DNA of 64,000 nucleotides from an uncultured Gammaproteobacteria bacterium (GCA_963714705.1 CAVQPJ010000005.1:192291-256290), one strand, 5' to 3'; positions 1 to 64,000 are shown, numbered from the stretch's first letter. Notes: generated from the sequence alone by a model not told the origin. Numbers and translations are program-made.

Positions 1-5
1 TGCAA

Positions 6-1353
6 GTGCCTAAAGCCGCTACGAAAACCCATTCGCCCAAGGTCGGCTTCGTGAGCCTCGGCTGCCCGAAGGCGCTCGTCGATTCGGAGCGAATCCTGAG
101 CCAGCTGCGGGCCGAGGGTTACGAGACGGCCGCCGACTACGCCGGCGCCGACGTCGTCGTCGTCAATACGTGCGGGTTCCTCGACAGCGCGCGCGCCGAG
201 TCGCTCGACGCGATCGGCGAGGCGCTCGCCGAGAACGGCCGCGTCATCGTCACGGGCTGCCTCGGCGCCGAGGCGAACGTGATTCGCGACGCACACCCGA
301 ACGTGCTCGCGATCACGGGGCCGCATCAATATGAAGCCGTCGTCACAGCCGTGCACGCAGTGGTCCCGCCGCCGCACGATCCGTTCGTCGATCTCGTGCC
401 GGCGCAAGGCGTCAAGCTGACACCACGCCACTACGCGTACTTGAAGATCTCCGAGGGCTGCAATCACCGCTGCAGCTTCTGCATCATCCCGCGCCTTGCG
501 CGGCGACCTCGTCAGCCGCCCCGCGGCCGACGTGCTCGGCGAAGCGGAGCGCCTCGTACGTGCCGGCGTGCGCGAGCTGCTCGTGATCTCGCAGGACACG
601 AGCGCGTACGGCGTCGACGTCAAGTACCAGGAGTCGGCGTGGCGCGGACGCAATGTCGCCGCCCGCATCACGGATCTCGCCGCCGGCCTCGGCGAGCTCG
701 GCGCGTGGGTGCGCTTGCACTACGTCTACCCGTACCCGCACGTCGACGACCTGATTCCGCTGATGGCCGACGGCAAGGTGCTGCCGTATCTCGACGTGCC
801 GTTCCAGCACGCGAGCCCGAAGATCCTGAAAGCGATGAAACGGCCCGCGGCCGAAGCGAAGACGCTGCAGCGCATTCGCGAGTGGCGCAAGGCCGTGCCC
901 GAGCTCACGATCCGCTCGACGTTCATCGTCGGCTTCCCCGGCGAGACCGAGCAGGACTTCCAAATGCTGCTCGATTGGCTCGAAGAGGCCGAGCTCGACC
1001 GCGTCGGCTGCTTCCGCTACGAGCCCGTGCACAACGCGGCCGCGAACGCGCTGCCGAACGCCGTGCCCGAAGAATTGAAAGAAGAACGCTGGCACCGTTT
1101 CATGGCGGCGCAGCAAGTGATCAGCGCGCGGCGGCTACAGCAGCGCGTCGGCGCGAGACATCGACGTCATCGTCGACGAGCTCGACGGCGAGCAAGCGCT
1201 CGGCCGGTCGATGGCCGATGCGCCCGAGATCGACGGCCGCGTCTATCTGCCAGCCGGCAAAGGCGCTCGAAGAAAATCAAAGCAGGCAGCATCGTGACGG
1301 CGCGCGTCACGAGCGCCGACGAGTACGATCTTTGGGCTGAGCCCGTCGGCTGA
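6..1353 (+). CDS. rimO: Ribosomal protein S12 methylthiotransferase RimO (frameshifted, reconstructed)
   Basis: N-terminal [13 protein letters not shown] and VVNTCGF, radical-SAM motif [11 protein letters not shown]-terminal TRAM-like end (ADEYDLWA). Split over ORFs 6..1340 and 496..1353 by indels. Confidence 0.95.
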
Positions 1354-1538
1354 GCCCTCGCTCCGACGACGGTAGGGGCGCGGTGAGCCGACGGCGCCGC
1401 CGTTTTGTCGTGTCCGGTTTGCCTTTCCGGGATCTCTGGAATATACGACACTCGATCCAGGCAGGAGGGTATACATCTAGTTCAGCGGTCAAGGGTGGCG
1501 GGCGTCGCCAGGAGAGACAACTTTGGTGAGAGGAGCGC

Positions 1539-1922
1539 ATGGAGAGGTCCGTTGAAATCTTCGCCATCATTCTGATCGGCGTCATTGGTCTCTCTCACCT
1601 CCTGCAACCCAGGGCCTGGGCGCAGTACTTCATTCTCCTGCGAAGCAAGGGCGAAGCTGGCGCCTTCGTGGACGGCTTTGTGCATCTGCCGTTGGCAGCC
1701 TTCATTATCGCGTTTCATAACGTATGGTCTGGCATACCGGCCGTCCTCACGCTCCTGGGCTGGTGCTTCCTCATCAAGAGCCTCGTTCGCTTCTGCCTAC
1801 CGAAACTGGCGCTGCGGATGATGGAGCGGGTCTCCGTCGAGCGGACGCGCGAGGTCCAAGTGGCTGGCGCCGCACTTATGGTCCTTGTCGGGGTCCTTGG
1901 CTATGGGGTCTGGGCTGGCTAA
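1539..1922 (+). CDS. Small integral membrane protein, hypothetical (possible gene cassette)
   Basis: 127 aa with about 4 hydrophobic segments, GAGGAG RBS, visibly lower GC than flanks, followed by an attC site. Confidence 0.75.
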   Translation: MERSVEIFAIILIGVIGLSHLLQPRAWAQYFILLRSKGEAGAFVDGFVHLPLAAFIIAFHNVWSGIPAVLTLLGWCFLIKSLVRFCLPKLALRMMERVSVERTREVQVAGAALMVLVGVLGYGVWAG

Positions 1923-1980
1923 CAGCACACTCGCAAAATGCGCGCGTGCGGTGTGCGACGACTGGTAGCTTAGTGGTGAC

Positions 1981-2067
1981 GCCGAACAACCGGTTGCAGC
2001 GGACGGTGATGGATAAAGTGCCAAGGCACATACGTCATCGCGCCGCCGCTGAACCGGAACGTTAGGC
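1981..2067 (+). mobile_element. Integron attC recombination site
   Basis: R'' GCCGAAC (1981) and R' GTTAGGC (2061-2067, fits GTTRRRY). L boxes CCGGTTGCAGCGG / CCGCTGAACCGG pair with one extrahelical base. 87 bp long; next ORF starts 10 nt after R'. Confidence 0.85.
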
Positions 2068-2076
2068 GCTGACGCG

Positions 2077-2589
2077 ATGACCTGTGTCATTCGTCGCGCT
2101 CTCGTCTCTGACGTCACCGCGGCGTGCGAGGTTGTCCGCCGTTCTATCGTTGAGTTGTGTCACGCCGATCACCACGGTGATCCGGACACCTTGGCGGGGT
2201 GGCTCGCGAACAAGACTCCAGCCAACTTTGAGCGATGGATTACCTCGGAGCAGCACGTTGCGATCGTCGCGGAGATTGATGGTGCTCTGGTTGGCTTTGG
2301 GCTGCTGAACCTTCAGGGGACGATCGCGCTTCTCTATGTCTCTCCAGATGTCCGATTTCGTGGCGTTAGCAAAGGTCTGCTGACCGCCTTGGAGAGGGAG
2401 GCAATTGTCGCGGGTATTCGGGAGGTCAAGCTCGAGAGTAGTCTAACTGCGCTGCCTTTTTACTCACGGTTTGGGTATACCTCGAGCGGCACACCGTGTA
2501 AGGGAGTTGGTGTTACAGCTTGCTATCCGATGTCCCGGCGAGTCTCTCCAGCGACGGAGAGCTCTATCAATGGCGTGCCAAGCGCATGA
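2077..2589 (+). CDS. GNAT family N-acetyltransferase (gene cassette)
   Basis: LYVSPDVRFRGVSKGLL acetyl-CoA motif A and ALPFYSRFGY motif B. Lower GC. Lies between an attC and a degenerate attC. Confidence 0.88.
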   Translation: MTCVIRRALVSDVTAACEVVRRSIVELCHADHHGDPDTLAGWLANKTPANFERWITSEQHVAIVAEIDGALVGFGLLNLQGTIALLYVSPDVRFRGVSKGLLTALEREAIVAGIREVKLESSLTALPFYSRFGYTSSGTPCKGVGVTACYPMSRRVSPATESSINGVPSA

Positions 2590-2625
2590 CAAGCAGTTGC
2601 AGTGGACCGTGAACCGGCGCCTAGC
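2584..2625 (+). mobile_element. Degenerate, internally deleted attC remnant
   Basis: GCATGACAAGCAGTTGCAGTGGACCG resembles the left end of attC 1981, and TGAACCGGCGCCTAG resembles its right end. The GNAT stop codon lies in the R''-like heptamer. Confidence 0.55.
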
Positions 2626-3740
2626 TACCGGACCGGAATCCCGGCGCCTTCAGCGATTGGTTGACCGCCGACGCCCAGTCCACCCTGCACGGGCCGCCGC
2701 GGTCGAATGATTCCCTTCAACCTGTCTGCCTCCACCGCACGGTCCTCGGCGCGCTCGGCCCCGAGCGACTGAAGCAGCGCGTAGTTGCCCTCGTGGCAGT
2801 CGTAGGGCAGCAGTTTGCCTCCCTCGAGCGGCGTTAGCGGATATGACATCGTGAACGGCCGCACATAGGTCACGGGATCGTCCACGGTTGTCTGGTACTG
2901 GAGGGCGTCGTCGGCCAGGCGCTTGAAGCGCTCGGTGATCTTCATCTGCGTGCTGTGACGATTGCCGTTGCCGTTGAGGCCGATCGCCGTCCGGTCCGTG
3001 AGATTCGTGGTTTCGACCACGAGCTCGTCGCCTTCCCAATGCGCGCGCGAATCCCCGAGGTATTGATGTATCGCTTGGTTGATGTGGGGCCGGCCGTCGG
3101 TATAGATGAGGCGCGTGTCGTGAATCATCTCGTACGAGATCGCCACGACGCCGGGCGCCTGCACGATGCGCTGGCCGTTGCCGTAGACCACGCGCAGCGA
3201 CGAGCCGGCGATACCGCGCGTAATGCAGCGTTCATAGGTCGAAAAGTCGGTATAGCTGTCGAGCGGCCCATTGCCGTACGTGCCGCGCGGCATGGGCCGC
3301 GTCATGCCTTCGGGTGTGTAGGCGGGCATCCGCCCGTCGGCGGGATCGACGATCAACGACGTCTGCCAAAACGCGCGCCGCGCGAAGTCCTGGCGGAAGC
3401 TGCTGGTCGCTTCGTTCTCGGCCCGCTCGACGCCGCTCTCGACCTGCTTGGCGCGCTCCGCGTACTCCTCTTCGTTGAGATACAGCCGGTCGCCAAACTC
3501 CTCCCGGCGCGACAGTGGAATACCCGCGGTGTCGTCGCTCGACCAGACACCCTGCAAGTCGGGCTCGCCCCACGATGTGCGGCGCGCGGCATACGGAGGT
3601 GCGGTCGTTTCGCCAAACGCGGTGATCACGAGCGGCGGAGCGGCGCCCTGTTCCTGACCCGCGACCGGATGCGGAACGAGAACGGCCGCGCCGACGAGCG
3701 CTGCGACAGTGCCAAGAGAACCGAGCAGTCGTATTGCCAT
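2625..3740 (-). CDS. Secreted hypothetical protein, WGxPDLxGxW / CITRG / YxCHEGN family, paralogue 1
   Basis: Signal peptide; motifs RTSWGEPDLQGVW, YERCITRG, EMIHDTR, YDCHEGN shared with 4936..5976 and 7339..8472. Confidence 0.85.
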   Translation of the reverse strand: MAIRLLGSLGTVAALVGAAVLVPHPVAGQEQGAAPPLVITAFGETTAPPYAARRTSWGEPDLQGVWSSDDTAGIPLSRREEFGDRLYLNEEEYAERAKQVESGVERAENEATSSFRQDFARRAFWQTSLIVDPADGRMPAYTPEGMTRPMPRGTYGNGPLDSYTDFSTYERCITRGIAGSSLRVVYGNGQRIVQAPGVVAISYEMIHDTRLIYTDGRPHINQAIHQYLGDSRAHWEGDELVVETTNLTDRTAIGLNGNGNRHSTQMKITERFKRLADDALQYQTTVDDPVTYVRPFTMSYPLTPLEGGKLLPYDCHEGNYALLQSLGAERAEDRAVEADRLKGIIRPRRPVQGGLGVGGQPIAEGAGIPVR

Positions 3741-3913
3741 CGGCGGACTCCTCGCGGTGGGTGTCGTTCGTTCGGCATGATCGCTCCTGGAATGCTGGCT
3801 CGCAATGGAAGCCGAGGACTAGGCGGATGCCGAGTCGCGGCAATACACTGCGCAGCGAGCCAGCCCGTGTCTCTTAGCCAAGCACTAGAAGAACCAAGGG
3901 GGAGTCCGTCACC

Positions 3914-4459
3914 ATGAAATCCATCGCACAACCGTTAAGCAGGGCCCTGCTGGGCGCTTTGAGCGTCGCCTGCCTCGCACTGACCTTGAGCTCAGGTGCG
4001 CGCGCGGAGGAAGTCACCGCCGCAACACTCGTCGACCGCCTCCAGATCCACGATCTAATAACGCGCTACTACAACAATTTCGGCCGCGAGAACGCGGAAA
4101 ACTTCGCGGACTTCTATGCCGAGGACGCCGAGCTGATTCTCGGCGAGCGCCACTTCAAAGGCAGAAACGGGATCATGGAGGCCTACGGCCGCGCGCCAGG
4201 GCAGGCGCCGCGTCCACCGCCGCCGCCGCGATACTCCTTCATCGTGGCGGTCGACAATCCACTCATCGTCGTGCACGGCGAGACGGCGACCGCGCAGCTC
4301 GTCTACACCGAGTACGTGATCGAAAAGCAGGGCGATCAGGTCAAGGTCATCACACAGGGCAAGGAATACAGCACCTTCGCCAAAGTCGACGGCCATTGGC
4401 GTTACAAGACGCGTCTGATCAAAGGCGGTACGGAGCTGCCGGAAGGCTGGAAGGAGTAA
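3914..4459 (+). CDS. SnoaL-like / NTF2 family protein, secreted
   Basis: Signal peptide, DRLQIHDLITRY, FADFYAEDAEL, KVDGHWRYKTR. Confidence 0.8.
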   Translation: MKSIAQPLSRALLGALSVACLALTLSSGARAEEVTAATLVDRLQIHDLITRYYNNFGRENAENFADFYAEDAELILGERHFKGRNGIMEAYGRAPGQAPRPPPPPRYSFIVAVDNPLIVVHGETATAQLVYTEYVIEKQGDQVKVITQGKEYSTFAKVDGHWRYKTRLIKGGTELPEGWKE

Positions 4460-4510
4460 GCCCGACCGCAAGTACCATTGGCCTCTCGGCAGGCGGCCGG
4501 ACGACCACAG

Positions 4511-4903
4511 ATGGCAGGTGTTACTCACACCGGCGGCTGCCACTGCGGGCGCGTGCGGTTCGAGGTCGTCGCACCGGCGCGCATCGAGGTCACTGAGTGC
4601 GACTGCTCGATCTGCAGCAAGTCGGGTTACCTTCATCTGATCGTGCCGAAATCGCGGTTCAAGCTCCTGTCGGGCACGGACGCGCTCACGACGTACGAGT
4701 TCAACACGAACACGGCGAAGCATTTGTTCTGCACCGTCTGCGGCATCAAGGCGTTCTACGTGCCGCGCTCGCACCCGGACGGTTACAGCGTCAACGCGCG
4801 CTGTCTCGACGAAGGAACCGTCGAGCACATGACGATCAAGCCTTCCGACGGCAAGAACTGGGAGAAGACGCACGGCTCGGGGCGCGGCACCCCGCTCGAG
4901 TGA
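4511..4903 (+). CDS. GFA / CENP-V family zinc-binding protein
   Basis: GGCHCGRVRF, CDCSIC, HLFCTVCG, PRSHPDGYSVN. Confidence 0.92.
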   Translation: MAGVTHTGGCHCGRVRFEVVAPARIEVTECDCSICSKSGYLHLIVPKSRFKLLSGTDALTTYEFNTNTAKHLFCTVCGIKAFYVPRSHPDGYSVNARCLDEGTVEHMTIKPSDGKNWEKTHGSGRGTPLE

Positions 4904-4935
4904 CCGCTCAGCAATGGTCGTCCTGACGCGTCCTT

Positions 4936-5976
4936 CTAGCGCTTCCCCGCCGCGGCGCGCTCGTCGGCGCGGTGCCCGCTCAGGATGTTGAACATCGCGA
5001 GGTTGCCCTCGTGGCACGCGTACTCGAACATGCCGTAGCCGTCGTCGCGCTGCAGCGGCAGCTCGAGCGTCCACGGCCCCGTCCACGTCTCGGGATCCTC
5101 GACGGTGAGCTTGAGCACGAGCGTGTCGGCGTCGACGCGCGTGTAGCGCTCCGTGATCTTCAGCTTGTCGCTGTGGCGCGCTTGGCCGACGTTCGTGCGG
5201 TCCGTGAAGTTCATCGTCTCGACGACGAGCGTATCGCCGTCGAAATGGCCGCGCGAGTCGCCGACCCATTGCTTGATCGCTGTGCTGAGCGGCGGGCGGC
5301 CGTCGAGCGGGATGACGCGCGCCTCGTGGATCATCTCGTTCGTGATCACGACGTAGCCCGGCGACTGCACGATCTGGTTGCCGGCGTTGTAGATCGCCGG
5401 CGTCAGCGAGCCGACCATGCCGCGCGTGATGCAGCGGTCGTAGAGGCTGCGGTCCGTGTACGAATCCGCGGGGCCGCGGCCCCGGCTCGCCTCGCGCAGC
5501 GCGGCTTGCCGCGCCTGGGCGGTCTCGGTCATCGGCGGCATGCGGCCGTTCGGCGGATCGATGATCAACGAAGCCTGTTTCTGCGGATCGCCGCGCTCGA
5601 GCCAATGCGGCGGCGGCGAGACGGGCCCGCCGACGGCGCCGCCGGGCGTCGTCGCGGCGTTCTCGAGGTCGAAGTCGGCGTTGTCGAGCTCGTCCTGTCG
5701 CGCGAACTCTGCCTCGCGCGTCGTGTACTCCTCCTCGGTAAGCCAGTTGCGGAGCCCAAGCTTCTCATCACGCTGCATCGGCACGCCGACCATCGCCGTG
5801 CCGGGCCAGACGCCCGAGAGATCGGGGTCGCCCCACGACGTGCGCGGGACCTTATAGGGCGTGTCATTCGCGGAATCGGCGCTCTGCTGGGCGTGCGCCG
5901 CCGTGAATGCCAAGACGGCGGCTAGCGCCGTCAACCACGACCGGTCGAGTGTCCGCATGCTGCTCCCCCGTTGCAT
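4936..5976 (-). CDS. Secreted hypothetical protein, same family, paralogue 2
   Basis: Signal peptide; RTSWGDPDLSGVW, YDRCITRG, EMIHEAR, EYACHEGN. Start may be 5958. Confidence 0.85.
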   Translation of the reverse strand: MQRGSSMRTLDRSWLTALAAVLAFTAAHAQQSADSANDTPYKVPRTSWGDPDLSGVWPGTAMVGVPMQRDEKLGLRNWLTEEEYTTREAEFARQDELDNADFDLENAATTPGGAVGGPVSPPPHWLERGDPQKQASLIIDPPNGRMPPMTETAQARQAALREASRGRGPADSYTDRSLYDRCITRGMVGSLTPAIYNAGNQIVQSPGYVVITNEMIHEARVIPLDGRPPLSTAIKQWVGDSRGHFDGDTLVVETMNFTDRTNVGQARHSDKLKITERYTRVDADTLVLKLTVEDPETWTGPWTLELPLQRDDGYGMFEYACHEGNLAMFNILSGHRADERAAAGKR

Positions 5977-6100
5977 GGGCTATAGGCCCATCTTCCGCCG
6001 CGCCCCCGAGCGGCGCAACGGCGGGGGCTACTCGTACCGCAAAGCCTCGAGCGGCGATGCGCTACCGCGGCTGTTGATTACACGCGCGGGGCTGCCAGAC

Positions 6101-6131
6101 TTGACGAGCCCTTGTTATAACGTGATATAAC
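6101..6131 (+). promoter_or_regulatory. Sigma70-like promoter overlapping a palindromic operator
   Basis: TTGACG at 6101. Inverted repeat GTTATA-N6-TATAAC at 6114-6131, ending 6 nt before the ATG at 6138. Confidence 0.65.
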
Positions 6132-6137
6132 TACGCC

Positions 6138-6575
6138 ATGCGACTCACGATCCGCCGCATTGGCAACTCTCTAGGGGTCATCGTCCCGAAACCCGCGCTC
6201 GAGGCGTGGGGCCTCGGCGAGGGCGACACGCTGGAGCTTACGGCTCGAGGCATCGGCCCTCGCCGGCAGCGTGACTCCCACGATGTGCTCGACGAGCACA
6301 AGCGGAGGCTCGCTGCCGCGGTCGCCACGCAGTTCCCGGCGAACGCGATCCGCGCGCACGGCCTCGCGAACCTGCACCGCTGGCGGGCAGCTGGCGCGTG
6401 GGTGTCCGCGTACGACGAATGGGCGGACATCCTGCGCGGCGGCGACGACGGCGCCTTGTTCGCCGCCATGCTGGGCAGAGACGAGCGCGCGAACCGGCTG
6501 CGCCAGTCGCCACCTTACGTAGGCCTGTTGCCGCGCGACGAGGTCGCGAAGCTCAATGAAGAAGCAGCAGCTTGA
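6138..6575 (+). CDS. AbrB/MazE/SpoVT DNA-binding domain fused to a helical domain (putative antitoxin)
   Basis: MRLTIRRIGNSLGVIVPK...GLGEGDTLEL swapped-hairpin signature; C-terminal ...RLRQSPPYVGLL. Overlaps the next gene. Confidence 0.8.
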   Translation: MRLTIRRIGNSLGVIVPKPALEAWGLGEGDTLELTARGIGPRRQRDSHDVLDEHKRRLAAAVATQFPANAIRAHGLANLHRWRAAGAWVSAYDEWADILRGGDDGALFAAMLGRDERANRLRQSPPYVGLLPRDEVAKLNEEAAA

Positions 6576-7080
6576 TCACGTGCTGCGCGCGGCCGGCCGG
6601 ATCACGGGAGAGACGCAATTCGTGATCGTCGGTAGCCAATCGCTGCACGGACGCTATCCTGATGCCGCCGACGAGATCGTACGTTCGGCCGAAGTCGACT
6701 TGATCGCCAAGAACGCTCCGCAGCGCACGGAGTGGCTCAACGTCATCGGCCAAGACTCGCCGTTTCACGAGGAATTCGGTTACTACGCGGACCCCGTGGA
6801 CGAAACGACGGCCACGTTGCCGCGCGGCTGGAAGGGGCGACTGGTAAATCTGCCGCCTGGCGACACCGAAGGGGTGCGCGGCCTGTGCCTCGATCCGCAC
6901 GACCTGGCAATCTCGAAGTACGTCGCACGGCGCGAGAAGGACCGCGCCTTCACGCGCGAGCTCGCGCGGCGCGCGATCGTCGGCCGCAAGCAGCTCCTCG
7001 CGCTCGTCGATAAGACGCCTGTCAGCGAAGACGTTCGCAAGCGCATCCGCGCCGACATCGCGGCCGACTTCGCGGGCTGA
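6556..7080 (+). CDS. DUF6036-like nucleotidyltransferase
   Basis: IVGSQS...SAEVD (G-S plus ExD NTase motif), FHEEFGYYAD, LPRGWKGRL, DLAISK...REKD. Confidence 0.75.
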   Translation: MKKQQLDHVLRAAGRITGETQFVIVGSQSLHGRYPDAADEIVRSAEVDLIAKNAPQRTEWLNVIGQDSPFHEEFGYYADPVDETTATLPRGWKGRLVNLPPGDTEGVRGLCLDPHDLAISKYVARREKDRAFTRELARRAIVGRKQLLALVDKTPVSEDVRKRIRADIAADFAG

Positions 7081-7104
7081 CGGCGGTCGCACCCGTCTAT
7101 TGCG

Positions 7105-7329
7105 TCAGAGCTTGGGGCGCATCCAGCACCAGACGATCTCCGCGATGCCGACGACCGCAAGGATCGCGCCGTAGAACGTCCAGCGGATGTCGTTGACCAT
7201 GAAGCCTTGCATGATCGCGGCGGGCCCGACGCCCAACCCCTGCATCATCCAAACGGAACCGCTCAAGATCATCAGCAAGCCGACAAGGCTCGTGACGATT
7301 CGCATGACGATGTCGAACGCGCGGCGCAT
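7105..7329 (-). CDS. Small two-helix membrane protein
   Basis: 74 aa, GxVWxxQGLG...FM...W pattern; 9 nt downstream of the 7339 gene. Confidence 0.7.
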   Translation of the reverse strand: MRRAFDIVMRIVTSLVGLLMILSGSVWMMQGLGVGPAAIMQGFMVNDIRWTFYGAILAVVGIAEIVWCWMRPKL

Positions 7330-7338
7330 GGCGCTCGG

Positions 7339-8472
7339 CTACTCGCCGGCGTTGATGTCGAAGTAGCGCTGGCCTTCGGCCGGCACTCCGTTGCGGATTT
7401 GCTCGTGATTGACCGCGCGCGCGGGTATCGGCAAACCCTTGGCCTTCGCTTCGGCGACTTGCTGCTCGTATACGCGCTCGCCGGAGAGCGAATGAGCGAC
7501 GGCGCCGTTGCCCTCGTGGCACGAGTACTCGAGCACCTCGTAGCCGGGGCGCGACGTGATCATTACGCGCAACGACCACGGCGCCGTGAACGCGCCGGGA
7601 TCCTCGACCCTCGCGACGTACTCGATCATCGCGGGATCGACGCGCGTGAGTCGCTCCGTGAGCTTGAGCTCTTGCGTGTTCGGCACCCCGCCGCCGTTGC
7701 TGCCGACGCTCGTTCTATCGGTGAAGTTCGTCGTCTCGATGACGAGCGTGTCGCCCTCGAAGCGGCCGCGCGCGCTCCCCATCCACTGGCGAATGCCGTT
7801 GTCGAGCGCGGGCCGGCCGTCGAGCGGGATGATGCGCGTGTCGTGGATCATCTCGTAGCTGATCGCCACGGACTCCGGGTTCTGCGTGATGCGTACGCCG
7901 TTGCCGTAGATGACAGGCAGCAGCGACCCCAGCACGCCGCGCGTGATGCAGCGATCGTATAGCGAGAAGTCGCCGAAATCGTCGAACGGACCCGGGCCGA
8001 ACGTGCCGCGCGTTTGCGCACGCGCCGCGGCTTCGGCAGCCGGCGTCAGCGCGGGCAGCTGGCCGTCCGGCGGGTCGACGATCATCGACGTGTAGCCGAA
8101 CGTGCGAAGGCCGAACTCGTGGCGCAGGAACGTGCCCACGTTGACCGAGAAGTCGCGGCCGCTCTCGATCTCCTGGGCGCGCTTGGCGAATTCCTCTTGT
8201 GTCAGCGACGTGCGGTTCCCTTGGGTTGGCGGCCGAGTCACCGGCACGCCGCGGAAGTCGTCCGTGCTCCAGGCACCCTCGAAGCTCGGGTGGCCCCACG
8301 AGGTGCGCGGCGCTTTCCAGCTCTTGTCGACGTAAGCCGCGGCCGTCGTCTCGGCCGGGACGCGACGCAGCGCCGACACCGGCGCCGAGGCGTTCTCCTG
8401 AGCGACGGCGGCCGCCGTCAGGCCGCCAGCGGCTAACGCGAGGAGCGTCCTATTTCCGAGGCTGATTCGCAT
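7339..8472 (-). CDS. Secreted hypothetical protein, same family, paralogue 3
   Basis: Signal peptide; RTSWGHPSFEGAW, YDRCITRG, EMIHDTR, EYSCHEGN. Confidence 0.85.
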   Translation of the reverse strand: MRISLGNRTLLALAAGGLTAAAVAQENASAPVSALRRVPAETTAAAYVDKSWKAPRTSWGHPSFEGAWSTDDFRGVPVTRPPTQGNRTSLTQEEFAKRAQEIESGRDFSVNVGTFLRHEFGLRTFGYTSMIVDPPDGQLPALTPAAEAAARAQTRGTFGPGPFDDFGDFSLYDRCITRGVLGSLLPVIYGNGVRITQNPESVAISYEMIHDTRIIPLDGRPALDNGIRQWMGSARGRFEGDTLVIETTNFTDRTSVGSNGGGVPNTQELKLTERLTRVDPAMIEYVARVEDPGAFTAPWSLRVMITSRPGYEVLEYSCHEGNGAVAHSLSGERVYEQQVAEAKAKGLPIPARAVNHEQIRNGVPAEGQRYFDINAGE

Positions 8473-8590
8473 GGCGCACCTCTTTCGGGACGTGTTGCCT
8501 GACTATAATCGACCTGAGACGCGTGCGGCGAGGTCGTCGCGCGCTTGCCGCCGGGCCGGTGAAGGCGTGCTCTGCAGGTGCGGCCGCGGC

Positions 8591-9223
8591 TCAGCTCAAC
8601 TGGTTGCGGCTCCAACACGCCGCGAGCTGCGGCACTTGCTCCGTGCGCGTCGCGATCGCGGCAAGCTTCGGCGTATTCGCCACGAACCACTCGCGCTTCG
8701 GCCGCCACCGAGTCATCACGCACACATAGATATCGAGAGCCGAGAAGCGCTCGCCGAGGAACCACGGCGCGCCCGCGACACCCTCGAGCACCGCGTAGAG
8801 CTTCTTCGCGTAGGCGTCGACGTGGCTGCGAAACGACTTCTGTGCTTCCTCACCGTCGACGAAGCGCGACGGCTCGTCGCCGTAGGTGTACGTCGGGTAG
8901 ACGTTGGCGACCAAGAAGACGAGCCAGCGCAGGAACGGCGCGCGTGCGGCGTCGGCGGCGCGGGGGACGAGCGAGTCCTTGCCCGTCACCTCCGCGAGAT
9001 AGAGCGTGATCGCCGCACTCTCCGTCAGCACTGCGCCGTCGGCGAGCACGAGCGTGGGTATCTGCGCGAGCGGGTTCGCGGCGCCGAGCCGCTCTCGGCT
9101 CTCCGCCGACTTGAACAGATTCCCGACGCGCTCGAGCTCGTACTCGATGCCGTACCAATCGAGCTGTGCCTCGACGATGGCCGAGCCCCAGCCGGGCTCG
9201 CCGAATAGCCGCATCTTGCCCAT
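8591..9223 (-). CDS. Glutathione S-transferase family protein
   Basis: NPLAQIPTL, LTESAAI, WFLGERFSALD. ATG at 9223 preferred over TTG at 9253. Confidence 0.92.
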   Translation of the reverse strand: MGKMRLFGEPGWGSAIVEAQLDWYGIEYELERVGNLFKSAESRERLGAANPLAQIPTLVLADGAVLTESAAITLYLAEVTGKDSLVPRAADAARAPFLRWLVFLVANVYPTYTYGDEPSRFVDGEEAQKSFRSHVDAYAKKLYAVLEGVAGAPWFLGERFSALDIYVCVMTRWRPKREWFVANTPKLAAIATRTEQVPQLAACWSRNQLS

Positions 9224-9249
9224 GAGCCGACGACTCCACGTGAGTCTGC

Positions 9250-9483
9250 TCAATATATAGCGTGGAGTGCAGTCGAGGCCCGGCAGATGCGGCCGATCTC
9301 CTCGCGCTCGGGGAAACGCGACGCGTGGCTACCCGAGCAGACCATATAGCCGGTGCCGGGCGGTTGGACTGCGAGCGAGTGCGGCCCGCCGCCCGTCGTG
9401 ACGGCGCAGCCGGCCAGCACGGCCGCCGCCAAAGCCAAGAACATGCCGCCTACCTGGCTGAAACGTTGCGATGTCGAGCTCAT
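9250..9483 (-). CDS. Small putative lipoprotein
   Basis: Lipobox VLAGC, two further Cys, AGGAGG RBS; divergent from LysR. Confidence 0.65.
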   Translation of the reverse strand: MSSTSQRFSQVGGMFLALAAAVLAGCAVTTGGGPHSLAVQPPGTGYMVCSGSHASRFPEREEIGRICRASTALHAIY

Positions 9484-9596
9484 TGAGGTGCCTCCTGAGG
9501 TTCGCGGTTGTATGACGCAGCGACATGCTAGGAGGCTGAAAATGGCTCCACATGGGTATATTCTTGGCCTACGATGATTTTTAGGAATACTAAGGC

Positions 9597-10523
9597 GTGC
9601 CGCGCGATCTGCCGTCGCTGAACGCGATCCGCGCGTTCGAAGCCGCCGGGCGCCTCTCGAGCTTCAGCCGCGCCGCCGACGAGCTCAGCGTCACGCAGAG
9701 CGCCGTGAGCCGGCAGATTCAGAAGCTCGAAGCGGACCTCGGGCAGCCGCTGTTCGCACGCAACGGCCCACACCTGAAACTCACCGATCGCGGGCGCGAG
9801 TACTACGGCGTGGTGCAGCAGGGGCTGGGCGTCATCAAGCGCGGCACCGAACGCTTGTTTCGCCACGCGGCGCCCGTGCTGACGATCACGGCTACGCCGT
9901 CGATCATCACGAACTGGCTCGTGCCGCGCATCGCCGACTTCGAGCGGCGCCATGCGGGTACTTCGCTGCACTTGAACAGCTCGACGGCGATGGTGGATTT
10001 CGCCGTCTCGACGAACATCGACGTCGGCATCCGCTTCGGCAAGGGCCGCTGGCCCAACGCCGCTGCCGACCTGCTCGTCGACGACGTCATCTTTCCCGTC
10101 TGCCGCGCCGAAGTCGCACGGCGCCTCAAGCGGCCAAGCGACCTGCTCGGCGAGAATTTGCTGACGGAGAGCCCGAGCTGGGATCTTTGGACCGACTGGT
10201 TCGCCGCCGCGGGCGTCGTGCATGCTCCGCCGAAGCCGGTCCGATTGAGCGACGACTTCTATGTGCAGCTGCAAGCCACGCTGCTCGGCCGCGGCGTCAC
10301 GCTCGCGCGCGGCCTGCTCGTGGCCGACGAGCTGCGCGAGGGCCGTGTCGTGTGTCCGTTTCCGATCGCCGCGGCGTCGCGGCTCCAGTACTACGTCGTC
10401 TGCCATCCGGACCGGCACGGCGAGCCCGCGATCGCCGCGCTGCGCGGCTGGCTGCTCGAAACGGCCCAGGCGACCGTCGCGGATCTACCGGCGCTCATCG
10501 AGCGCAGCGCGCACGCCCGTTGA
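9597..10523 (+). CDS. LysR family regulator (GcvA-like)
   Basis: LPSLNAIRAFEAAGRLSSFSRAADELSVTQSAVSRQI HTH; DVGIRFGKGRW. Confidence 0.95.
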   Translation: MPRDLPSLNAIRAFEAAGRLSSFSRAADELSVTQSAVSRQIQKLEADLGQPLFARNGPHLKLTDRGREYYGVVQQGLGVIKRGTERLFRHAAPVLTITATPSIITNWLVPRIADFERRHAGTSLHLNSSTAMVDFAVSTNIDVGIRFGKGRWPNAAADLLVDDVIFPVCRAEVARRLKRPSDLLGENLLTESPSWDLWTDWFAAAGVVHAPPKPVRLSDDFYVQLQATLLGRGVTLARGLLVADELREGRVVCPFPIAAASRLQYYVVCHPDRHGEPAIAALRGWLLETAQATVADLPALIERSAHAR

Positions 10524-10675
10524 GCGCGGCGGGGGCGCCGGGTTAGGTTGGGCGCCAAACCCCTGACTTCAGGAGCTCGTTTGCCGAACCTCGCCCGCCG
10601 CTCGTTGACTGCGCTCGTCGCCGCCCGGTCGATCGAGATGTCGAGCCCCGGCGTCCTGACGCGCTCGGGGACGGA

Positions 10676-11718
10676 GTGACGGCGGTGAGCCACGACACGC
10701 TGTCCGACGTGTTGCGCACCGTGCGGCTGCGGTCCGCGGTGTTCTACTACGTCTCGTGCGACGGCGAGTGGGTCGCCGAAGCGCCGACCTCGCGCGCAGA
10801 TCGCGACGGCCGTCATGCCGGAAGCCGAGCACGTCATGGAATACCACGTGCTGACCTCCGGCGAGTGCTGGGCCGGCCTCGTCGGCGAGCAACCCGTCAA
10901 GATGGAGCGCGGCGACATCGTGCTGCTGCGCGCAGGGTGATGCGCACGTCCTCTCGAGCGCTCCCGGCATGCGCGCGGATCCCAACGTCAACGGTTACTT
11001 CGAGCTCGGGCGCGCCGACCGGCCTTTTCGTATCCACTACGACGGCAGCAGGGAATCGCTCGTCGACTTCAATGCCGAGCCACCGCCGCCGCGAACCGCG
11101 GCCCGCGCGGCGAGCTTCGTGTGCGGCTTCATCGGCTGCGACTTGAAGCCGTTCAACCCGCTGATCGCGACGCTGCCGCGGTTGCTGCATCTGCCGGCGG
11201 AGGGACGCAGCGCGCTCAGCGAGCAGTTCGCGACGTTCGCCGCCGCCGAGTCCGCAGCGCGGCGCCCCGGCAGCGAAGCGTTGCTCGAGCGCTTGAGCGA
11301 GATGATGTTCGTCGACGCGATTCGCCGCCACGTCGAGCACATGCCTCCGCAATCGACGGGCTGGCTCGCGGGCCTGCGTGACCGGTACGTCGGCCGCGCG
11401 CTCGCGCTGCTGCACGAACGCCCGGCCGCCGCGTGGACGATCGACGATCTCAGCAGCCAAGTCGGCCTGTCGCGCTCGGCACTGCACGAGCGGTTCGTGT
11501 CGTTGATCGGGCAGCCGCCCGTGCAATACCTGACGAATTGGCGCATGCAGCTCGCGTCGCGGCTCCTGCTCGAGGGGCGCTCGACGGTCGCGGCCGTCGC
11601 CGTCGACGTCGGCTACGACTCCGAGGCCGCGTTCGCGCGCGCATTCAAGCGCCTCGTCGGCATGCCGCCGGCCGCTTGGCGCCGCTCGCACGAAGCCGCC
11701 GGGGCGCGAGCGCACTGA
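10676..11718 (+). CDS. AraC family regulator with N-terminal cupin domain (frameshifted)
   Basis: DTLSDVLRTVRL N-terminus; WTIDDLSSQVGLSRS and VGYDSEAAFARAFKR helix-turn-helix motifs. Confidence 0.9.
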
Positions 11719-13489
11719 TGCGGCGGCGGCACGCAGCGCGGCTTTCGGCAGCGTGCGACGCTGGCCCTCGCGGGCGCAGCGGCAACCGCAGACGAGCGTC
11801 ACGATCTCGATCGTCGGCACCAACGATCTGCACGGCCGGTTGTTCACCGACGATCAAGGGCGCGGCGGGCTCACGGTGCTCGGCGGCTACATCGACAACC
11901 TGCGCGCCGCGCGCGCGGCCGACGGCGGCGCCGTGCTCGTGCTCGACGCCGGCGACACGTTCCAGGGCGGCATCGAGTCGAATCTCTCGGAAGGCCTCGA
12001 TGGTCGTCGACGCCTACAACGCGATCGGCTATACGGCGCTCGCGCATCGGCAATCACGATTTCGACTACGGCTCCGTCGATCCGCGCGGGCCGGTCGCGG
12101 CAGTGGCTGCCCGTTGCACGCACGGCGGCGAGGCGCCCGGCGACATGCAAGGCGCGTTGAAGGCGGCCGCGGCGCGCGCGCGTTTTCCGTTTCTCGCCGC
12201 GAACATCGTCGACGCGGCGACGGGCAAGCCGGTGCGCTGGCCGAACGTCGCACCGTCGGCGATCGTCGAAGCCGCCGGCGTGCGCGTCGGCATCATCGGC
12301 ACGATGACCGAGACCGGCTTGCGACAGACGCTGGCGGCGCACGTCGAAGGGCTCGCGACGAGCCGCTCGCGCCGACCGTCGCGAGCGAGGCGCGCGCGCT
12401 GCGCGAGCGCGGCGCGGACATCGTCGTGCTCGCGACGCACGCAGGCGGCTGGTGCGGCGAGACTGCGGATCCGCACGACCTCAAGTCGTGCGACGACGGC
12501 AGCGAGATCTTCCGGCTCGCGCGCGAGCTGCCGCGCGGCACTTTGCAGGCGATCGTCGCGGGGCACACGCACGGCATCGTCGCGCACTTCGTGAACGACG
12601 TGCCGATCATCTCCGTGCCGCAACTTCGGCATGCAGTTCGGCCGCATGGATCTTCACGATCGACACCGCGCGGCGCGCCGTGCACTCGACGTGCGCATCC
12701 ACGAGCCGCAGCGCGTCTGCGCGCACGTCGAGCCGCGCAGCGGCGACTGCACCGTGGCGCCCGGCCGGCGTCGCGGCCGACTACGAGGGGAAGCCCGTCG
12801 ACGCCGAGCGCCACGGTCGCGGCCGCGATCGAGCCGGAGCTCGCGCGCGTGCGCGCGCTGCGTGCCGAGTCGCTCGGCGTCGTCGCCGACGCCGTAGTCG
12901 CGCGCGGGTCGGGGCTCGACGGCGAGCTCGGCAATCTGTTCGCCGAGGCACTGCTCGCGGTCGTGCCGGACGCGGACGCCGCGCTCGGCTACGGCTCTGG
13001 CCGAGGCGGTCTGCGCGCGGACTTGCCGAAAGGGCCGCTGACGTTCGGCCACGCTTACGACGCGTTCCCGTTCGACAATCGCATCACGCGCGTCGCGCTG
13101 ACCGGGGCGCAGCTGAAACGCGCTGATTGGCGCACAGCTCCCGCAATGGGTCGACGGACGGCGCGGATTGCCGGGGCTCGCCGGCCTGCGCGTGCACGAT
13201 CGAGTGCATAGGGGTGGAAGCGAACGCGCACCTGGTCAGGGAGTCCGGCCGCGACGTCGAGCCCGACGAGCCTCTAATCGTGGCCATGGCGTCGAATACC
13301 GTCGGCCGTTTCGCGGCAACGGCGCTTGCCGGAGAGCCCGAGATCGCGGCCGCCGAGCTGCCTGTTCTAGTCCGCGACGCCGTTGCCGGCTGGCTGCTCG
13401 AGCGCGGCGGTCACCTCGCGCCGGCGGACTTCGCCGGGCGGTGGCAGCTACCGCGGCACGGCGCGAGCTGCGGAACGTCTGCCCGGTAG
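11718..13489 (+). CDS. 5'-nucleotidase / bifunctional metallophosphatase (multiply frameshifted)
   Basis: TNDLHG, LDAGD, GNHDFD, AGHTH, GGLRADL, FPFDN motifs in successive frames. ATG overlaps the AraC stop. Confidence 0.88.
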
Positions 13490-13543
13490 CGTCCACCGAC
13501 CCGAACTGAACTCGTCAGCTGCTACCGGGCCCGGGTGCTGGGC

Positions 13544-14826
13544 TCAGCGAGCCGGAGCGGCCAAGCGGTAGGAAAACTGCACCCGAACTTGATCTTCGGT
13601 GTTGGTTTGCGGCATCGAGTAGAACATCGGCCACAGGTCGCGACTCGACTCGATGCGCAGCCACTCGACGCCGCCGCTGAACCGTTCGTCGGCTCGACGC
13701 GATAGCTCAGCGTCCAGGCATCGCCCTCGTCGCTGTAGAGCACCGGCACGGCCGCCGGCCGCTCGGTCGAGAACGTGTCGTAGCGCAGCGCGACTCGCTG
13801 CTTGGCACCGAGCCTGCGCGTCAGCATCACGAACTTGCGACTCGAATTCGTCTTGCACGTACTCCGACATCGGCAGCCGTGTGCCCGTTGGGCAGCGCCG
13901 CCGTGAGCCACTCCGTCGTGCCGTCCATCCACTGCGCGACGAGGCCGATCTCGGCGGGCAAGCTGACTTGCACGGCGAGGTGATTGAAGTCGGTGCCCCA
14001 GCCCCACTGGCCGTCCGAGAACGAGTACGGATCGGCGCGATTGTCGTAGCGCGCGAGCTGCACGAGCGCGCGGCGCGCGTAGCGCCACTCGACGCCCGCG
14101 TAGCCGCCGGGGCGGTGATCGGTCTCCGCGAACGGCTGACAACTGCTGCGGGTTCGTCGTGAATCGGCATCGGCGGAATGTCGAAGCTCGTCGTCCAGTC
14201 GCGTCTGCCGATCGTGCAGCGACCAGCCGCGCCAGAACAGCAGCGTGCCGGCCGGATCGTTGCCGTAGAACCCCGCCGCGAACGCACGCAATTCGTGGTT
14301 GCTGCGGAAACCTTCGAGGCGGCGGCGCAGCGACCATTCGGCGCCGATCGGCCGAATCTCTTCGCCGAGCCACGTGTTGATGGCCGAGTACGAGTACGTG
14401 AACGGGCTCTCCCAGCCGCGGTCGCCGTTCTCGAGCGAGAACGACGGGTAGAACGCACCGAAGCGCACCTGGTGCTGATTCCGCGAGCTGCGGGATCGGC
14501 CGCCAGTCGATGACCGCCTCGGTCAGGTCGAGCCCGGCCGAGGCGTCGTCGACGTAGTCGGCGACGACGCGCGCGCGCAGCGTCGGTGTGATGCGGCCGT
14601 GGTACTCGGCGAACAGGCGGAACGCCTCGAAGCCGTCCTCGGCGTAACGCAGCTTGCTGAATCCGCCTTCGGTCCACGCGTCCAGGTCCGTCGAAGCGGA
14701 GACGTAGCCGGCCGAAGCGTCGAAGTAGATCTGGTGACGGTCGCTCTTGCGCAATCGCGGGCGCCGCAGCCAATGTCGCTACGAGCAGCAGCACCAGACC
14801 GCCGCCCGCGTCAGTAGCGGTCCCAT
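13544..14826 (-). CDS. Putative outer-membrane beta-barrel protein (frameshifted)
   Basis: Signal peptide; GAFYPSFSLEN, WESPFTYSYSAINTWLGEEIR, GWSLHDRQT; C-terminal VQFSYRL. Overlaps the upstream cupredoxin gene. Confidence 0.7.
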
Positions 14827-15515
14827 GACAGGCTCGAAGCGGCAGTGCTGGTGCGCCGGCGCCAGCCGGCCGCCGATGCGGATTTCTGCCGCGACCGTAC
14901 CCTGCTGCGTCACGGTCATGGGCTGCGCGGGCGGCAAGCTCGTGGACCGTACGCGCGGCGTCCAGACCGTCGACGGCGTAGTCGCCGTTCGGCACGCCGT
15001 CGATCAACGCGACGCCTTGCTCGTTCGTCCGCGCGAAGTGCGGAGTGTCGACGACGACGATGTAGCCGAGCATGCCGTCGTGAATGTTGCAGCCGAGCAC
15101 GACGATGCCGGGCCGGTCGAACACGACTGGCGGATAGACGTTGCCTTTGTAGAGCGGCGAGCTCGAAGGTCTTCGTCTCCGAGAACGAGTAGACGTGATG
15201 GCTCACGTCGTCGCCGTTCGGGAACGTGACCAACGGTGCCGGACTGCACGACGAGCAGTGCGGCGCGAACTGCAGTTGTGCTGGTCCATGACGGCCGGCG
15301 CCGCTGCGTGCGCAACGGCCGTGTCCGCGCGCCGTGCTCGCCGGCGCCGTGCGAGGGCATCGCGTAGACGGCGACGTTGCTCGATCGGCCTTGCCTTGCT
15401 CGTCGACGACCGACACCTCGAGCGTCGCCGCTGCACGAAGTCGCGGCGGCTGCGAGCGCGACGAGCAGCGCGCTCGTTCGCAACCGGCGGAGCTGACGAG
15501 GACCGTCGTGCGCAT
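14811..15515 (-). CDS. Cupredoxin-fold 'methylamine utilization protein'-like protein (frameshifted)
   Basis: MDQ, FPNGDDVSHHVYSFS, LGCNIHDGM (His...Cys-x2-His-x2-Met type-1 copper ligands). Confidence 0.82.
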
Positions 15516-15575
15516 GCGATGCGTCGCAATGAAGAAGAGGAGTCCGGATGTTAGTGTCGACGGTCGAGCCGCAAC

Positions 15576-15591
15576 CGTGACCGACCGCACA
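15576..15591. promoter_or_regulatory. CRP/Clp-like box in the divergent intergenic region
   Basis: CGTGA-CCGACC-GCACA, 8/10 match to TGTGA-N6-TCACA. Confidence 0.4.
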
Positions 15592-15626
15592 CAACCCTTT
15601 GCTTCGCTCCGTAGTATCGCAACTGC

Positions 15627-18013
15627 ATGAAACAGTACGGCTTTCGTCACAGAATTCTGCTGCTCGCCGTCGCGCTCGTCGTCGCGACGCAGCTCGATCA
15701 TGCTGTTCCCGGTCTTCGACCTCATCAAACGCGACTCGGCCGCGCAGGCCGAGCGCACGGTCGGCCTCGCCGGCGTGCTGTTCGACGAGTACATGCACAA
15801 TCGCGCCGAGCAGCTGCTGACGACCGTCAACGTCCTCGTCTCGGACTATCCGTTCAAGCAGGCCGTCGCGAGCAGCGACGACGAAGCGACGATTCGCTCC
15901 GTGCTGCGCAACCACGCGAGCCGTGTCGGCGCGCCGCGTCGCGGCGCTGCTCGACCTCGACGGCGCGGTCACGGTCAGCTCGACCGCCGACGAGCGTCCG
16001 GTGCCGGGCTTCCCGAGCGTGCCGTTCAGCTCACTCGACGGACAGGCGCGCGCCATCGCGTCGTCGTCATCGGCGGCGTGCCGTACCAGACCGTGACCGT
16101 GCCGTTGCGCGCACCCGATACGGTCGCTTGGGTCATGCTCGGCTTTCCGATCGACGACGTGGTCGCTCGGCGACACTCGAGAGTCTCACGGGCCTCGACG
16201 TGTCGTTCATCTCACGTGCAAGGCGTGACGCCGCGCGTGCTTGAGCTCGACGCTGCCGAGAGCACGCGAGAGCGAATGCGCTTGCCGGCCTCGACGCGTA
16301 GCCGCACCGAGCCGCAACGCACCGGCGTCGGCACCGACACGCACGTCTCGTTGCTGCGGCCGTTCGCGCGCCGACAACAACGACGTCTACGTCGCGATGC
16401 AGCTCTCGCAAGACGATGGCGATGGCCTCGTACCGCCGCGTCCGCAACTTCCTGTACGCGATCACGGGCTTCTCGCTGCTGCTCGCGATCAGCGGCTCGT
16501 TCTGGCTCGCGAAGACCGTGACGCGGCCCGTGCAGGATCTCGCGGACGCGGCGCGCCGCATGCGCGAAGGCGTCTACAACGAGCCGATCAACATCCGCAC
16601 CGCCGACGATTTCGGCGAGCTCGCCGGCAGCTTCAACGCGATGCAAGAAGCGATCGCGGACCGCGAGCGGCGCATCTTCCACCAGGCGCATCACGACAGC
16701 TTGTCCGGACTGCCGAACCGCGAGCTCGTCGTCGGCCTGCTCCGCGATGCCATCGAGCGGCAACGCAAAGCTCGCGGTCGTGAGCCTGGGGCTCGACCGA
16801 TTCAACGGCATCGTATCGTCGCTCGGCCACCGCGCCGGCGACGAGGTCGTCAAGCTCGCGGCCGCGACGCTGCGCGCACGCCTCGGCGAGAACCGACGTG
16901 CTCGGCCACCTGAGCGGCCACGAGTTCGTCGTCGGATTGCCGGGACGCGACGCACGCGAAGCCGATCGAGTGGATCGAGCTCCAGGCCGACGCGCTGCGC
17001 GCCGGCGTGCGCGTCTCGAACGCCAACATCTCGCTGCAAGTGACGGGCGGCGTCGCCTGCTACCCCGAGCACAGCCAGGACGCGGCCGAGCTCTGCCGAC
17101 GCGCGTCGAGCGCGCGCAGCGAGGCGCTCGCGCGCCACGAGACGGCGGCCGTGTATCGCCTCGGGCAGGACGACCGCTCGTTGCAGCAGATTCGGATCGT
17201 CGGCGACTTTCCGCGGCGCGTTGCACGACGGCGATCTACGGCTGTACTTCCAACCGAAGCTCGACCTCTCGACGGGCGAGATCTACGGCGCCGAGGCGCT
17301 CGTGCGCTGGCAGCATCCCGAGCTCGGGCTGCTGATGCCCGGACGCCTTCATCGCCGCCGATCGAGCAAGCCGGCAGCATCGCGCACCTGACGCGCTGGG
17401 TGCTGCGCGAGGCCGTCGCCCGCTGCGCGACGTGGCGCAATCAAGGCGTCATGCTCGGCATCGCCGTCAACATCTCGGTCGACGACCTGACCGACGAGTA
17501 CCTGCCCTACTTCCTGCTCGAGCTCGATGCAGAAGCACAAGCTCGCGCCGCACACGCTGACGCTCGAGGTCACCGAGAGCGCGATCATGCACAACGTGCA
17601 GAAGTCGCTCGCCGTCGTGAACTGCATCCACGAGCTCGGCTTCCGTCTCTCGATCGACGACTTCGGCACGGGCCATTCGGCGCTCTGCGCAGTTGAAGCG
17701 CCTACCGGTCGACGAGCTCAAGATCGACAAGTCGTTCGTCACGCGCAACGACGACGCGAAGGACGACGCGATCTTGCGCGCGACGATCGATCTCGCCCAC
17801 CAGCTCGGGCTCACCGTCGTCGCCGAAGGCGTCGAGGACGACGCCGCGATCGCGCGACTCGCGGCACTCGGCTGCGAGCACGCGCAGGGCTACGGCATCG
17901 GCAAGCCGATTCCGCAGGAGCAGTTCCTGGCCTGGCTCTCGCAGCGTCGCAGCGCGGGCCGCGCGAGCGTCGTGCCGCTGACCGGCGGGCGCGCGGACGG
18001 CCGCGGCAGCTAG
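15627..18013 (+). CDS. Membrane sensor-HAMP-GGDEF(degenerate)-EAL phosphodiesterase (frameshifted)
   Basis: Two TM segments, HAMP (DDFGELAGSFNAM), HDSLSGLPNR, SGHEF in place of GGDEF, GAEALVRW, IDDFGTG, LKIDKSF, AEGVE. Confidence 0.9.
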
Positions 18014-18871
18014 GCACGGCCTGAGCGACGTCGGGCGTCGGGCGGCCACGCTCCGCGAACTCGCGGTGCACCGCGAGCTCCGCGCTCGACCTCGTCGCGT
18101 CGCGCGAGCTCGGCGGGCTTGACGCCCGACTCGACCGCCGCGACGCGCACGCGTGCGCGCCGTCGACCGTGAAGCACAGCGCGCCAATCCTTGATGCACA
18201 GCGTGAAGCCCGTCGCTCGCGCGCGGATACGCCGGTACGGGTGCGGCTCCGGCCCGAGCGCGAGCGTCGGCCGTCGCACGCTCGCGCAGCGGCAAGCCCC
18301 GTGCGCGCTCGATCCACTCGGCCTGCTCGGCTGCAAGCGGCGTCCCAGACGCACCTCGAACGCCGGGATCGGATCGCGCGGCGCGTCGCCGCACTCCGCG
18401 AGCCAGCCGCTCCCTGCGTCGGCGATCGCGTCCGTGTAGGCGACGTACGGCTTGATGTCGAGCACCGGCGTGCCGTCGAGCATGTCGACGTCGCTGACGT
18501 GCAGCGTCAGGCCGTCGACGCGCTCGAGCCGCACGGCCGACAGCCCGAGCGGGTTCGGCCGATGCGGCGAGCGCGTCGCGAACACGCCCTTGCGGCCGGA
18601 GCGGCTGCGCGGCGGCAGCACCTTCGGCCGCCAGCCGTCGTTGCGGTCGAACCAGAACAGCACCCAGATGTATTGCCATCCGTCGAGGTCGGCAGAGCGC
18701 GTGCTCGAAGTTGCGGCCGGGCAGGAGCTCGATGCGGCGCCGGCGACGCCCACGCGCGCGCGCGGCTGGCGCGCGGCTTCGACTTTCGTCGCGAGCGCCG
18801 CAGCGCACGTAGCCGATCGGCTCGAGCGTGAGCTGTTTCGCCGGCTCGGGGCGTCGCTGCGGATCCGTCAT
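18010..18871 (-). CDS. trmO: tRNA (t6A37) N6-methyltransferase TrmO (frameshifted)
   Basis: GVFATRSPHRPNPLGLS and DMLDGTPVLDIKPY. Confidence 0.9.
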
Positions 18872-19098
18872 TCGGCTACCTCGGAAAGTCGCCCCGGGGA
18901 CTTTACACGACGGTCGGGCAGCGAGCGCCGCCCTCTCGGCCGAGGTAGGTGGGTTGCCCGGTGTTGCCGGTGATGGTGTGGCTGGAAAGGGGCCCCGCCG
19001 TGACACATTCCCGGACCTCAAACTGAGCGACGCATCACTCGGCCCGCCGGCTCGATCCCCTATGCTCCTAAGCTTACTTGCGACAGCTCGTGTGAGTA

Positions 19099-20886
19099 AT
19101 GACGGACCGTTACGCACGCATCCAGGGTATCCCGGCGATCGAAACGGATCGCGACGGCGAGCTCGGTAGCGTTGGCAGGAGCCTGTTGCCACCGCGCGAC
19201 GCTTCGGCGGCCCAGCCGCCGAGTCAGATGGCCGGTTATCGGACCGTGCTCATGCTCGTTGCGTCTCCCGACGGCACCGTCTCCGGTGTGCTGCCCGGGG
19301 AAGGACCATCGGCCGGCGGGCTCGATGCCAATGCCGCACCGAAGTCGCTGGCGGAGCTGTGGCCCGCGGACGTCTGCGCGCAAATCGGCGAATGCATGCG
19401 ACGGTGCCTACGCGGCCGCTGCCTCGAGAGCATGGCTCTCGAGATCGTCGAGCCGGCCGACCGGCTCAAGCTCATCTGCGTGCCTCATGGCCGCGACAGC
19501 GCGCTCATCGTCGTGCTCGACGTCGGCGCGCCCGCGAACGCCTACTCGCGCATGCTCGATCTCGCGTACGTCGATCGGGCCACGACGCTGCCGACGCGCG
19601 AGTACTTCTTGGAGGAGCTCGAGCGCTTCACCGATATCTCACGACTGAAAGAGCAGCGCGCTGCGGTCATCTGCTTCAGCATCGAGCAAAGCGAAGGGCA
19701 CGCCAACGCGTTCAGCGGACAACGCCAGGACCTCGTGCTCAAGGAGCTCGCCGCGCGGCTCGTGCTTTCGCTGCGGGGCGTGAACAAGCGCAGCGAGCCC
19801 GATCACGAGCGCTACTCGGTCGCGGCTCGCATCGACTACCGCCAGTACGGCGTGCTGCTGCCGAGCATCGGCAGCGGCGCCGACGCCGAGAGCGTGACCG
19901 TGCGCCTGATTGAGGCTCTGCAGCAGCCCGTACCGCTCGGCAACCGCCAAGTGGCAGTGACCGTGCGCGCGGGCATCGCGTTATTCCCACAAGACGGCGC
20001 CGACGCCGAGACGCTGTTCGAAAACGCACTCGCCGCCATGGAAGACGCGCGCAGCAGCCAAACCGACAGCTACAAGTTCCACTCGGGCACGCTGAAGCTG
20101 CGCGCGTTGCAGCGCAACGAGCTCGAGCTGGAGCTCAAGACCGCACTCGACCGCGAGCAGTTCAGTCTCGACTACCTCCCGATCGTGGACGCTAAGACGG
20201 GTGGCGTGGCGAGTGTCGAAGCCCTGCTGCGTTGGCCGCAGGCCGCATTCGGCACGCAGCGCACGCAGAAGGTCCTCGCGCTCGCAGAGCACACGGGCCT
20301 CATCGTGCCGATCGGCGAATGGGTCATGACGCAAGGCATCGGCGATCTCAAGCGGTGGCATCAGGCGGGGCACACGAGGCTCAGACTGGCGATCAACCTC
20401 TCGATGCAGCAGTTCTCGCGGCCCGACCTACCGCAGCGCCTCGCCGCGATGCTGGCGGCGCAAGGCGTCGATGCCGGCTGCATCGACGTCGAGATAACCG
20501 AATACATGCTGTTCCGGGACGCGCTCGCGGGCCACGCCGCGGCCCGTGCGCTGCGTGACGTCGGCGTCGGCGTCGTCGTCGACGATTTCGGCACGGGCGC
20601 GTGCTCGATCGCCCATCTCTCGCGGAGCCCCATCACGGCCGTCAAAATCGACAACAGCTTCGTTGCCAACGTGGCTAGCCAGGGCGCCGACCGGGCGACG
20701 TGCGCCGCAATGATCGCGCTCACCCACGAGCTCGGCCGCACGGTCAGCGCCGAGGGCGTCGAGACGCCTGCACAGGCGCAGGTGCTGCGCGAGCAGGGTT
20801 GCGATTTTCTCCAGGGATTCCTGATCTCAAAGCCGGCGCCCGCGCCGGAGATCGGCGCGTTCCTGGCGTCGCGGAGCAAGGGTTGA
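19099..20886 (+). CDS. GGDEF(degenerate)-EAL protein, probable c-di-GMP phosphodiesterase
   Basis: GGDEF replaced by DYRQY; VEALLRW, EITE, DDFGTG, KID, AEGVET, QGF intact. Start uncertain. Confidence 0.88.
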   Translation: MTDRYARIQGIPAIETDRDGELGSVGRSLLPPRDASAAQPPSQMAGYRTVLMLVASPDGTVSGVLPGEGPSAGGLDANAAPKSLAELWPADVCAQIGECMRRCLRGRCLESMALEIVEPADRLKLICVPHGRDSALIVVLDVGAPANAYSRMLDLAYVDRATTLPTREYFLEELERFTDISRLKEQRAAVICFSIEQSEGHANAFSGQRQDLVLKELAARLVLSLRGVNKRSEPDHERYSVAARIDYRQYGVLLPSIGSGADAESVTVRLIEALQQPVPLGNRQVAVTVRAGIALFPQDGADAETLFENALAAMEDARSSQTDSYKFHSGTLKLRALQRNELELELKTALDREQFSLDYLPIVDAKTGGVASVEALLRWPQAAFGTQRTQKVLALAEHTGLIVPIGEWVMTQGIGDLKRWHQAGHTRLRLAINLSMQQFSRPDLPQRLAAMLAAQGVDAGCIDVEITEYMLFRDALAGHAAARALRDVGVGVVVDDFGTGACSIAHLSRSPITAVKIDNSFVANVASQGADRATCAAMIALTHELGRTVSAEGVETPAQAQVLREQGCDFLQGFLISKPAPAPEIGAFLASRSKG

Positions 20887-20890
20887 AGCC

Positions 20891-22783
20891 GTGAAGGATG
20901 CTTCTCAACGCCCCGACGCCCGAGCGCCGCACGAGTCGACGGCGATGACGGGCAGGCTCAAAGCCTTGTCGACAGACGCGTCGATGACCGAGCCACGCGA
21001 GCAAGCTCCGGACACCCGCACGGCGCTGCTCATTTGCACGGACGGCGCGGCCGCAAAATGGGGGCCCCGATGGCTCCTTCAGAGCGGCCTCGACGCGCAT
21101 GTCTGTAGCGATCCCGAGGCCGCGCTCGCGACCGCCCGGACGATGTGCCCCGATGTGCTCATCGTCGACGCCTCGTTGCACGACCGCGGGCACCGTTCGC
21201 TGCTGATCGCACTTCGGCTCGATCCCGAGCTCGACGCGCCGATCATCGCCCTGTGCGGGAACGCTCGGGATCTCGCCGCGGCGCTCGACGCGAATGTGTT
21301 CGACGTAGTGCGCAAGCCCTACGAGTGGCGTGTAGTCGCGCTACGCGCGCTTCACGCGGTCACGATCCGCCGGCTCGAAACCGAGCTGTCCCGGGCTCGC
21401 GAGTCTTTGGCCGGCGCGCTCGGTGTCGCAGACGAAGCACGGCGGCAGCTCAGGAGCCGCGAGTCGTTCGAGCCGCTGACAGGTTTGCCGAACCGCAAGA
21501 AGTTCGGCGAGCTGCTCAAGCGCACCCTCGCCCCCGCGAGTAGCGACGGGAAGAAGCTCGCGGTATTCGTAATCGGGTTCAACCGCTTCGGACTCGTCGT
21601 CGAAGCAATGGGGCAGGAGCGCGCCGACCTCGTGCTGACCGAGATCGGCCGGACGCTCGACCAGTGTCTCGTCGACCTGAGCTCGGCTCAAGCCGAAACG
21701 GCCGGCCTCCGCACGGCTGCAGCCGCGTGCATCGACCATGCGCGTTTCGCGCTGATGCTGACGTACTCGGGCGCCGACGACGAGCTGTCGGCACTCCAGC
21801 ACCGGATCGTAGAGCGGCTCTCGCAGCCCGTGCGGATCGCGGGCCAGACGGTCTTTCTGTCTGCTTGCGTCGGCGTTGCGATCCACCCGCAAGACGCACC
21901 CGACGCCGACACCCTGATGCAGCGGGCCGACAATGCCATGCGCGACGCGCAAAGCCGCGGCGGCGGGTTCCGTTTCTACAGCGCCGCGACCGATGCCGCC
22001 GCCGCGCGCAAGCTCAAGCTCGAGCACATGCTGCACGAGGCACTCGAGACGGGCGCGCTCACGCTCGCCTATCAACCGATTGTCGACACCGCGCGGCGGC
22101 GGACGACGAGCGCCGAGGTGCTCCTGCGCTGGCCCCAGGCCGATGGCGCGTCGATCGCGCCGGCGGAGTTCGTGCCGATCGCGGAGGAATCCGGGCTCAT
22201 GGACCGCATCGGCGAACACGTGCTCGAGCATGCGTGCCGGCAACTCGCATCGTCGCGTGCCGCCGGGCACAGTCTCTCGCGCATCTGCGTCAATGTGTCG
22301 CGAGCGCAGCTCATGGGCCCGAACCTCGCGGCCGCCGTTGCGCGGTGCCTGCACGAGCATGGGCTCGACCCGGCCTCGCTCGAGCTCGAGCTCAGCGAAC
22401 GCGGCGTGCTGTGCGGCGACCAGGACGTCATCCGCCAGCTCGAAGGGCTCAAGCGTCTCGGCGTCAGGCTGTCGCTCGACGATTTCGGCACCGGCGAGTC
22501 CGCGATCATCTATCTGCGCGAGCTCCCGATCGACGTCATCAAGATCGACCAGTCCTATGTCCAAGCCGTCAACGACAACGGCCGGGATGCCGCGATCGTC
22601 TCGGCGATCGTCGCGCTCGGCCGGCAAATGGGCCTCAAAGTCGTGGCCGAGGGCGTCGAAACAGCGGACCAGCTCGCGACGATCGAGCGGCTCGGCTGCG
22701 ACGAATATCAAGGCTTCCTCGTCTCGCAGCCGCTCGGGTCGCAGGACTTCGCGGCATTCCTCGATCGCGAGCAGGGGCGCTGA
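20891..22783 (+). CDS. REC-GGDEF(degenerate)-EAL protein
   Basis: REC domain (PDVLIVD...VVRKP), PLTGLPNR, DHARF at the GGDEF position, EVLLRW, DDFGTG, KID, AEGVET. 4 nt from the upstream gene. Confidence 0.9.
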   Translation: MKDASQRPDARAPHESTAMTGRLKALSTDASMTEPREQAPDTRTALLICTDGAAAKWGPRWLLQSGLDAHVCSDPEAALATARTMCPDVLIVDASLHDRGHRSLLIALRLDPELDAPIIALCGNARDLAAALDANVFDVVRKPYEWRVVALRALHAVTIRRLETELSRARESLAGALGVADEARRQLRSRESFEPLTGLPNRKKFGELLKRTLAPASSDGKKLAVFVIGFNRFGLVVEAMGQERADLVLTEIGRTLDQCLVDLSSAQAETAGLRTAAAACIDHARFALMLTYSGADDELSALQHRIVERLSQPVRIAGQTVFLSACVGVAIHPQDAPDADTLMQRADNAMRDAQSRGGGFRFYSAATDAAAARKLKLEHMLHEALETGALTLAYQPIVDTARRRTTSAEVLLRWPQADGASIAPAEFVPIAEESGLMDRIGEHVLEHACRQLASSRAAGHSLSRICVNVSRAQLMGPNLAAAVARCLHEHGLDPASLELELSERGVLCGDQDVIRQLEGLKRLGVRLSLDDFGTGESAIIYLRELPIDVIKIDQSYVQAVNDNGRDAAIVSAIVALGRQMGLKVVAEGVETADQLATIERLGCDEYQGFLVSQPLGSQDFAAFLDREQGR

Positions 22784-22841
22784 ACCCCTTCTTGACCGGC
22801 CCTCCTGATACCTAGACAGCCCGATTTGACCGGGCCCGTTA

Positions 22842-22857
22842 TTTGAACTCCGTCACA
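22842..22857. promoter_or_regulatory. CRP/Clp-like binding box upstream of the diguanylate cyclase
   Basis: TTTGA-ACTCCG-TCACA, 9/10 match to TGTGA-N6-TCACA, about 115 nt upstream of ATG 22972. Confidence 0.55.
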
Positions 22858-22971
22858 GTTCTCCGCTGAGCCGCCCGGCGGTCGGGCAGCGCGCAGAGTG
22901 CTCGTTCCCCGTAGTTTGTGCCCCGTGGATCTTCAGGCCTCGACGGCCGCTAAGAGACCAGGGACGGGCGT

Positions 22972-25900
22972 ATGACTACCACTGAACGCAAACGAGCTCC
23001 CACCGCTTCACGCGGTCTCGGCCGCGTGCTCATGGCCTGGGCCGCGCTGGCCGGCTCCCCAATGCTCATGCTCGCGCACGGCGCCGCCGCGCAAGACCAT
23101 CATCCGATGCGCTTCGGTCGTCTCGAGATCGAGGACGGGTTGTCGCAGAGCCACGTGCTCGCGATCTGGCAGGACTCGACCGGGCACATGTGGTTCGGCA
23201 CGGAGAACGGTCTCGACAGCTACGACGGTTATGAGTTTCGCCACTACCGCCACGAGCGCGGCAACGCCGAGACGCTTGGCAGCGACTACATCTACGACAT
23301 CGCCGAGGACGCCGACGGCAATCTTTGGATAGCGACGAACGGCGGCGGTCTCGCGCGCGTGGAACGCGGAACGCAGCGCATCCGTTCTTACCGCCACGAT
23401 CCCGCGGACGGCGACAGCATCGGCAGCGACATCGTCCGGAGCTTGGTTCTGGATGCGGACGGCACGATCTGGGCCGGAACGCGCGGCGCGGGGCTCGACC
23501 ACTTCGATCCGAAGACCGGCCGCGCCTCGCACTTCCGTTTCGACGGCACCGGCGAAACCGCCAACGAAATTCACGTGTTGTACGAGGACTCGGCCGGGCT
23601 GCTCTGGATCGGCAGCGACCACGGCCTGACTCGCTTCTCGAGAGAGACGGGCGAAGCCACCAACTTCTCGCACGACGCCAACGATCCCGCATCGCTCAGC
23701 GACGCGCGCGTCAGGTCCATCTTCGAAGACAGTCGCGGGCGTATTTGGGTCGGCACGTACGGCGGCGGCCTCAACCGGTTCGATCGGGAGCGCGGCACGT
23801 TCGAGCGTTTCCGGAACGATCCTTCAGTCGCCTCGTCGCTCGCGAGCGATCGAGTCACGGCGATTTTCGAGGACCAGGACGGCCGGCTCTGGGTCGGCAC
23901 GACCGCCGGCCTGAACCTGTTCGACGAGTCGAACCGCAATTTCGCGCGCTATAGCCACGACGCCGCCGACGCCACGAGCCTCGGCGACGACTCCGTGACG
24001 GCGCTTTTCCAGGACCGCGGCGGCCTGCTCTGGGTTGGCACGCAGAACCGCGGCGTCAGCAAGTGGAACCCGCGCACGTGGGCCTATGGGCTCGATGACG
24101 CGCGCGAGCTCGCCGCCGACCGGGCTACCGCGCCGAACGTGACCTCGTTCCTCGAGGACGGCGCCGGGACACTCTGGGTTGGCACGTTCGGCGACGGCTT
24201 GAGCGCGCTCGACCGCGCGGCGGGCACGACGCGCGTCTTCCGCCACGATCCGCAGGACGCGGCAACTTTGAGCGACGACCGCGTCATGAGCTTGCTCGAG
24301 GACGACCTGGGTCGCGTCTGGGTCGGCACGATGACGGGCGGCATCAACGTCATCGATCCGTCGACCGGCGCGATCGAACACCTGCGCCACGACCCGAACA
24401 ATGCGTCCAGCGTCGGTGGCGACGGCATCATGGCGATGCTCGAGGACAGCAATGGCTTCGTCTGGGTCGGCACGTTCGGCGCCGGCGTCAGCCGCTTCGA
24501 TCCGCGCACCGGCGCGTTTCGCCGCTTCGCCGCAAACGACTCCGGCCGCGGCCCGAGCAGCGACCGCGTGACGAGCTTCGCCGAGGACGTGACGGGCCGC
24601 ATCTGGATCGGCACCGACGGCGGCGGCCTCAATCTGCTCGACCCGCGGACCGAGCAGTTCCACTATCTGCGGCACGACCCGGCCGACGCGGATACGCTCG
24701 CGGCCGACACCGTCTACGCGATCAACATCGATCCGACCGGCACGGTTTGGGTGGGCACGCGCGGCGGCGGACTCGACCGCGTCGTCGGCGGCGCTCTGGA
24801 TCCCGAGCGCATCCGCTTCGAGAATCTCTCGGAGGCCGACGGTCTCCCCAACGACGTCGTCTACGGCGTGGAATTCGACAACACGGGCCGCCTGTGGCTC
24901 AGCACGAACTTTGGGCTAGGCCGCTTCAACCCGCTCGACGGCTCGATCCGCAAGCTGCATCGCACGGACGGGCTGCAATCCGAAGAGTTCAACTTCGGCG
25001 CGCACTACCGCAGCCCGAGCGGCGAGCTCTTCTTCGGCGGGCACAACGGCTTCAACGCGTTTCGACCGGAGGCCCTCAAGCCGAGCGACGCGATTCCCGC
25101 GATCGCGCTTGCGGGTTACCTCGGCTCGCGCGAGCGCCTGCGGGGCGACGACGGGTCGTTCGACCTTTCGTCCGGCCTCGGCCTGTCGTACCGCGACGAT
25201 GTCGTGAGCTTCGAGGTCGCCGCGCTCGATTACGCGGCACCGCAGCACAACCGCTACATGTACAAGCTCGAGGGCCTCGACCGCGACTGGAACGACCTCG
25301 GCACCAACCGGCACATCGCGTTCACGGACCTCGATCACGGTAGCTACGTGCTGCGCGTGAAGGCTGCGAGCAGCGACGGCGTTTGGAACGACGCCGGAAT
25401 CGCGCTACCGGTGCGCGTTGCGCCGGCGCCGTGGGAGACGTGGTGGGCGTACCTCGGCTATGTCGCCACGGCGGTCTTCATCGCAACTGCGCTGTACTTC
25501 GGTCATCGCCGCAAGATCCAACGCGAAGAGGAATACAGCCAGCGGCTCGAGATCGAGGTCCGTCAGCGCACGGAGAAGCTCATCGAGACCAATGACAGGC
25601 TCCATGAAGCCAATCGCGCGCTGCAAGAAAGCAGCTTGAGCGACCCGCTGACGGGACTCCGAAACCGCCGTTTCGTCCTCGAGGAAGTCTCGCGCGACCT
25701 CGACGTCATTCGGCGGCGGCTCGAGGACGAGGCCGGCGGCGTCGATCCGCGCAACGTCGCCGCGCTCACGTTCATGATGATCGACCTCGACCACTTCAAG
25801 CCGATCAACGACACCTACGGTCACGCGGCCGGCGACCGCATGCTGCTCGAGGTCCGCGACGTGTTGCTGAAGACGTGCCGTCGATCGGACTTCGTGATTC

Positions 25901-26382
25901 GCTGGGGTGGCGACGAGTTCGTCGTCATCGCGAAGCAGGCCAAGCCCGGCGAATCCGAGGCGCTCGCCGAGCGTATTCGCCGTGACATCGCCAATCACCA
26001 GTTCAAGGTCGGCGACGGCCAGATCGTGCGCACCACGTGCTCGATCGGCTTCGCGGCTTACCCGCTGTTCAAATCGCGGTCCGACGAAACGAACCTCGAC
26101 CAAATCATCAATCTCGCTGACAACCTCATGTACGAGTCGAAGAAAAAGCGCAACGCGTGGGCGGGCATGCTGAGCCCCTCGTCCGTCGCGACGAGCGCAA
26201 ACATCGACATCGATTCGCTCGACCCGACCTCGGTGCTGTTCCGCGCCCACCGCGCGGGTGCGGCCAAGCGCAGGACCGATGAGGCCGAAGAGAGCACGAA
26301 GGCCGCGGTGCGGGAAATGAAGCCTGTGCGCGCGGTCACGGTCGAAGATGTGGCGAGTGTTCTGCAAGCGAGAGTTGGGTAA
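22972..26382 (+). CDS. Periplasmic beta-propeller (Reg_prop) + Y_Y_Y + TM + diguanylate cyclase
   Basis: Signal peptide, many D-x-x-G-x-[LI]-W-[VI]-G-T repeats, YMYKLEG (YYY), TM after PWETWWAY, DPLTGLRNRR, DLDHFK, RRSD I-site, intact RWGGDEF. Confidence 0.95.
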   Translation: MTTTERKRAPTASRGLGRVLMAWAALAGSPMLMLAHGAAAQDHHPMRFGRLEIEDGLSQSHVLAIWQDSTGHMWFGTENGLDSYDGYEFRHYRHERGNAETLGSDYIYDIAEDADGNLWIATNGGGLARVERGTQRIRSYRHDPADGDSIGSDIVRSLVLDADGTIWAGTRGAGLDHFDPKTGRASHFRFDGTGETANEIHVLYEDSAGLLWIGSDHGLTRFSRETGEATNFSHDANDPASLSDARVRSIFEDSRGRIWVGTYGGGLNRFDRERGTFERFRNDPSVASSLASDRVTAIFEDQDGRLWVGTTAGLNLFDESNRNFARYSHDAADATSLGDDSVTALFQDRGGLLWVGTQNRGVSKWNPRTWAYGLDDARELAADRATAPNVTSFLEDGAGTLWVGTFGDGLSALDRAAGTTRVFRHDPQDAATLSDDRVMSLLEDDLGRVWVGTMTGGINVIDPSTGAIEHLRHDPNNASSVGGDGIMAMLEDSNGFVWVGTFGAGVSRFDPRTGAFRRFAANDSGRGPSSDRVTSFAEDVTGRIWIGTDGGGLNLLDPRTEQFHYLRHDPADADTLAADTVYAINIDPTGTVWVGTRGGGLDRVVGGALDPERIRFENLSEADGLPNDVVYGVEFDNTGRLWLSTNFGLGRFNPLDGSIRKLHRTDGLQSEEFNFGAHYRSPSGELFFGGHNGFNAFRPEALKPSDAIPAIALAGYLGSRERLRGDDGSFDLSSGLGLSYRDDVVSFEVAALDYAAPQHNRYMYKLEGLDRDWNDLGTNRHIAFTDLDHGSYVLRVKAASSDGVWNDAGIALPVRVAPAPWETWWAYLGYVATAVFIATALYFGHRRKIQREEEYSQRLEIEVRQRTEKLIETNDRLHEANRALQESSLSDPLTGLRNRRFVLEEVSRDLDVIRRRLEDEAGGVDPRNVAALTFMMIDLDHFKPINDTYGHAAGDRMLLEVRDVLLKTCRRSDFVIRWGGDEFVVIAKQAKPGESEALAERIRRDIANHQFKVGDGQIVRTTCSIGFAAYPLFKSRSDETNLDQIINLADNLMYESKKKRNAWAGMLSPSSVATSANIDIDSLDPTSVLFRAHRAGAAKRRTDEAEESTKAAVREMKPVRAVTVEDVASVLQARVG

Positions 26383-26386
26383 TTTC

Positions 26387-28325
26387 ATGAAAAGAACTAC
26401 ACCTTTGTTCCTGGCGGCCGTCGCGCTGACGGGCGTGGCCGGGTTCATCGCACTCAACTCCGCAACGCGCTCGGGCGGCGCGGCAGCGCGCGGCGGGGCA
26501 ACGGTTGCCGTCGGCGCCGAGGCGCCGCTCGCCACAGGCACAACCACCGTCGGCGGCGCGCGCGCGCGCGCGACCGAAACCGCGGGCGACGTACCGAATC
26601 GCGGCGCCGAGGTCGCGGCGTCCGTTCCCGAGTCGAATGCAGCTACAGCTACAGCTCCGGAATCCACGTCGCGCGCGCCGAGCGTCGCCGCAAGACGCAG
26701 CGCGGCGCCCGCCGCGCGTGCAGTCCCCGCGGCGGCCGAAGCGAAGATGAGCGCAGCCGTCGTCGCGTTCGCCGCGGCCGGCGGGTCGGAGCCCGTCGAG
26801 CTCATCGTGCGCTACGACGAGCACCCGGAGCTCTTCGACGACCAACGCATCGCGGCGCTCGGCGGCACGGTTGCACGTGTCTACAACGTGCTCGACATGC
26901 GTGCGATCCGCCTTCCCGCCGAGACGCTCATCGAGCTCGCGCTCGAGGACAACGTCGACCGCCTCTCGCTCGACGAGGGAGTCAGCGCCTCGTTCGTCGC
27001 GGCGCGCGCGACCGCGAATCTGCCGGTGGCCACGTCGGCGAACGCCGCGTTCCACGGTGCGGGCGTCGGCATCGCCGTGCTCGACTCGGGCATCGCGCCC
27101 CACGCCGACTTGCCGGGCCAGGTGCGGCAATACAACTTCCTCCACGGCAACGTGCCGTATCCCACCGTCGTCGACGGCGAGATCACGGCTTACAACGACG
27201 AGCCGCGATCGGACTTGTACGGGCACGGCACGCACGTCGCCGCGATCATCGCCGGCCAAGGAGCCGCTTCGAACGGTGAGTATCGTGGCGCGGCGAACGG
27301 CGTCTCGCTGCTGTCGCTGCGCGTGCTCGACGAGCATGGCAACGGCCAGATGTCCGACGTCATGGCGGCACTCGACTGGCTGCTCGTCTACGGCGATTAC
27401 TTCGACGTGCGCGTCGCGAACCTCTCGCTCGGAAAGCCGATCTCCGAGTCGAACACCACGGATCCGCTCGTGGCTGCCGTCGAGGCGCTGTGGGACAGCG
27501 GCGTCGTCACCGTCATCGCTGCCGGCAACCTCGGCGCCCGCGGCAACGGGACGGTCAAGAGCCCCGGCAACTCGCGCAAGGTCATCACGGTCGGCTCGCT
27601 GACCGACTGGAATACGGCCGACTTCGCGGATGACATCGTCTCGTCGTTCTCGTCGCGCGGGCCGACGGCCGGCGACTTGGTGCTGAAGCCCGACCTCGTG
27701 GCGCCCGGCAACCGCATCGTGTCAGCCATCCCGACGGGCTCGCAGCTCGTCGCGGAGCTCCCGACTCGGCTCGTCGCGTGCACGAGCCTGCCCTGCAACA
27801 CTCACTATCTCTCGATGTCGGGCACGAGCATGGCCACGCCGCTGGTCGCGGCAACGGCCGCGCTCATGCTCGACAAGGACCCATCGCTGAGCCCGGCGAC
27901 CGTCAAGGCGCGGCTCATGCAATCCGCGCGCAAGATCGCGGTGAACGCCGCGACCGCCGGCGCCGGCGTGCTCGACGTCGACGCGGCGCTCGGCGCGACG
28001 GGCACCGTCGCGGGCGAGGCCCTCTCGCCGCTGCTGACGATAAGCGACACGGGCCGAATCGCGATCGAGAACACGGCCACGTTGTGGGGCAGCGACCTGT
28101 GGGCCGCAGGCTACGTGTGGGCCGACGGCTACCTCTGGGCCGACGGCTCGGGCTCGGTTGCGGCGGATGGGTATCTTTGGGCCGACGGTTACCTCTGGGC
28201 GCGACGGTTACCTCTGGGCCGACGGTTACCTCTGGGCCGACGGTTACCTCTGGGCCGACGGTTACCTCTGGGCCGACGGTTACTTGTGGGCCGACTCGGT
28301 CGGGGCTCTCCGCGACGACGAGTGA
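26387..28325 (+). CDS. Secreted S8 (subtilisin/AprX-like) serine peptidase with a Trp-repeat C-terminal tail
   Basis: Triad motifs AVLDSGI, GHGTHVA, SGTSMATP and oxyanion AAGN. Removing one extra G at 28201 gives ...(GYLWAD)n-SVGALRDDE* ending at 28325; the uncorrected ORF ends at 28342. Confidence 0.93.
28109..28295 (+). repeat. Coding 18-bp tandem repeat GGTTACCTCTGGGCCGAC (GY[LV]WAD x9)
   Basis: Two units, a GSGSVAAD spacer, then seven units. Synonymous variants (ggc/ggg/ggt, tat/tac, ctt/ctc/ttg) occur in the outer units. Confidence 0.92.
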
Positions 28326-28423
28326 ACGGCTACCTCCGGTGATCCGCGCACGACGCGCGGATCACCCTCACGCTGCGCGGTCGCGACTATCCCTCCTCCC
28401 CCGCACGCGGATACCCCGGTCGC

Positions 28424-28479
28424 GCGATTGACAAGCTGCCTGTCAAACCAGGCAACTCGACAACCGACTTGTCAATCGC
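28424..28479. promoter_or_regulatory. Tandem palindromic operator-like site
   Basis: TTGACA-N7-TGTCAA (28428-28446) and TCGACA-N7-TGTCAA (28457-28475), framed by a perfect 12-bp inverted repeat GCGATTGACAAG / CTTGTCAATCGC. Confidence 0.65.
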
Positions 28480-28594
28480 CGGAAGGCATCCCTCGTACAA
28501 CCAGCCTCGCCGGGGCTTGCGAGCATTCACGCCACGCGCGGGACGAAGTTGCCGCTAAACTGTGGCGCAGAAGCACGCGTTTCGGGGGAATCTC

Positions 28595-30319
28595 ATGGGC
28601 ATCCGCACGGTCATTCGTCGCTCCGGGCTCGGCGCCCTGTCGGCCGCCGCGCTCGCTACTTGCTGCGTACCGATCTCCGCGAACGCACAACCATCCGCGG
28701 CGTTAGCCGGCCGCGTGACGTCGGCCGCCGAAGGTGCAATGGAAGGCGTGCTCGTCAGCGCGCAAGCGCGAAGGCTCCAGCAAGACGGTCACCGTCGTGA
28801 GCCACGCCGACGGCCGCTACTCGTTCCCGAGCGGCCGGCTCGAGCCCGGCCGCTACGCCGTCTCCGTCCGCGCCGTGAAGTACGTGCTCGCGAACCGCGA
28901 CCAGCAGCGTCGAGATCGCGGCTGGCAAGGCGGTGCAACTCGATCTCGCGCTAAACGAGTCGAACCCGCTCGAGCTCGCGTTGCAGATGACGGATCCCGA
29001 ATGGTTCGCGAGCTATCCGCTCGACGACCGCACCAAGTGGGAACTCTTCCGCGACTGCAGCCGCTGCCACACGCTGCGCCGGCCGTCGATGTCGACCTAC
29101 GACTCCGAGGAGCTCGCCTACGTCATGCAGCGCATGGTCTATTCGGCGGGTAGCTCGCCGATGCGTTACCAGCTTCCCGCCGGCGCGACGCCGCATTGGG
29201 GCCGCGCCGAAGGCGGCGAGCCGTCGGCGCTGCAACGCCGTCAGGCCGAGGCCGTCGCGTCGATCAACCTGCACAACGGCATGTGGAGCTACGAGCTGAA
29301 GACCGTGCCGCGGCCCAAGGGCAAAGAGACCGAGGTCGTCTACACGACCTGGGATCTGCCGGCGACGGCCCGGCCGCACGACACGCGCATCGCGGCCGAC
29401 GGCACGATCTTCTTCAACCACTTCAACGACAACGCGATCGGCCGGCTCGACCCGAAAACCGGCGACGTCAAGGAGTGGCGCTGGCCGTACCGCGCCGAGG
29501 TAGGCTCGTTCCAGCCGACGGGCGCGCGCACGTTGATGGGCCCCGACGAGCAAGGCCGCTGGTACATCGGCAATCAGGCGCAGAGCGGCGTCGTCGTGTT
29601 CGATCCGAAGACCGAGCAATTCGAGTTCCACGATCCGCCCGGCGGCGGCGAGATGATCGACGTCTCGGGCGCACACGTCGACGGCAACGCGTGGCGCGCC
29701 GTCGCGGGCCCCGTCGCGGGCGGCGGCGTCTATCAGATCGACCTCGACGACGTGGGAGCACGACGAGATCAAGGGCACGAACGAGAAGCCGCTCTACGCG
29801 TACGACATCGCGGCCGACTCGCGCAACAACGTCTACGGCAGCGCGCGCAACGCGCCGTACGTCTGGCGCATCGACGCGAAGACGCACGAGATTCAGTACT
29901 TCGACATTCCGGCCGAGCCGCGCGGTGCCGGCTCGTTCGGCACGGGCATGCGGCGCGGCATCACGGACTCGCAGGATCGGCTCTGGTGGGGCGGCTACGA
30001 CGGCGGCTTCATCGGCCTGCTCGACCTGCGCAAGCCCGCGGGCCAGCAAATGAAGCTCTACGCCGTGCCGTTCCCGTATTTCTTCCCGTACGACGCGCAC
30101 TACGACGAGCAGGGCTACACGTGGACCGGCGGCATCTACGCCGATCGCGTCGCGCGCATGAACGTCGAGACCGGCGAGTGGAATTTCTATCTGTTGCCGT
30201 TCGAAGCGAACATCCGCGACATCAACCTGCAGCCCGCCGCGCGCAACGGCTTGTCGGGGCTCTGGATCGGACACACGCATCAAGCGATGATCACGCTCGT
30301 CGAGCCGCTCGCGCGCTGA
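28595..30319 (+). CDS. Carboxypeptidase-regulatory-like domain + CxxCH + Vgb-like beta-propeller protein (frameshifted)
   Basis: Signal peptide, GRVTS...MEGVLVSA...TVVSHADGRYSFP, CSRCH, then RPHD and IGRLDPKTG propeller repeats. Confidence 0.8.
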
Positions 30320-30729
30320 CCATGCCCCGCATAGCCGTCGCGCGGTTGCGCATCAGCGACACGCGCACGCTCTGCGCGCGTGCGTTTTGAACCTCTCGCT
30401 ACCGATGCCGGGACTCACCGGCCGAAAACCTAGTGCGAGAAAGCAACATGCGCGCGGCCAAACTTTGGCGCGCGGTGACGCGATCTCTTCTGTCGATGTG
30501 TCCGTCGCTCCGCTTGAAGACCGTGCGCGCCGGCGATCGCAAGCGCGATCCCCTAACGTTGTCTGACCGCAACACCACGCGGCGGGCGTTATGACACACG
30601 CTCTGTTGGCGCTATTTGCGCGCGCGATTCCCTCAGCCGCGCCAAACAAGAATACAGATTCTGAATCCCTGATCAAGAGCCAAATGGGACTGGCCACGCC
30701 ATTGTTTTTTTGCCAAGGTGTCGGGACCG

Positions 30730-31459
30730 ATGAAGAAAGACTCTCGACGGATTGCGCTGAGCACGGTTCCGGCCACGAGCCCGGAGCTTCGGATTCGCCA
30801 AAAGCGCGGCCAAGTGACCTTCGACGCGTTGATCGATACGGCGTTCACGCTGCTCGGCGAAAAGGACTTCGACGAAATCTCGGTCGCCGAGCTCGCGCAG
30901 AAAGCCGGCTACTCGGTCGGCGCGTTCTACGCGCGATTTCGGAGCAAGGACGAGCTGTTCGACGCGATGGTCGCTGCAACACGTGCAGAACCGCCGCAAG
31001 ATGCGCCAGCGCCAGTTCGCGACGACGAACGACGCGACGCTGTTGCACGACCTCCTCGACGAGACCGTCCGCTACTACTGGGGCCGACGCCGTTTTTGGC
31101 GCGCGGCGTTGATTCGCAGCATTCGCGAGCCCGAGTTCTGGGCGCCGATGCGCAAGCTGAGCCACGAGTTCGCGGACGCCCTGCTGGCGCGTATTCGTGC
31201 GCGTGCCGGCCGCACTTTGACGAAGACCGAGGAAGCAAACGCTCGCTTCGCCGTTCAGCTCGCCTTCGGCCTCATCAACAACACGATCTTGAACCGCCCC
31301 GGCCCGTTCTTCCTCGAGCAGGACCTGTTCATCGACAACCTCGTGCGAGCGTTCAAGCTCGTGTCGGGCTACGATGAGCTTGGTGCTGGGCCCGCCGCTC
31401 GCGGCGCCAAGCGCCCGAAAGCCGGCACGCGCAGCCGGCCGAAACGAAGCCGCGGCTGA
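30730..31459 (+). CDS. TetR/AcrR family regulator (frameshifted)
   Basis: RQKRG...ISVAELAQKAGYSVGAFYARFRSKDEL. Confidence 0.92.
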
Positions 31460-31491
31460 GCGCTGCGGACCGGAACCGGGGGGAGGGTCCG

Positions 31492-32476
31492 TTGAGGGGT
31501 ACATTCGCGATCTTGCTTGGCGCGCTCGGCTGCGCGACGAACGTTGCCGCGGCGCAGTCGCTCGTCGACCAGCTCGCGTGGGCGTATGCGATCACGCCGG
31601 GCCCCGCGCCGGCGGCGCCCGTCGACGACGGCACGCGCCATTCGCTGCCCGGCAGCGACCGGGCAGTTCACGCTCGACCAGATCCGCAACCGCATGGGGC
31701 CCGCCGATTGGTACCCCGGCGATCATCCGAGCATGCCGCCGATCGTCGCCGTCGGCCGCGAGGCCGCCGGCGTCTGGGCCTGCTCGCTGTGCCATTACCC
31801 GAACGGCAAGGGCCGCCCCGAGAACGCGAGCGTCGTCGGCTTGCCGAAGGAGTACTTCATCCAGCAGATGTACGACTTCAAGAACGGCGCGCGCGCGAGC
31901 GCCGACGCGCGCAAGCCGAACACGCCGATCATGACCGGCTTCGCCGTGCAGATGACCGACGAGGAGATCCGCGCAGCCGCCGACTATTTCAGCTCGATGC
32001 GCTGGACGCCGTGGATCGAGGTCGTCGAGACGGACACGGTGCCGAAGACGCGCATCGCCGGCGGCATGCATTTGAAGCTCGAGGGCGCCGAGGCCGGCAC
32101 CGAGCCGCTCGGCAATCGGATCGTCGAGTCGCCCGTCGACGCCGAGCACACGGAGCTGCTGCGCGATCCGCGCTCGGGCTTCATCGCCTACGTGCCGAAA
32201 GGCTCGGTCGCGCGCGGCGAAGCGCTGGCGCGCTACGGCAACGAAGGCGTGACCGCGTGCACGGTCTGCCACGGCAACGATCTCGACGGGCTCGCGATGG
32301 TGCCGAGCTTGCGCGGCCGTAGCCCGAGCTACATCGCGCGGCAGCTCGCCGACATGAAGGAAGGCAAGCGCCGCGGCGCGTGGACGCCGCTGATGGCGCC
32401 CGTCGTCGCGAGCTTGGGCGCCGACGACATTTTGAACCTCGCGGCGTATCTGACGTCGCTCGAGCCGACGCCGTAA
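31492..32476 (+). CDS. Di-haem cytochrome c (c4/c553-like; frameshifted near the N-terminus)
   Basis: CSLCH and CTVCH, PSLRGRSPSYIARQL, distal Met candidates. Confidence 0.88.
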
Positions 32477-32484
32477 GCGGGCCG

Positions 32485-33448
32485 TCAGCGCGCCGGCGCG
32501 ATCGTCAGGCTCCGAAACTCGATCGGGCCGTGATCGCCCTGGAGCATGATCGGCCCCGGCGCGCCCTCGTCGCTGTCGAGCGCGCCGCCCGTGATGCCGG
32601 GTATTTCCTGCGCGTCGATCAGCGTCGTGCCGTTCAAGACGACGGTGACGCGCCGGCCGACGAGCTCGACGTCGAGCGTCTGCCATTCGCCGGCGGGGCG
32701 CGCCGCGTCGACGCTCGGCGCGATGAAGCCGTAGACACCGCCCATGCGCAGGGGATCGAGGGCCTTGCCCGCGTCGTCTTGAATCTGCACCTCGTAGCGC
32801 CCGCGCAGATAAATGCCGCTGTTGCTGCCCGTCGGAAACTTGAGCTCGGCATGCAAGCGGAGGTCGCGAAACGTCGTCGTTCCGTCACGAGGTCGACGCA
32901 CGGCGGTGTCGCGGTCAGCACGCCGCCCTGCATGCGCCAGCAGCCTGCGCGATCCGCGCTGCGCGGCGTCCAGCCCGTGAGATCGCGGCCGTTCGATGAG
33001 CGGCTGCGCTGCGCGCCACCTCGGCCTCGACGCCGGCGACGAGCGCCGGCGCGCGCGCCGCCGTGAACCGCACCGCCGCGCCGTCGGCCGCGAGCGTCGT
33101 GCCCTCGATGCGATCGCCGCGCACCGTGCCCTCGAAGCGCAGCGCGTCGATGTCGCGCTCGTACTGCACGGGCACGCGCAACGTGACGCGGCCGGCGGCG
33201 TAGTCGATGTCGCTGACGTAGCGCACGCTGCCGACGCGGCCGACGAACCGGCCCATGAGCTGCGTCTCGGTGCGCAGCTGCACCTCGAGCCACGACGGAT
33301 AAGGGCCGTCGGGCGCCTCGATCGTGAGGTCCCAGCGGCCGAGCAGCGCATCGGCGAAACCGGGCTGCGGCGCCTGGGCCCAACCCTGCGCCGCAGCGCA
33401 GAGCATGGCAGCCGCCGCGGCCCGCGCGTGGCGAATTCTCGGCGTCAT
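32485..33448 (-). CDS. DUF1080 (3-keto-disaccharide hydrolase-like) protein (frameshifted)
   Basis: NGRDLTGW, NSGIYLRGRYEVQI, GEWQ, GPIMLQGDHGPIEFR. Confidence 0.88.
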
Positions 33449-33542
33449 TCTCGAATGATACGCCGGCCGCCGCGGCGGTAGCCTCGCGGCGGCGGAACTG
33501 GTAGAACGACGCATCCCAACGGAAACACGAGGGGTATCCCCT

Positions 33543-34315
33543 ATGCGCTCGCTACGACTGACCCTGGCCTCGGCCGCACTCGCGCTCGTCGTGCTCGACC
33601 CGGCTGCCGCGCAAGCACCCGCCGCCTATCGCGTGCCCGCGGCCGCGCCGGCCAACATCAAGCGCGCCGTCGAGTCGCCGGCCCGCCCCGCCGACCAACG
33701 CGCGCGCGACGCCGACCGCAAGCCGGCCGAGACGCTGATGCTGGCCGAGATCGCCGAAGGCGAGCGCGTCGTCGAGCTCGCGGCGTTCGGCCACTACTGG
33801 ACGAACATGCTCGTCGAGGCCGTCGGCTCGTCGGGCCAGGTCACCATGGTCGACATGCCGTGGACGGACCGCTTCGGCGGCGAAGCCGGCGCGCGCGTTC
33901 GACGCCGCGCACGCGAACGCGACCTACACGCAGGCGCACTACAACCAGATGCAGCTGCCGACGAACGTCGATGCCGTGATCATGGTGCAGTTCTATCACG
34001 ACCTGCACGCCGCGACGAAGCGTCGACACGGCGGACATGAACCGGAAGATCCTCGCGGCGCTGAAACCCGGCGGCATCTATCTCGTCGTCGATCACAACG
34101 CGGAGGCCGGCTCGGGCTGGCGCGACGCGTCGACGCTGCACCGCATCGATCCCGCGACGATCAAGAGCGAGGTCACGGCGGCCGGCTTCGAGCTCGTGCA
34201 GGACAGCCCGCTGCTCGCGAACCCGGCCGACGACCGCAAGCAGAGCATGCGCGCCGAAGGGCTGCGCGGCAAAACGGATCAGGCCGTGCTCGTGTTCCGC
34301 AAGCCGGCGCGCTAG
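33543..34315 (+). CDS. Secreted class I SAM-dependent methyltransferase-like protein, COG4798 type (frameshifted)
   Basis: RDADRKPAETL, FYHDL, ALKPGGIYLVVDH, LHRID, LLANPADD. Confidence 0.85.
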
Positions 34316-34318
34316 CTC

Positions 34319-35557
34319 ATGGCAAAGCTCGTTCGCCCGTTCGCCGCGCTGCGCCCGACGGCCGCCAGCGCCGCCGACGTCGTCGCGCCGCCCTACGACG
34401 TCGTCAGCACCGACGAAGCGCGCGCGCTCGCCGCAGGCCGGCCGCGAAGCTTCCTGCACATCTCGCGGCCCGAGATCGACTTGCCGGAAGGCAGCTCGCC
34501 CTACTCCGACGCAGCCTACGCGCAAGGCGCGCGCAGCCTCGAGCGGCTCGTCGCCGACGCGCGTGCTCGTCCGCGACGACGAGCCGACCTATCTACATCT
34601 ACCGCATGGTCATGGACGGCCGCACGCAGACCGGCATCGCGTTCGTCGGCTCCGTGCGCGCCTACGAGCAGAACCGCATTCGCCGCCACGAGCTCACGCG
34701 CCCCGACAAGGAGGACGATCGCGTGCGCAACATCGCGACGCTGAATGCGCAGACCGGGCCCGTGCTGCTCGCCTATCGCGCGAACGCCGGCGCTGCGCGA
34801 GCTGCTCGCGCGTCGCGACGAACGCGGCGCCGCTGTTCTCGGTGACGGGCCCGAACGACGTGCGTGCACACGGTCTGGGCGCACCGGCGCCCGCGACCGA
34901 CGCGACGCTCGAAGCCGAGCTCGACGCGCTCGACGCGCTGTACATCGCCGACGGCCACCATCGCTCGGCGGCCGCCGCACGCGTCGCCGCGCAGCGGCGC
35001 GGCTCGCCCGACGCGAGCCACGAGTTCTTCCTCGCCGTCGCGTTCCCGCACGACGAGATGCGGATCCTCGACTACAACCGCGTCGTGCGCGACCTGAACG
35101 GGCTTATCGCCGGACGCGCTGCTCGCGCGCATCCGCGAGTCGTTCGACGTCGACGGCGCTGCAGGCCGGCCAGTCGCCGCGCGCAACCCGAGACGTTCGG
35201 CATGTATCTCGGCGGGCGGTGGTACGAGCTCGACGATCACGCCGGCGCTCGTGCCGCGCGCACGATCCCGTCGCGAGCCTCGACGTCAGCCTGCTGCAAG
35301 ACCATCTGCTCGCGCCGATCTTGAACATCGGCGATCCGCGCACCGACGCGCGCATCGACTTCGTCGGCGGCGTGCGCGGCTTGGCGGAGCTCGAGCGCCG
35401 CGTGCAGTCGGGCCGCGCGGCCGTCGCGTTCGCGCTGCATCCGACGCGCATGGAGCAGCTGATGGCCGTCGCCGATGCCGGCAAGCTCATGCCGCCGAAG
35501 TCGACGTGGTTCGAGCCGAAGCTCGCCGACGGCCTGCTATCGCACGTGCTCGACTGA
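34319..35557 (+). CDS. DUF1015 family protein (frameshifted)
   Basis: PPYDVV, SFLHISRPE, IRRHELT, YIADGHHR, MPPKSTWFEPKL. Confidence 0.92.
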
Positions 35558-35577
35558 GCTCGCCGCGGCCGCGGCGC

Positions 35578-36402
35578 TCAAGCGCGGGCAGACGGCGCCG
35601 TCAATCTCCGTCCGGCCCCGTCACCGGGGTAGACGCGCCGGTTCGCGCCGGGGTAGGCGTAGCCGTTGATCAAGATGCGCCGATAGCGCTCCGACGTGTT
35701 CTCGAAGCTCGCATGCGCCGTGTACGGACCGAAGAACAGGGTGTCACCGGGGCGTGCCGCAATCGTCACGGCCTCCTTCTCGCGGAATTTCGCCGGCATC
35801 TCGGCGGCGCCGGGCGCGCTGCGCCCGGCGTCGTCACCGAGCTCGACGCGACCCCACTTCGCGCTGCCGGGCATGAACTTCAGCGGTCCGCTGTCGGGGG
35901 TCATTTCGTCGAGCGTAATTATCGTCTGCACGAAGCTGCCGCAGCCGTTGACGTCGGCCCAGGTTCCGTTGCCCTTGTCGCGATGCTGAATGTCTTGATG
36001 CCAGCCGAAGGTGACGCCGTCGCGCGGCCGCTTGAAGTGAGCCTGATTCAGCAGGTGATCCATCGCGCCGCTGTGGAGCAGCTGCGCGGAAGGCACGGTC
36101 AGCCGCGGGTCGCTGCCCACGTCGAGCAAATAGCGCTGGCATCCGCCGGCCCAGACGACGCGATTGATGACGCGCGTGCCGTTCTTCTGCGCGAGCACGA
36201 AGTACGAGCCTCGGTGTAGCCCGGTCTCGGGCAGCTCGTCCGCGATCTGCTCGAGCTCGTCGAAGCAGGCGCGCATTCGCGCGATCTCGTCCGCTGCGAA
36301 CAAGGCTCGCCGCACGATCCAGCCCACCTCGAAGAAGGCCCGGATCTCGTCGGCGCTCAAACCGCTGTCGCGACTCGCCTGGGACATCACCGTCATTGTC
36401 AC
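35578..36402 (-). CDS. Phytanoyl-CoA dioxygenase (PhyH) family Fe(II)/2-oxoglutarate dioxygenase
   Basis: WHQD (HxD), GPLKFMPGS, distal HAS..N...RR. Confidence 0.88.
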   Translation of the reverse strand: MTMTVMSQASRDSGLSADEIRAFFEVGWIVRRALFAADEIARMRACFDELEQIADELPETGLHRGSYFVLAQKNGTRVINRVVWAGGCQRYLLDVGSDPRLTVPSAQLLHSGAMDHLLNQAHFKRPRDGVTFGWHQDIQHRDKGNGTWADVNGCGSFVQTIITLDEMTPDSGPLKFMPGSAKWGRVELGDDAGRSAPGAAEMPAKFREKEAVTIAARPGDTLFFGPYTAHASFENTSERYRRILINGYAYPGANRRVYPGDGAGRRLTAPSARA

Positions 36403-36498
36403 GGATTCTTGTTCTTCTTGCCGTGAGCGACCTGCTACTTATAGCGAATCGTCATGGCGGCCGTGGCGGCTTGGTGACTTAATACGCGACGATTTCGG

Positions 36499-39400
36499 CT
36501 ATTCGAGCTCCGCGACGCGCCGTTCGAGGCGCCGGAAGAACGGCTCGACGTCGAGCGTGCGGCCCGTGATGCGCTCAATCAGCGCCTCCGCCGCGAACTC
36601 GGCGCCGTGCGCGTAGAGTGTGCTCGGCCGAGCCACGCACGCAGCGAGCCGAGATCGCCGACCGCGAGCTCGGCGTCGAGGTCGTGCTCGCGCTCGTACG
36701 CGTCGACGAGCTGCGCCGCGTAGAGGTTGCCGATCGTGTAGGTCGGGAAAGTAGCCGAACTCGCCGAGCGCCCAGTGCACGTCCTGCAGGCAGCCGTCGC
36801 GCGGCGCTGACGCGCTGACACCGAGGTAGTGTCGATAGCGCTCGTCCCACGCGCCGGGAAGGTCGGCGACGGCGAGGTCGCCGTCGAGCAGCGCGATCTC
36901 GAGCTCGTAGCGCACGAGCACGTGCAGGTTGTACGTGGCTTCGTCGGCGGCGACGCGATTCAGGCCCGGCGCGATCGACGTTGATCGCGCGATGAAAGCC
37001 GCGCGCGTCGATGCCGCGCGACGTAGCGGGGAAACGCCGTCTGCAGCGGGCGAAGTAGTGCCGCCAGAACGCGGCGCTGCGCCCGACGTGATTCTCCCAG
37101 AGCCGCGCCTGCGACTCGTGCATGCCCATGCTCGGCGCGTCGGCGAGCAGCGTGCCGTGCAGCTCGGCGCGGACGCCTTGGTCGTAGAGCGCGTGGCCGC
37201 CTTCGTGCAGCGTCGCGAAGATCGCGCGCATCGGGTCCTCGGCGCTCGAGCGGATCGTGAGCCGCACGTCGTTCTCGCCCGCCATGCATCGTGAACGGAT
37301 GCGTCGAGCGGTCGAGCCGCCCGCGCGCGAAGTCGAAGCCCATGTCGCGGAGCAGCCGCGCGCAGAACTGCCACTGCTGCGCCTCGCCGTACGCGCCGCG
37401 CGGCAGCAGATCCGCGTAGCGGCGCGTGCGCTCCTCGAGCTCGGGCACGAGCGCGCGCAGCCGCGCGCCCGTGCAGCGCGCAGCAGCGGCTCGAGACGCG
37501 CGCGCCGCATGCCCGGCTCGTGCTCGTCGAGCAGCCCGTCGTACAGCTCGTCGGACAACTTGAGCGCCTGCGGCCCGCTCGCGCATGAGCTTGAGCAGCT
37601 GCGCGAACGCGGCGAGAAAGACCGTGTAGTCTCGTCGGCGCGCGCCTGCCTCCCAAGCCGCGAGGCAGTGCGAGCGCGACTCGGCGAATGCCGCGACGAG
37701 GCTCTGCGGCAACGCGACGGCCGCGCGCCGCAGCCGCCCGAGCCGCTCGAGCTCGACGCGCTCGCGCGGCGTCAGATCCGTGCGCGCGCTCGCAGCGCGG
37801 CGAGCAGATCGCCGAGCCGATCGCCGGCCAAGAGCTCGTGCCGCATCGCGCCGAGCACGGCGAGCTGCGAGGCGCGGTCCTCGGCCGCGCTCGCGCGGCC
37901 GATACGTCTCCTCGTCCCACTCGAGCAGGTGAATGACGCGCGTCGAGGTCGCGGAGCCGCTGCACCGCGGCACGCAGCTCCTGCGCGGCGAGATCCGCCT
38001 GCACCGGCGAGCGCGTCGAGCTCTTCAGGTCCTCGGGCCGGTAGCCGACGAGCACGGCCGCGAGACCGCCGCGCTGCGCGACGTTGACGACCTGCTTCTG
38101 CGAGACGCGCGCGATGATGCCCAGACCGTGGTCCGTCGGCGCGAAACCCATGACGGCGTAGAACGGCTCCTCGTGCGTGCGGCCTTGCTCGTCGAGCACG
38201 GGGAACAGATGCACGGGCAGCGTCGTCGCGGCCTGCACGACCCACTGCTGGTGCGGATCGTGCTGCGCGGCGAGCGCCCGCGCGAGCAGCGCCTCCCATT
38301 CGCCCTGCGACAGCGCCGGCGCCCAAGTGTCACGCCGGCGCCGCCGTAGCCGCGATTCGGCTTCAGCACGAGCTCCTCGCGGTAGTCGCGGATGTACTCC
38401 GAGCAGATCCATCGGCCCGTCGGGCGTGTCCGTGTGCCGCTCGCTGACGACGCGCGTCCAAAGCACGTGACGGCGGAACAGCTGGCGCTCGGCGATGCTG
38501 AAGTAGCGCGCCGCGAGCTCCTCGCTCGTCAGCACCTCCCAGCAGCTCTTGTGGTCGAGGTCGCCGCCGATCGCAGACACCATGCGGTTCTGCAAGAACA
38601 GCGCGCGAATCGCGTCGAGCCGCTGCCCGTCCTCGTGCTCGAGCGCGAGCAGATCGCGAATCTCGTAGTCGCGATAGGCGACGTCGATGCGCACGTCCTC
38701 GTAGTACACGTCGTCGTCGACGAGCCGGAGCTCGCGCGGATCGGCGTGCGTGAGCTCGATGCCGCGGCGCGCGCGGTAGTAGTCGACGAGCTGCGACTGC
38801 TCCTCCGGGCCTTCGGCGACGTACTTCGGCTCGACGAGGCACGAGGTTCGCGTCGCGGCGGCCGATCGCGCGCGCGTGATCGAGCAGCACCTGCAGGAAC
38901 AGGTCGCGCTGATCGCGCGGCGACGTCGATCGCGAGCAGCGGATCGTAGTTCTGCAGCGTCGGCACGACGTCGCGCATCACGAGCGTTTCCGCGAGCGGA
39001 CCCAGGTGGATGCCGCCGACGCCCGACAGGTTCGGCTCCATGAAGCGCAGCGAGTCCTGCCAGCGCGCGCTCGTGAAATCGCAGACGGCGTCGAGCCGGC
39101 CGTAGAGCGGCGTCTCCGCGTGCGCGACGGCGGGCCACACCTCGTCGAACCACGCGCGCTCGTCGTCGGCGAGCGGCAACGGCGCGGCGCACGTCGGCGT
39201 CGCGCGCGTAGAGCTCGGGAAAGCGCGCGAGCGCGCTCATGATCGCGCGTGCAGACGTGATGCAGGTAGCCGAGCTGCTCCGGCATCACGAGCAGCGGCC
39301 GCAGCATCACGCGCACGGTCTCGACGGCGCCGTCGTGCACGTAGACGACGTCGTTGGCGCGCGCGTCCTCGGCGAGCCGCCGCGCGACGTGCACGAGCGT

Positions 39401-39503
39401 GGAGTCGGGGATGAAGTTGACGGCCTGGCGCACGCGCGCGTCGAGCGCGGCGCCCGCAAGCCCGAGTTGCTCCGCGGGCGTCAGCACGGCGGCGCAGCGT
39501 CAT
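36499..39503 (-). CDS. Circularly permuted ATP-grasp ligase fused to M32 carboxypeptidase (frameshifted)
   Basis: N-half: GRLDAVCD, FMEPN, DHKSCWEVL, LKPNRGYGGAGV, WVVQ, VVNVAQRGG. C-half: LLEWDEET, GRLDRSTHPF, LHEGGHALYDQG, HESQARLWEN, RVAADEATYNLH, GCLQDVHW, FPTYTIG. ATG overlaps the upstream stop (ATGA). Confidence 0.82.
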
Positions 39504-40624
39504 AGCAGCGGCAACGCGCTCAAGGCTCCGGGCACCGTCACGGGCGTCGCCGGTTGCAGAAAGGTGCCGTCGAGCTCGTCGCAGGTCGTTCGCGTGCCGA
39601 GCAGCTTCATGCTGACCGTGAGCTCGGTCTCCAAGATCTCGAGCATGCGCACGACGCCGCGCTCGCCGGCCGCGCCGAGCGCGAGCGCCTGCAGCTTGCC
39701 GATGCCGACCATCGCGGCGCCGCGGCCGACAGCCTTCAGGACGTCGGTGCCGCGCATGAAGCCGCCGTCGATGCACGAACTGCGCCTTGCCGCGCGCGAC
39801 GCTGATGACCTCCGGCAAGAGCTCGATCGCGCCGCGGCCGTGATCGAGCTGCCGGCCGCCGTGGTTCGACACGTAGATGATGTCGACGCCGTGCTTCACC
39901 GCAGAGCTCCGCGTCCTCGGCGGTCTGAATGCCTTTGAGCATCAGCGGCACCTTCGACGGCGCGCTTGAGCTTCTCGATGAGCTTCCACTCGGCGCGCGC
40001 AGCGGTGCATTTCGCCGACGCGCAACGCGCCGAACGGCCGCCCCGCCATCGCCGCGCGGCGATGAATGTGGCGCTCGCGCCGGCCGAACGTCGGCACGTC
40101 GACGGTCACGCAGAGCGCCTTGGCGCCGGCCTGCTCCGCGCGCTTCGCGACGTCGACGACACCACTTCTCGTCGCCGTCGGTGTAGAGCTGCATGGCGAA
40201 CTGCTCGCCCGCGACGCGGCGCGACGTCCTCGAAGCTCGGCTTCGTGACGCTGCTGACGAGCATGAGACAGCCGAACGCTTTCGGCCGCGCGCGCGACGG
40301 GCAGCGCGCCCTCGGGATGGACGTCGCTCAGGCTCGCGATCGGCGCCAGGAGCACCGGCATCCGGTGCGTCATGCCGAGGAACGTCGTCGCAGGCGATCG
40401 CGTGCTCGACGTTGCGCAGGACGCGCGGCCGGAACGCGATCGAATCGAGCGCGTAACGGTTGCGGATGATCGTCGTCTCGGATCTCGGCGCCGCCGACGA
40501 TGAGCTCCCATGCGGCGTCGGGCAGACGCTTCTTCGCGAGCGCCACGATCTCGGTCGTCGTGAGAATCTCTTCGGGAGCCTCTTTCGCCACCGCTTTCTT
40601 GGCAGCGGTTCTGCTCTTCGCCAT
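39500..40624 (-). CDS. FMN-dependent alpha-hydroxy acid oxidase/dehydrogenase (frameshifted)
   Basis: FRPRVLRNV, LAPIA, VTVD, LKGI, VSNHGGRQLD, RGTDVLKA. Confidence 0.92.
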
Positions 40625-40758
40625 CGCAACCCATCTCCGCGCGATTCTCGAACTGCGGCAGAGTTTACGGTGACTCCACTGGCCGCGATACGGTCTAGCT
40701 GCTGCGCAGCACGGCGATGAACTGCCTGACGAGGACGTGCCGCGCGGCGGCGACAGCG

Positions 40759-41896
40759 TCACGGCGCAGGGGCGGCTCGCCTCACTCCCACGTCGACCGC
40801 GGCGGCGGGCGCGTAGCTGTGCGGATATTCGCGAAACGCGAACGTCGTGCCCGGCTCGCCCTTGAGGTAGACACCGCAAGTTCCCCAGGTCTCCGGAACG
40901 CGCCAAACGGTGTCGATCGGCACCGAGTCGTAACGTCGCGTTCCGCGCTCGCAGCGGATGTCGAGCGCCTCGAGCCGCCCTTTGATCTCCGCGACGGAGA
41001 ACGACGGGCGCAGCAGGTCGTGCACCCAGTAGTCGAATTCACCGACCGATCCGTTCATGACCAAGAGCGCCTCGCTCTTGACGAGCTCCAGCATAGCCTC
41101 GTAGCTCGGCTGAAGACTCGCGACTGACTGCGCGTAGCTCCGCGACGCTCGCGCTGCTTCGGTATCGCGGAGCCGTTCGAACATCGCGATCGCCGAGGCA
41201 ATATCGAGCGCCTGCGCGTGTAGCACTACAAGCCGCTCCGCGGCCGCGACGAACTGATCCATTGACAGATACATGTCGTCCTCGGAGCCGACGGCGCGCT
41301 CGAGCGCGCGCCGCATCTCCGCGACGTCCGACGAGCCCGTCCTGCTGAGATAGACGTACTTGGCCCACCAGAGCCACGCCGTTTCGTAACGATTCAGACG
41401 CTGGTCGGCCTCCATCGCTGCAAGTAGCACGCCGGCGCCTTGGAAGTCCTGCCCGTCGACGAGCCGAACGAGCTGCTGATAGTTCCTCACGAACGCCGGC
41501 GATGCCCGTTCAACGCGACCGGAACCCCGTTTCGAGCTGGAACCGAATGATCGTTTTCGTCATCGCCTGCTCGACGGGCACGCCGTCTTGCGTTGCCGGC
41601 GCGTACTTCCAACGCGCGATGGCGGCCAGCGCGGCGCGCTCGAACGGTTCGCCGCCGCTCGACTGCTCGATCATGGGCTCGACGACGTCTCCCGTCGGCG
41701 AGATCACGAAGCTCAACATGACCCAGCCTTCCCTGCCCGAGCTGAGCGCGCTCGCCGGATACTCGGGGTTGACCCGTACCAAGGATTTGGGCTCGACATA
41801 GGTCGACGGCTGCGGTTCGCCGAAGTCCTGGGCGGTGGCCGCAAAGGCACCCGCCAAAAAAGAAAGCAGAGAGGCGGAGGACAGGGTTGGGCGCAC
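40759..41896 (-). CDS. TonB C-terminal domain protein with a helical/TPR-like extension (frameshifted)
   Basis: PEYPASALSSGREGWVMLSFVISPTGDV...FERAALAAIARWKYAPA; GAGGGGGG RBS before GTG 41896. The true end may be 40782. Confidence 0.8.
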
Positions 41897-41928
41897 GCGA
41901 TACCCCCCTCTGTGTTTTTCGTCGTTCT

Positions 41929-47805
<5,877 letters not shown>

Positions 47806-47944
47806 GGGTGTTCGGCGGCCGGCGCGTAAGGTGGGCCGCCGAGGACGAATTGTGCCCAAACGAAGCTCGGCGCGCGAGCCGCAGGCTGACTTTGGCCACC
47901 GCGGCAGGCTAGAGTTGCCACCCGACGCCGGTCGAGACGTAACG

Positions 47945-48983
47945 ATGAACACGAGTCCGCCCGATCGAACGCTGCCGACGCGCCGCACCGTGCTGCGAGG
48001 CGCCGCCGGGCTCGCTGCGCTCGGCTTCGCGGGGCCGTTGCTCGCGCAACCCCCGCCGGCGAACCGGCCCCCGCCTCCGCCCGGCACGCGGCTCGTGCTG
48101 CTCGGAACGCGCGGCGGGCCCGGCGTGGCGGTCGATCGCAGCGAGACGGCGAGCGCCGTGGTCGTGGACGGCGTGCCCTACCTCGTCGATTGCGGCTACG
48201 GCACGATGCGCGCGCTCGTCGCGTCGGGTCTCGGGTTTCAGCCCGTGAGCACGGTCTTCCTGACGCACCTGCACGACGACCACACGGCCGACCTCGCGGC
48301 GATGCTGGCGCACCAGTGGACGGGCAACAAGGCGACGGAAACGCACGTCTACGGGCCGTACGCGCACCGCGCAAACCGTCGAAGGGGCGCTGCTGTTCTC
48401 GCGCGCCAACGTCGAGATCCGCACGGTCGACGAAGGCCGCACGACGAAGCCCGAAGCGCTGTTCTTCGGCCACGACGTCGACGTCGGCGACGATCCCGTC
48501 CGCGTGTTCGCCGACGAGCAGCGTCGTCGTCACGGCCGCGACGAACACTCACTATCCCGAGCGCTTCGTCGCGCAAATGCGCGCACCGCTCGCTCGGCTA
48601 CCGCTTCGAGACGAGCACGCGCTCGATCTGCTTCTCGGGCGACACGGCGTACTCGGCGAACATCGTGAAGCTCGCACGCGGCGCCGACGTGTTCGTCTGC
48701 GAGGTCATGGACCACCGCACGTACGAGAACAACATGGCGCGCGCCCGGGAAGCAGGCCGCGGCCGGCAATCCCGAGAGCGTCGCCCGCCACGTCGCCGAG
48801 ACGCACTCGACGCCGAGCGACGTCGGCCGCATGGCGAAGGAGGCCGGCGTCAAGACCGTCGTGCTGAACCACCAGCTGCGCGGCCAAGCGGCGAACGGCT
48901 TCACGATCTCGTCGTTCATCGACGGCGTGCGCGCCGTGTTCGACGGCAACGTCATCGTCGGCGAAGACCAGCTCGTGATTTAG
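47945..48983 (+). CDS. Tat-exported MBL-fold metallohydrolase, RNase Z/arylsulfatase-like (frameshifted)
   Basis: TRRTVL Tat motif, LLGTRGGP, LVDCG, THLHDDH, FSGDT, VLNH. Confidence 0.88.
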
Positions 48984-49085
48984 TCGATTCGTTGGGCGAG
49001 GCTGACCGAACGATAACCATACACGAGCCCCTGGCCGGAACGCCGGCCATCGACTAGCATTCCGCGGAAACAGGGGGGCGCCCGT

Positions 49086-51692
49086 ATGTTGCCGTTGGCC
49101 AACGGCACTCGCCTCGGACCATACGAGATCGTCGCACCGCTCGCCAGTGGGGGGATGGGCGACGTTTACAAGGCGCGCGACACGCGCCTCGATCGCATCG
49201 TCGCGGTCAAAATTCTGCAGGAGCGATTCTCGGCGCGATTCGATCGCGAGGCGCGCGCCGTCGCAGCTCTCAATCATCCGCACATTTGTCAGCTCTATGA
49301 CGTCGGCGAGAACTTCCTCGTCATGGAGTACGTGGAAGGCGGCCCAGTCCAGCCGACGAATGACGGGCAACGACTGCTCGATCTCGCCCTTCAGATCGCC
49401 GATGCGCTCGCCACTGCGCACGAAGCCGGTGTCGTTCATCGCGACTTGAAGCCCGGCAACATTTTGCTCACACGCATGGGCGACGCGAAAATTCTCGATT
49501 TCGGACTCGCACAGATTCGCGCGAACACTGCCGCCCACCGGTCGGGCGATGTGTTGCTCACGGAGATCGGCACGATCCTCGGCACGGCCGCGTACATGCC
49601 GCCCGAGCAGATCCGAGGCGAGCGCGCCGATGCGCGCTCCGACTTGTGGTCGCTGGGTGTCGTTCTTTACGAGCTTGCGTCGGGTGCATTGCCATTCGAC
49701 GGCACGAATGCGGAGATTTTTGAGGCCATCTTGAGCCGCGCGCCGCTGCCGATCCGCGAGCGCAACCCGCAACTGTCGACCGAGCTCGCGCACATTATCG
49801 ACCGGTTGCTCGAGAAGGATCCGGCGGTTCGCTACCAGACCGCTGCCGACGTGCGCACCGATCTGCAGCGAGTCGACCGCGGCGCAGCGACGGCCGGGCG
49901 CGCCGCGAGCTTTCCCCATGGCGGTCCGCGGCGAAGGTTCGCCTATCGCGCCGCGGCAACGGTGCTCGCGCTCGGAGCCGTCGGCGGCGCAGGCGTCTAT
50001 CTGTGGGAGCCGGCGCCTAAGGTGGCGCCCGTCGCCGCATGGCAGCAACTCACCGACTTTGCCGATGTCGTCTCCGAGCCGGCGCTGTCGGCGGATGGCC
50101 GGATGCTGGCGTTCATTCGCGGCGGGCGGGGTTTCCCGAGGCGCGGCGACGCGCAGATCTATCTAAAGCTGTTACCGAGCGGCGACCCGATACAGCTCAC
50201 GCACACACCCAACCCCAAGTGCTGCCCAACGTTCTCGCCCGACGGCTCGCGCATCGCATTCACGAGCGTTTCGGGCGGCTCGAGCTCGTGGGACACATTG
50301 AGCGTCTCGGTCCTCGGCGGCGCACCGACGCGCCTGCTCGCCAATGCGGCCGGGCTCATCTGGATCGATGAGCACAACGTCTTGTTCTCCGAGATCAAGG
50401 GCAGCGGACTGCACATGGGGGCAGTCACCGCAGCGGAAAGCCGGGCCGGACAGCGCGAGATCTATTTTCCGGATCACGAGCGCGAAATGGTGCACTACTC
50501 GCACCTGTCGCCCGACGGCCGCTCCGTACTCATGGTCGAGATGGGGCAGACCGGCGGATTCTCGCAAACGTGCCGAATCATCGCGTTCGACGGCAGCTCC
50601 GCGATGCGCGAGGTCGGGCCGCAAGGCGGTTGCGCGTCCGCGGCGTGGGCGCGAGACGGGAAGTTCATGTACTTCGGCGCGCTCGTAGGCGGGGAGCGCC
50701 ACCTGTGGCGGCAGCGCTTTCCGAACGGTGAGCCGGAGCAGCTCACGTTCGGGCCGAGCGAGGAGGAAGGCGTCGCCCTCGCGCCCGACGGCCGATCGCT
50801 CGTGACCTCGGTCAGTCAACGCCGCGCCCTGCTCTGGCTGCGCGACTTCGACGGCGAACGCCAATTATCACAGGAAGGTACCGCGGCGGCGCCGCAGCTG
50901 TCGGTCGATGGGCGCCGCGTCTACTATCTGTCGCGTCAAACGGCTGCCTCGAAGGATACCGCGCTGCGCATGCTCGACCTCGATTCGGGCACCAACGAAC
51001 GCTTGCTGCCGGGCATCTCGGTGATCGATTTCGACGTAGCATTCGACGAACGCGAGGTCGCCTATACGACAGAGACCTCTGAAGGACAGCGCACGATCTG
51101 GCTAGCGTCAGTCGACTTGCGCGCGGCGCCGCGCGAAATCGCGCGCGCTGCGGACCAGGTCATGTTCGGTGCCGACGGCCAGCTCGTGTTCCGCAATCTC
51201 GGCGAAACCAGCAACCTAATCTATCGCATCGACAAGGATAGCGGCGCTCGCGAACAGGTTTCCGATCTCGCGGTCCTAAGTCTCTTCGATGTGTCGCCGG
51301 ACGGCGCCTGGGCCACCGTGGTGACATCCGGCTCGACCGAGGCTTTCGCGATCCCGATCGGCGGAGGAACGCCGCGCCGGCTATGCGCAGCGCTCAACTG
51401 CCAATCCGACTGGTCGGCCGGAGGCGAGTTCTTCTACGTCCGTTTTCCTTCGGGCGAGATGGGCGCACAGCGTTCCGGAAGGAACACCATCGTCTTTCCC
51501 GTGGCAGCCGGCGAGGGTCTACCCGCGCTGCCGCCCGAAGGCTTGTCGTCGATCAACGTCAACGCCACGATCGCCGCCCTCGGCGCGCGCGTCGTGGAAG
51601 AAGATCAGGCCGTCGCGGGGCCAGATCAGGCGACCTACGTGTTCTTGCGGGCCGCCACACAATCCAATTTGTTTCGCATCCCGTTCGAGTGA
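49086..51692 (+). CDS. Hanks-type Ser/Thr kinase with TM and TolB-like (PD40) propeller
   Basis: GGMGDVYKA, VAVK, HRDLKPGN, DFG, DLWSLG; one TM; SPDG repeats. Confidence 0.93.
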   Translation: MLPLANGTRLGPYEIVAPLASGGMGDVYKARDTRLDRIVAVKILQERFSARFDREARAVAALNHPHICQLYDVGENFLVMEYVEGGPVQPTNDGQRLLDLALQIADALATAHEAGVVHRDLKPGNILLTRMGDAKILDFGLAQIRANTAAHRSGDVLLTEIGTILGTAAYMPPEQIRGERADARSDLWSLGVVLYELASGALPFDGTNAEIFEAILSRAPLPIRERNPQLSTELAHIIDRLLEKDPAVRYQTAADVRTDLQRVDRGAATAGRAASFPHGGPRRRFAYRAAATVLALGAVGGAGVYLWEPAPKVAPVAAWQQLTDFADVVSEPALSADGRMLAFIRGGRGFPRRGDAQIYLKLLPSGDPIQLTHTPNPKCCPTFSPDGSRIAFTSVSGGSSSWDTLSVSVLGGAPTRLLANAAGLIWIDEHNVLFSEIKGSGLHMGAVTAAESRAGQREIYFPDHEREMVHYSHLSPDGRSVLMVEMGQTGGFSQTCRIIAFDGSSAMREVGPQGGCASAAWARDGKFMYFGALVGGERHLWRQRFPNGEPEQLTFGPSEEEGVALAPDGRSLVTSVSQRRALLWLRDFDGERQLSQEGTAAAPQLSVDGRRVYYLSRQTAASKDTALRMLDLDSGTNERLLPGISVIDFDVAFDEREVAYTTETSEGQRTIWLASVDLRAAPREIARAADQVMFGADGQLVFRNLGETSNLIYRIDKDSGAREQVSDLAVLSLFDVSPDGAWATVVTSGSTEAFAIPIGGGTPRRLCAALNCQSDWSAGGEFFYVRFPSGEMGAQRSGRNTIVFPVAAGEGLPALPPEGLSSINVNATIAALGARVVEEDQAVAGPDQATYVFLRAATQSNLFRIPFE

Positions 51693-51718
51693 GCGCTGCG
51701 CCGTAGGCAGCGCGATCG

Positions 51719-52994
51719 TCAGTACGCTGAGCGATCGATGTGCTCGCCGCGCAAGTACACGTCGCGAATGCGGCGCGTGTTCGTGATGTCGTCGAGCGGG
51801 TTCGCCTCGAGCACGATGAAGCTCGCAGCCTTGCCGGGCGCGACGGTGCCGGCGTCGGCGAGCCGCATGAACTCCGCGGCGTCGCCCGTCGAGGCGACGA
51901 TGACCTGGGCGGGCGTCATGCCCGTCGCGACCATGTCGGCCATCTCGAGGTGCGCCCCCCACGGCACGTTGCCGTCGGTGCCGAGCGCGATCGTGACGCC
52001 TTCGCGCGCGAGCCGCTCGAGGTTGCGCGCCTGAATCCCGAAGAACGCTTGCGCCTCGGGGCGGTCCGTGGCGGCGGCCTGCAACGTGAGCGACTTGCTC
52101 GGCCGGCAACGCCGTCGCAAGCCAGCTCATGTCCTGCGCGACGCCGCGGTCCGGCAGGTTCGGCACGACGACGAAATTCGGCCGTTCCTTCAGCATTGCG
52201 ACGAACTCGTCGTCGATGGGCTCGCGCACGCAGTGCGCGAACGCGTCGATGCCGCGGCGCACGAGCTCTTTCGCATCGGCGAGGTAATACTCGTGCGCCG
52301 TCACGCGCAGGCCGTTCGCGTGCGCCTCTTCGATGACGGCGCCATAGAGCTCGGGCGCGAGCTTCGGATACTGGCCCATGCGGTCGTCGACCCAGACCTT
52401 GATGATGTCGACGCCGAGCGCGGCCTGCTCGCGCACGCCGGCGCGCCCCTCCTCGGCCGTCGTGATCCAGTACGGGATGTCGGTGCGGCCGGGCTCGGGC
52501 GCCGTGAAACCGCGGCCGGCCGTGCGGTACAACGCGTGTCCCGGGATGGCCTCGCGGCGCATCGCGTAGATGTCGTCGGTGTTGTCCTGCCCCAAGCTCA
52601 TCGCCGCGCTGACGCCGAAGTAGGCGCGGTGCTTGAGATCGGCCGTGAGCCCCGCGCGGTCGCGCGACAGGTGCGTGTGCGTGTCGACGATCGCGGGCAT
52701 CACGGTGAGCCCCGCGAGGTCGACGGTCGCGGCGCCGGCCGGCACGGTGACGGCCGCCGTCGCGCCGACGATCCCGAAGCGGTTGTCGGGGCCGACCGTG
52801 AACGTCGCGTTGTCGATGACGGTGCCGTCGCCGACGAGGAGCCGCGCGCCCGTGAACACGGTGACGCCGGCGGCCGCTGCGGCCGCCGCGCCGGCCGATT
52901 CGGGTGCGGGGCTCGGCTGCTCCGAGCACGCAGCCAGCGCGCCGAGCGCCAGAGTCCAGACGAAACGAAAACGCGTTAGCGCGATTCGCGACAT
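51719..52994 (-). CDS. Amidohydrolase family lipoprotein (frameshifted)
   Basis: Lipobox LAAC, DTHTH, LGTDG, GTVAPGKAASFIVLEANPL. Confidence 0.88.
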
Positions 52995-53100
52995 GGCCGA
53001 CTCCCCTCATCGTCAGGAGCCGCCGATCTTAGGCCGAACGGCTACCGGCCGCCATCGCGCGCAGCGAGGCGGCGCGACGACCTGCCCGCTTACGCCGCGC

Positions 53101-53493
53101 TCAGTCGAAGGTCTCGCCGCGCTGGCCCCAGCCGAAGCCGTCCGAAGGCCGCAGCAGCGTGCGCATGCGAATGCGGTGATCGACCGCGTTACGGCCCGGA
53201 TTGCCCGTGATGACGACCACGTCGCCGGGCTTCAACGACTCGCGCGTGACGCCTTGGCCCGTCAGCGCGCCGGCGCCGCCCCACTCGATGCCCCAACGCT
53301 GCATCTCGCCGTTCTCGTCGGGCGCCATGACGTGCACCCACGCGTGCGGGTTGCGGAACATGAACTGCACGAGCGTCCCTTCGATCTCGACGGTCTTGCT
53401 CTCGTCGTAGGTCGCCGTGAACGAGTGATGGGCGTACGCGGGTGCTACGACGGCGGCAGCGCCCAATAGCAAACCGAGGTACTTCGATCTCAT
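53101..53493 (-). CDS. DUF6152-like secreted protein
   Basis: AHHSF..YD, F.NPH, W..E, LKPGD. Confidence 0.85.
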   Translation of the reverse strand: MRSKYLGLLLGAAAVVAPAYAHHSFTATYDESKTVEIEGTLVQFMFRNPHAWVHVMAPDENGEMQRWGIEWGGAGALTGQGVTRESLKPGDVVVITGNPGRNAVDHRIRMRTLLRPSDGFGWGQRGETFD

Positions 53494-53701
53494 ACTCGCA
53501 CCCTCCGTGAGGCCTTGGCCTTAAAGTACTAGAAAACCGACTCCGCGGTCATTTTGGGCCTCAATTTTTCTTCGCCCTCGGGCTTTCTTGTGAGTCCGGT
53601 CGGCCCCGCCGCCTCGCAAGTACGTATATTGCCGAGCTTTTCGTGAGCCGCCCGCTAAGCCACCGTAAGCCAAGAAACGACAACGAGAGCAACCCTTAAC
53701 C

Positions 53702-56005
53702 GTGCCCGTCCATCGTCCTGGAGCCTTTCCCTGGCTGCGCGGCCCCTTACCGGCCGCACTCGCGGCGCTGGCGCTCGCGGTCGTCGCCGGCCGCGCCGCG
53801 GCGCAGCCCCCGCCCGACGACGCGGACCAAAAAACCGTTCGCATCCAGCGCGCGGCCGAGCCGCCCGTCATCGACGGCGAGCTCAACGAGGAGATCTGGG
53901 TCCGAGCGCCGCTCGTCGACGACTTCCACCAGGTCACGCCCGTCGAGTTCGACAGCCCCAGCGAGCGCACCGAGGTCTACGTGCTTTACGATCGCGACGC
54001 GCTCTACATCGGCGCGCGGCTCTATCGACACGGAGCCGGAGCTCATCAACGCGCGAATCCTCCGGCAAGGGCAGAACATCAACAGCGACGATCGGTTCTT
54101 CGTCCACATCGATCCGTTCAACAACCGCCGCAGCGGCTACCTGTTCGGCGTGAACCCGAACGGCGTTCGCTACGACGGCGTCTTCGAAGGCGTCACGCAA
54201 CGGCAGTTCGATTGGGACGGAATCTGGCAAGCCGCCGCGCGCATCACGCCGGAGGGCTGGACGCTCGAGATCGAGATCCCGTTCAAGACGCTGTCGTTCG
54301 ATCCTTCGCAGACGACGTGGCGCATGAACTTCGCGCGCAACATCCAGCGCAAGAACGAAGGCATGGCGTGGAACTCGCGCAATCGCAACACCGATCTCTC
54401 GACGATGGCCGAGGTGACCGGCATCTCGCAGATCGAGCAAGGCCGCGGCCTCGACGTCGTGCCGTCCGTGAGCTTCCGCGAGCGGCGCGCGATCGGCCCG
54501 GTTGCCGCCGAGTCCGACGCGGAGCCTTCCGTCGACGTGTTCTACAAGATCACGCCGCAGCTCAACGCATCGCTGACGTCAACACGGACTTCTCGGCGAC
54601 CGAGGTCGACGATCGGCAAGTCAATCTCACGCGGTTCAGCTTGTTCTTCCCCGAGCGCCGCGACTTCTTCTTGCAGGACGTCGACATCTTTCTGTTCGGC
54701 CGGCTCCAGCAGGACGGCCGGCCGTTCTTCTCGCGGCGGCTCGGCATCAATTCGGCGGGCCAACCCGTCCCGCTCGACGTCGGCGGCAAGGTCAGCGGCC
54801 GCGTCGGCCGGTTCGACATCGGCACGTTGGCCGTCCAGCAAGAAGCTTACCGAGACCCGTCCAATCCGACCGAAATGGTCGACGCGACAACGGCGCTCGT
54901 CGGGCGCGTCGCCGCCAACGTGCTCGAGGAGTCGAGCGTCGGCATGATCGTCACGAGCGGCGACCCGACGTCGAACCGCGACAACAGCGTGGCCGGCGTC
55001 GACTTCCGGTATCTGGACAGCCAGTTCATCGGCGACCGATCGATCGAGGGCGACGCGTGGTTCCAGAAGTCCGACACGCCGGGCCTCCTCGGCGACGACA
55101 CCGCGTTCGGCGTCGGGCTCAGCATGCCGAGCAACATCGGGTTGGCGCGGCGAGCGTCGGCTACATGCGCATCGAGGAGCAACTTCTATCCCGCGCTCGG
55201 CTTCGTGCGGCGCACGGGCGTCGACGACCTCTCGCTGCGAGGCGGGCACACGTGGCGGCCGCGCGATACGCGCGATCAGGACGATATTCTCCGGCTTGAA
55301 CGTCAACCGCATCGAGTATCTCGACGACGTGTTCGCGGCGGCGAGAAGCTCGACGTGCAGAGCCAGAGCATCAACCTGCAAGCCCTGAACATCGAGCTCA
55401 ACTCGCAAGACGGGTTCAGCGTCGGCTTCTCGAACAGCAAGGAAGGGCTCGAAGGTCCGTTCATGATCTCGCGGGGCGTCGTCATTCCGGAGGGCATGTA
55501 CTCGTTCGATACGCTGAACCTGTCGGTGCGCTCGGGCGACCAGCGCGCCATCGGCGGCGGGTTCTTCGTCAACGACGGTGAGTTCTACGACGGCGAGCGC
55601 TTCGGCGTCACGACGTTCATCGGCTGGCGGCCGAGCCCGCATTTCCGCACCAACCTGAACTACCAGTACAACGAGATCTCGTTCCCGGGCAAAGGCGACG
55701 ACCTGCTGCCGAGCGGTCTGCCGCGCTGCACGACGCTCGACTGCGCGTTCGTCACGCGCGTCGTCGCTTGTCGCTCGAGACGATCTTTTCGTCGCGCTGG
55801 TCGTGGGTCAATTTGCTGCAATACGACAACGTCAGCCGCACGATCGGCCTGAACAGCCGGCTGCACTGGATTCCGCAGGCGGGCCGCGAGGCGTTCCTCG
55901 TGCTCAACCACAATCTTCGCGACGACCCGCTCGATCCCAGACACCGACTTCCACACGTCGTTCGGCGAAGTCACGCTGAAATACAGCTACACGTTCCGAT
56001 TTTGA
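53702..56005 (+). CDS. CBM9-like domain + DUF5916-like outer-membrane protein (frameshifted)
   Basis: PVIDGELNE, EIEIPFKTL, NTDFSATEVD, RFSLFFPERRDFF, FFSRRLG; ends YTFRF*. Confidence 0.85.
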
Positions 56006-56019
56006 CGGGGAGAACGAAC

Positions 56020-56946
56020 ATGAAGACTCTCGAAGCGATGCTGCGCTCCTTCCTGCGGACCGCGGCGCTGGTGCTGCTGCCCGTCGCCGCGGCGCAGGCG
56101 CAGGACAATGCCGTCGCGTACGCGCTCGCGAACCAGGTCGCCGACGAGCTCGAGCTCGTGCGCGAGCGCATGGGGCGGCCCGTTCGACGACAGCCCGCGG
56201 CTGCCGGTGTCCGCCGTCACGGAGCTCGAGCTGTACTTCCAGACGCAATCGCTGCTGCGCAAGGCAAACCAGCTCGCGCAGGAGCTCGCGGGCGCCGCAC
56301 CGCGCTCGCAGGGCCCGGTGCCGTCCGGCGAGATCGGAGCCGAGCGACGTCCATGCGCTGCTCGAGGACGCGCTCGCGCAGATTCGCGTGGCCGCCGAGG
56401 CGATCGGCATCACCGAGCGCGCGACGTTCGAGCAGCGCGTCACGAGCATCGCAGCCACGGGCGTGTTCTTGGTCGTCATCGACATCAACCGCCAGCTGAA
56501 CCAGATGCTGCGCGTGCCGATCAGCGACGCGGAGGTGTTCGACGGAGATCTCGGCGGCGATCACCTCCGCGGCCGCGATGCTCGCGACCTTACCCGGCAC
56601 GACTCCGGTTCCGGAGCCGCCGCCGTTCGACGGCTACAAGCGGCCCGCCGACGTCTACCAGCGCCTCACGGAGTGCATGGACGTCATGATCCGCGTGGCG
56701 CCGAAGATCGGCGTGCCGGTGCTGGGATTGAGCGCGCGCCGCAACGTGCCCGACGACACGGAGCCCGGCCACGCCTACGACATCGCGCGATTCCTCGTCG
56801 CCGATCTCTCGGCGTTCGCCGACGCGCGCAACGTGCCGCGCATGCGCGTCGCGCTGCCTGCGCCGAAGCACGTCTTCTCGACGGAGGTCTACACGCACGC
56901 GGGCATTCTGCTGCGCCAGCTCGAGCAGCTCGAGCAACGGTTGTAA
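56020..56946 (+). CDS. Secreted helical hypothetical protein (frameshifted)
   Basis: GGAG RBS and signal peptide; coding-like stretches in ORFs 56108, 56388 and 56578; recurring P.DVY / EVF / EVY motif. Confidence 0.6.
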
Positions 56947-56959
56947 GGAACTGCGCCGC

Positions 56960-57368
56960 TCAGCGCGGGGTGTTCACGCGCGGGCGCGAGCCGACTTGCT
57001 CGTAGCGGAAACCGTCGGCGGGACGGTCGAGCTGCCGAATGTAGAGCGTGCGCGGCTCGGTGCGCCCCAAGCTGCCCGTCACGACGACGCGATCGCCGGG
57101 TTTCAGCGTCTCGCTCGTCATGCCGACGCCTTGCGAGCTCGAAGCGATTGTCCATCTCGAGTCGCCAAGTCTCCTCGGCGCCGTCGGCCTCGACGGCGAC
57201 GATGACGAACGGGTGCGGATTCACGAACTGGAACTCGGCGACGACGCCTTCGAGGCGCTGCTGGCGCGTGCCGTCGTAGACGGCGGCGATCGAGTGGTGC
57301 GCCTCGGCAGTGAGACCTGCGAGCGCGAGCGCGCCGCCGACGAACTCGTGTCGCTTGGTGATTGGCAT
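56960..57368 (-). CDS. DUF6152-like secreted protein (frameshifted)
   Basis: AHHSIAAVYD, FVNPH, WRLE, LKPGD. Confidence 0.82.
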
Positions 57369-57473
57369 GATTCGATTATCGTACTCCGCCGCCGTGCTCG
57401 GCGCGCGCACGCCCCCGGCGTCCTCAATGGACGCGGGCCTGCACCGGGCGTAGGGTAGCTCGAAGGCGCATGC

Positions 57474-58052
57474 GTGAACGGGGGCACCGTGTTCGCTCTG
57501 AATAGAATCCTCGTCCCGACGAATCTCGGCGAGCCATCTCGCGCCGCCGTTCAATACGGCGTGGCGTTCGCGCGCCAGTTCGGCGCCAAGCTGTTCCTGC
57601 TGCACGTGCTCGACGCCAAAGGGCTCGACGCCGCGCTCGAGACCGAGCGCGTGCTCGAGGTGTTGTCACCCGACGCTGCCGAGCGCCCGAGCGGCGAGCC
57701 GAGCCCGCTCGAAGTTGCACGCAACGCGGCCCGTCACGACTTGAGCCGCCTGTTGACGCAGCAGGACGAGCAGGACACGCACGCCGAATACTTGCTACGC
57801 GCTTCCGGCGTGGCAGGGGCCGCAGACGCCATCGTCGCTTGCGCGCGCGAGCTCGGCGTCGAGCTCATCGTGATGGGCAAACACCACCTCGGCTTCGTCG
57901 AGCACATGCTCGCCGGCAGCGTGGCCGAGAAGGTCGTGCGGCATGCGCCCTGCCCTGTTTTGGTCGTGCAGCATCCCGAGGCCTCGGGCGCGCAGACGCG
58001 CCTGAAGCATTTCGTGGTGGCCGAGTCGCGGCAGGCGACGGTGGCTCACTGA
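57474..58052 (+). CDS. Universal stress protein
   Basis: RILVPT, LLHV, LIVMG...GSVAEKVVRHAPCPVLVV. Confidence 0.92.
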   Translation: MNGGTVFALNRILVPTNLGEPSRAAVQYGVAFARQFGAKLFLLHVLDAKGLDAALETERVLEVLSPDAAERPSGEPSPLEVARNAARHDLSRLLTQQDEQDTHAEYLLRASGVAGAADAIVACARELGVELIVMGKHHLGFVEHMLAGSVAEKVVRHAPCPVLVVQHPEASGAQTRLKHFVVAESRQATVAH

Positions 58053-58126
58053 TCCGTCGCCTTCGAAGCCGTTCTGGCTGGACTGCGCCACAATGTCTAG
58101 GCGACTCAAGCGAAGTAGGAACCACC

Positions 58127-58867
58127 ATGAGAGACGAAACCGAACAAGCGACTCCCCCGGCACTCGATCGACGCGTGCTATTGAAAGCGACCGCTGCGGG
58201 ACTCGTCACCGCTGCCACGGCGGCGCCGGCGGCGCGTGGGCAGGAAGGTCAGGTGAGCGTCCGTGCGGAAGCGTTCGCGCAGACGCATCAGCCAAAGCCT
58301 CTGCCATTCAACTCCGCTTCACTGAACGGGCTGTCACAAAAACTGATCGACTCGCACTGGTCGAACAATTATGGCGGCTCCGTACGTGCGTTGAACGAAA
58401 CGAAACGTCGCCTAGCCGACGCACTCGCCGATCGCGACTTGCCCGCGTACATCTACAACGACCTCAAGCGCGAGCATTTGATGCGGACCGGTTCCGTTGT
58501 CTTGCACGAGCTGTACTTCGAAAACCTCGGTGGAAACGGCCGCGCCGATGAAGCGGCGCGAGCGTGGTTGGCAGGTGGCTTCGGGCAATTCGATCGATGG
58601 GAGGCCGAGTTTCGGCGGATTGCCAACGGCCTGGGTGGAGGGTCCGGCTGGGTAGTCCTCGGCTTCAACAAGCAATTCGGCACGGCCGAGAACTATTGGA
58701 TGGCGGATCACATGCACTCGCCGGCGATGACCGTGCCTTTGCTCGTCATGGACATGTACGAGCATTCGTATCACATGGATTTCGGCGCAGCGGCGGGTCA
58801 GTACGTCGACGCGTTCTTCAACAACATCAATTGGGAGTCCGTGCTCGCGCGAATCGAGGCGCTGTAG
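58127..58867 (+). CDS. Fe/Mn superoxide dismutase family protein with Tat signal (ChrC/ChrF-like)
   Basis: DRRVLLK Tat motif; SHWSNNY, LHELYF, GGSGW, DMYEHSY metal-ligand motifs. Confidence 0.88.
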   Translation: MRDETEQATPPALDRRVLLKATAAGLVTAATAAPAARGQEGQVSVRAEAFAQTHQPKPLPFNSASLNGLSQKLIDSHWSNNYGGSVRALNETKRRLADALADRDLPAYIYNDLKREHLMRTGSVVLHELYFENLGGNGRADEAARAWLAGGFGQFDRWEAEFRRIANGLGGGSGWVVLGFNKQFGTAENYWMADHMHSPAMTVPLLVMDMYEHSYHMDFGAAAGQYVDAFFNNINWESVLARIEAL

Positions 58868-58881
58868 CCGCGTAGTTGACG

Positions 58882-59316
58882 CTAGGGCCGCTCGTTTCCG
58901 GTGCTTCCCTTCGTAGCCCGACGCAGTAGCACCATTCCTGAGACGCCGATGACGACGTGAACGGTCATCAGCGTGACGGCTCGCGCGCCTTCAAACCCGT
59001 TGAAGGACGCCAGCAGATCGACCGGAAGCCACACGAGTAGCTCCCAAGCTGCGACAATCATCACTACAACGCCGGCTCGCGTCGGCAAGCGCGAGAAGAT
59101 CAACATCGTCGCTCCGAGCAGCACCCACGTTAGAACCCCGGGGAGTCCCGCGATCCTCATCCCCCGGACTGCGATTTCATCGAGTGTACCGGCAGGCGCC
59201 GAGCTCCAGACTTCGGCAAACATTTGGGGCTCGAAGAGGGCCATGGCCGATAACCCCACGCCTTCCAGAACATAGAGAACGCCGACGATGCGTAGCCACC
59301 ATTTAACCGCTTTCAC
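58882..59316 (-). CDS. Four-TM membrane protein, hypothetical
   Basis: 144 aa hydrophobic ORF, KWWLRIVG start, lower GC. Confidence 0.65.
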   Translation of the reverse strand: MKAVKWWLRIVGVLYVLEGVGLSAMALFEPQMFAEVWSSAPAGTLDEIAVRGMRIAGLPGVLTWVLLGATMLIFSRLPTRAGVVVMIVAAWELLVWLPVDLLASFNGFEGARAVTLMTVHVVIGVSGMVLLRRATKGSTGNERP

Positions 59317-59392
59317 GCTCTGGCACTTCGCTTCTTTGTGGTCACGACAGCCGAACCAGTATGGCCGATTGGCTGGCGACTGGAACCTTGCG

Positions 59393-59905
59393 TCAACGAT
59401 CGACCTTGGCAGGGTCGACCATCAGATAACCAAACTCATAGGGTTCGCGGAAAGGCCCCATGAGCGCCGATTCCGAGGCCCTCCGTAGCCATCGGTCGGC
59501 GGCGGTCCGGTCCATGCGCCACTGTACCGAATAGATACGCAGCCTGACGGCGTCGGACGGTAGCGGCGCTTGCAGGTCCAGTCGCATGCCGTACGTCAGC
59601 TCGGCGGCTTCCGCTTCGGCCTTCCCCACGGTGCGGTCGCCGCTGTCGAGGAAGTCCACCGTCACGCCCACGTCGCGCAAGGTTCTGCCGTTGGTATTGA
59701 CGAAGCTACCGGCCCAGCTGCGCTGGCCCGCGGCGTCCGTCACCACCTCGTTGCGGGCGAGGGCCAGGATCTCGTCGTTCTGGTGCACGACCCTGAACCA
59801 CATCACCAGGATCGGCAGGATGATCAGCGCAGCGAGGATCTTCCATACCTTGATTTCAATGGTCCAGGTGCTAAATCGTTTGGGGTTGTCTTGTCCGGTT
59901 GTCAT
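59393..59905 (-). CDS. Membrane-anchored hypothetical protein (FxLYD-like Ig fold)
   Basis: One TM, then G...N...V.V.FLD..D..VG pattern; GGAGG RBS before ATG 59905. Confidence 0.6.
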   Translation of the reverse strand: MTTGQDNPKRFSTWTIEIKVWKILAALIILPILVMWFRVVHQNDEILALARNEVVTDAAGQRSWAGSFVNTNGRTLRDVGVTVDFLDSGDRTVGKAEAEAAELTYGMRLDLQAPLPSDAVRLRIYSVQWRMDRTAADRWLRRASESALMGPFREPYEFGYLMVDPAKVDR

Positions 59906-59989
59906 GCGTTGTCCTCCAGCGATAATGCGACGGCTCACGCTAGCGCCGCTCGCGCCGAATGACATGAGCAAACCCTGAGGAAGGGCTGA

Positions 59990-61060
59990 ATGGCCGTTCG
60001 CCGCTACCAATTCGACAGTTTCAGCCTCGACCCTATCGAGCGACGCCTGTTTGCCGGAGAGGTGCTGGTGGAGCTCAACAGCCGTTACTTCGACGCGCTG
60101 CTGTTGCTATTGCAGCACCCCGGCACGCTGCTCAGCAAAGAGCGCTTCCTGCAGGAAGTCTGGCAGGGTATTCCGGTCACCGACGAAGTCCTGACGCAGT
60201 GCATCAAGACCTTGCGCCGGCAACTCGGCGACAGTGCCGCGCAACCGCATCTGATCGAAACCATTCCCAAGCACGGCTATCGCTTCATCGCGGCGGTGAG
60301 CTGCGTGGCGGAGAGTGACGCTGCACCCGAAGACCAGACCCGTGCCCTGGCATCACAGACCGTAGCGACTCCCGGCGCTTACGACTGGCGCCAGTGCCGG
60401 CTGACGCTCGGGGCCGGCACCACCGGCGGCGGGATAGCCGGTCTGCTCGGCGGTCTGGTGTTCGGCTTCGCCGCTGCGGCGCAGGCGCAGCAGAGTGGCG
60501 TCGGGGCCTTGTCGGCGCTGCTGGTGCTGGTGGCATTGGCAACCCTGCTGGCCCTGATCGGCGCCGCCGGCGTCGCGGGCGGTATCGCGGCCGCGCGACT
60601 CGTGGCGCGCAACTTCACTTTCGCTGGGCTCATGGGCGGCGCAGTGGGCGGTCTGCTCGTCGGCGCTTTCGGCAAACTGCTCGGCAACGACGCCTTCCTG
60701 CTGCTGTTCGGCCAGGCGCCCGGCGACATCACCGGCGCTCTCGAAGGGCTGTTGTTGGGCGCGGCGGTCGGACTTGCGGATGATCTCAGCCGACGCTTCG
60801 CCGCAGACGGCAGTATTCAGCGCAGTGTGCTGCTGGCCGCAGCCATCGGCGCATTGGCCGGGCTGCTCATTGCCATGATGGGAGGACAGCTGCTGGGCGG
60901 CAGTCTCGCGCTGCTGGCCGAAAGCTTCCCCGATGCTCGCCTGCATCTCGATCCGCTCGGGGCCCTGCTCGGGCCGTTCGCCGCTGGCGTGACGATCGCG
61001 CTGGAAGGGGCGTGGTTCAGTCTGTGTCTGGTCGGCGCGCTGATGCTGGCGCGGCGTTGA
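59990..61060 (+). CDS. OmpR/CadC-type winged-helix regulator with multi-pass membrane domain
   Basis: LTQCIKTLRRQLGD...IETIPKHGYRF followed by several Gly/Ala-rich TM helices. Confidence 0.88.
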   Translation: MAVRRYQFDSFSLDPIERRLFAGEVLVELNSRYFDALLLLLQHPGTLLSKERFLQEVWQGIPVTDEVLTQCIKTLRRQLGDSAAQPHLIETIPKHGYRFIAAVSCVAESDAAPEDQTRALASQTVATPGAYDWRQCRLTLGAGTTGGGIAGLLGGLVFGFAAAAQAQQSGVGALSALLVLVALATLLALIGAAGVAGGIAAARLVARNFTFAGLMGGAVGGLLVGAFGKLLGNDAFLLLFGQAPGDITGALEGLLLGAAVGLADDLSRRFAADGSIQRSVLLAAAIGALAGLLIAMMGGQLLGGSLALLAESFPDARLHLDPLGALLGPFAAGVTIALEGAWFSLCLVGALMLARR

Positions 61061-61136
61061 GCGAGACGTCAGAGCAGTTCCTCGAGCACAAGGCAGCCGA
61101 CGTTGCGGAGGCGCGCGCGACGAGTACCATCGCGTC

Positions 61137-62820
61137 ATGACCGACACGAGATTCCGCCGCGCATTCGGCGAGCAGTTCTTCGATCGCTTTTGGCAGCTCT
61201 CGCCCGATTGGGCGATCGCGATCGGCTACTACAAGTACGCCGACCGGCTCGTCGTGCCCGACGCGGCCTCGCGTGCCGAAATGCTCGCGCAGCTCGACCG
61301 CTGGCTTAAGGAGCTGCGCGGCATCGATCCCGGCACGCTGAGCCCCGCCGTCCGTGCCGACCGGGCGATGCTCGAAAACGAGTTTCTCGCCACACGCTGG
61401 TCGCTGACGGAGCTGCGCTCGTGGCAGTGGAATCCGTCCGTCTACAACGTCGCGGAGCCGTTCGCGCTGCTGCGCGACCTGACCTTCGCGCCGCTCGACG
61501 AGCGGCTGCGCATGTTCAGCCGGCGATTGGAGCGCGTTCCCGCCTACTACGCCGCCGCGAAAGCCAACATCGAGGGCCCGGCCCGCGAGCACACGCAGCT
61601 CGCGATCGACCAGAACCGCGGCGCCTTGGCGGTGTTCGGCCCGGACCTCGAGCACACGCTCGAGATGTCGGACCTCTCGGCCGCCGAGCGCGCCGCGTTC
61701 AACGAGCGCCTTGCCGCGGCGAGAGCGGCGATCGAGGACTTCGTTCGCTGGCTCGAAGCGCTCGACGAGCGGCTCGCGTCGGGCGCGCGTCGCCGCGCGC
61801 TCGTTCCGGCTGGGCGCAGAGCTCTACGCGCCGAAATTCGCGTTCGAGATCCAGTCCGGCGACACGGCCGAGGCGCTGCACGCGCGCGCGCTCGCCGAGA
61901 AGGACACGCTGCACGCGCGCATGCGCACGCTCGCCGAGCTGCTGTGGCCGAAGTACTTCCCGAACGAGGCCACGCCGAGCGACGCGCTCGAGACGATCGG
62001 CCGCGTCATCGCGCGCCTCTCCGACGACCACGTCGCGCCGGCCGACCTCGTGCGCGAGGTCGAGCGGCAAATCCCCGAGCTCGAGCAGTGGGTGCGCGAC
62101 CACGACCTGCTCGAGCTCGACGCGTCGAAGCCGCTCGTCGTCCGCGAGACGCCGCCGCACAAACGCGGCATCGCGGGCGCAGGCATCGACGCGCCGGGGC
62201 CGTACGACGCGAACGCGCCGACGTACTACAACGTCACGCCGCTCGACGGCGAGCGCGCAGAACGCGCCGAGAGCTGGCTGCGGGAGTACAACCGCTGGAT
62301 GCTGCCCGTGCTGAACATCCACGAGGCGGTTCCGGGCCATTACGTGCAGCTCGTCTACGCGAACCGTAGCCCAAGCTTGATCAAGTCGATCTTCGGTAAC
62401 GGCGCCATGATCGAAGGCTGGGCCGTCTACGCGGAGCGCGTCATGCTCGAGTCGGGCTACGGCGAGCACCGCGCCGAGGCGTGGCTCGTCTACTCGAAGT
62501 GGAACCTACGCAGCGTCTGCAACACGATCTTGGACTACGGCGTCCACGTGCTCGGCATGACGGAAGCCGACGCAATGGAATTGCTCACGCGCCAAGCGTT
62601 CCAGACCGAGGCCGAGGCCGTCGAGAAATGGCGGCGCGTGCAGCTCACGAACGTCCAGCTCACGAGCTATTTCTCGGGCTACGCAGCGATCCTCGATCTA
62701 CGCGAGACGCTGAAACGCGAGCGCGCCGACACCTTCGACCTGAAGCGCTTCCACGAGCAGTTCTTGAGCTACGGCAGCGCGCCCGTGCGCGTGATCCGCG
62801 AGCTGATGCTCGTGGGCTGA
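61137..62820 (+). CDS. DUF885 family protein, putative metallopeptidase (frameshifted)
   Basis: HEAVPGHYVQ, EGWAVYAE, QLTSYFSG, FDLKRFHE, LSYGS. Confidence 0.9.
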
Positions 62821-62822
62821 GC

Positions 62823-63745
62823 CTACTCGTTGCCGAACCGCTGCGTGATGTTCGCGTAGGCGTCGATGCGCCGGTCGCGGAAGAACGGCCAGCCGGCGCG
62901 GACGGCGTCGATCTCGGCGAGATCGATCTCCTCGACGAGCACGACCTCGCGGTCCACGGGCGCACGCACGAGGATGCGGCCGTCGGTGCCGGCGACGAAG
63001 CTCTGGCCCCAGAACTCGATGCCGCCCGTGCCGCGCGGGTCGGGCTCGAAGCCCGTGCGGTTCACGGCGATCACGAAGCAGCCGTTCGCGACGGCGTGGC
63101 TGCGCTGGATCGTCTCCCACGCGCCATGCTGCCGCTCGCCGTACTGCGCCTTCTCCTCGGGATGCCAGCCGATCGCGGTCGGGTAGATGAGGATCTCGGC
63201 GCCCTGCATCGCCGTCAGCCGCGCAGCTTCGGGATACCACTGGTCCCAGCAGACGAGCACGCCGAGCTGCGCCGGCTTCGTAGCGAAGACCTTGAAGCCC
63301 GAGATCGCCCGGCGTGAAGTAGTACTTCTCGTAGAACCGCGGATCGTCGGGGATGTGCATCTTGCGATACTTGCCGAGATAACCGCGCTCGGCATCGATG
63401 ACGGCCGCCGTGTTGTGATAAAGGCCGGCCGCTCGCTTCTCGAACAAGCTCGCGACGAGCGTGATCTTCAAGCTCCGCCGCGAGCTTGCCGAGCACCTCC
63501 GTGCTCGGGCCCGGGATCGCCTCGGCGAGCCCGAACTGCGCCGGGTCCTCGCTCTGGCAGAAGTAGCGCGAGCGGAACAGCTCCGGCAGCACCACGAGCT
63601 GCGCGCCGCGCTTCGCGGCGTCGCGGACGCCGTCGATCGCCTTCGCGAGGTTCTGCGCGGGGTCATCCCCCATCGCCATCTGCACGAGCCCGACTTTGAG
63701 CGGACGCCCCTTGGTAGTCCCCGAAGGGGGACGTGCCGCGGTCAT
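62823..63745 (-). CDS. aguB: N-carbamoylputrescine amidase / carbon-nitrogen hydrolase (frameshifted)
   Basis: LPELF, YRKMHIPDDP.FYEKYYF, VCWDQWYPE, YPTAIGW; overlaps the speA stop. Confidence 0.85.
63705..63730 (+). repeat. 26-bp GTAG-type REP-like element inside the aguB 5' end
   Basis: Identical to the reverse complement of 43811-43836; GTAG overlapping a GTCCCC-GAAG-GGGGAC hairpin. Confidence 0.75.
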
Positions 63746-64000
63746 CGCTGGTGTTCTCTTTCGATGTCGCGCGTGTCGCAGTAGGTCGTCTGCGGGAAGC
63801 ACGCCATGTACTGGTCGAGAATCTCCATGCCCTGCGTCGGACGCACGACGTTCTGCTGAATCTTCGCGCGCACGAGCTCGCTCATGCGGCGGTGCAGATC
63901 GTTCGGGAAGTACTGGACCTGCGCGAGCATGTCCTGCACTGCCGTGCCGTGAATGATCTTCTCGATCCAGAAGTCGCCGGGCTCCTCGGCGTCGGCGTAG
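63742..64000 (-). CDS. speA: Biosynthetic arginine decarboxylase, 3' end (partial)
   Basis: IEKIIHGTAVQDMLAQVQY...TTY resembles the SpeA C-terminus; adjacent to aguB; runs off the window edge. Confidence 0.7.
   Translation of the reverse strand, partial: YADAEEPGDFWIEKIIHGTAVQDMLAQVQYFPNDLHRRMSELVRAKIQQNVVRPTQGMEILDQYMACFPQTTYCDTRDIEREHQR

Follow-up and report, generated by a model that had tools for sequence, protein, structure and literature searches.

The window analyzed here is a stretch of 64,000 nucleotides from an uncultured gammaproteobacterium (GCA_963714705.1, CAVQPJ010000005.1:192291-256290), in which the ORF calls place four co-directional genes, all on the plus strand, at 19099-20886, 20891-22783, 22972-26382 and 26348/26387-28342. 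The first pair encodes P0001 (595 aa), with a PAS-like N-terminus, a degenerate GGDEF domain and an EAL phosphodiesterase domain, and P0002 (630 aa, GTG start), which is REC-like at its N-terminus and likewise combines a degenerate GGDEF with an EAL domain. The second pair encodes P0003 (1136 aa), a predicted membrane diguanylate cyclase with Reg_prop, Y_Y_Y and GGDEF domains, and P0004, an S8 subtilase with a Trp-hexapeptide tail, which runs from 26387 to a stop at 28325 in the frame of its repeats and to 28342 in the literal ORF. Gaps of 4 nt separate P0001 from P0002 (20887-20890) and P0003 from P0004 (26383-26386), the latter on the assumption that 26387 is the first base of the S8 start codon (ATG, MKRTTPLF...), an alternative in-frame ATG being available at 26348. 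ORFs and domains agree here with a previous sequence-only reading of this DNA, which had described the same four genes in two closely spaced pairs. Between the pairs lies a terminator-like hairpin with a T-run (22819-22835, plus strand), a consensus match only, of a kind that occurs three times in the region where shuffled sequence would lead one to expect 5.6. A hairpin with a 12-bp stem is located directly 3' of the repeat-frame stop (28338-28366, plus strand); its folding energy of -35.3 kcal/mol (z = -3.8) was equaled in none of 200 shuffles, and its stem contains the shifted-frame stop codon (28340-28342). Searches revealed no sigma-70-like promoter in 18700-28700, no riboswitch in 17500-30000 (Rfam, E <= 1, with two sub-threshold microRNA matches only) and no tRNA in 10000-36000.

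Pfam identifies an EAL domain in both P0001 (7.9e-63, 212.4 bits) and P0002 (1e-67, 228.4 bits), together with a GGDEF domain (8.9e-14 and 4.6e-20, respectively); the Response_reg match of P0002, at 26.5 bits, falls under the 30.2-bit cut-off. The EAL/EVL (EVL in P0002), DDFGTG, EGVE and KID motifs, read by eye in the translations, are kept in the two proteins, which are consequently predicted to be EAL (PF00563) phosphodiesterases. At the aligned position of the GG(D/E)EF motif P0001 reads DYRQY and P0002 reads DHARF, and neither would be expected to act as a diguanylate cyclase. The ortholog of P0001 at a homologous locus (L030) is a PAS_4-GGDEF-EAL protein according to Pfam, and the orthologs of P0002 at L030 and L043 are REC-GGDEF-EAL proteins.

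The cyclase is built, in order, from a signal or transmembrane segment, a double Reg_prop propeller with Y_Y_Y, a transmembrane segment, a coiled coil and a GGDEF domain, and its periplasmic part comprises residues 40-820, approximately. The Pfam matches are to Reg_prop (1.6e-66, 212 bits, seven stretches), Y_Y_Y (1.3e-14, 54.3 bits) and GGDEF (PF00990; 2.9e-36, 125.1 bits). The catalytic site reads RRSD-FVIRW-GGDEF, with an RxxD I-site five residues upstream of an intact GGDEF, and the domain is predicted to be an active diguanylate cyclase. The motifs of all three c-di-GMP proteins are those that the sequence-only reading had reported. The periplasmic part matches the solved structures 4a2l (6.9e-108), 3v9f (3.5e-87) and 3ott (1.1e-49) and, taken with its PF07494 units and PF07495 domain, it is best classified as a putative Reg_prop/Y_Y_Y periplasmic sensor. 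P0003 is not a hybrid two-component system, GGDEF being the sole domain that Pfam detects after the membrane segment.

P0004 matches Peptidase_S8 (PF00082) at 3e-53 (181.4 bits, cut-off 21.8), and residues D246, H296, N394 and S494 are invariant across 36 aligned homologs. An Asp-His-Ser triad in the proper order and an oxyanion Asn thus indicate a catalytically competent S8 peptidase. The protein comprises an N-terminal signal or anchor, an Ala-rich linker, a propeptide-like domain, the catalytic domain, a structured extension and the Trp-hexapeptide tail; its export or anchoring was read by eye from the N-terminus. It fits none of the eight named NCBIfam S8 subfamily models listed (subfamilies compared: mycosin, IteS, QhpE, CspBA, PrtP and PatA/G), all of which it matches below their cut-offs, the best being the T7SS mycosin (137.5 bits against 278.75). 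The nearest solved S8 catalytic domains are those of the subtilisin-like proteases in PDB 3afg and 9ues (3.2e-50 and 7.9e-50), and these matches span residues 224-532 only, leaving the tail outside. The tail itself has neither a Pfam or NCBIfam model nor a solved counterpart. In some paralogs a discoidin-like (F5/8 type C) segment, detected through weak matches, is inserted within the S8 domain.

The tail is encoded by an 18-nt tandem repeat (28095-28295, plus strand, 10.8 copies) specifying GYLWAD units, with 11 Trp residues when both frames are counted. The secreted S8 protease with a repeat tail proposed earlier stands as regards the S8 domain and the GYLWAD repeats, but the tail is interrupted by a one-base frame break. 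A single extra base around 28199-28202 moves the literal ORF out of the repeat frame, so that it reads GGGCGCGAC instead of GGGCCGAC and continues as RRLPLG... up to the stop at 28342; past the break, the repeat frame reads (DGYLWA)x5-DSVGALRDDE* up to the stop at 28325, and P0004 is continuous to that point only if the extra base is skipped. The break is most likely an assembly error. Searches of sequencing runs listed no RNA run with this sequence; the best DNA runs matched at most 0.19 of the words, and their contigs are 90-96% alike, none of those listed spanning the break (the nearest ends at 28156).

Tail units are near-identical within a protein and different between species (GYLWAD, GNLWAD, GYLWSD, AALWSD, SAVWSD, NAIWGS, SVVWGS, SAMWGS), and they conserve a pattern of two hydrophobic residues and Trp, then a small residue, then a polar or acidic one. 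Many relatives show tail periods of 9-11 residues with variable spacers. AlphaFold2 modeled the full-length homolog of L030 with a mean pLDDT of 74.7 and repeats below 50, and the tail of a second homolog (L042) alone with a mean of 52.8 and repeats near 40, from input alignments of 22-43 rows, a depth at which low pLDDT does not amount to disorder. When the propeller (50-row alignment of residues 40-830) was co-folded with the tail (36-row alignment of residues 550-618), the score was 0.00 in two runs, carried out without controls. The ESM Atlas clusters nearest to the tail are unnamed fragments, with Peptidase_S8 on a minority of members; in some clusters near the tail, 16-23% of the members have a Pfam Hexapep match, which we regard as a lead only.

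All four genes lie in a block of about 9.6 kb (18907-28552) that is missing between contiguous flanks in same-genus genomes. In the DNA search, the flank matches (q1-3887 and q13550-15495) share a contig in four such genomes and are separated there by 20-201 bp; in the junction alignment, left homology stops after GACTTTAC (18899-18906) and right homology restarts at CGCTAAACTG (28553). The block is therefore a unit of gain or loss. It contains no integrase and no tRNA, no terminal inverted repeats were found at its ends, and these show no clear target duplication (GACTTTAC versus GAAGTTGC, 5/8). The gene immediately upstream encodes a HAMP-GGDEF-EAL protein. Pfam returned almost nothing for the window's long ORFs on either side of the block because the assembly is frame-shifted there, and the intact orthologs of one same-genus genome (G013) were used instead. 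Frame errors are far fewer inside the block than in these flanks.

The layout is not peculiar to this window but is a widespread conserved cassette. At least 11 other loci have EAL, EAL, cyclase and S8 genes in exactly this sequence: it is seen, with a Reg_prop/Y_Y_Y/GGDEF cyclase, in L030 and L032 (L033 having one EAL gene detected) and in eight (L113-L117 and L119-L121) of ten further loci that represent five families within the same taxonomic order, the other two being variants (L118, L122). The S8 gene precedes the cyclase in L037 and L042, with overlapping or adjacent ORFs, and in L043 the cyclase is surrounded by three S8 copies. Beyond this architecture, the partners sampled in Acidobacteriota and Armatimonadota are HD_5-GAF-GGDEF proteins in seven of seven cases, four of them with MASE9 matches, and two further loci (L059, L099) pair the protease with Reg_prop-Y_Y_Y hybrid kinases that have kinase and receiver parts, all according to Pfam. 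In many acidobacterial loci the next gene after S8 encodes a MASE9-like membrane protein that stands alone. The window's own genome contains a second locus (C5:54000-72000), where a Trp-tailed S8 paralog with GYTWS units is followed by a sensor of Reg_prop/Y_Y_Y...REC type, with kinase and receiver parts, and by a REC-GGDEF-EAL gene; the same S8 and Reg_prop sensor pair is found in another genome (G015). A tree of 108 S8 sequences shows 19 changes of partner type, where shuffles give about 43, and Reg_prop partners are nested in the MASE9 clade and vice versa. This interleaving implies that the link between S8 protease and membrane sensor survives switches of partner, and the linkage of the family to membrane c-di-GMP sensors is conserved over three architectures. 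The S8 family is common in sediment and soil Gammaproteobacteria and in Acidobacteriota.

The sequence-only reading had proposed to look for an enrichment of c-di-GMP genes around S8 proteases with periodic Trp tails, a test that its idea could have failed and that it passed. Among 80 homologous S8 loci examined with tblastn, many acidobacterial members of which share synteny, a GGDEF, EAL or HD-GYP domain occurs within 10 kb in 48 (HD-GYP in 37, GGDEF in 37, EAL in 7). Over the same distance, Reg_prop/Y_Y_Y is found in 12 and a MASE9-like membrane domain in 47, so that 59 of the 80 have one sensor type or the other and 21 have neither, contig ends cutting some of these. A control on 40 of these loci, from 39 genomes, in which kinship is ignored, gave GGDEF near S8 in 24 cases for an expectation of 2.09. 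A census of 151 genomes of the same order, whose counts also ignore kinship, yielded 23 S8-bearing genomes at a threshold of 1e-80. A Reg_prop sensor lies at most 10 kb from S8 in 15 of them (0.37 expected), and a sensor match is present in all 23, against 19 of the 128 genomes without S8. Seen from the protease, the sensor adjoins 18 of 44 S8 matches; seen from the sensor, S8 adjoins 10 of the 11 best matches. Two genomes (G032, G092) carry several S8 copies far from any Reg_prop sensor, and the best 120 S8 and best 120 cyclase matches have sixteen identical longest-contig values in common. If we define a module, in a term coined here, as a periodic-Trp-tailed S8 protease whose gene lies at most 10 kb from that of a sensor (Reg_prop/Y_Y_Y or MASE9) with an output through c-di-GMP or a kinase, the window contains one. 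The linkage is strong and repeated across homologous loci, as expected if protease and c-di-GMP genes form one system, and it lends good support to a probable functional coupling between this protease family and c-di-GMP sensors.

On balance, we lean towards the view that the protease serves the sensor as its dedicated partner outside the cytoplasm, within a conserved four-gene c-di-GMP cassette. The subtilase, competent as judged by its residues, would be exported via Sec from a gene translationally coupled to that of the cyclase and probably co-transcribed with it. Its activity or its tail might then set, perhaps by direct action, the state of the sensor's periplasmic domain, and that state would govern the rate of c-di-GMP synthesis by the cyclase, with the two cytoplasmic EAL enzymes lowering c-di-GMP again. 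In this scheme the protease presumably acts as input, although a co-regulated output protease would leave the same neighborhoods.

Such an output role is the substance of an unlikely alternative, in which the tail is an anchor or binding module that attaches to the membrane interface, a glycan or exopolysaccharide and retains the protease on the surface of the cell or in the matrix. The protease would be a co-regulated matrix-remodeling output or a helper, and the sensor would read a glycan or matrix fragment of which the protease is not the source. The homology of the periplasmic domain to those of Bacteroides hybrid sensors, the discoidin-like segment of some paralogs and the Hexapep clusters near the tail, weak matches and a lead only in the last two cases, are in keeping with this idea, as is the fact that matrix production is classically under c-di-GMP control. 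However, the conserved cassette includes neither a c-di-GMP effector nor a transcription factor, so that a link not seen here would be required for an output role; the MASE9-like protein right after S8 suggests membrane contact rather than mere co-regulation, and neither AlphaFold2 run produced a confident repeat fold.

A specific form of the sensor-partner explanation, raised already in the sequence-only reading and which we find quite doubtful, takes the tail to be a tandem store of identical signal peptides. The S8 domain, or that of a neighbor's copy, would cut after each Trp and free identical hexapeptides, which would constitute an extracellular and possibly species-specific cue in diderm bacteria, read by Reg_prop/Y_Y_Y here and by MASE9 in Acidobacteriota and passed on to c-di-GMP. 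Yeast alpha-factor, whose tandem precursor is processed by Kex2, likewise an S8 protease, offers an analogy, and Trp-rich peptides partition into membranes. The uniformity of units per protein and their divergence between species speak for a store, and the conserved Trp-small-polar/acidic pattern would be appropriate to the P1-P1' site of a subtilase. Galperin and Chou (bioRxiv 10.1101/2021.11.05.467447) have also proposed that MASE9 binds its ligand inside the membrane. The repeats score below 50 in two AlphaFold2 models, but with alignments of 22-43 rows this does not equal disorder, and periods of 9-11 residues with variable spacers suit a fold equally well. The solved relatives of the propeller, moreover, presumably bind glycans. 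Finally, it is very improbable that the genes adjoin by chance or hitch-hiking, even in a genome rich in GGDEF and EAL genes (3-33 GGDEF matches per control genome, and the HAMP-GGDEF-EAL gene just upstream of the block), because observed counts exceed expectation in both surveys, kinship ignored, and the link recurs in several gene orders, three sensor architectures and several phyla.

For most membrane-bound c-di-GMP enzymes it is not known which signal drives them, as the consulted portions of the literature state for LchP and GdpX2/GdpX3 (PMC6182147, PMC6637768) and for MASE9 (bioRxiv 10.1101/2021.11.05.467447); the portion devoted to MASE9 gives no ligand and does not contain the word protease. 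A conserved and often translationally coupled protease that tracks sensors over three architectures and at least three phyla is hence a concrete candidate for sensor input. The analysis also suggests, by context, a function for an S8 family of more than 3000 members with a tail that no domain model describes; homologs of the sensor number more than 7000. If the coupling holds, a protease-dependent input route would be added to c-di-GMP signaling, and if the peptide store does, it would name the ligand class of two widespread sensor domains, Reg_prop/Y_Y_Y and MASE9.

The literature searched yielded no publication on a Trp-tailed S8 and c-di-GMP sensor cassette and no characterized system with this layout, in line with what the sequence-only reading had surmised. 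Several systems nonetheless share parts of it. Bacteroides hybrid two-component sensors (4a2l/4a2m, 3v9f, 3ott/3va6) have a homologous double propeller with Y_Y_Y, but their output is through kinase, receiver and DNA-binding parts instead of GGDEF. Their ligands we take to be glycan fragments and not peptides, and we know of no protease partner for them. A glycan ligand class for Reg_prop/Y_Y_Y is cited as speculation in the consulted text of PMC6182147. Among Gammaproteobacteria, LchP of Lysobacter enzymogenes and GdpX2/GdpX3 of Xanthomonas oryzae also fuse Reg_prop-Y_Y_Y to c-di-GMP domains; LchP differs in its PAS-PAS-GGDEF-EAL output, and the excerpts of PMC6182147 and PMC6637768 mention no linked protease for any of the three. 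In Acidobacteriota and Armatimonadota this S8 family has MASE9-HD-GYP-GAF-GGDEF proteins as its partners, and the window itself has no MASE9.

P0003 is not a member of the DgcN/YfiN family because it scores 117.3 bits against the NCBIfam cut-off of 325, but part of the organization is shared. In YfiBNR (TpbB/DgcN) a membrane diguanylate cyclase is controlled by an operon-encoded periplasmic protein, and the two systems have in common an inner-membrane GGDEF enzyme, a periplasmic input domain and a partner encoded beside it. The YfiBNR partner is a small repressor, whereas here it would be an S8 protease with a Trp-repeat tail, facing a Reg_prop/Y_Y_Y sensor. The NCBIfam LapD model is likewise unmatched (31 bits against 1020). 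In LapD-LapG the c-di-GMP receptor LapD controls the periplasmic protease LapG, and there too c-di-GMP signaling is coupled, through the inner membrane, to a protease in the periplasm. That system, however, works inside-out, through a degenerate GGDEF-EAL receptor and a cysteine protease, whereas the cassette described here couples a putative subtilase to a cyclase with an intact GGDEF site.

The region 19099-28342 of the window is occupied by four forward-strand ORFs, in agreement with the sequence-only reading, which had described four co-directional genes in two pairs. The first pair encodes two EAL proteins, P0001 (19099-20886), in which Pfam identifies a degenerate GGDEF domain and an EAL domain, and P0002 (20891-22783), where a sub-threshold receiver match accompanies the same two domains. 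The second pair encodes a cyclase, P0003 (22972-26382), with seven Reg_prop stretches, Y_Y_Y and GGDEF, and an S8 protease, P0004 (Peptidase_S8; literal ORF 26387-28342). The two 4-nt gaps are real, provided that ATG 26387 is the start codon of the protease gene, and a terminator-like hairpin, a consensus match only, lies between the pairs at 22819-22835. Alignment of the three GGDEF domains bears out the reading of one intact GGDEF motif and two degenerate sites: P0003 has RWGGDEF, with RRSD five residues upstream, where the EAL proteins have DYRQY and DHARF. The translations of both EAL proteins retain E(A/V)L, DDFGTG, EGVE and KID, the catalytic motifs that had been said to be kept. The periplasmic sensor domain of P0003 belongs to the family of the Bacteroides hybrid-sensor domains. 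Just upstream of these genes lies a HAMP-GGDEF-EAL gene (15627-17983, forward strand), split here into several frames and intact at 790 aa in the same-genus genome G013; downstream, in the conserved flank, there is a TetR-family regulator gene (30718-31377, forward strand; TetR_N, 2.6e-14).

Among 8000 candidates scored, 3116 proteins match the protease at E <= 0.001; the best 120 of these are mostly 630-700 aa long, and those named come from Woeseiaceae or Gammaproteobacteria MAGs. Across 36 aligned members, the triad D246/H296/S494 and N394 do not vary. The protease scores below the cut-off of every NCBIfam model, and its C-terminal periodic-Trp tail is not covered by any Pfam or NCBIfam model. 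Such a tail is nonetheless present on every S8 ORF of 80 genomic loci, the best 80 of 590 confirmed relatives (78 complete, 2 running off their contig). Its period is 6 in some homologs (GYLWAD, GYLWSD, AALWSD, SAVWSD, NAIWGS, SVVWGS, SAMWGS) and 9-11 in others (KGYGWTDGGxxA), and it ends in LNDD or GE(N/Q/K). Confident AlphaFold2 models were obtained for the propeptide-like and catalytic domains and for a short extension, and the repeats have a pLDDT below 50 both in context and alone. Two S8 paralogs of 957-993 aa (L042:10001-12874 and L039:9632-12613) keep the Trp tail and carry some 300 extra residues inside the catalytic domain, with weak discoidin-like or reelin-subrepeat-like matches.

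The neighborhoods of Trp-tailed S8 proteases are enriched for c-di-GMP genes, as had been predicted. Domains mapped by tblastn within 10 kb of the protease in these 80 loci include at least one c-di-GMP domain in 48 cases (GGDEF in 37, HD-GYP in 37, EAL in 7), a MASE9-like membrane domain in 47 and Reg_prop or Y_Y_Y in 12, while 21 loci have neither sensor type. For 40 loci from 39 genomes, GGDEF was observed at 24 loci against 2.09 expected by chance from the GGDEF density of those genomes (2.5 per Mb). According to Pfam, the seven partners sampled from Acidobacteriota or Armatimonadota are all HD_5-GAF-GGDEF proteins, four of them with MASE9 matches (two above cut-off). At L059 and L099 the partners are Reg_prop-Y_Y_Y hybrid histidine kinases, followed in L099 by a GGDEF-EAL gene. 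Many acidobacterial loci have a stand-alone 250-aa membrane protein directly 3' of the protease, which in L103 shares 35% identity (9e-43) with the MASE9 portion of the fused enzyme at that locus.

A census of 151 genomes from the source organism's own taxonomic order points in the same direction. The protease is found at 1e-80 in 23 of them (44 matches), and a Reg_prop sensor match occurs in all 23 of these genomes against 19 of the 128 others, the unpublished G039 being counted only among the 42 genomes with a sensor match. Protease and sensor lie within 10 kb of each other in 15 of the 23 genomes, against 0.37 expected, and 10 of the 11 best sensor matches adjoin a protease. Ten census places, spread over five families, were fetched (L113-L122), and eight of them (L113-L117, L119-L121) present the exact EAL-EAL-cyclase-S8 order, two with a second S8 copy; in L118 the cyclase has S8 copies on both sides, and in L122 the protease is on the other strand, 5.5 kb off. 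The same gene order is seen in L030, L032 and L033, of the 80 loci, where PAS_4 and receiver domains are found on orthologs of the two EAL proteins. Other arrangements also occur: in L037 (Vicinamibacteria) and L042 (Steroidobacteraceae) the S8 gene comes first, its ORF overlapping or abutting that of the cyclase, and in an acidobacterial locus (L043:22-12148) one Reg_prop/Y_Y_Y cyclase and a REC-GGDEF-EAL gene are surrounded by three S8 genes with Trp tails. In L037, from a Vicinamibacteria MAG, the S8-cyclase pair is immediately preceded by a gene for a GGDEF-GAF-sigma-54 activator (AAA+; L037:7003-9867), a possible transcriptional arm of the module there. In genomes G032 and G092 the S8 gene is present in 5-7 copies, of which some are in tandem and distant from any sensor.

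The source genome, G000, whose contig C5 carries the window at 192291-256290, contains a second locus outside the window (L026; G000:C5:54000-72000), where genes on one strand encode, in order, a CHAT-TPR protein, a ShlB-type transporter, a TPS-domain exoprotein, a paralog of the S8 protease with a Trp tail of GYTWS units and 44% identity over the catalytic part, a Reg_prop/Y_Y_Y...receiver sensor whose reading frame is interrupted by errors, and a REC-GGDEF-EAL protein with GGDEF intact. The same-genus genome G015 has a matching S8-sensor pair in which the Reg_prop/Y_Y_Y protein is intact at 1131 aa. In a FastTree tree of 108 S8 catalytic domains, one group has Reg_prop partners (Gammaproteobacteria, some Acidobacteriota and the paralogs) and another MASE9 partners (Terriglobia, Bryobacterales, Armatimonadota). 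Reg_prop partners also appear inside the MASE9 group (L059, L099, L100) and MASE9-like partners inside the Reg_prop group (L041, L055), and the tree shows 19 changes of partner label, against about 43 when the labels are shuffled. A connection to some membrane sensor is therefore retained when the sensor type changes.

The four genes lie in a block of about 9.6 kb that has been gained or lost as a whole. When window 15000-33000 was searched as DNA against 24 relatives, both flanks were matched in same-genus genomes, lying on one contig and only 20-201 bp apart in G013, G005, G008 and G011, and the intervening 9.6 kb was matched as a block in none of 15 same-genus genomes. The block's boundaries, near 18906/18907 and 28552/28553, place it between genes for a TrmO-like protein and for a protein with a CarboxypepD_reg domain; no integrase or tRNA gene turned up, nor did a clear duplication of the target site. 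At E <= 1e-60 nothing in 22 same-genus genomes matches the protease; a more distant paralog does occur there. In a soil-metagenome contig of a relative the match begins precisely at the block's left edge (window 18900), preceded by 37 unmatched letters, which hints at a cassette set in another context in that relative.

The GYLWAD units of the tail are encoded by an 18-nt tandem repeat (28095-28295, 10.8 copies), in which one extra base at about 28199-28202 turns the literal ORF into RRLPLG... and a stop at 28342. The repeat frame runs on as (DGYLWA)x5-DSVGALRDDE to a stop at 28325, the gene end given by the sequence-only reading. We favor an assembly error as the origin of this break, on three grounds. 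A hairpin with a 12-bp stem at 28338-28366 (-35.3 kcal/mol, z = -3.8) lies 3' of the stop of the repeat frame and encloses the stop at 28342; the tails of all complete homologs stay in frame to an acidic end; and the assembly is ridden with breaks. Comparison of 16 window genes with their G013 orthologs yields 27 frame changes in 23.3 kb, counting the higher-identity row per place from 26 rows and dropping 10 overlapping alternative-frame rows. Three inspected breaks are single-base insertions in G/C-rich non-homopolymer contexts, resembling the tail break. Many such breaks are consistent with the estimated completeness of the assembly (5.07 Mb, 16 contigs, ~68% G+C), which is only 58%. Frame-broken places include 10691-11715, 28595-30316 and 41941-47805, with seven breaks in one 1917-aa gene. 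The four genes of the block hold one break in 9.2 kb, against about 10.7 expected (Poisson 2.7e-4). No listed piece of public sequencing runs spans the tail break, and the contigs of these runs are 90-96% alike.

Our analysis shows that a subtilase with an intact catalytic site, predicted from its N-terminus to be exported, is paired with membrane c-di-GMP sensors in a conserved and often translationally coupled manner. Every version of the module combines enzymes that make and break c-di-GMP, be it as a cyclase with EAL proteins, as a kinase with a REC-GGDEF-EAL protein, or as HD-GYP and GGDEF on one chain. Adjacency counts support the linkage in the earlier proposal that the protease and the c-di-GMP genes form one signaling system, and its signaling part is put forward here conditionally. 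The protease would act on the outer side of the sensor, preferably as its input, since the conserved module contains no c-di-GMP effector able to signal to an exported enzyme and a bare MASE9-like membrane protein often lies right behind the protease. The protease might exert its effect by acting on an external substrate, by cleaving the sensor, or through its tail, from which peptides could be released or which could stay attached as a ligand or an anchor.

A full-text literature search found no paper on a linkage between subtilases and c-di-GMP or on the Trp tail. The cassette can be compared in function with YfiBNR and LapD-LapG; its proteins fall far below the cut-offs of the corresponding NCBIfam models. 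The signals of the Reg_prop/Y_Y_Y c-di-GMP enzymes LchP and GdpX2/3 are described as unknown in the reports on them (PMC6182147, PMC6637768). The cassette is of a known kind, in which a membrane enzyme of c-di-GMP metabolism has its periplasmic partner encoded in the same operon.
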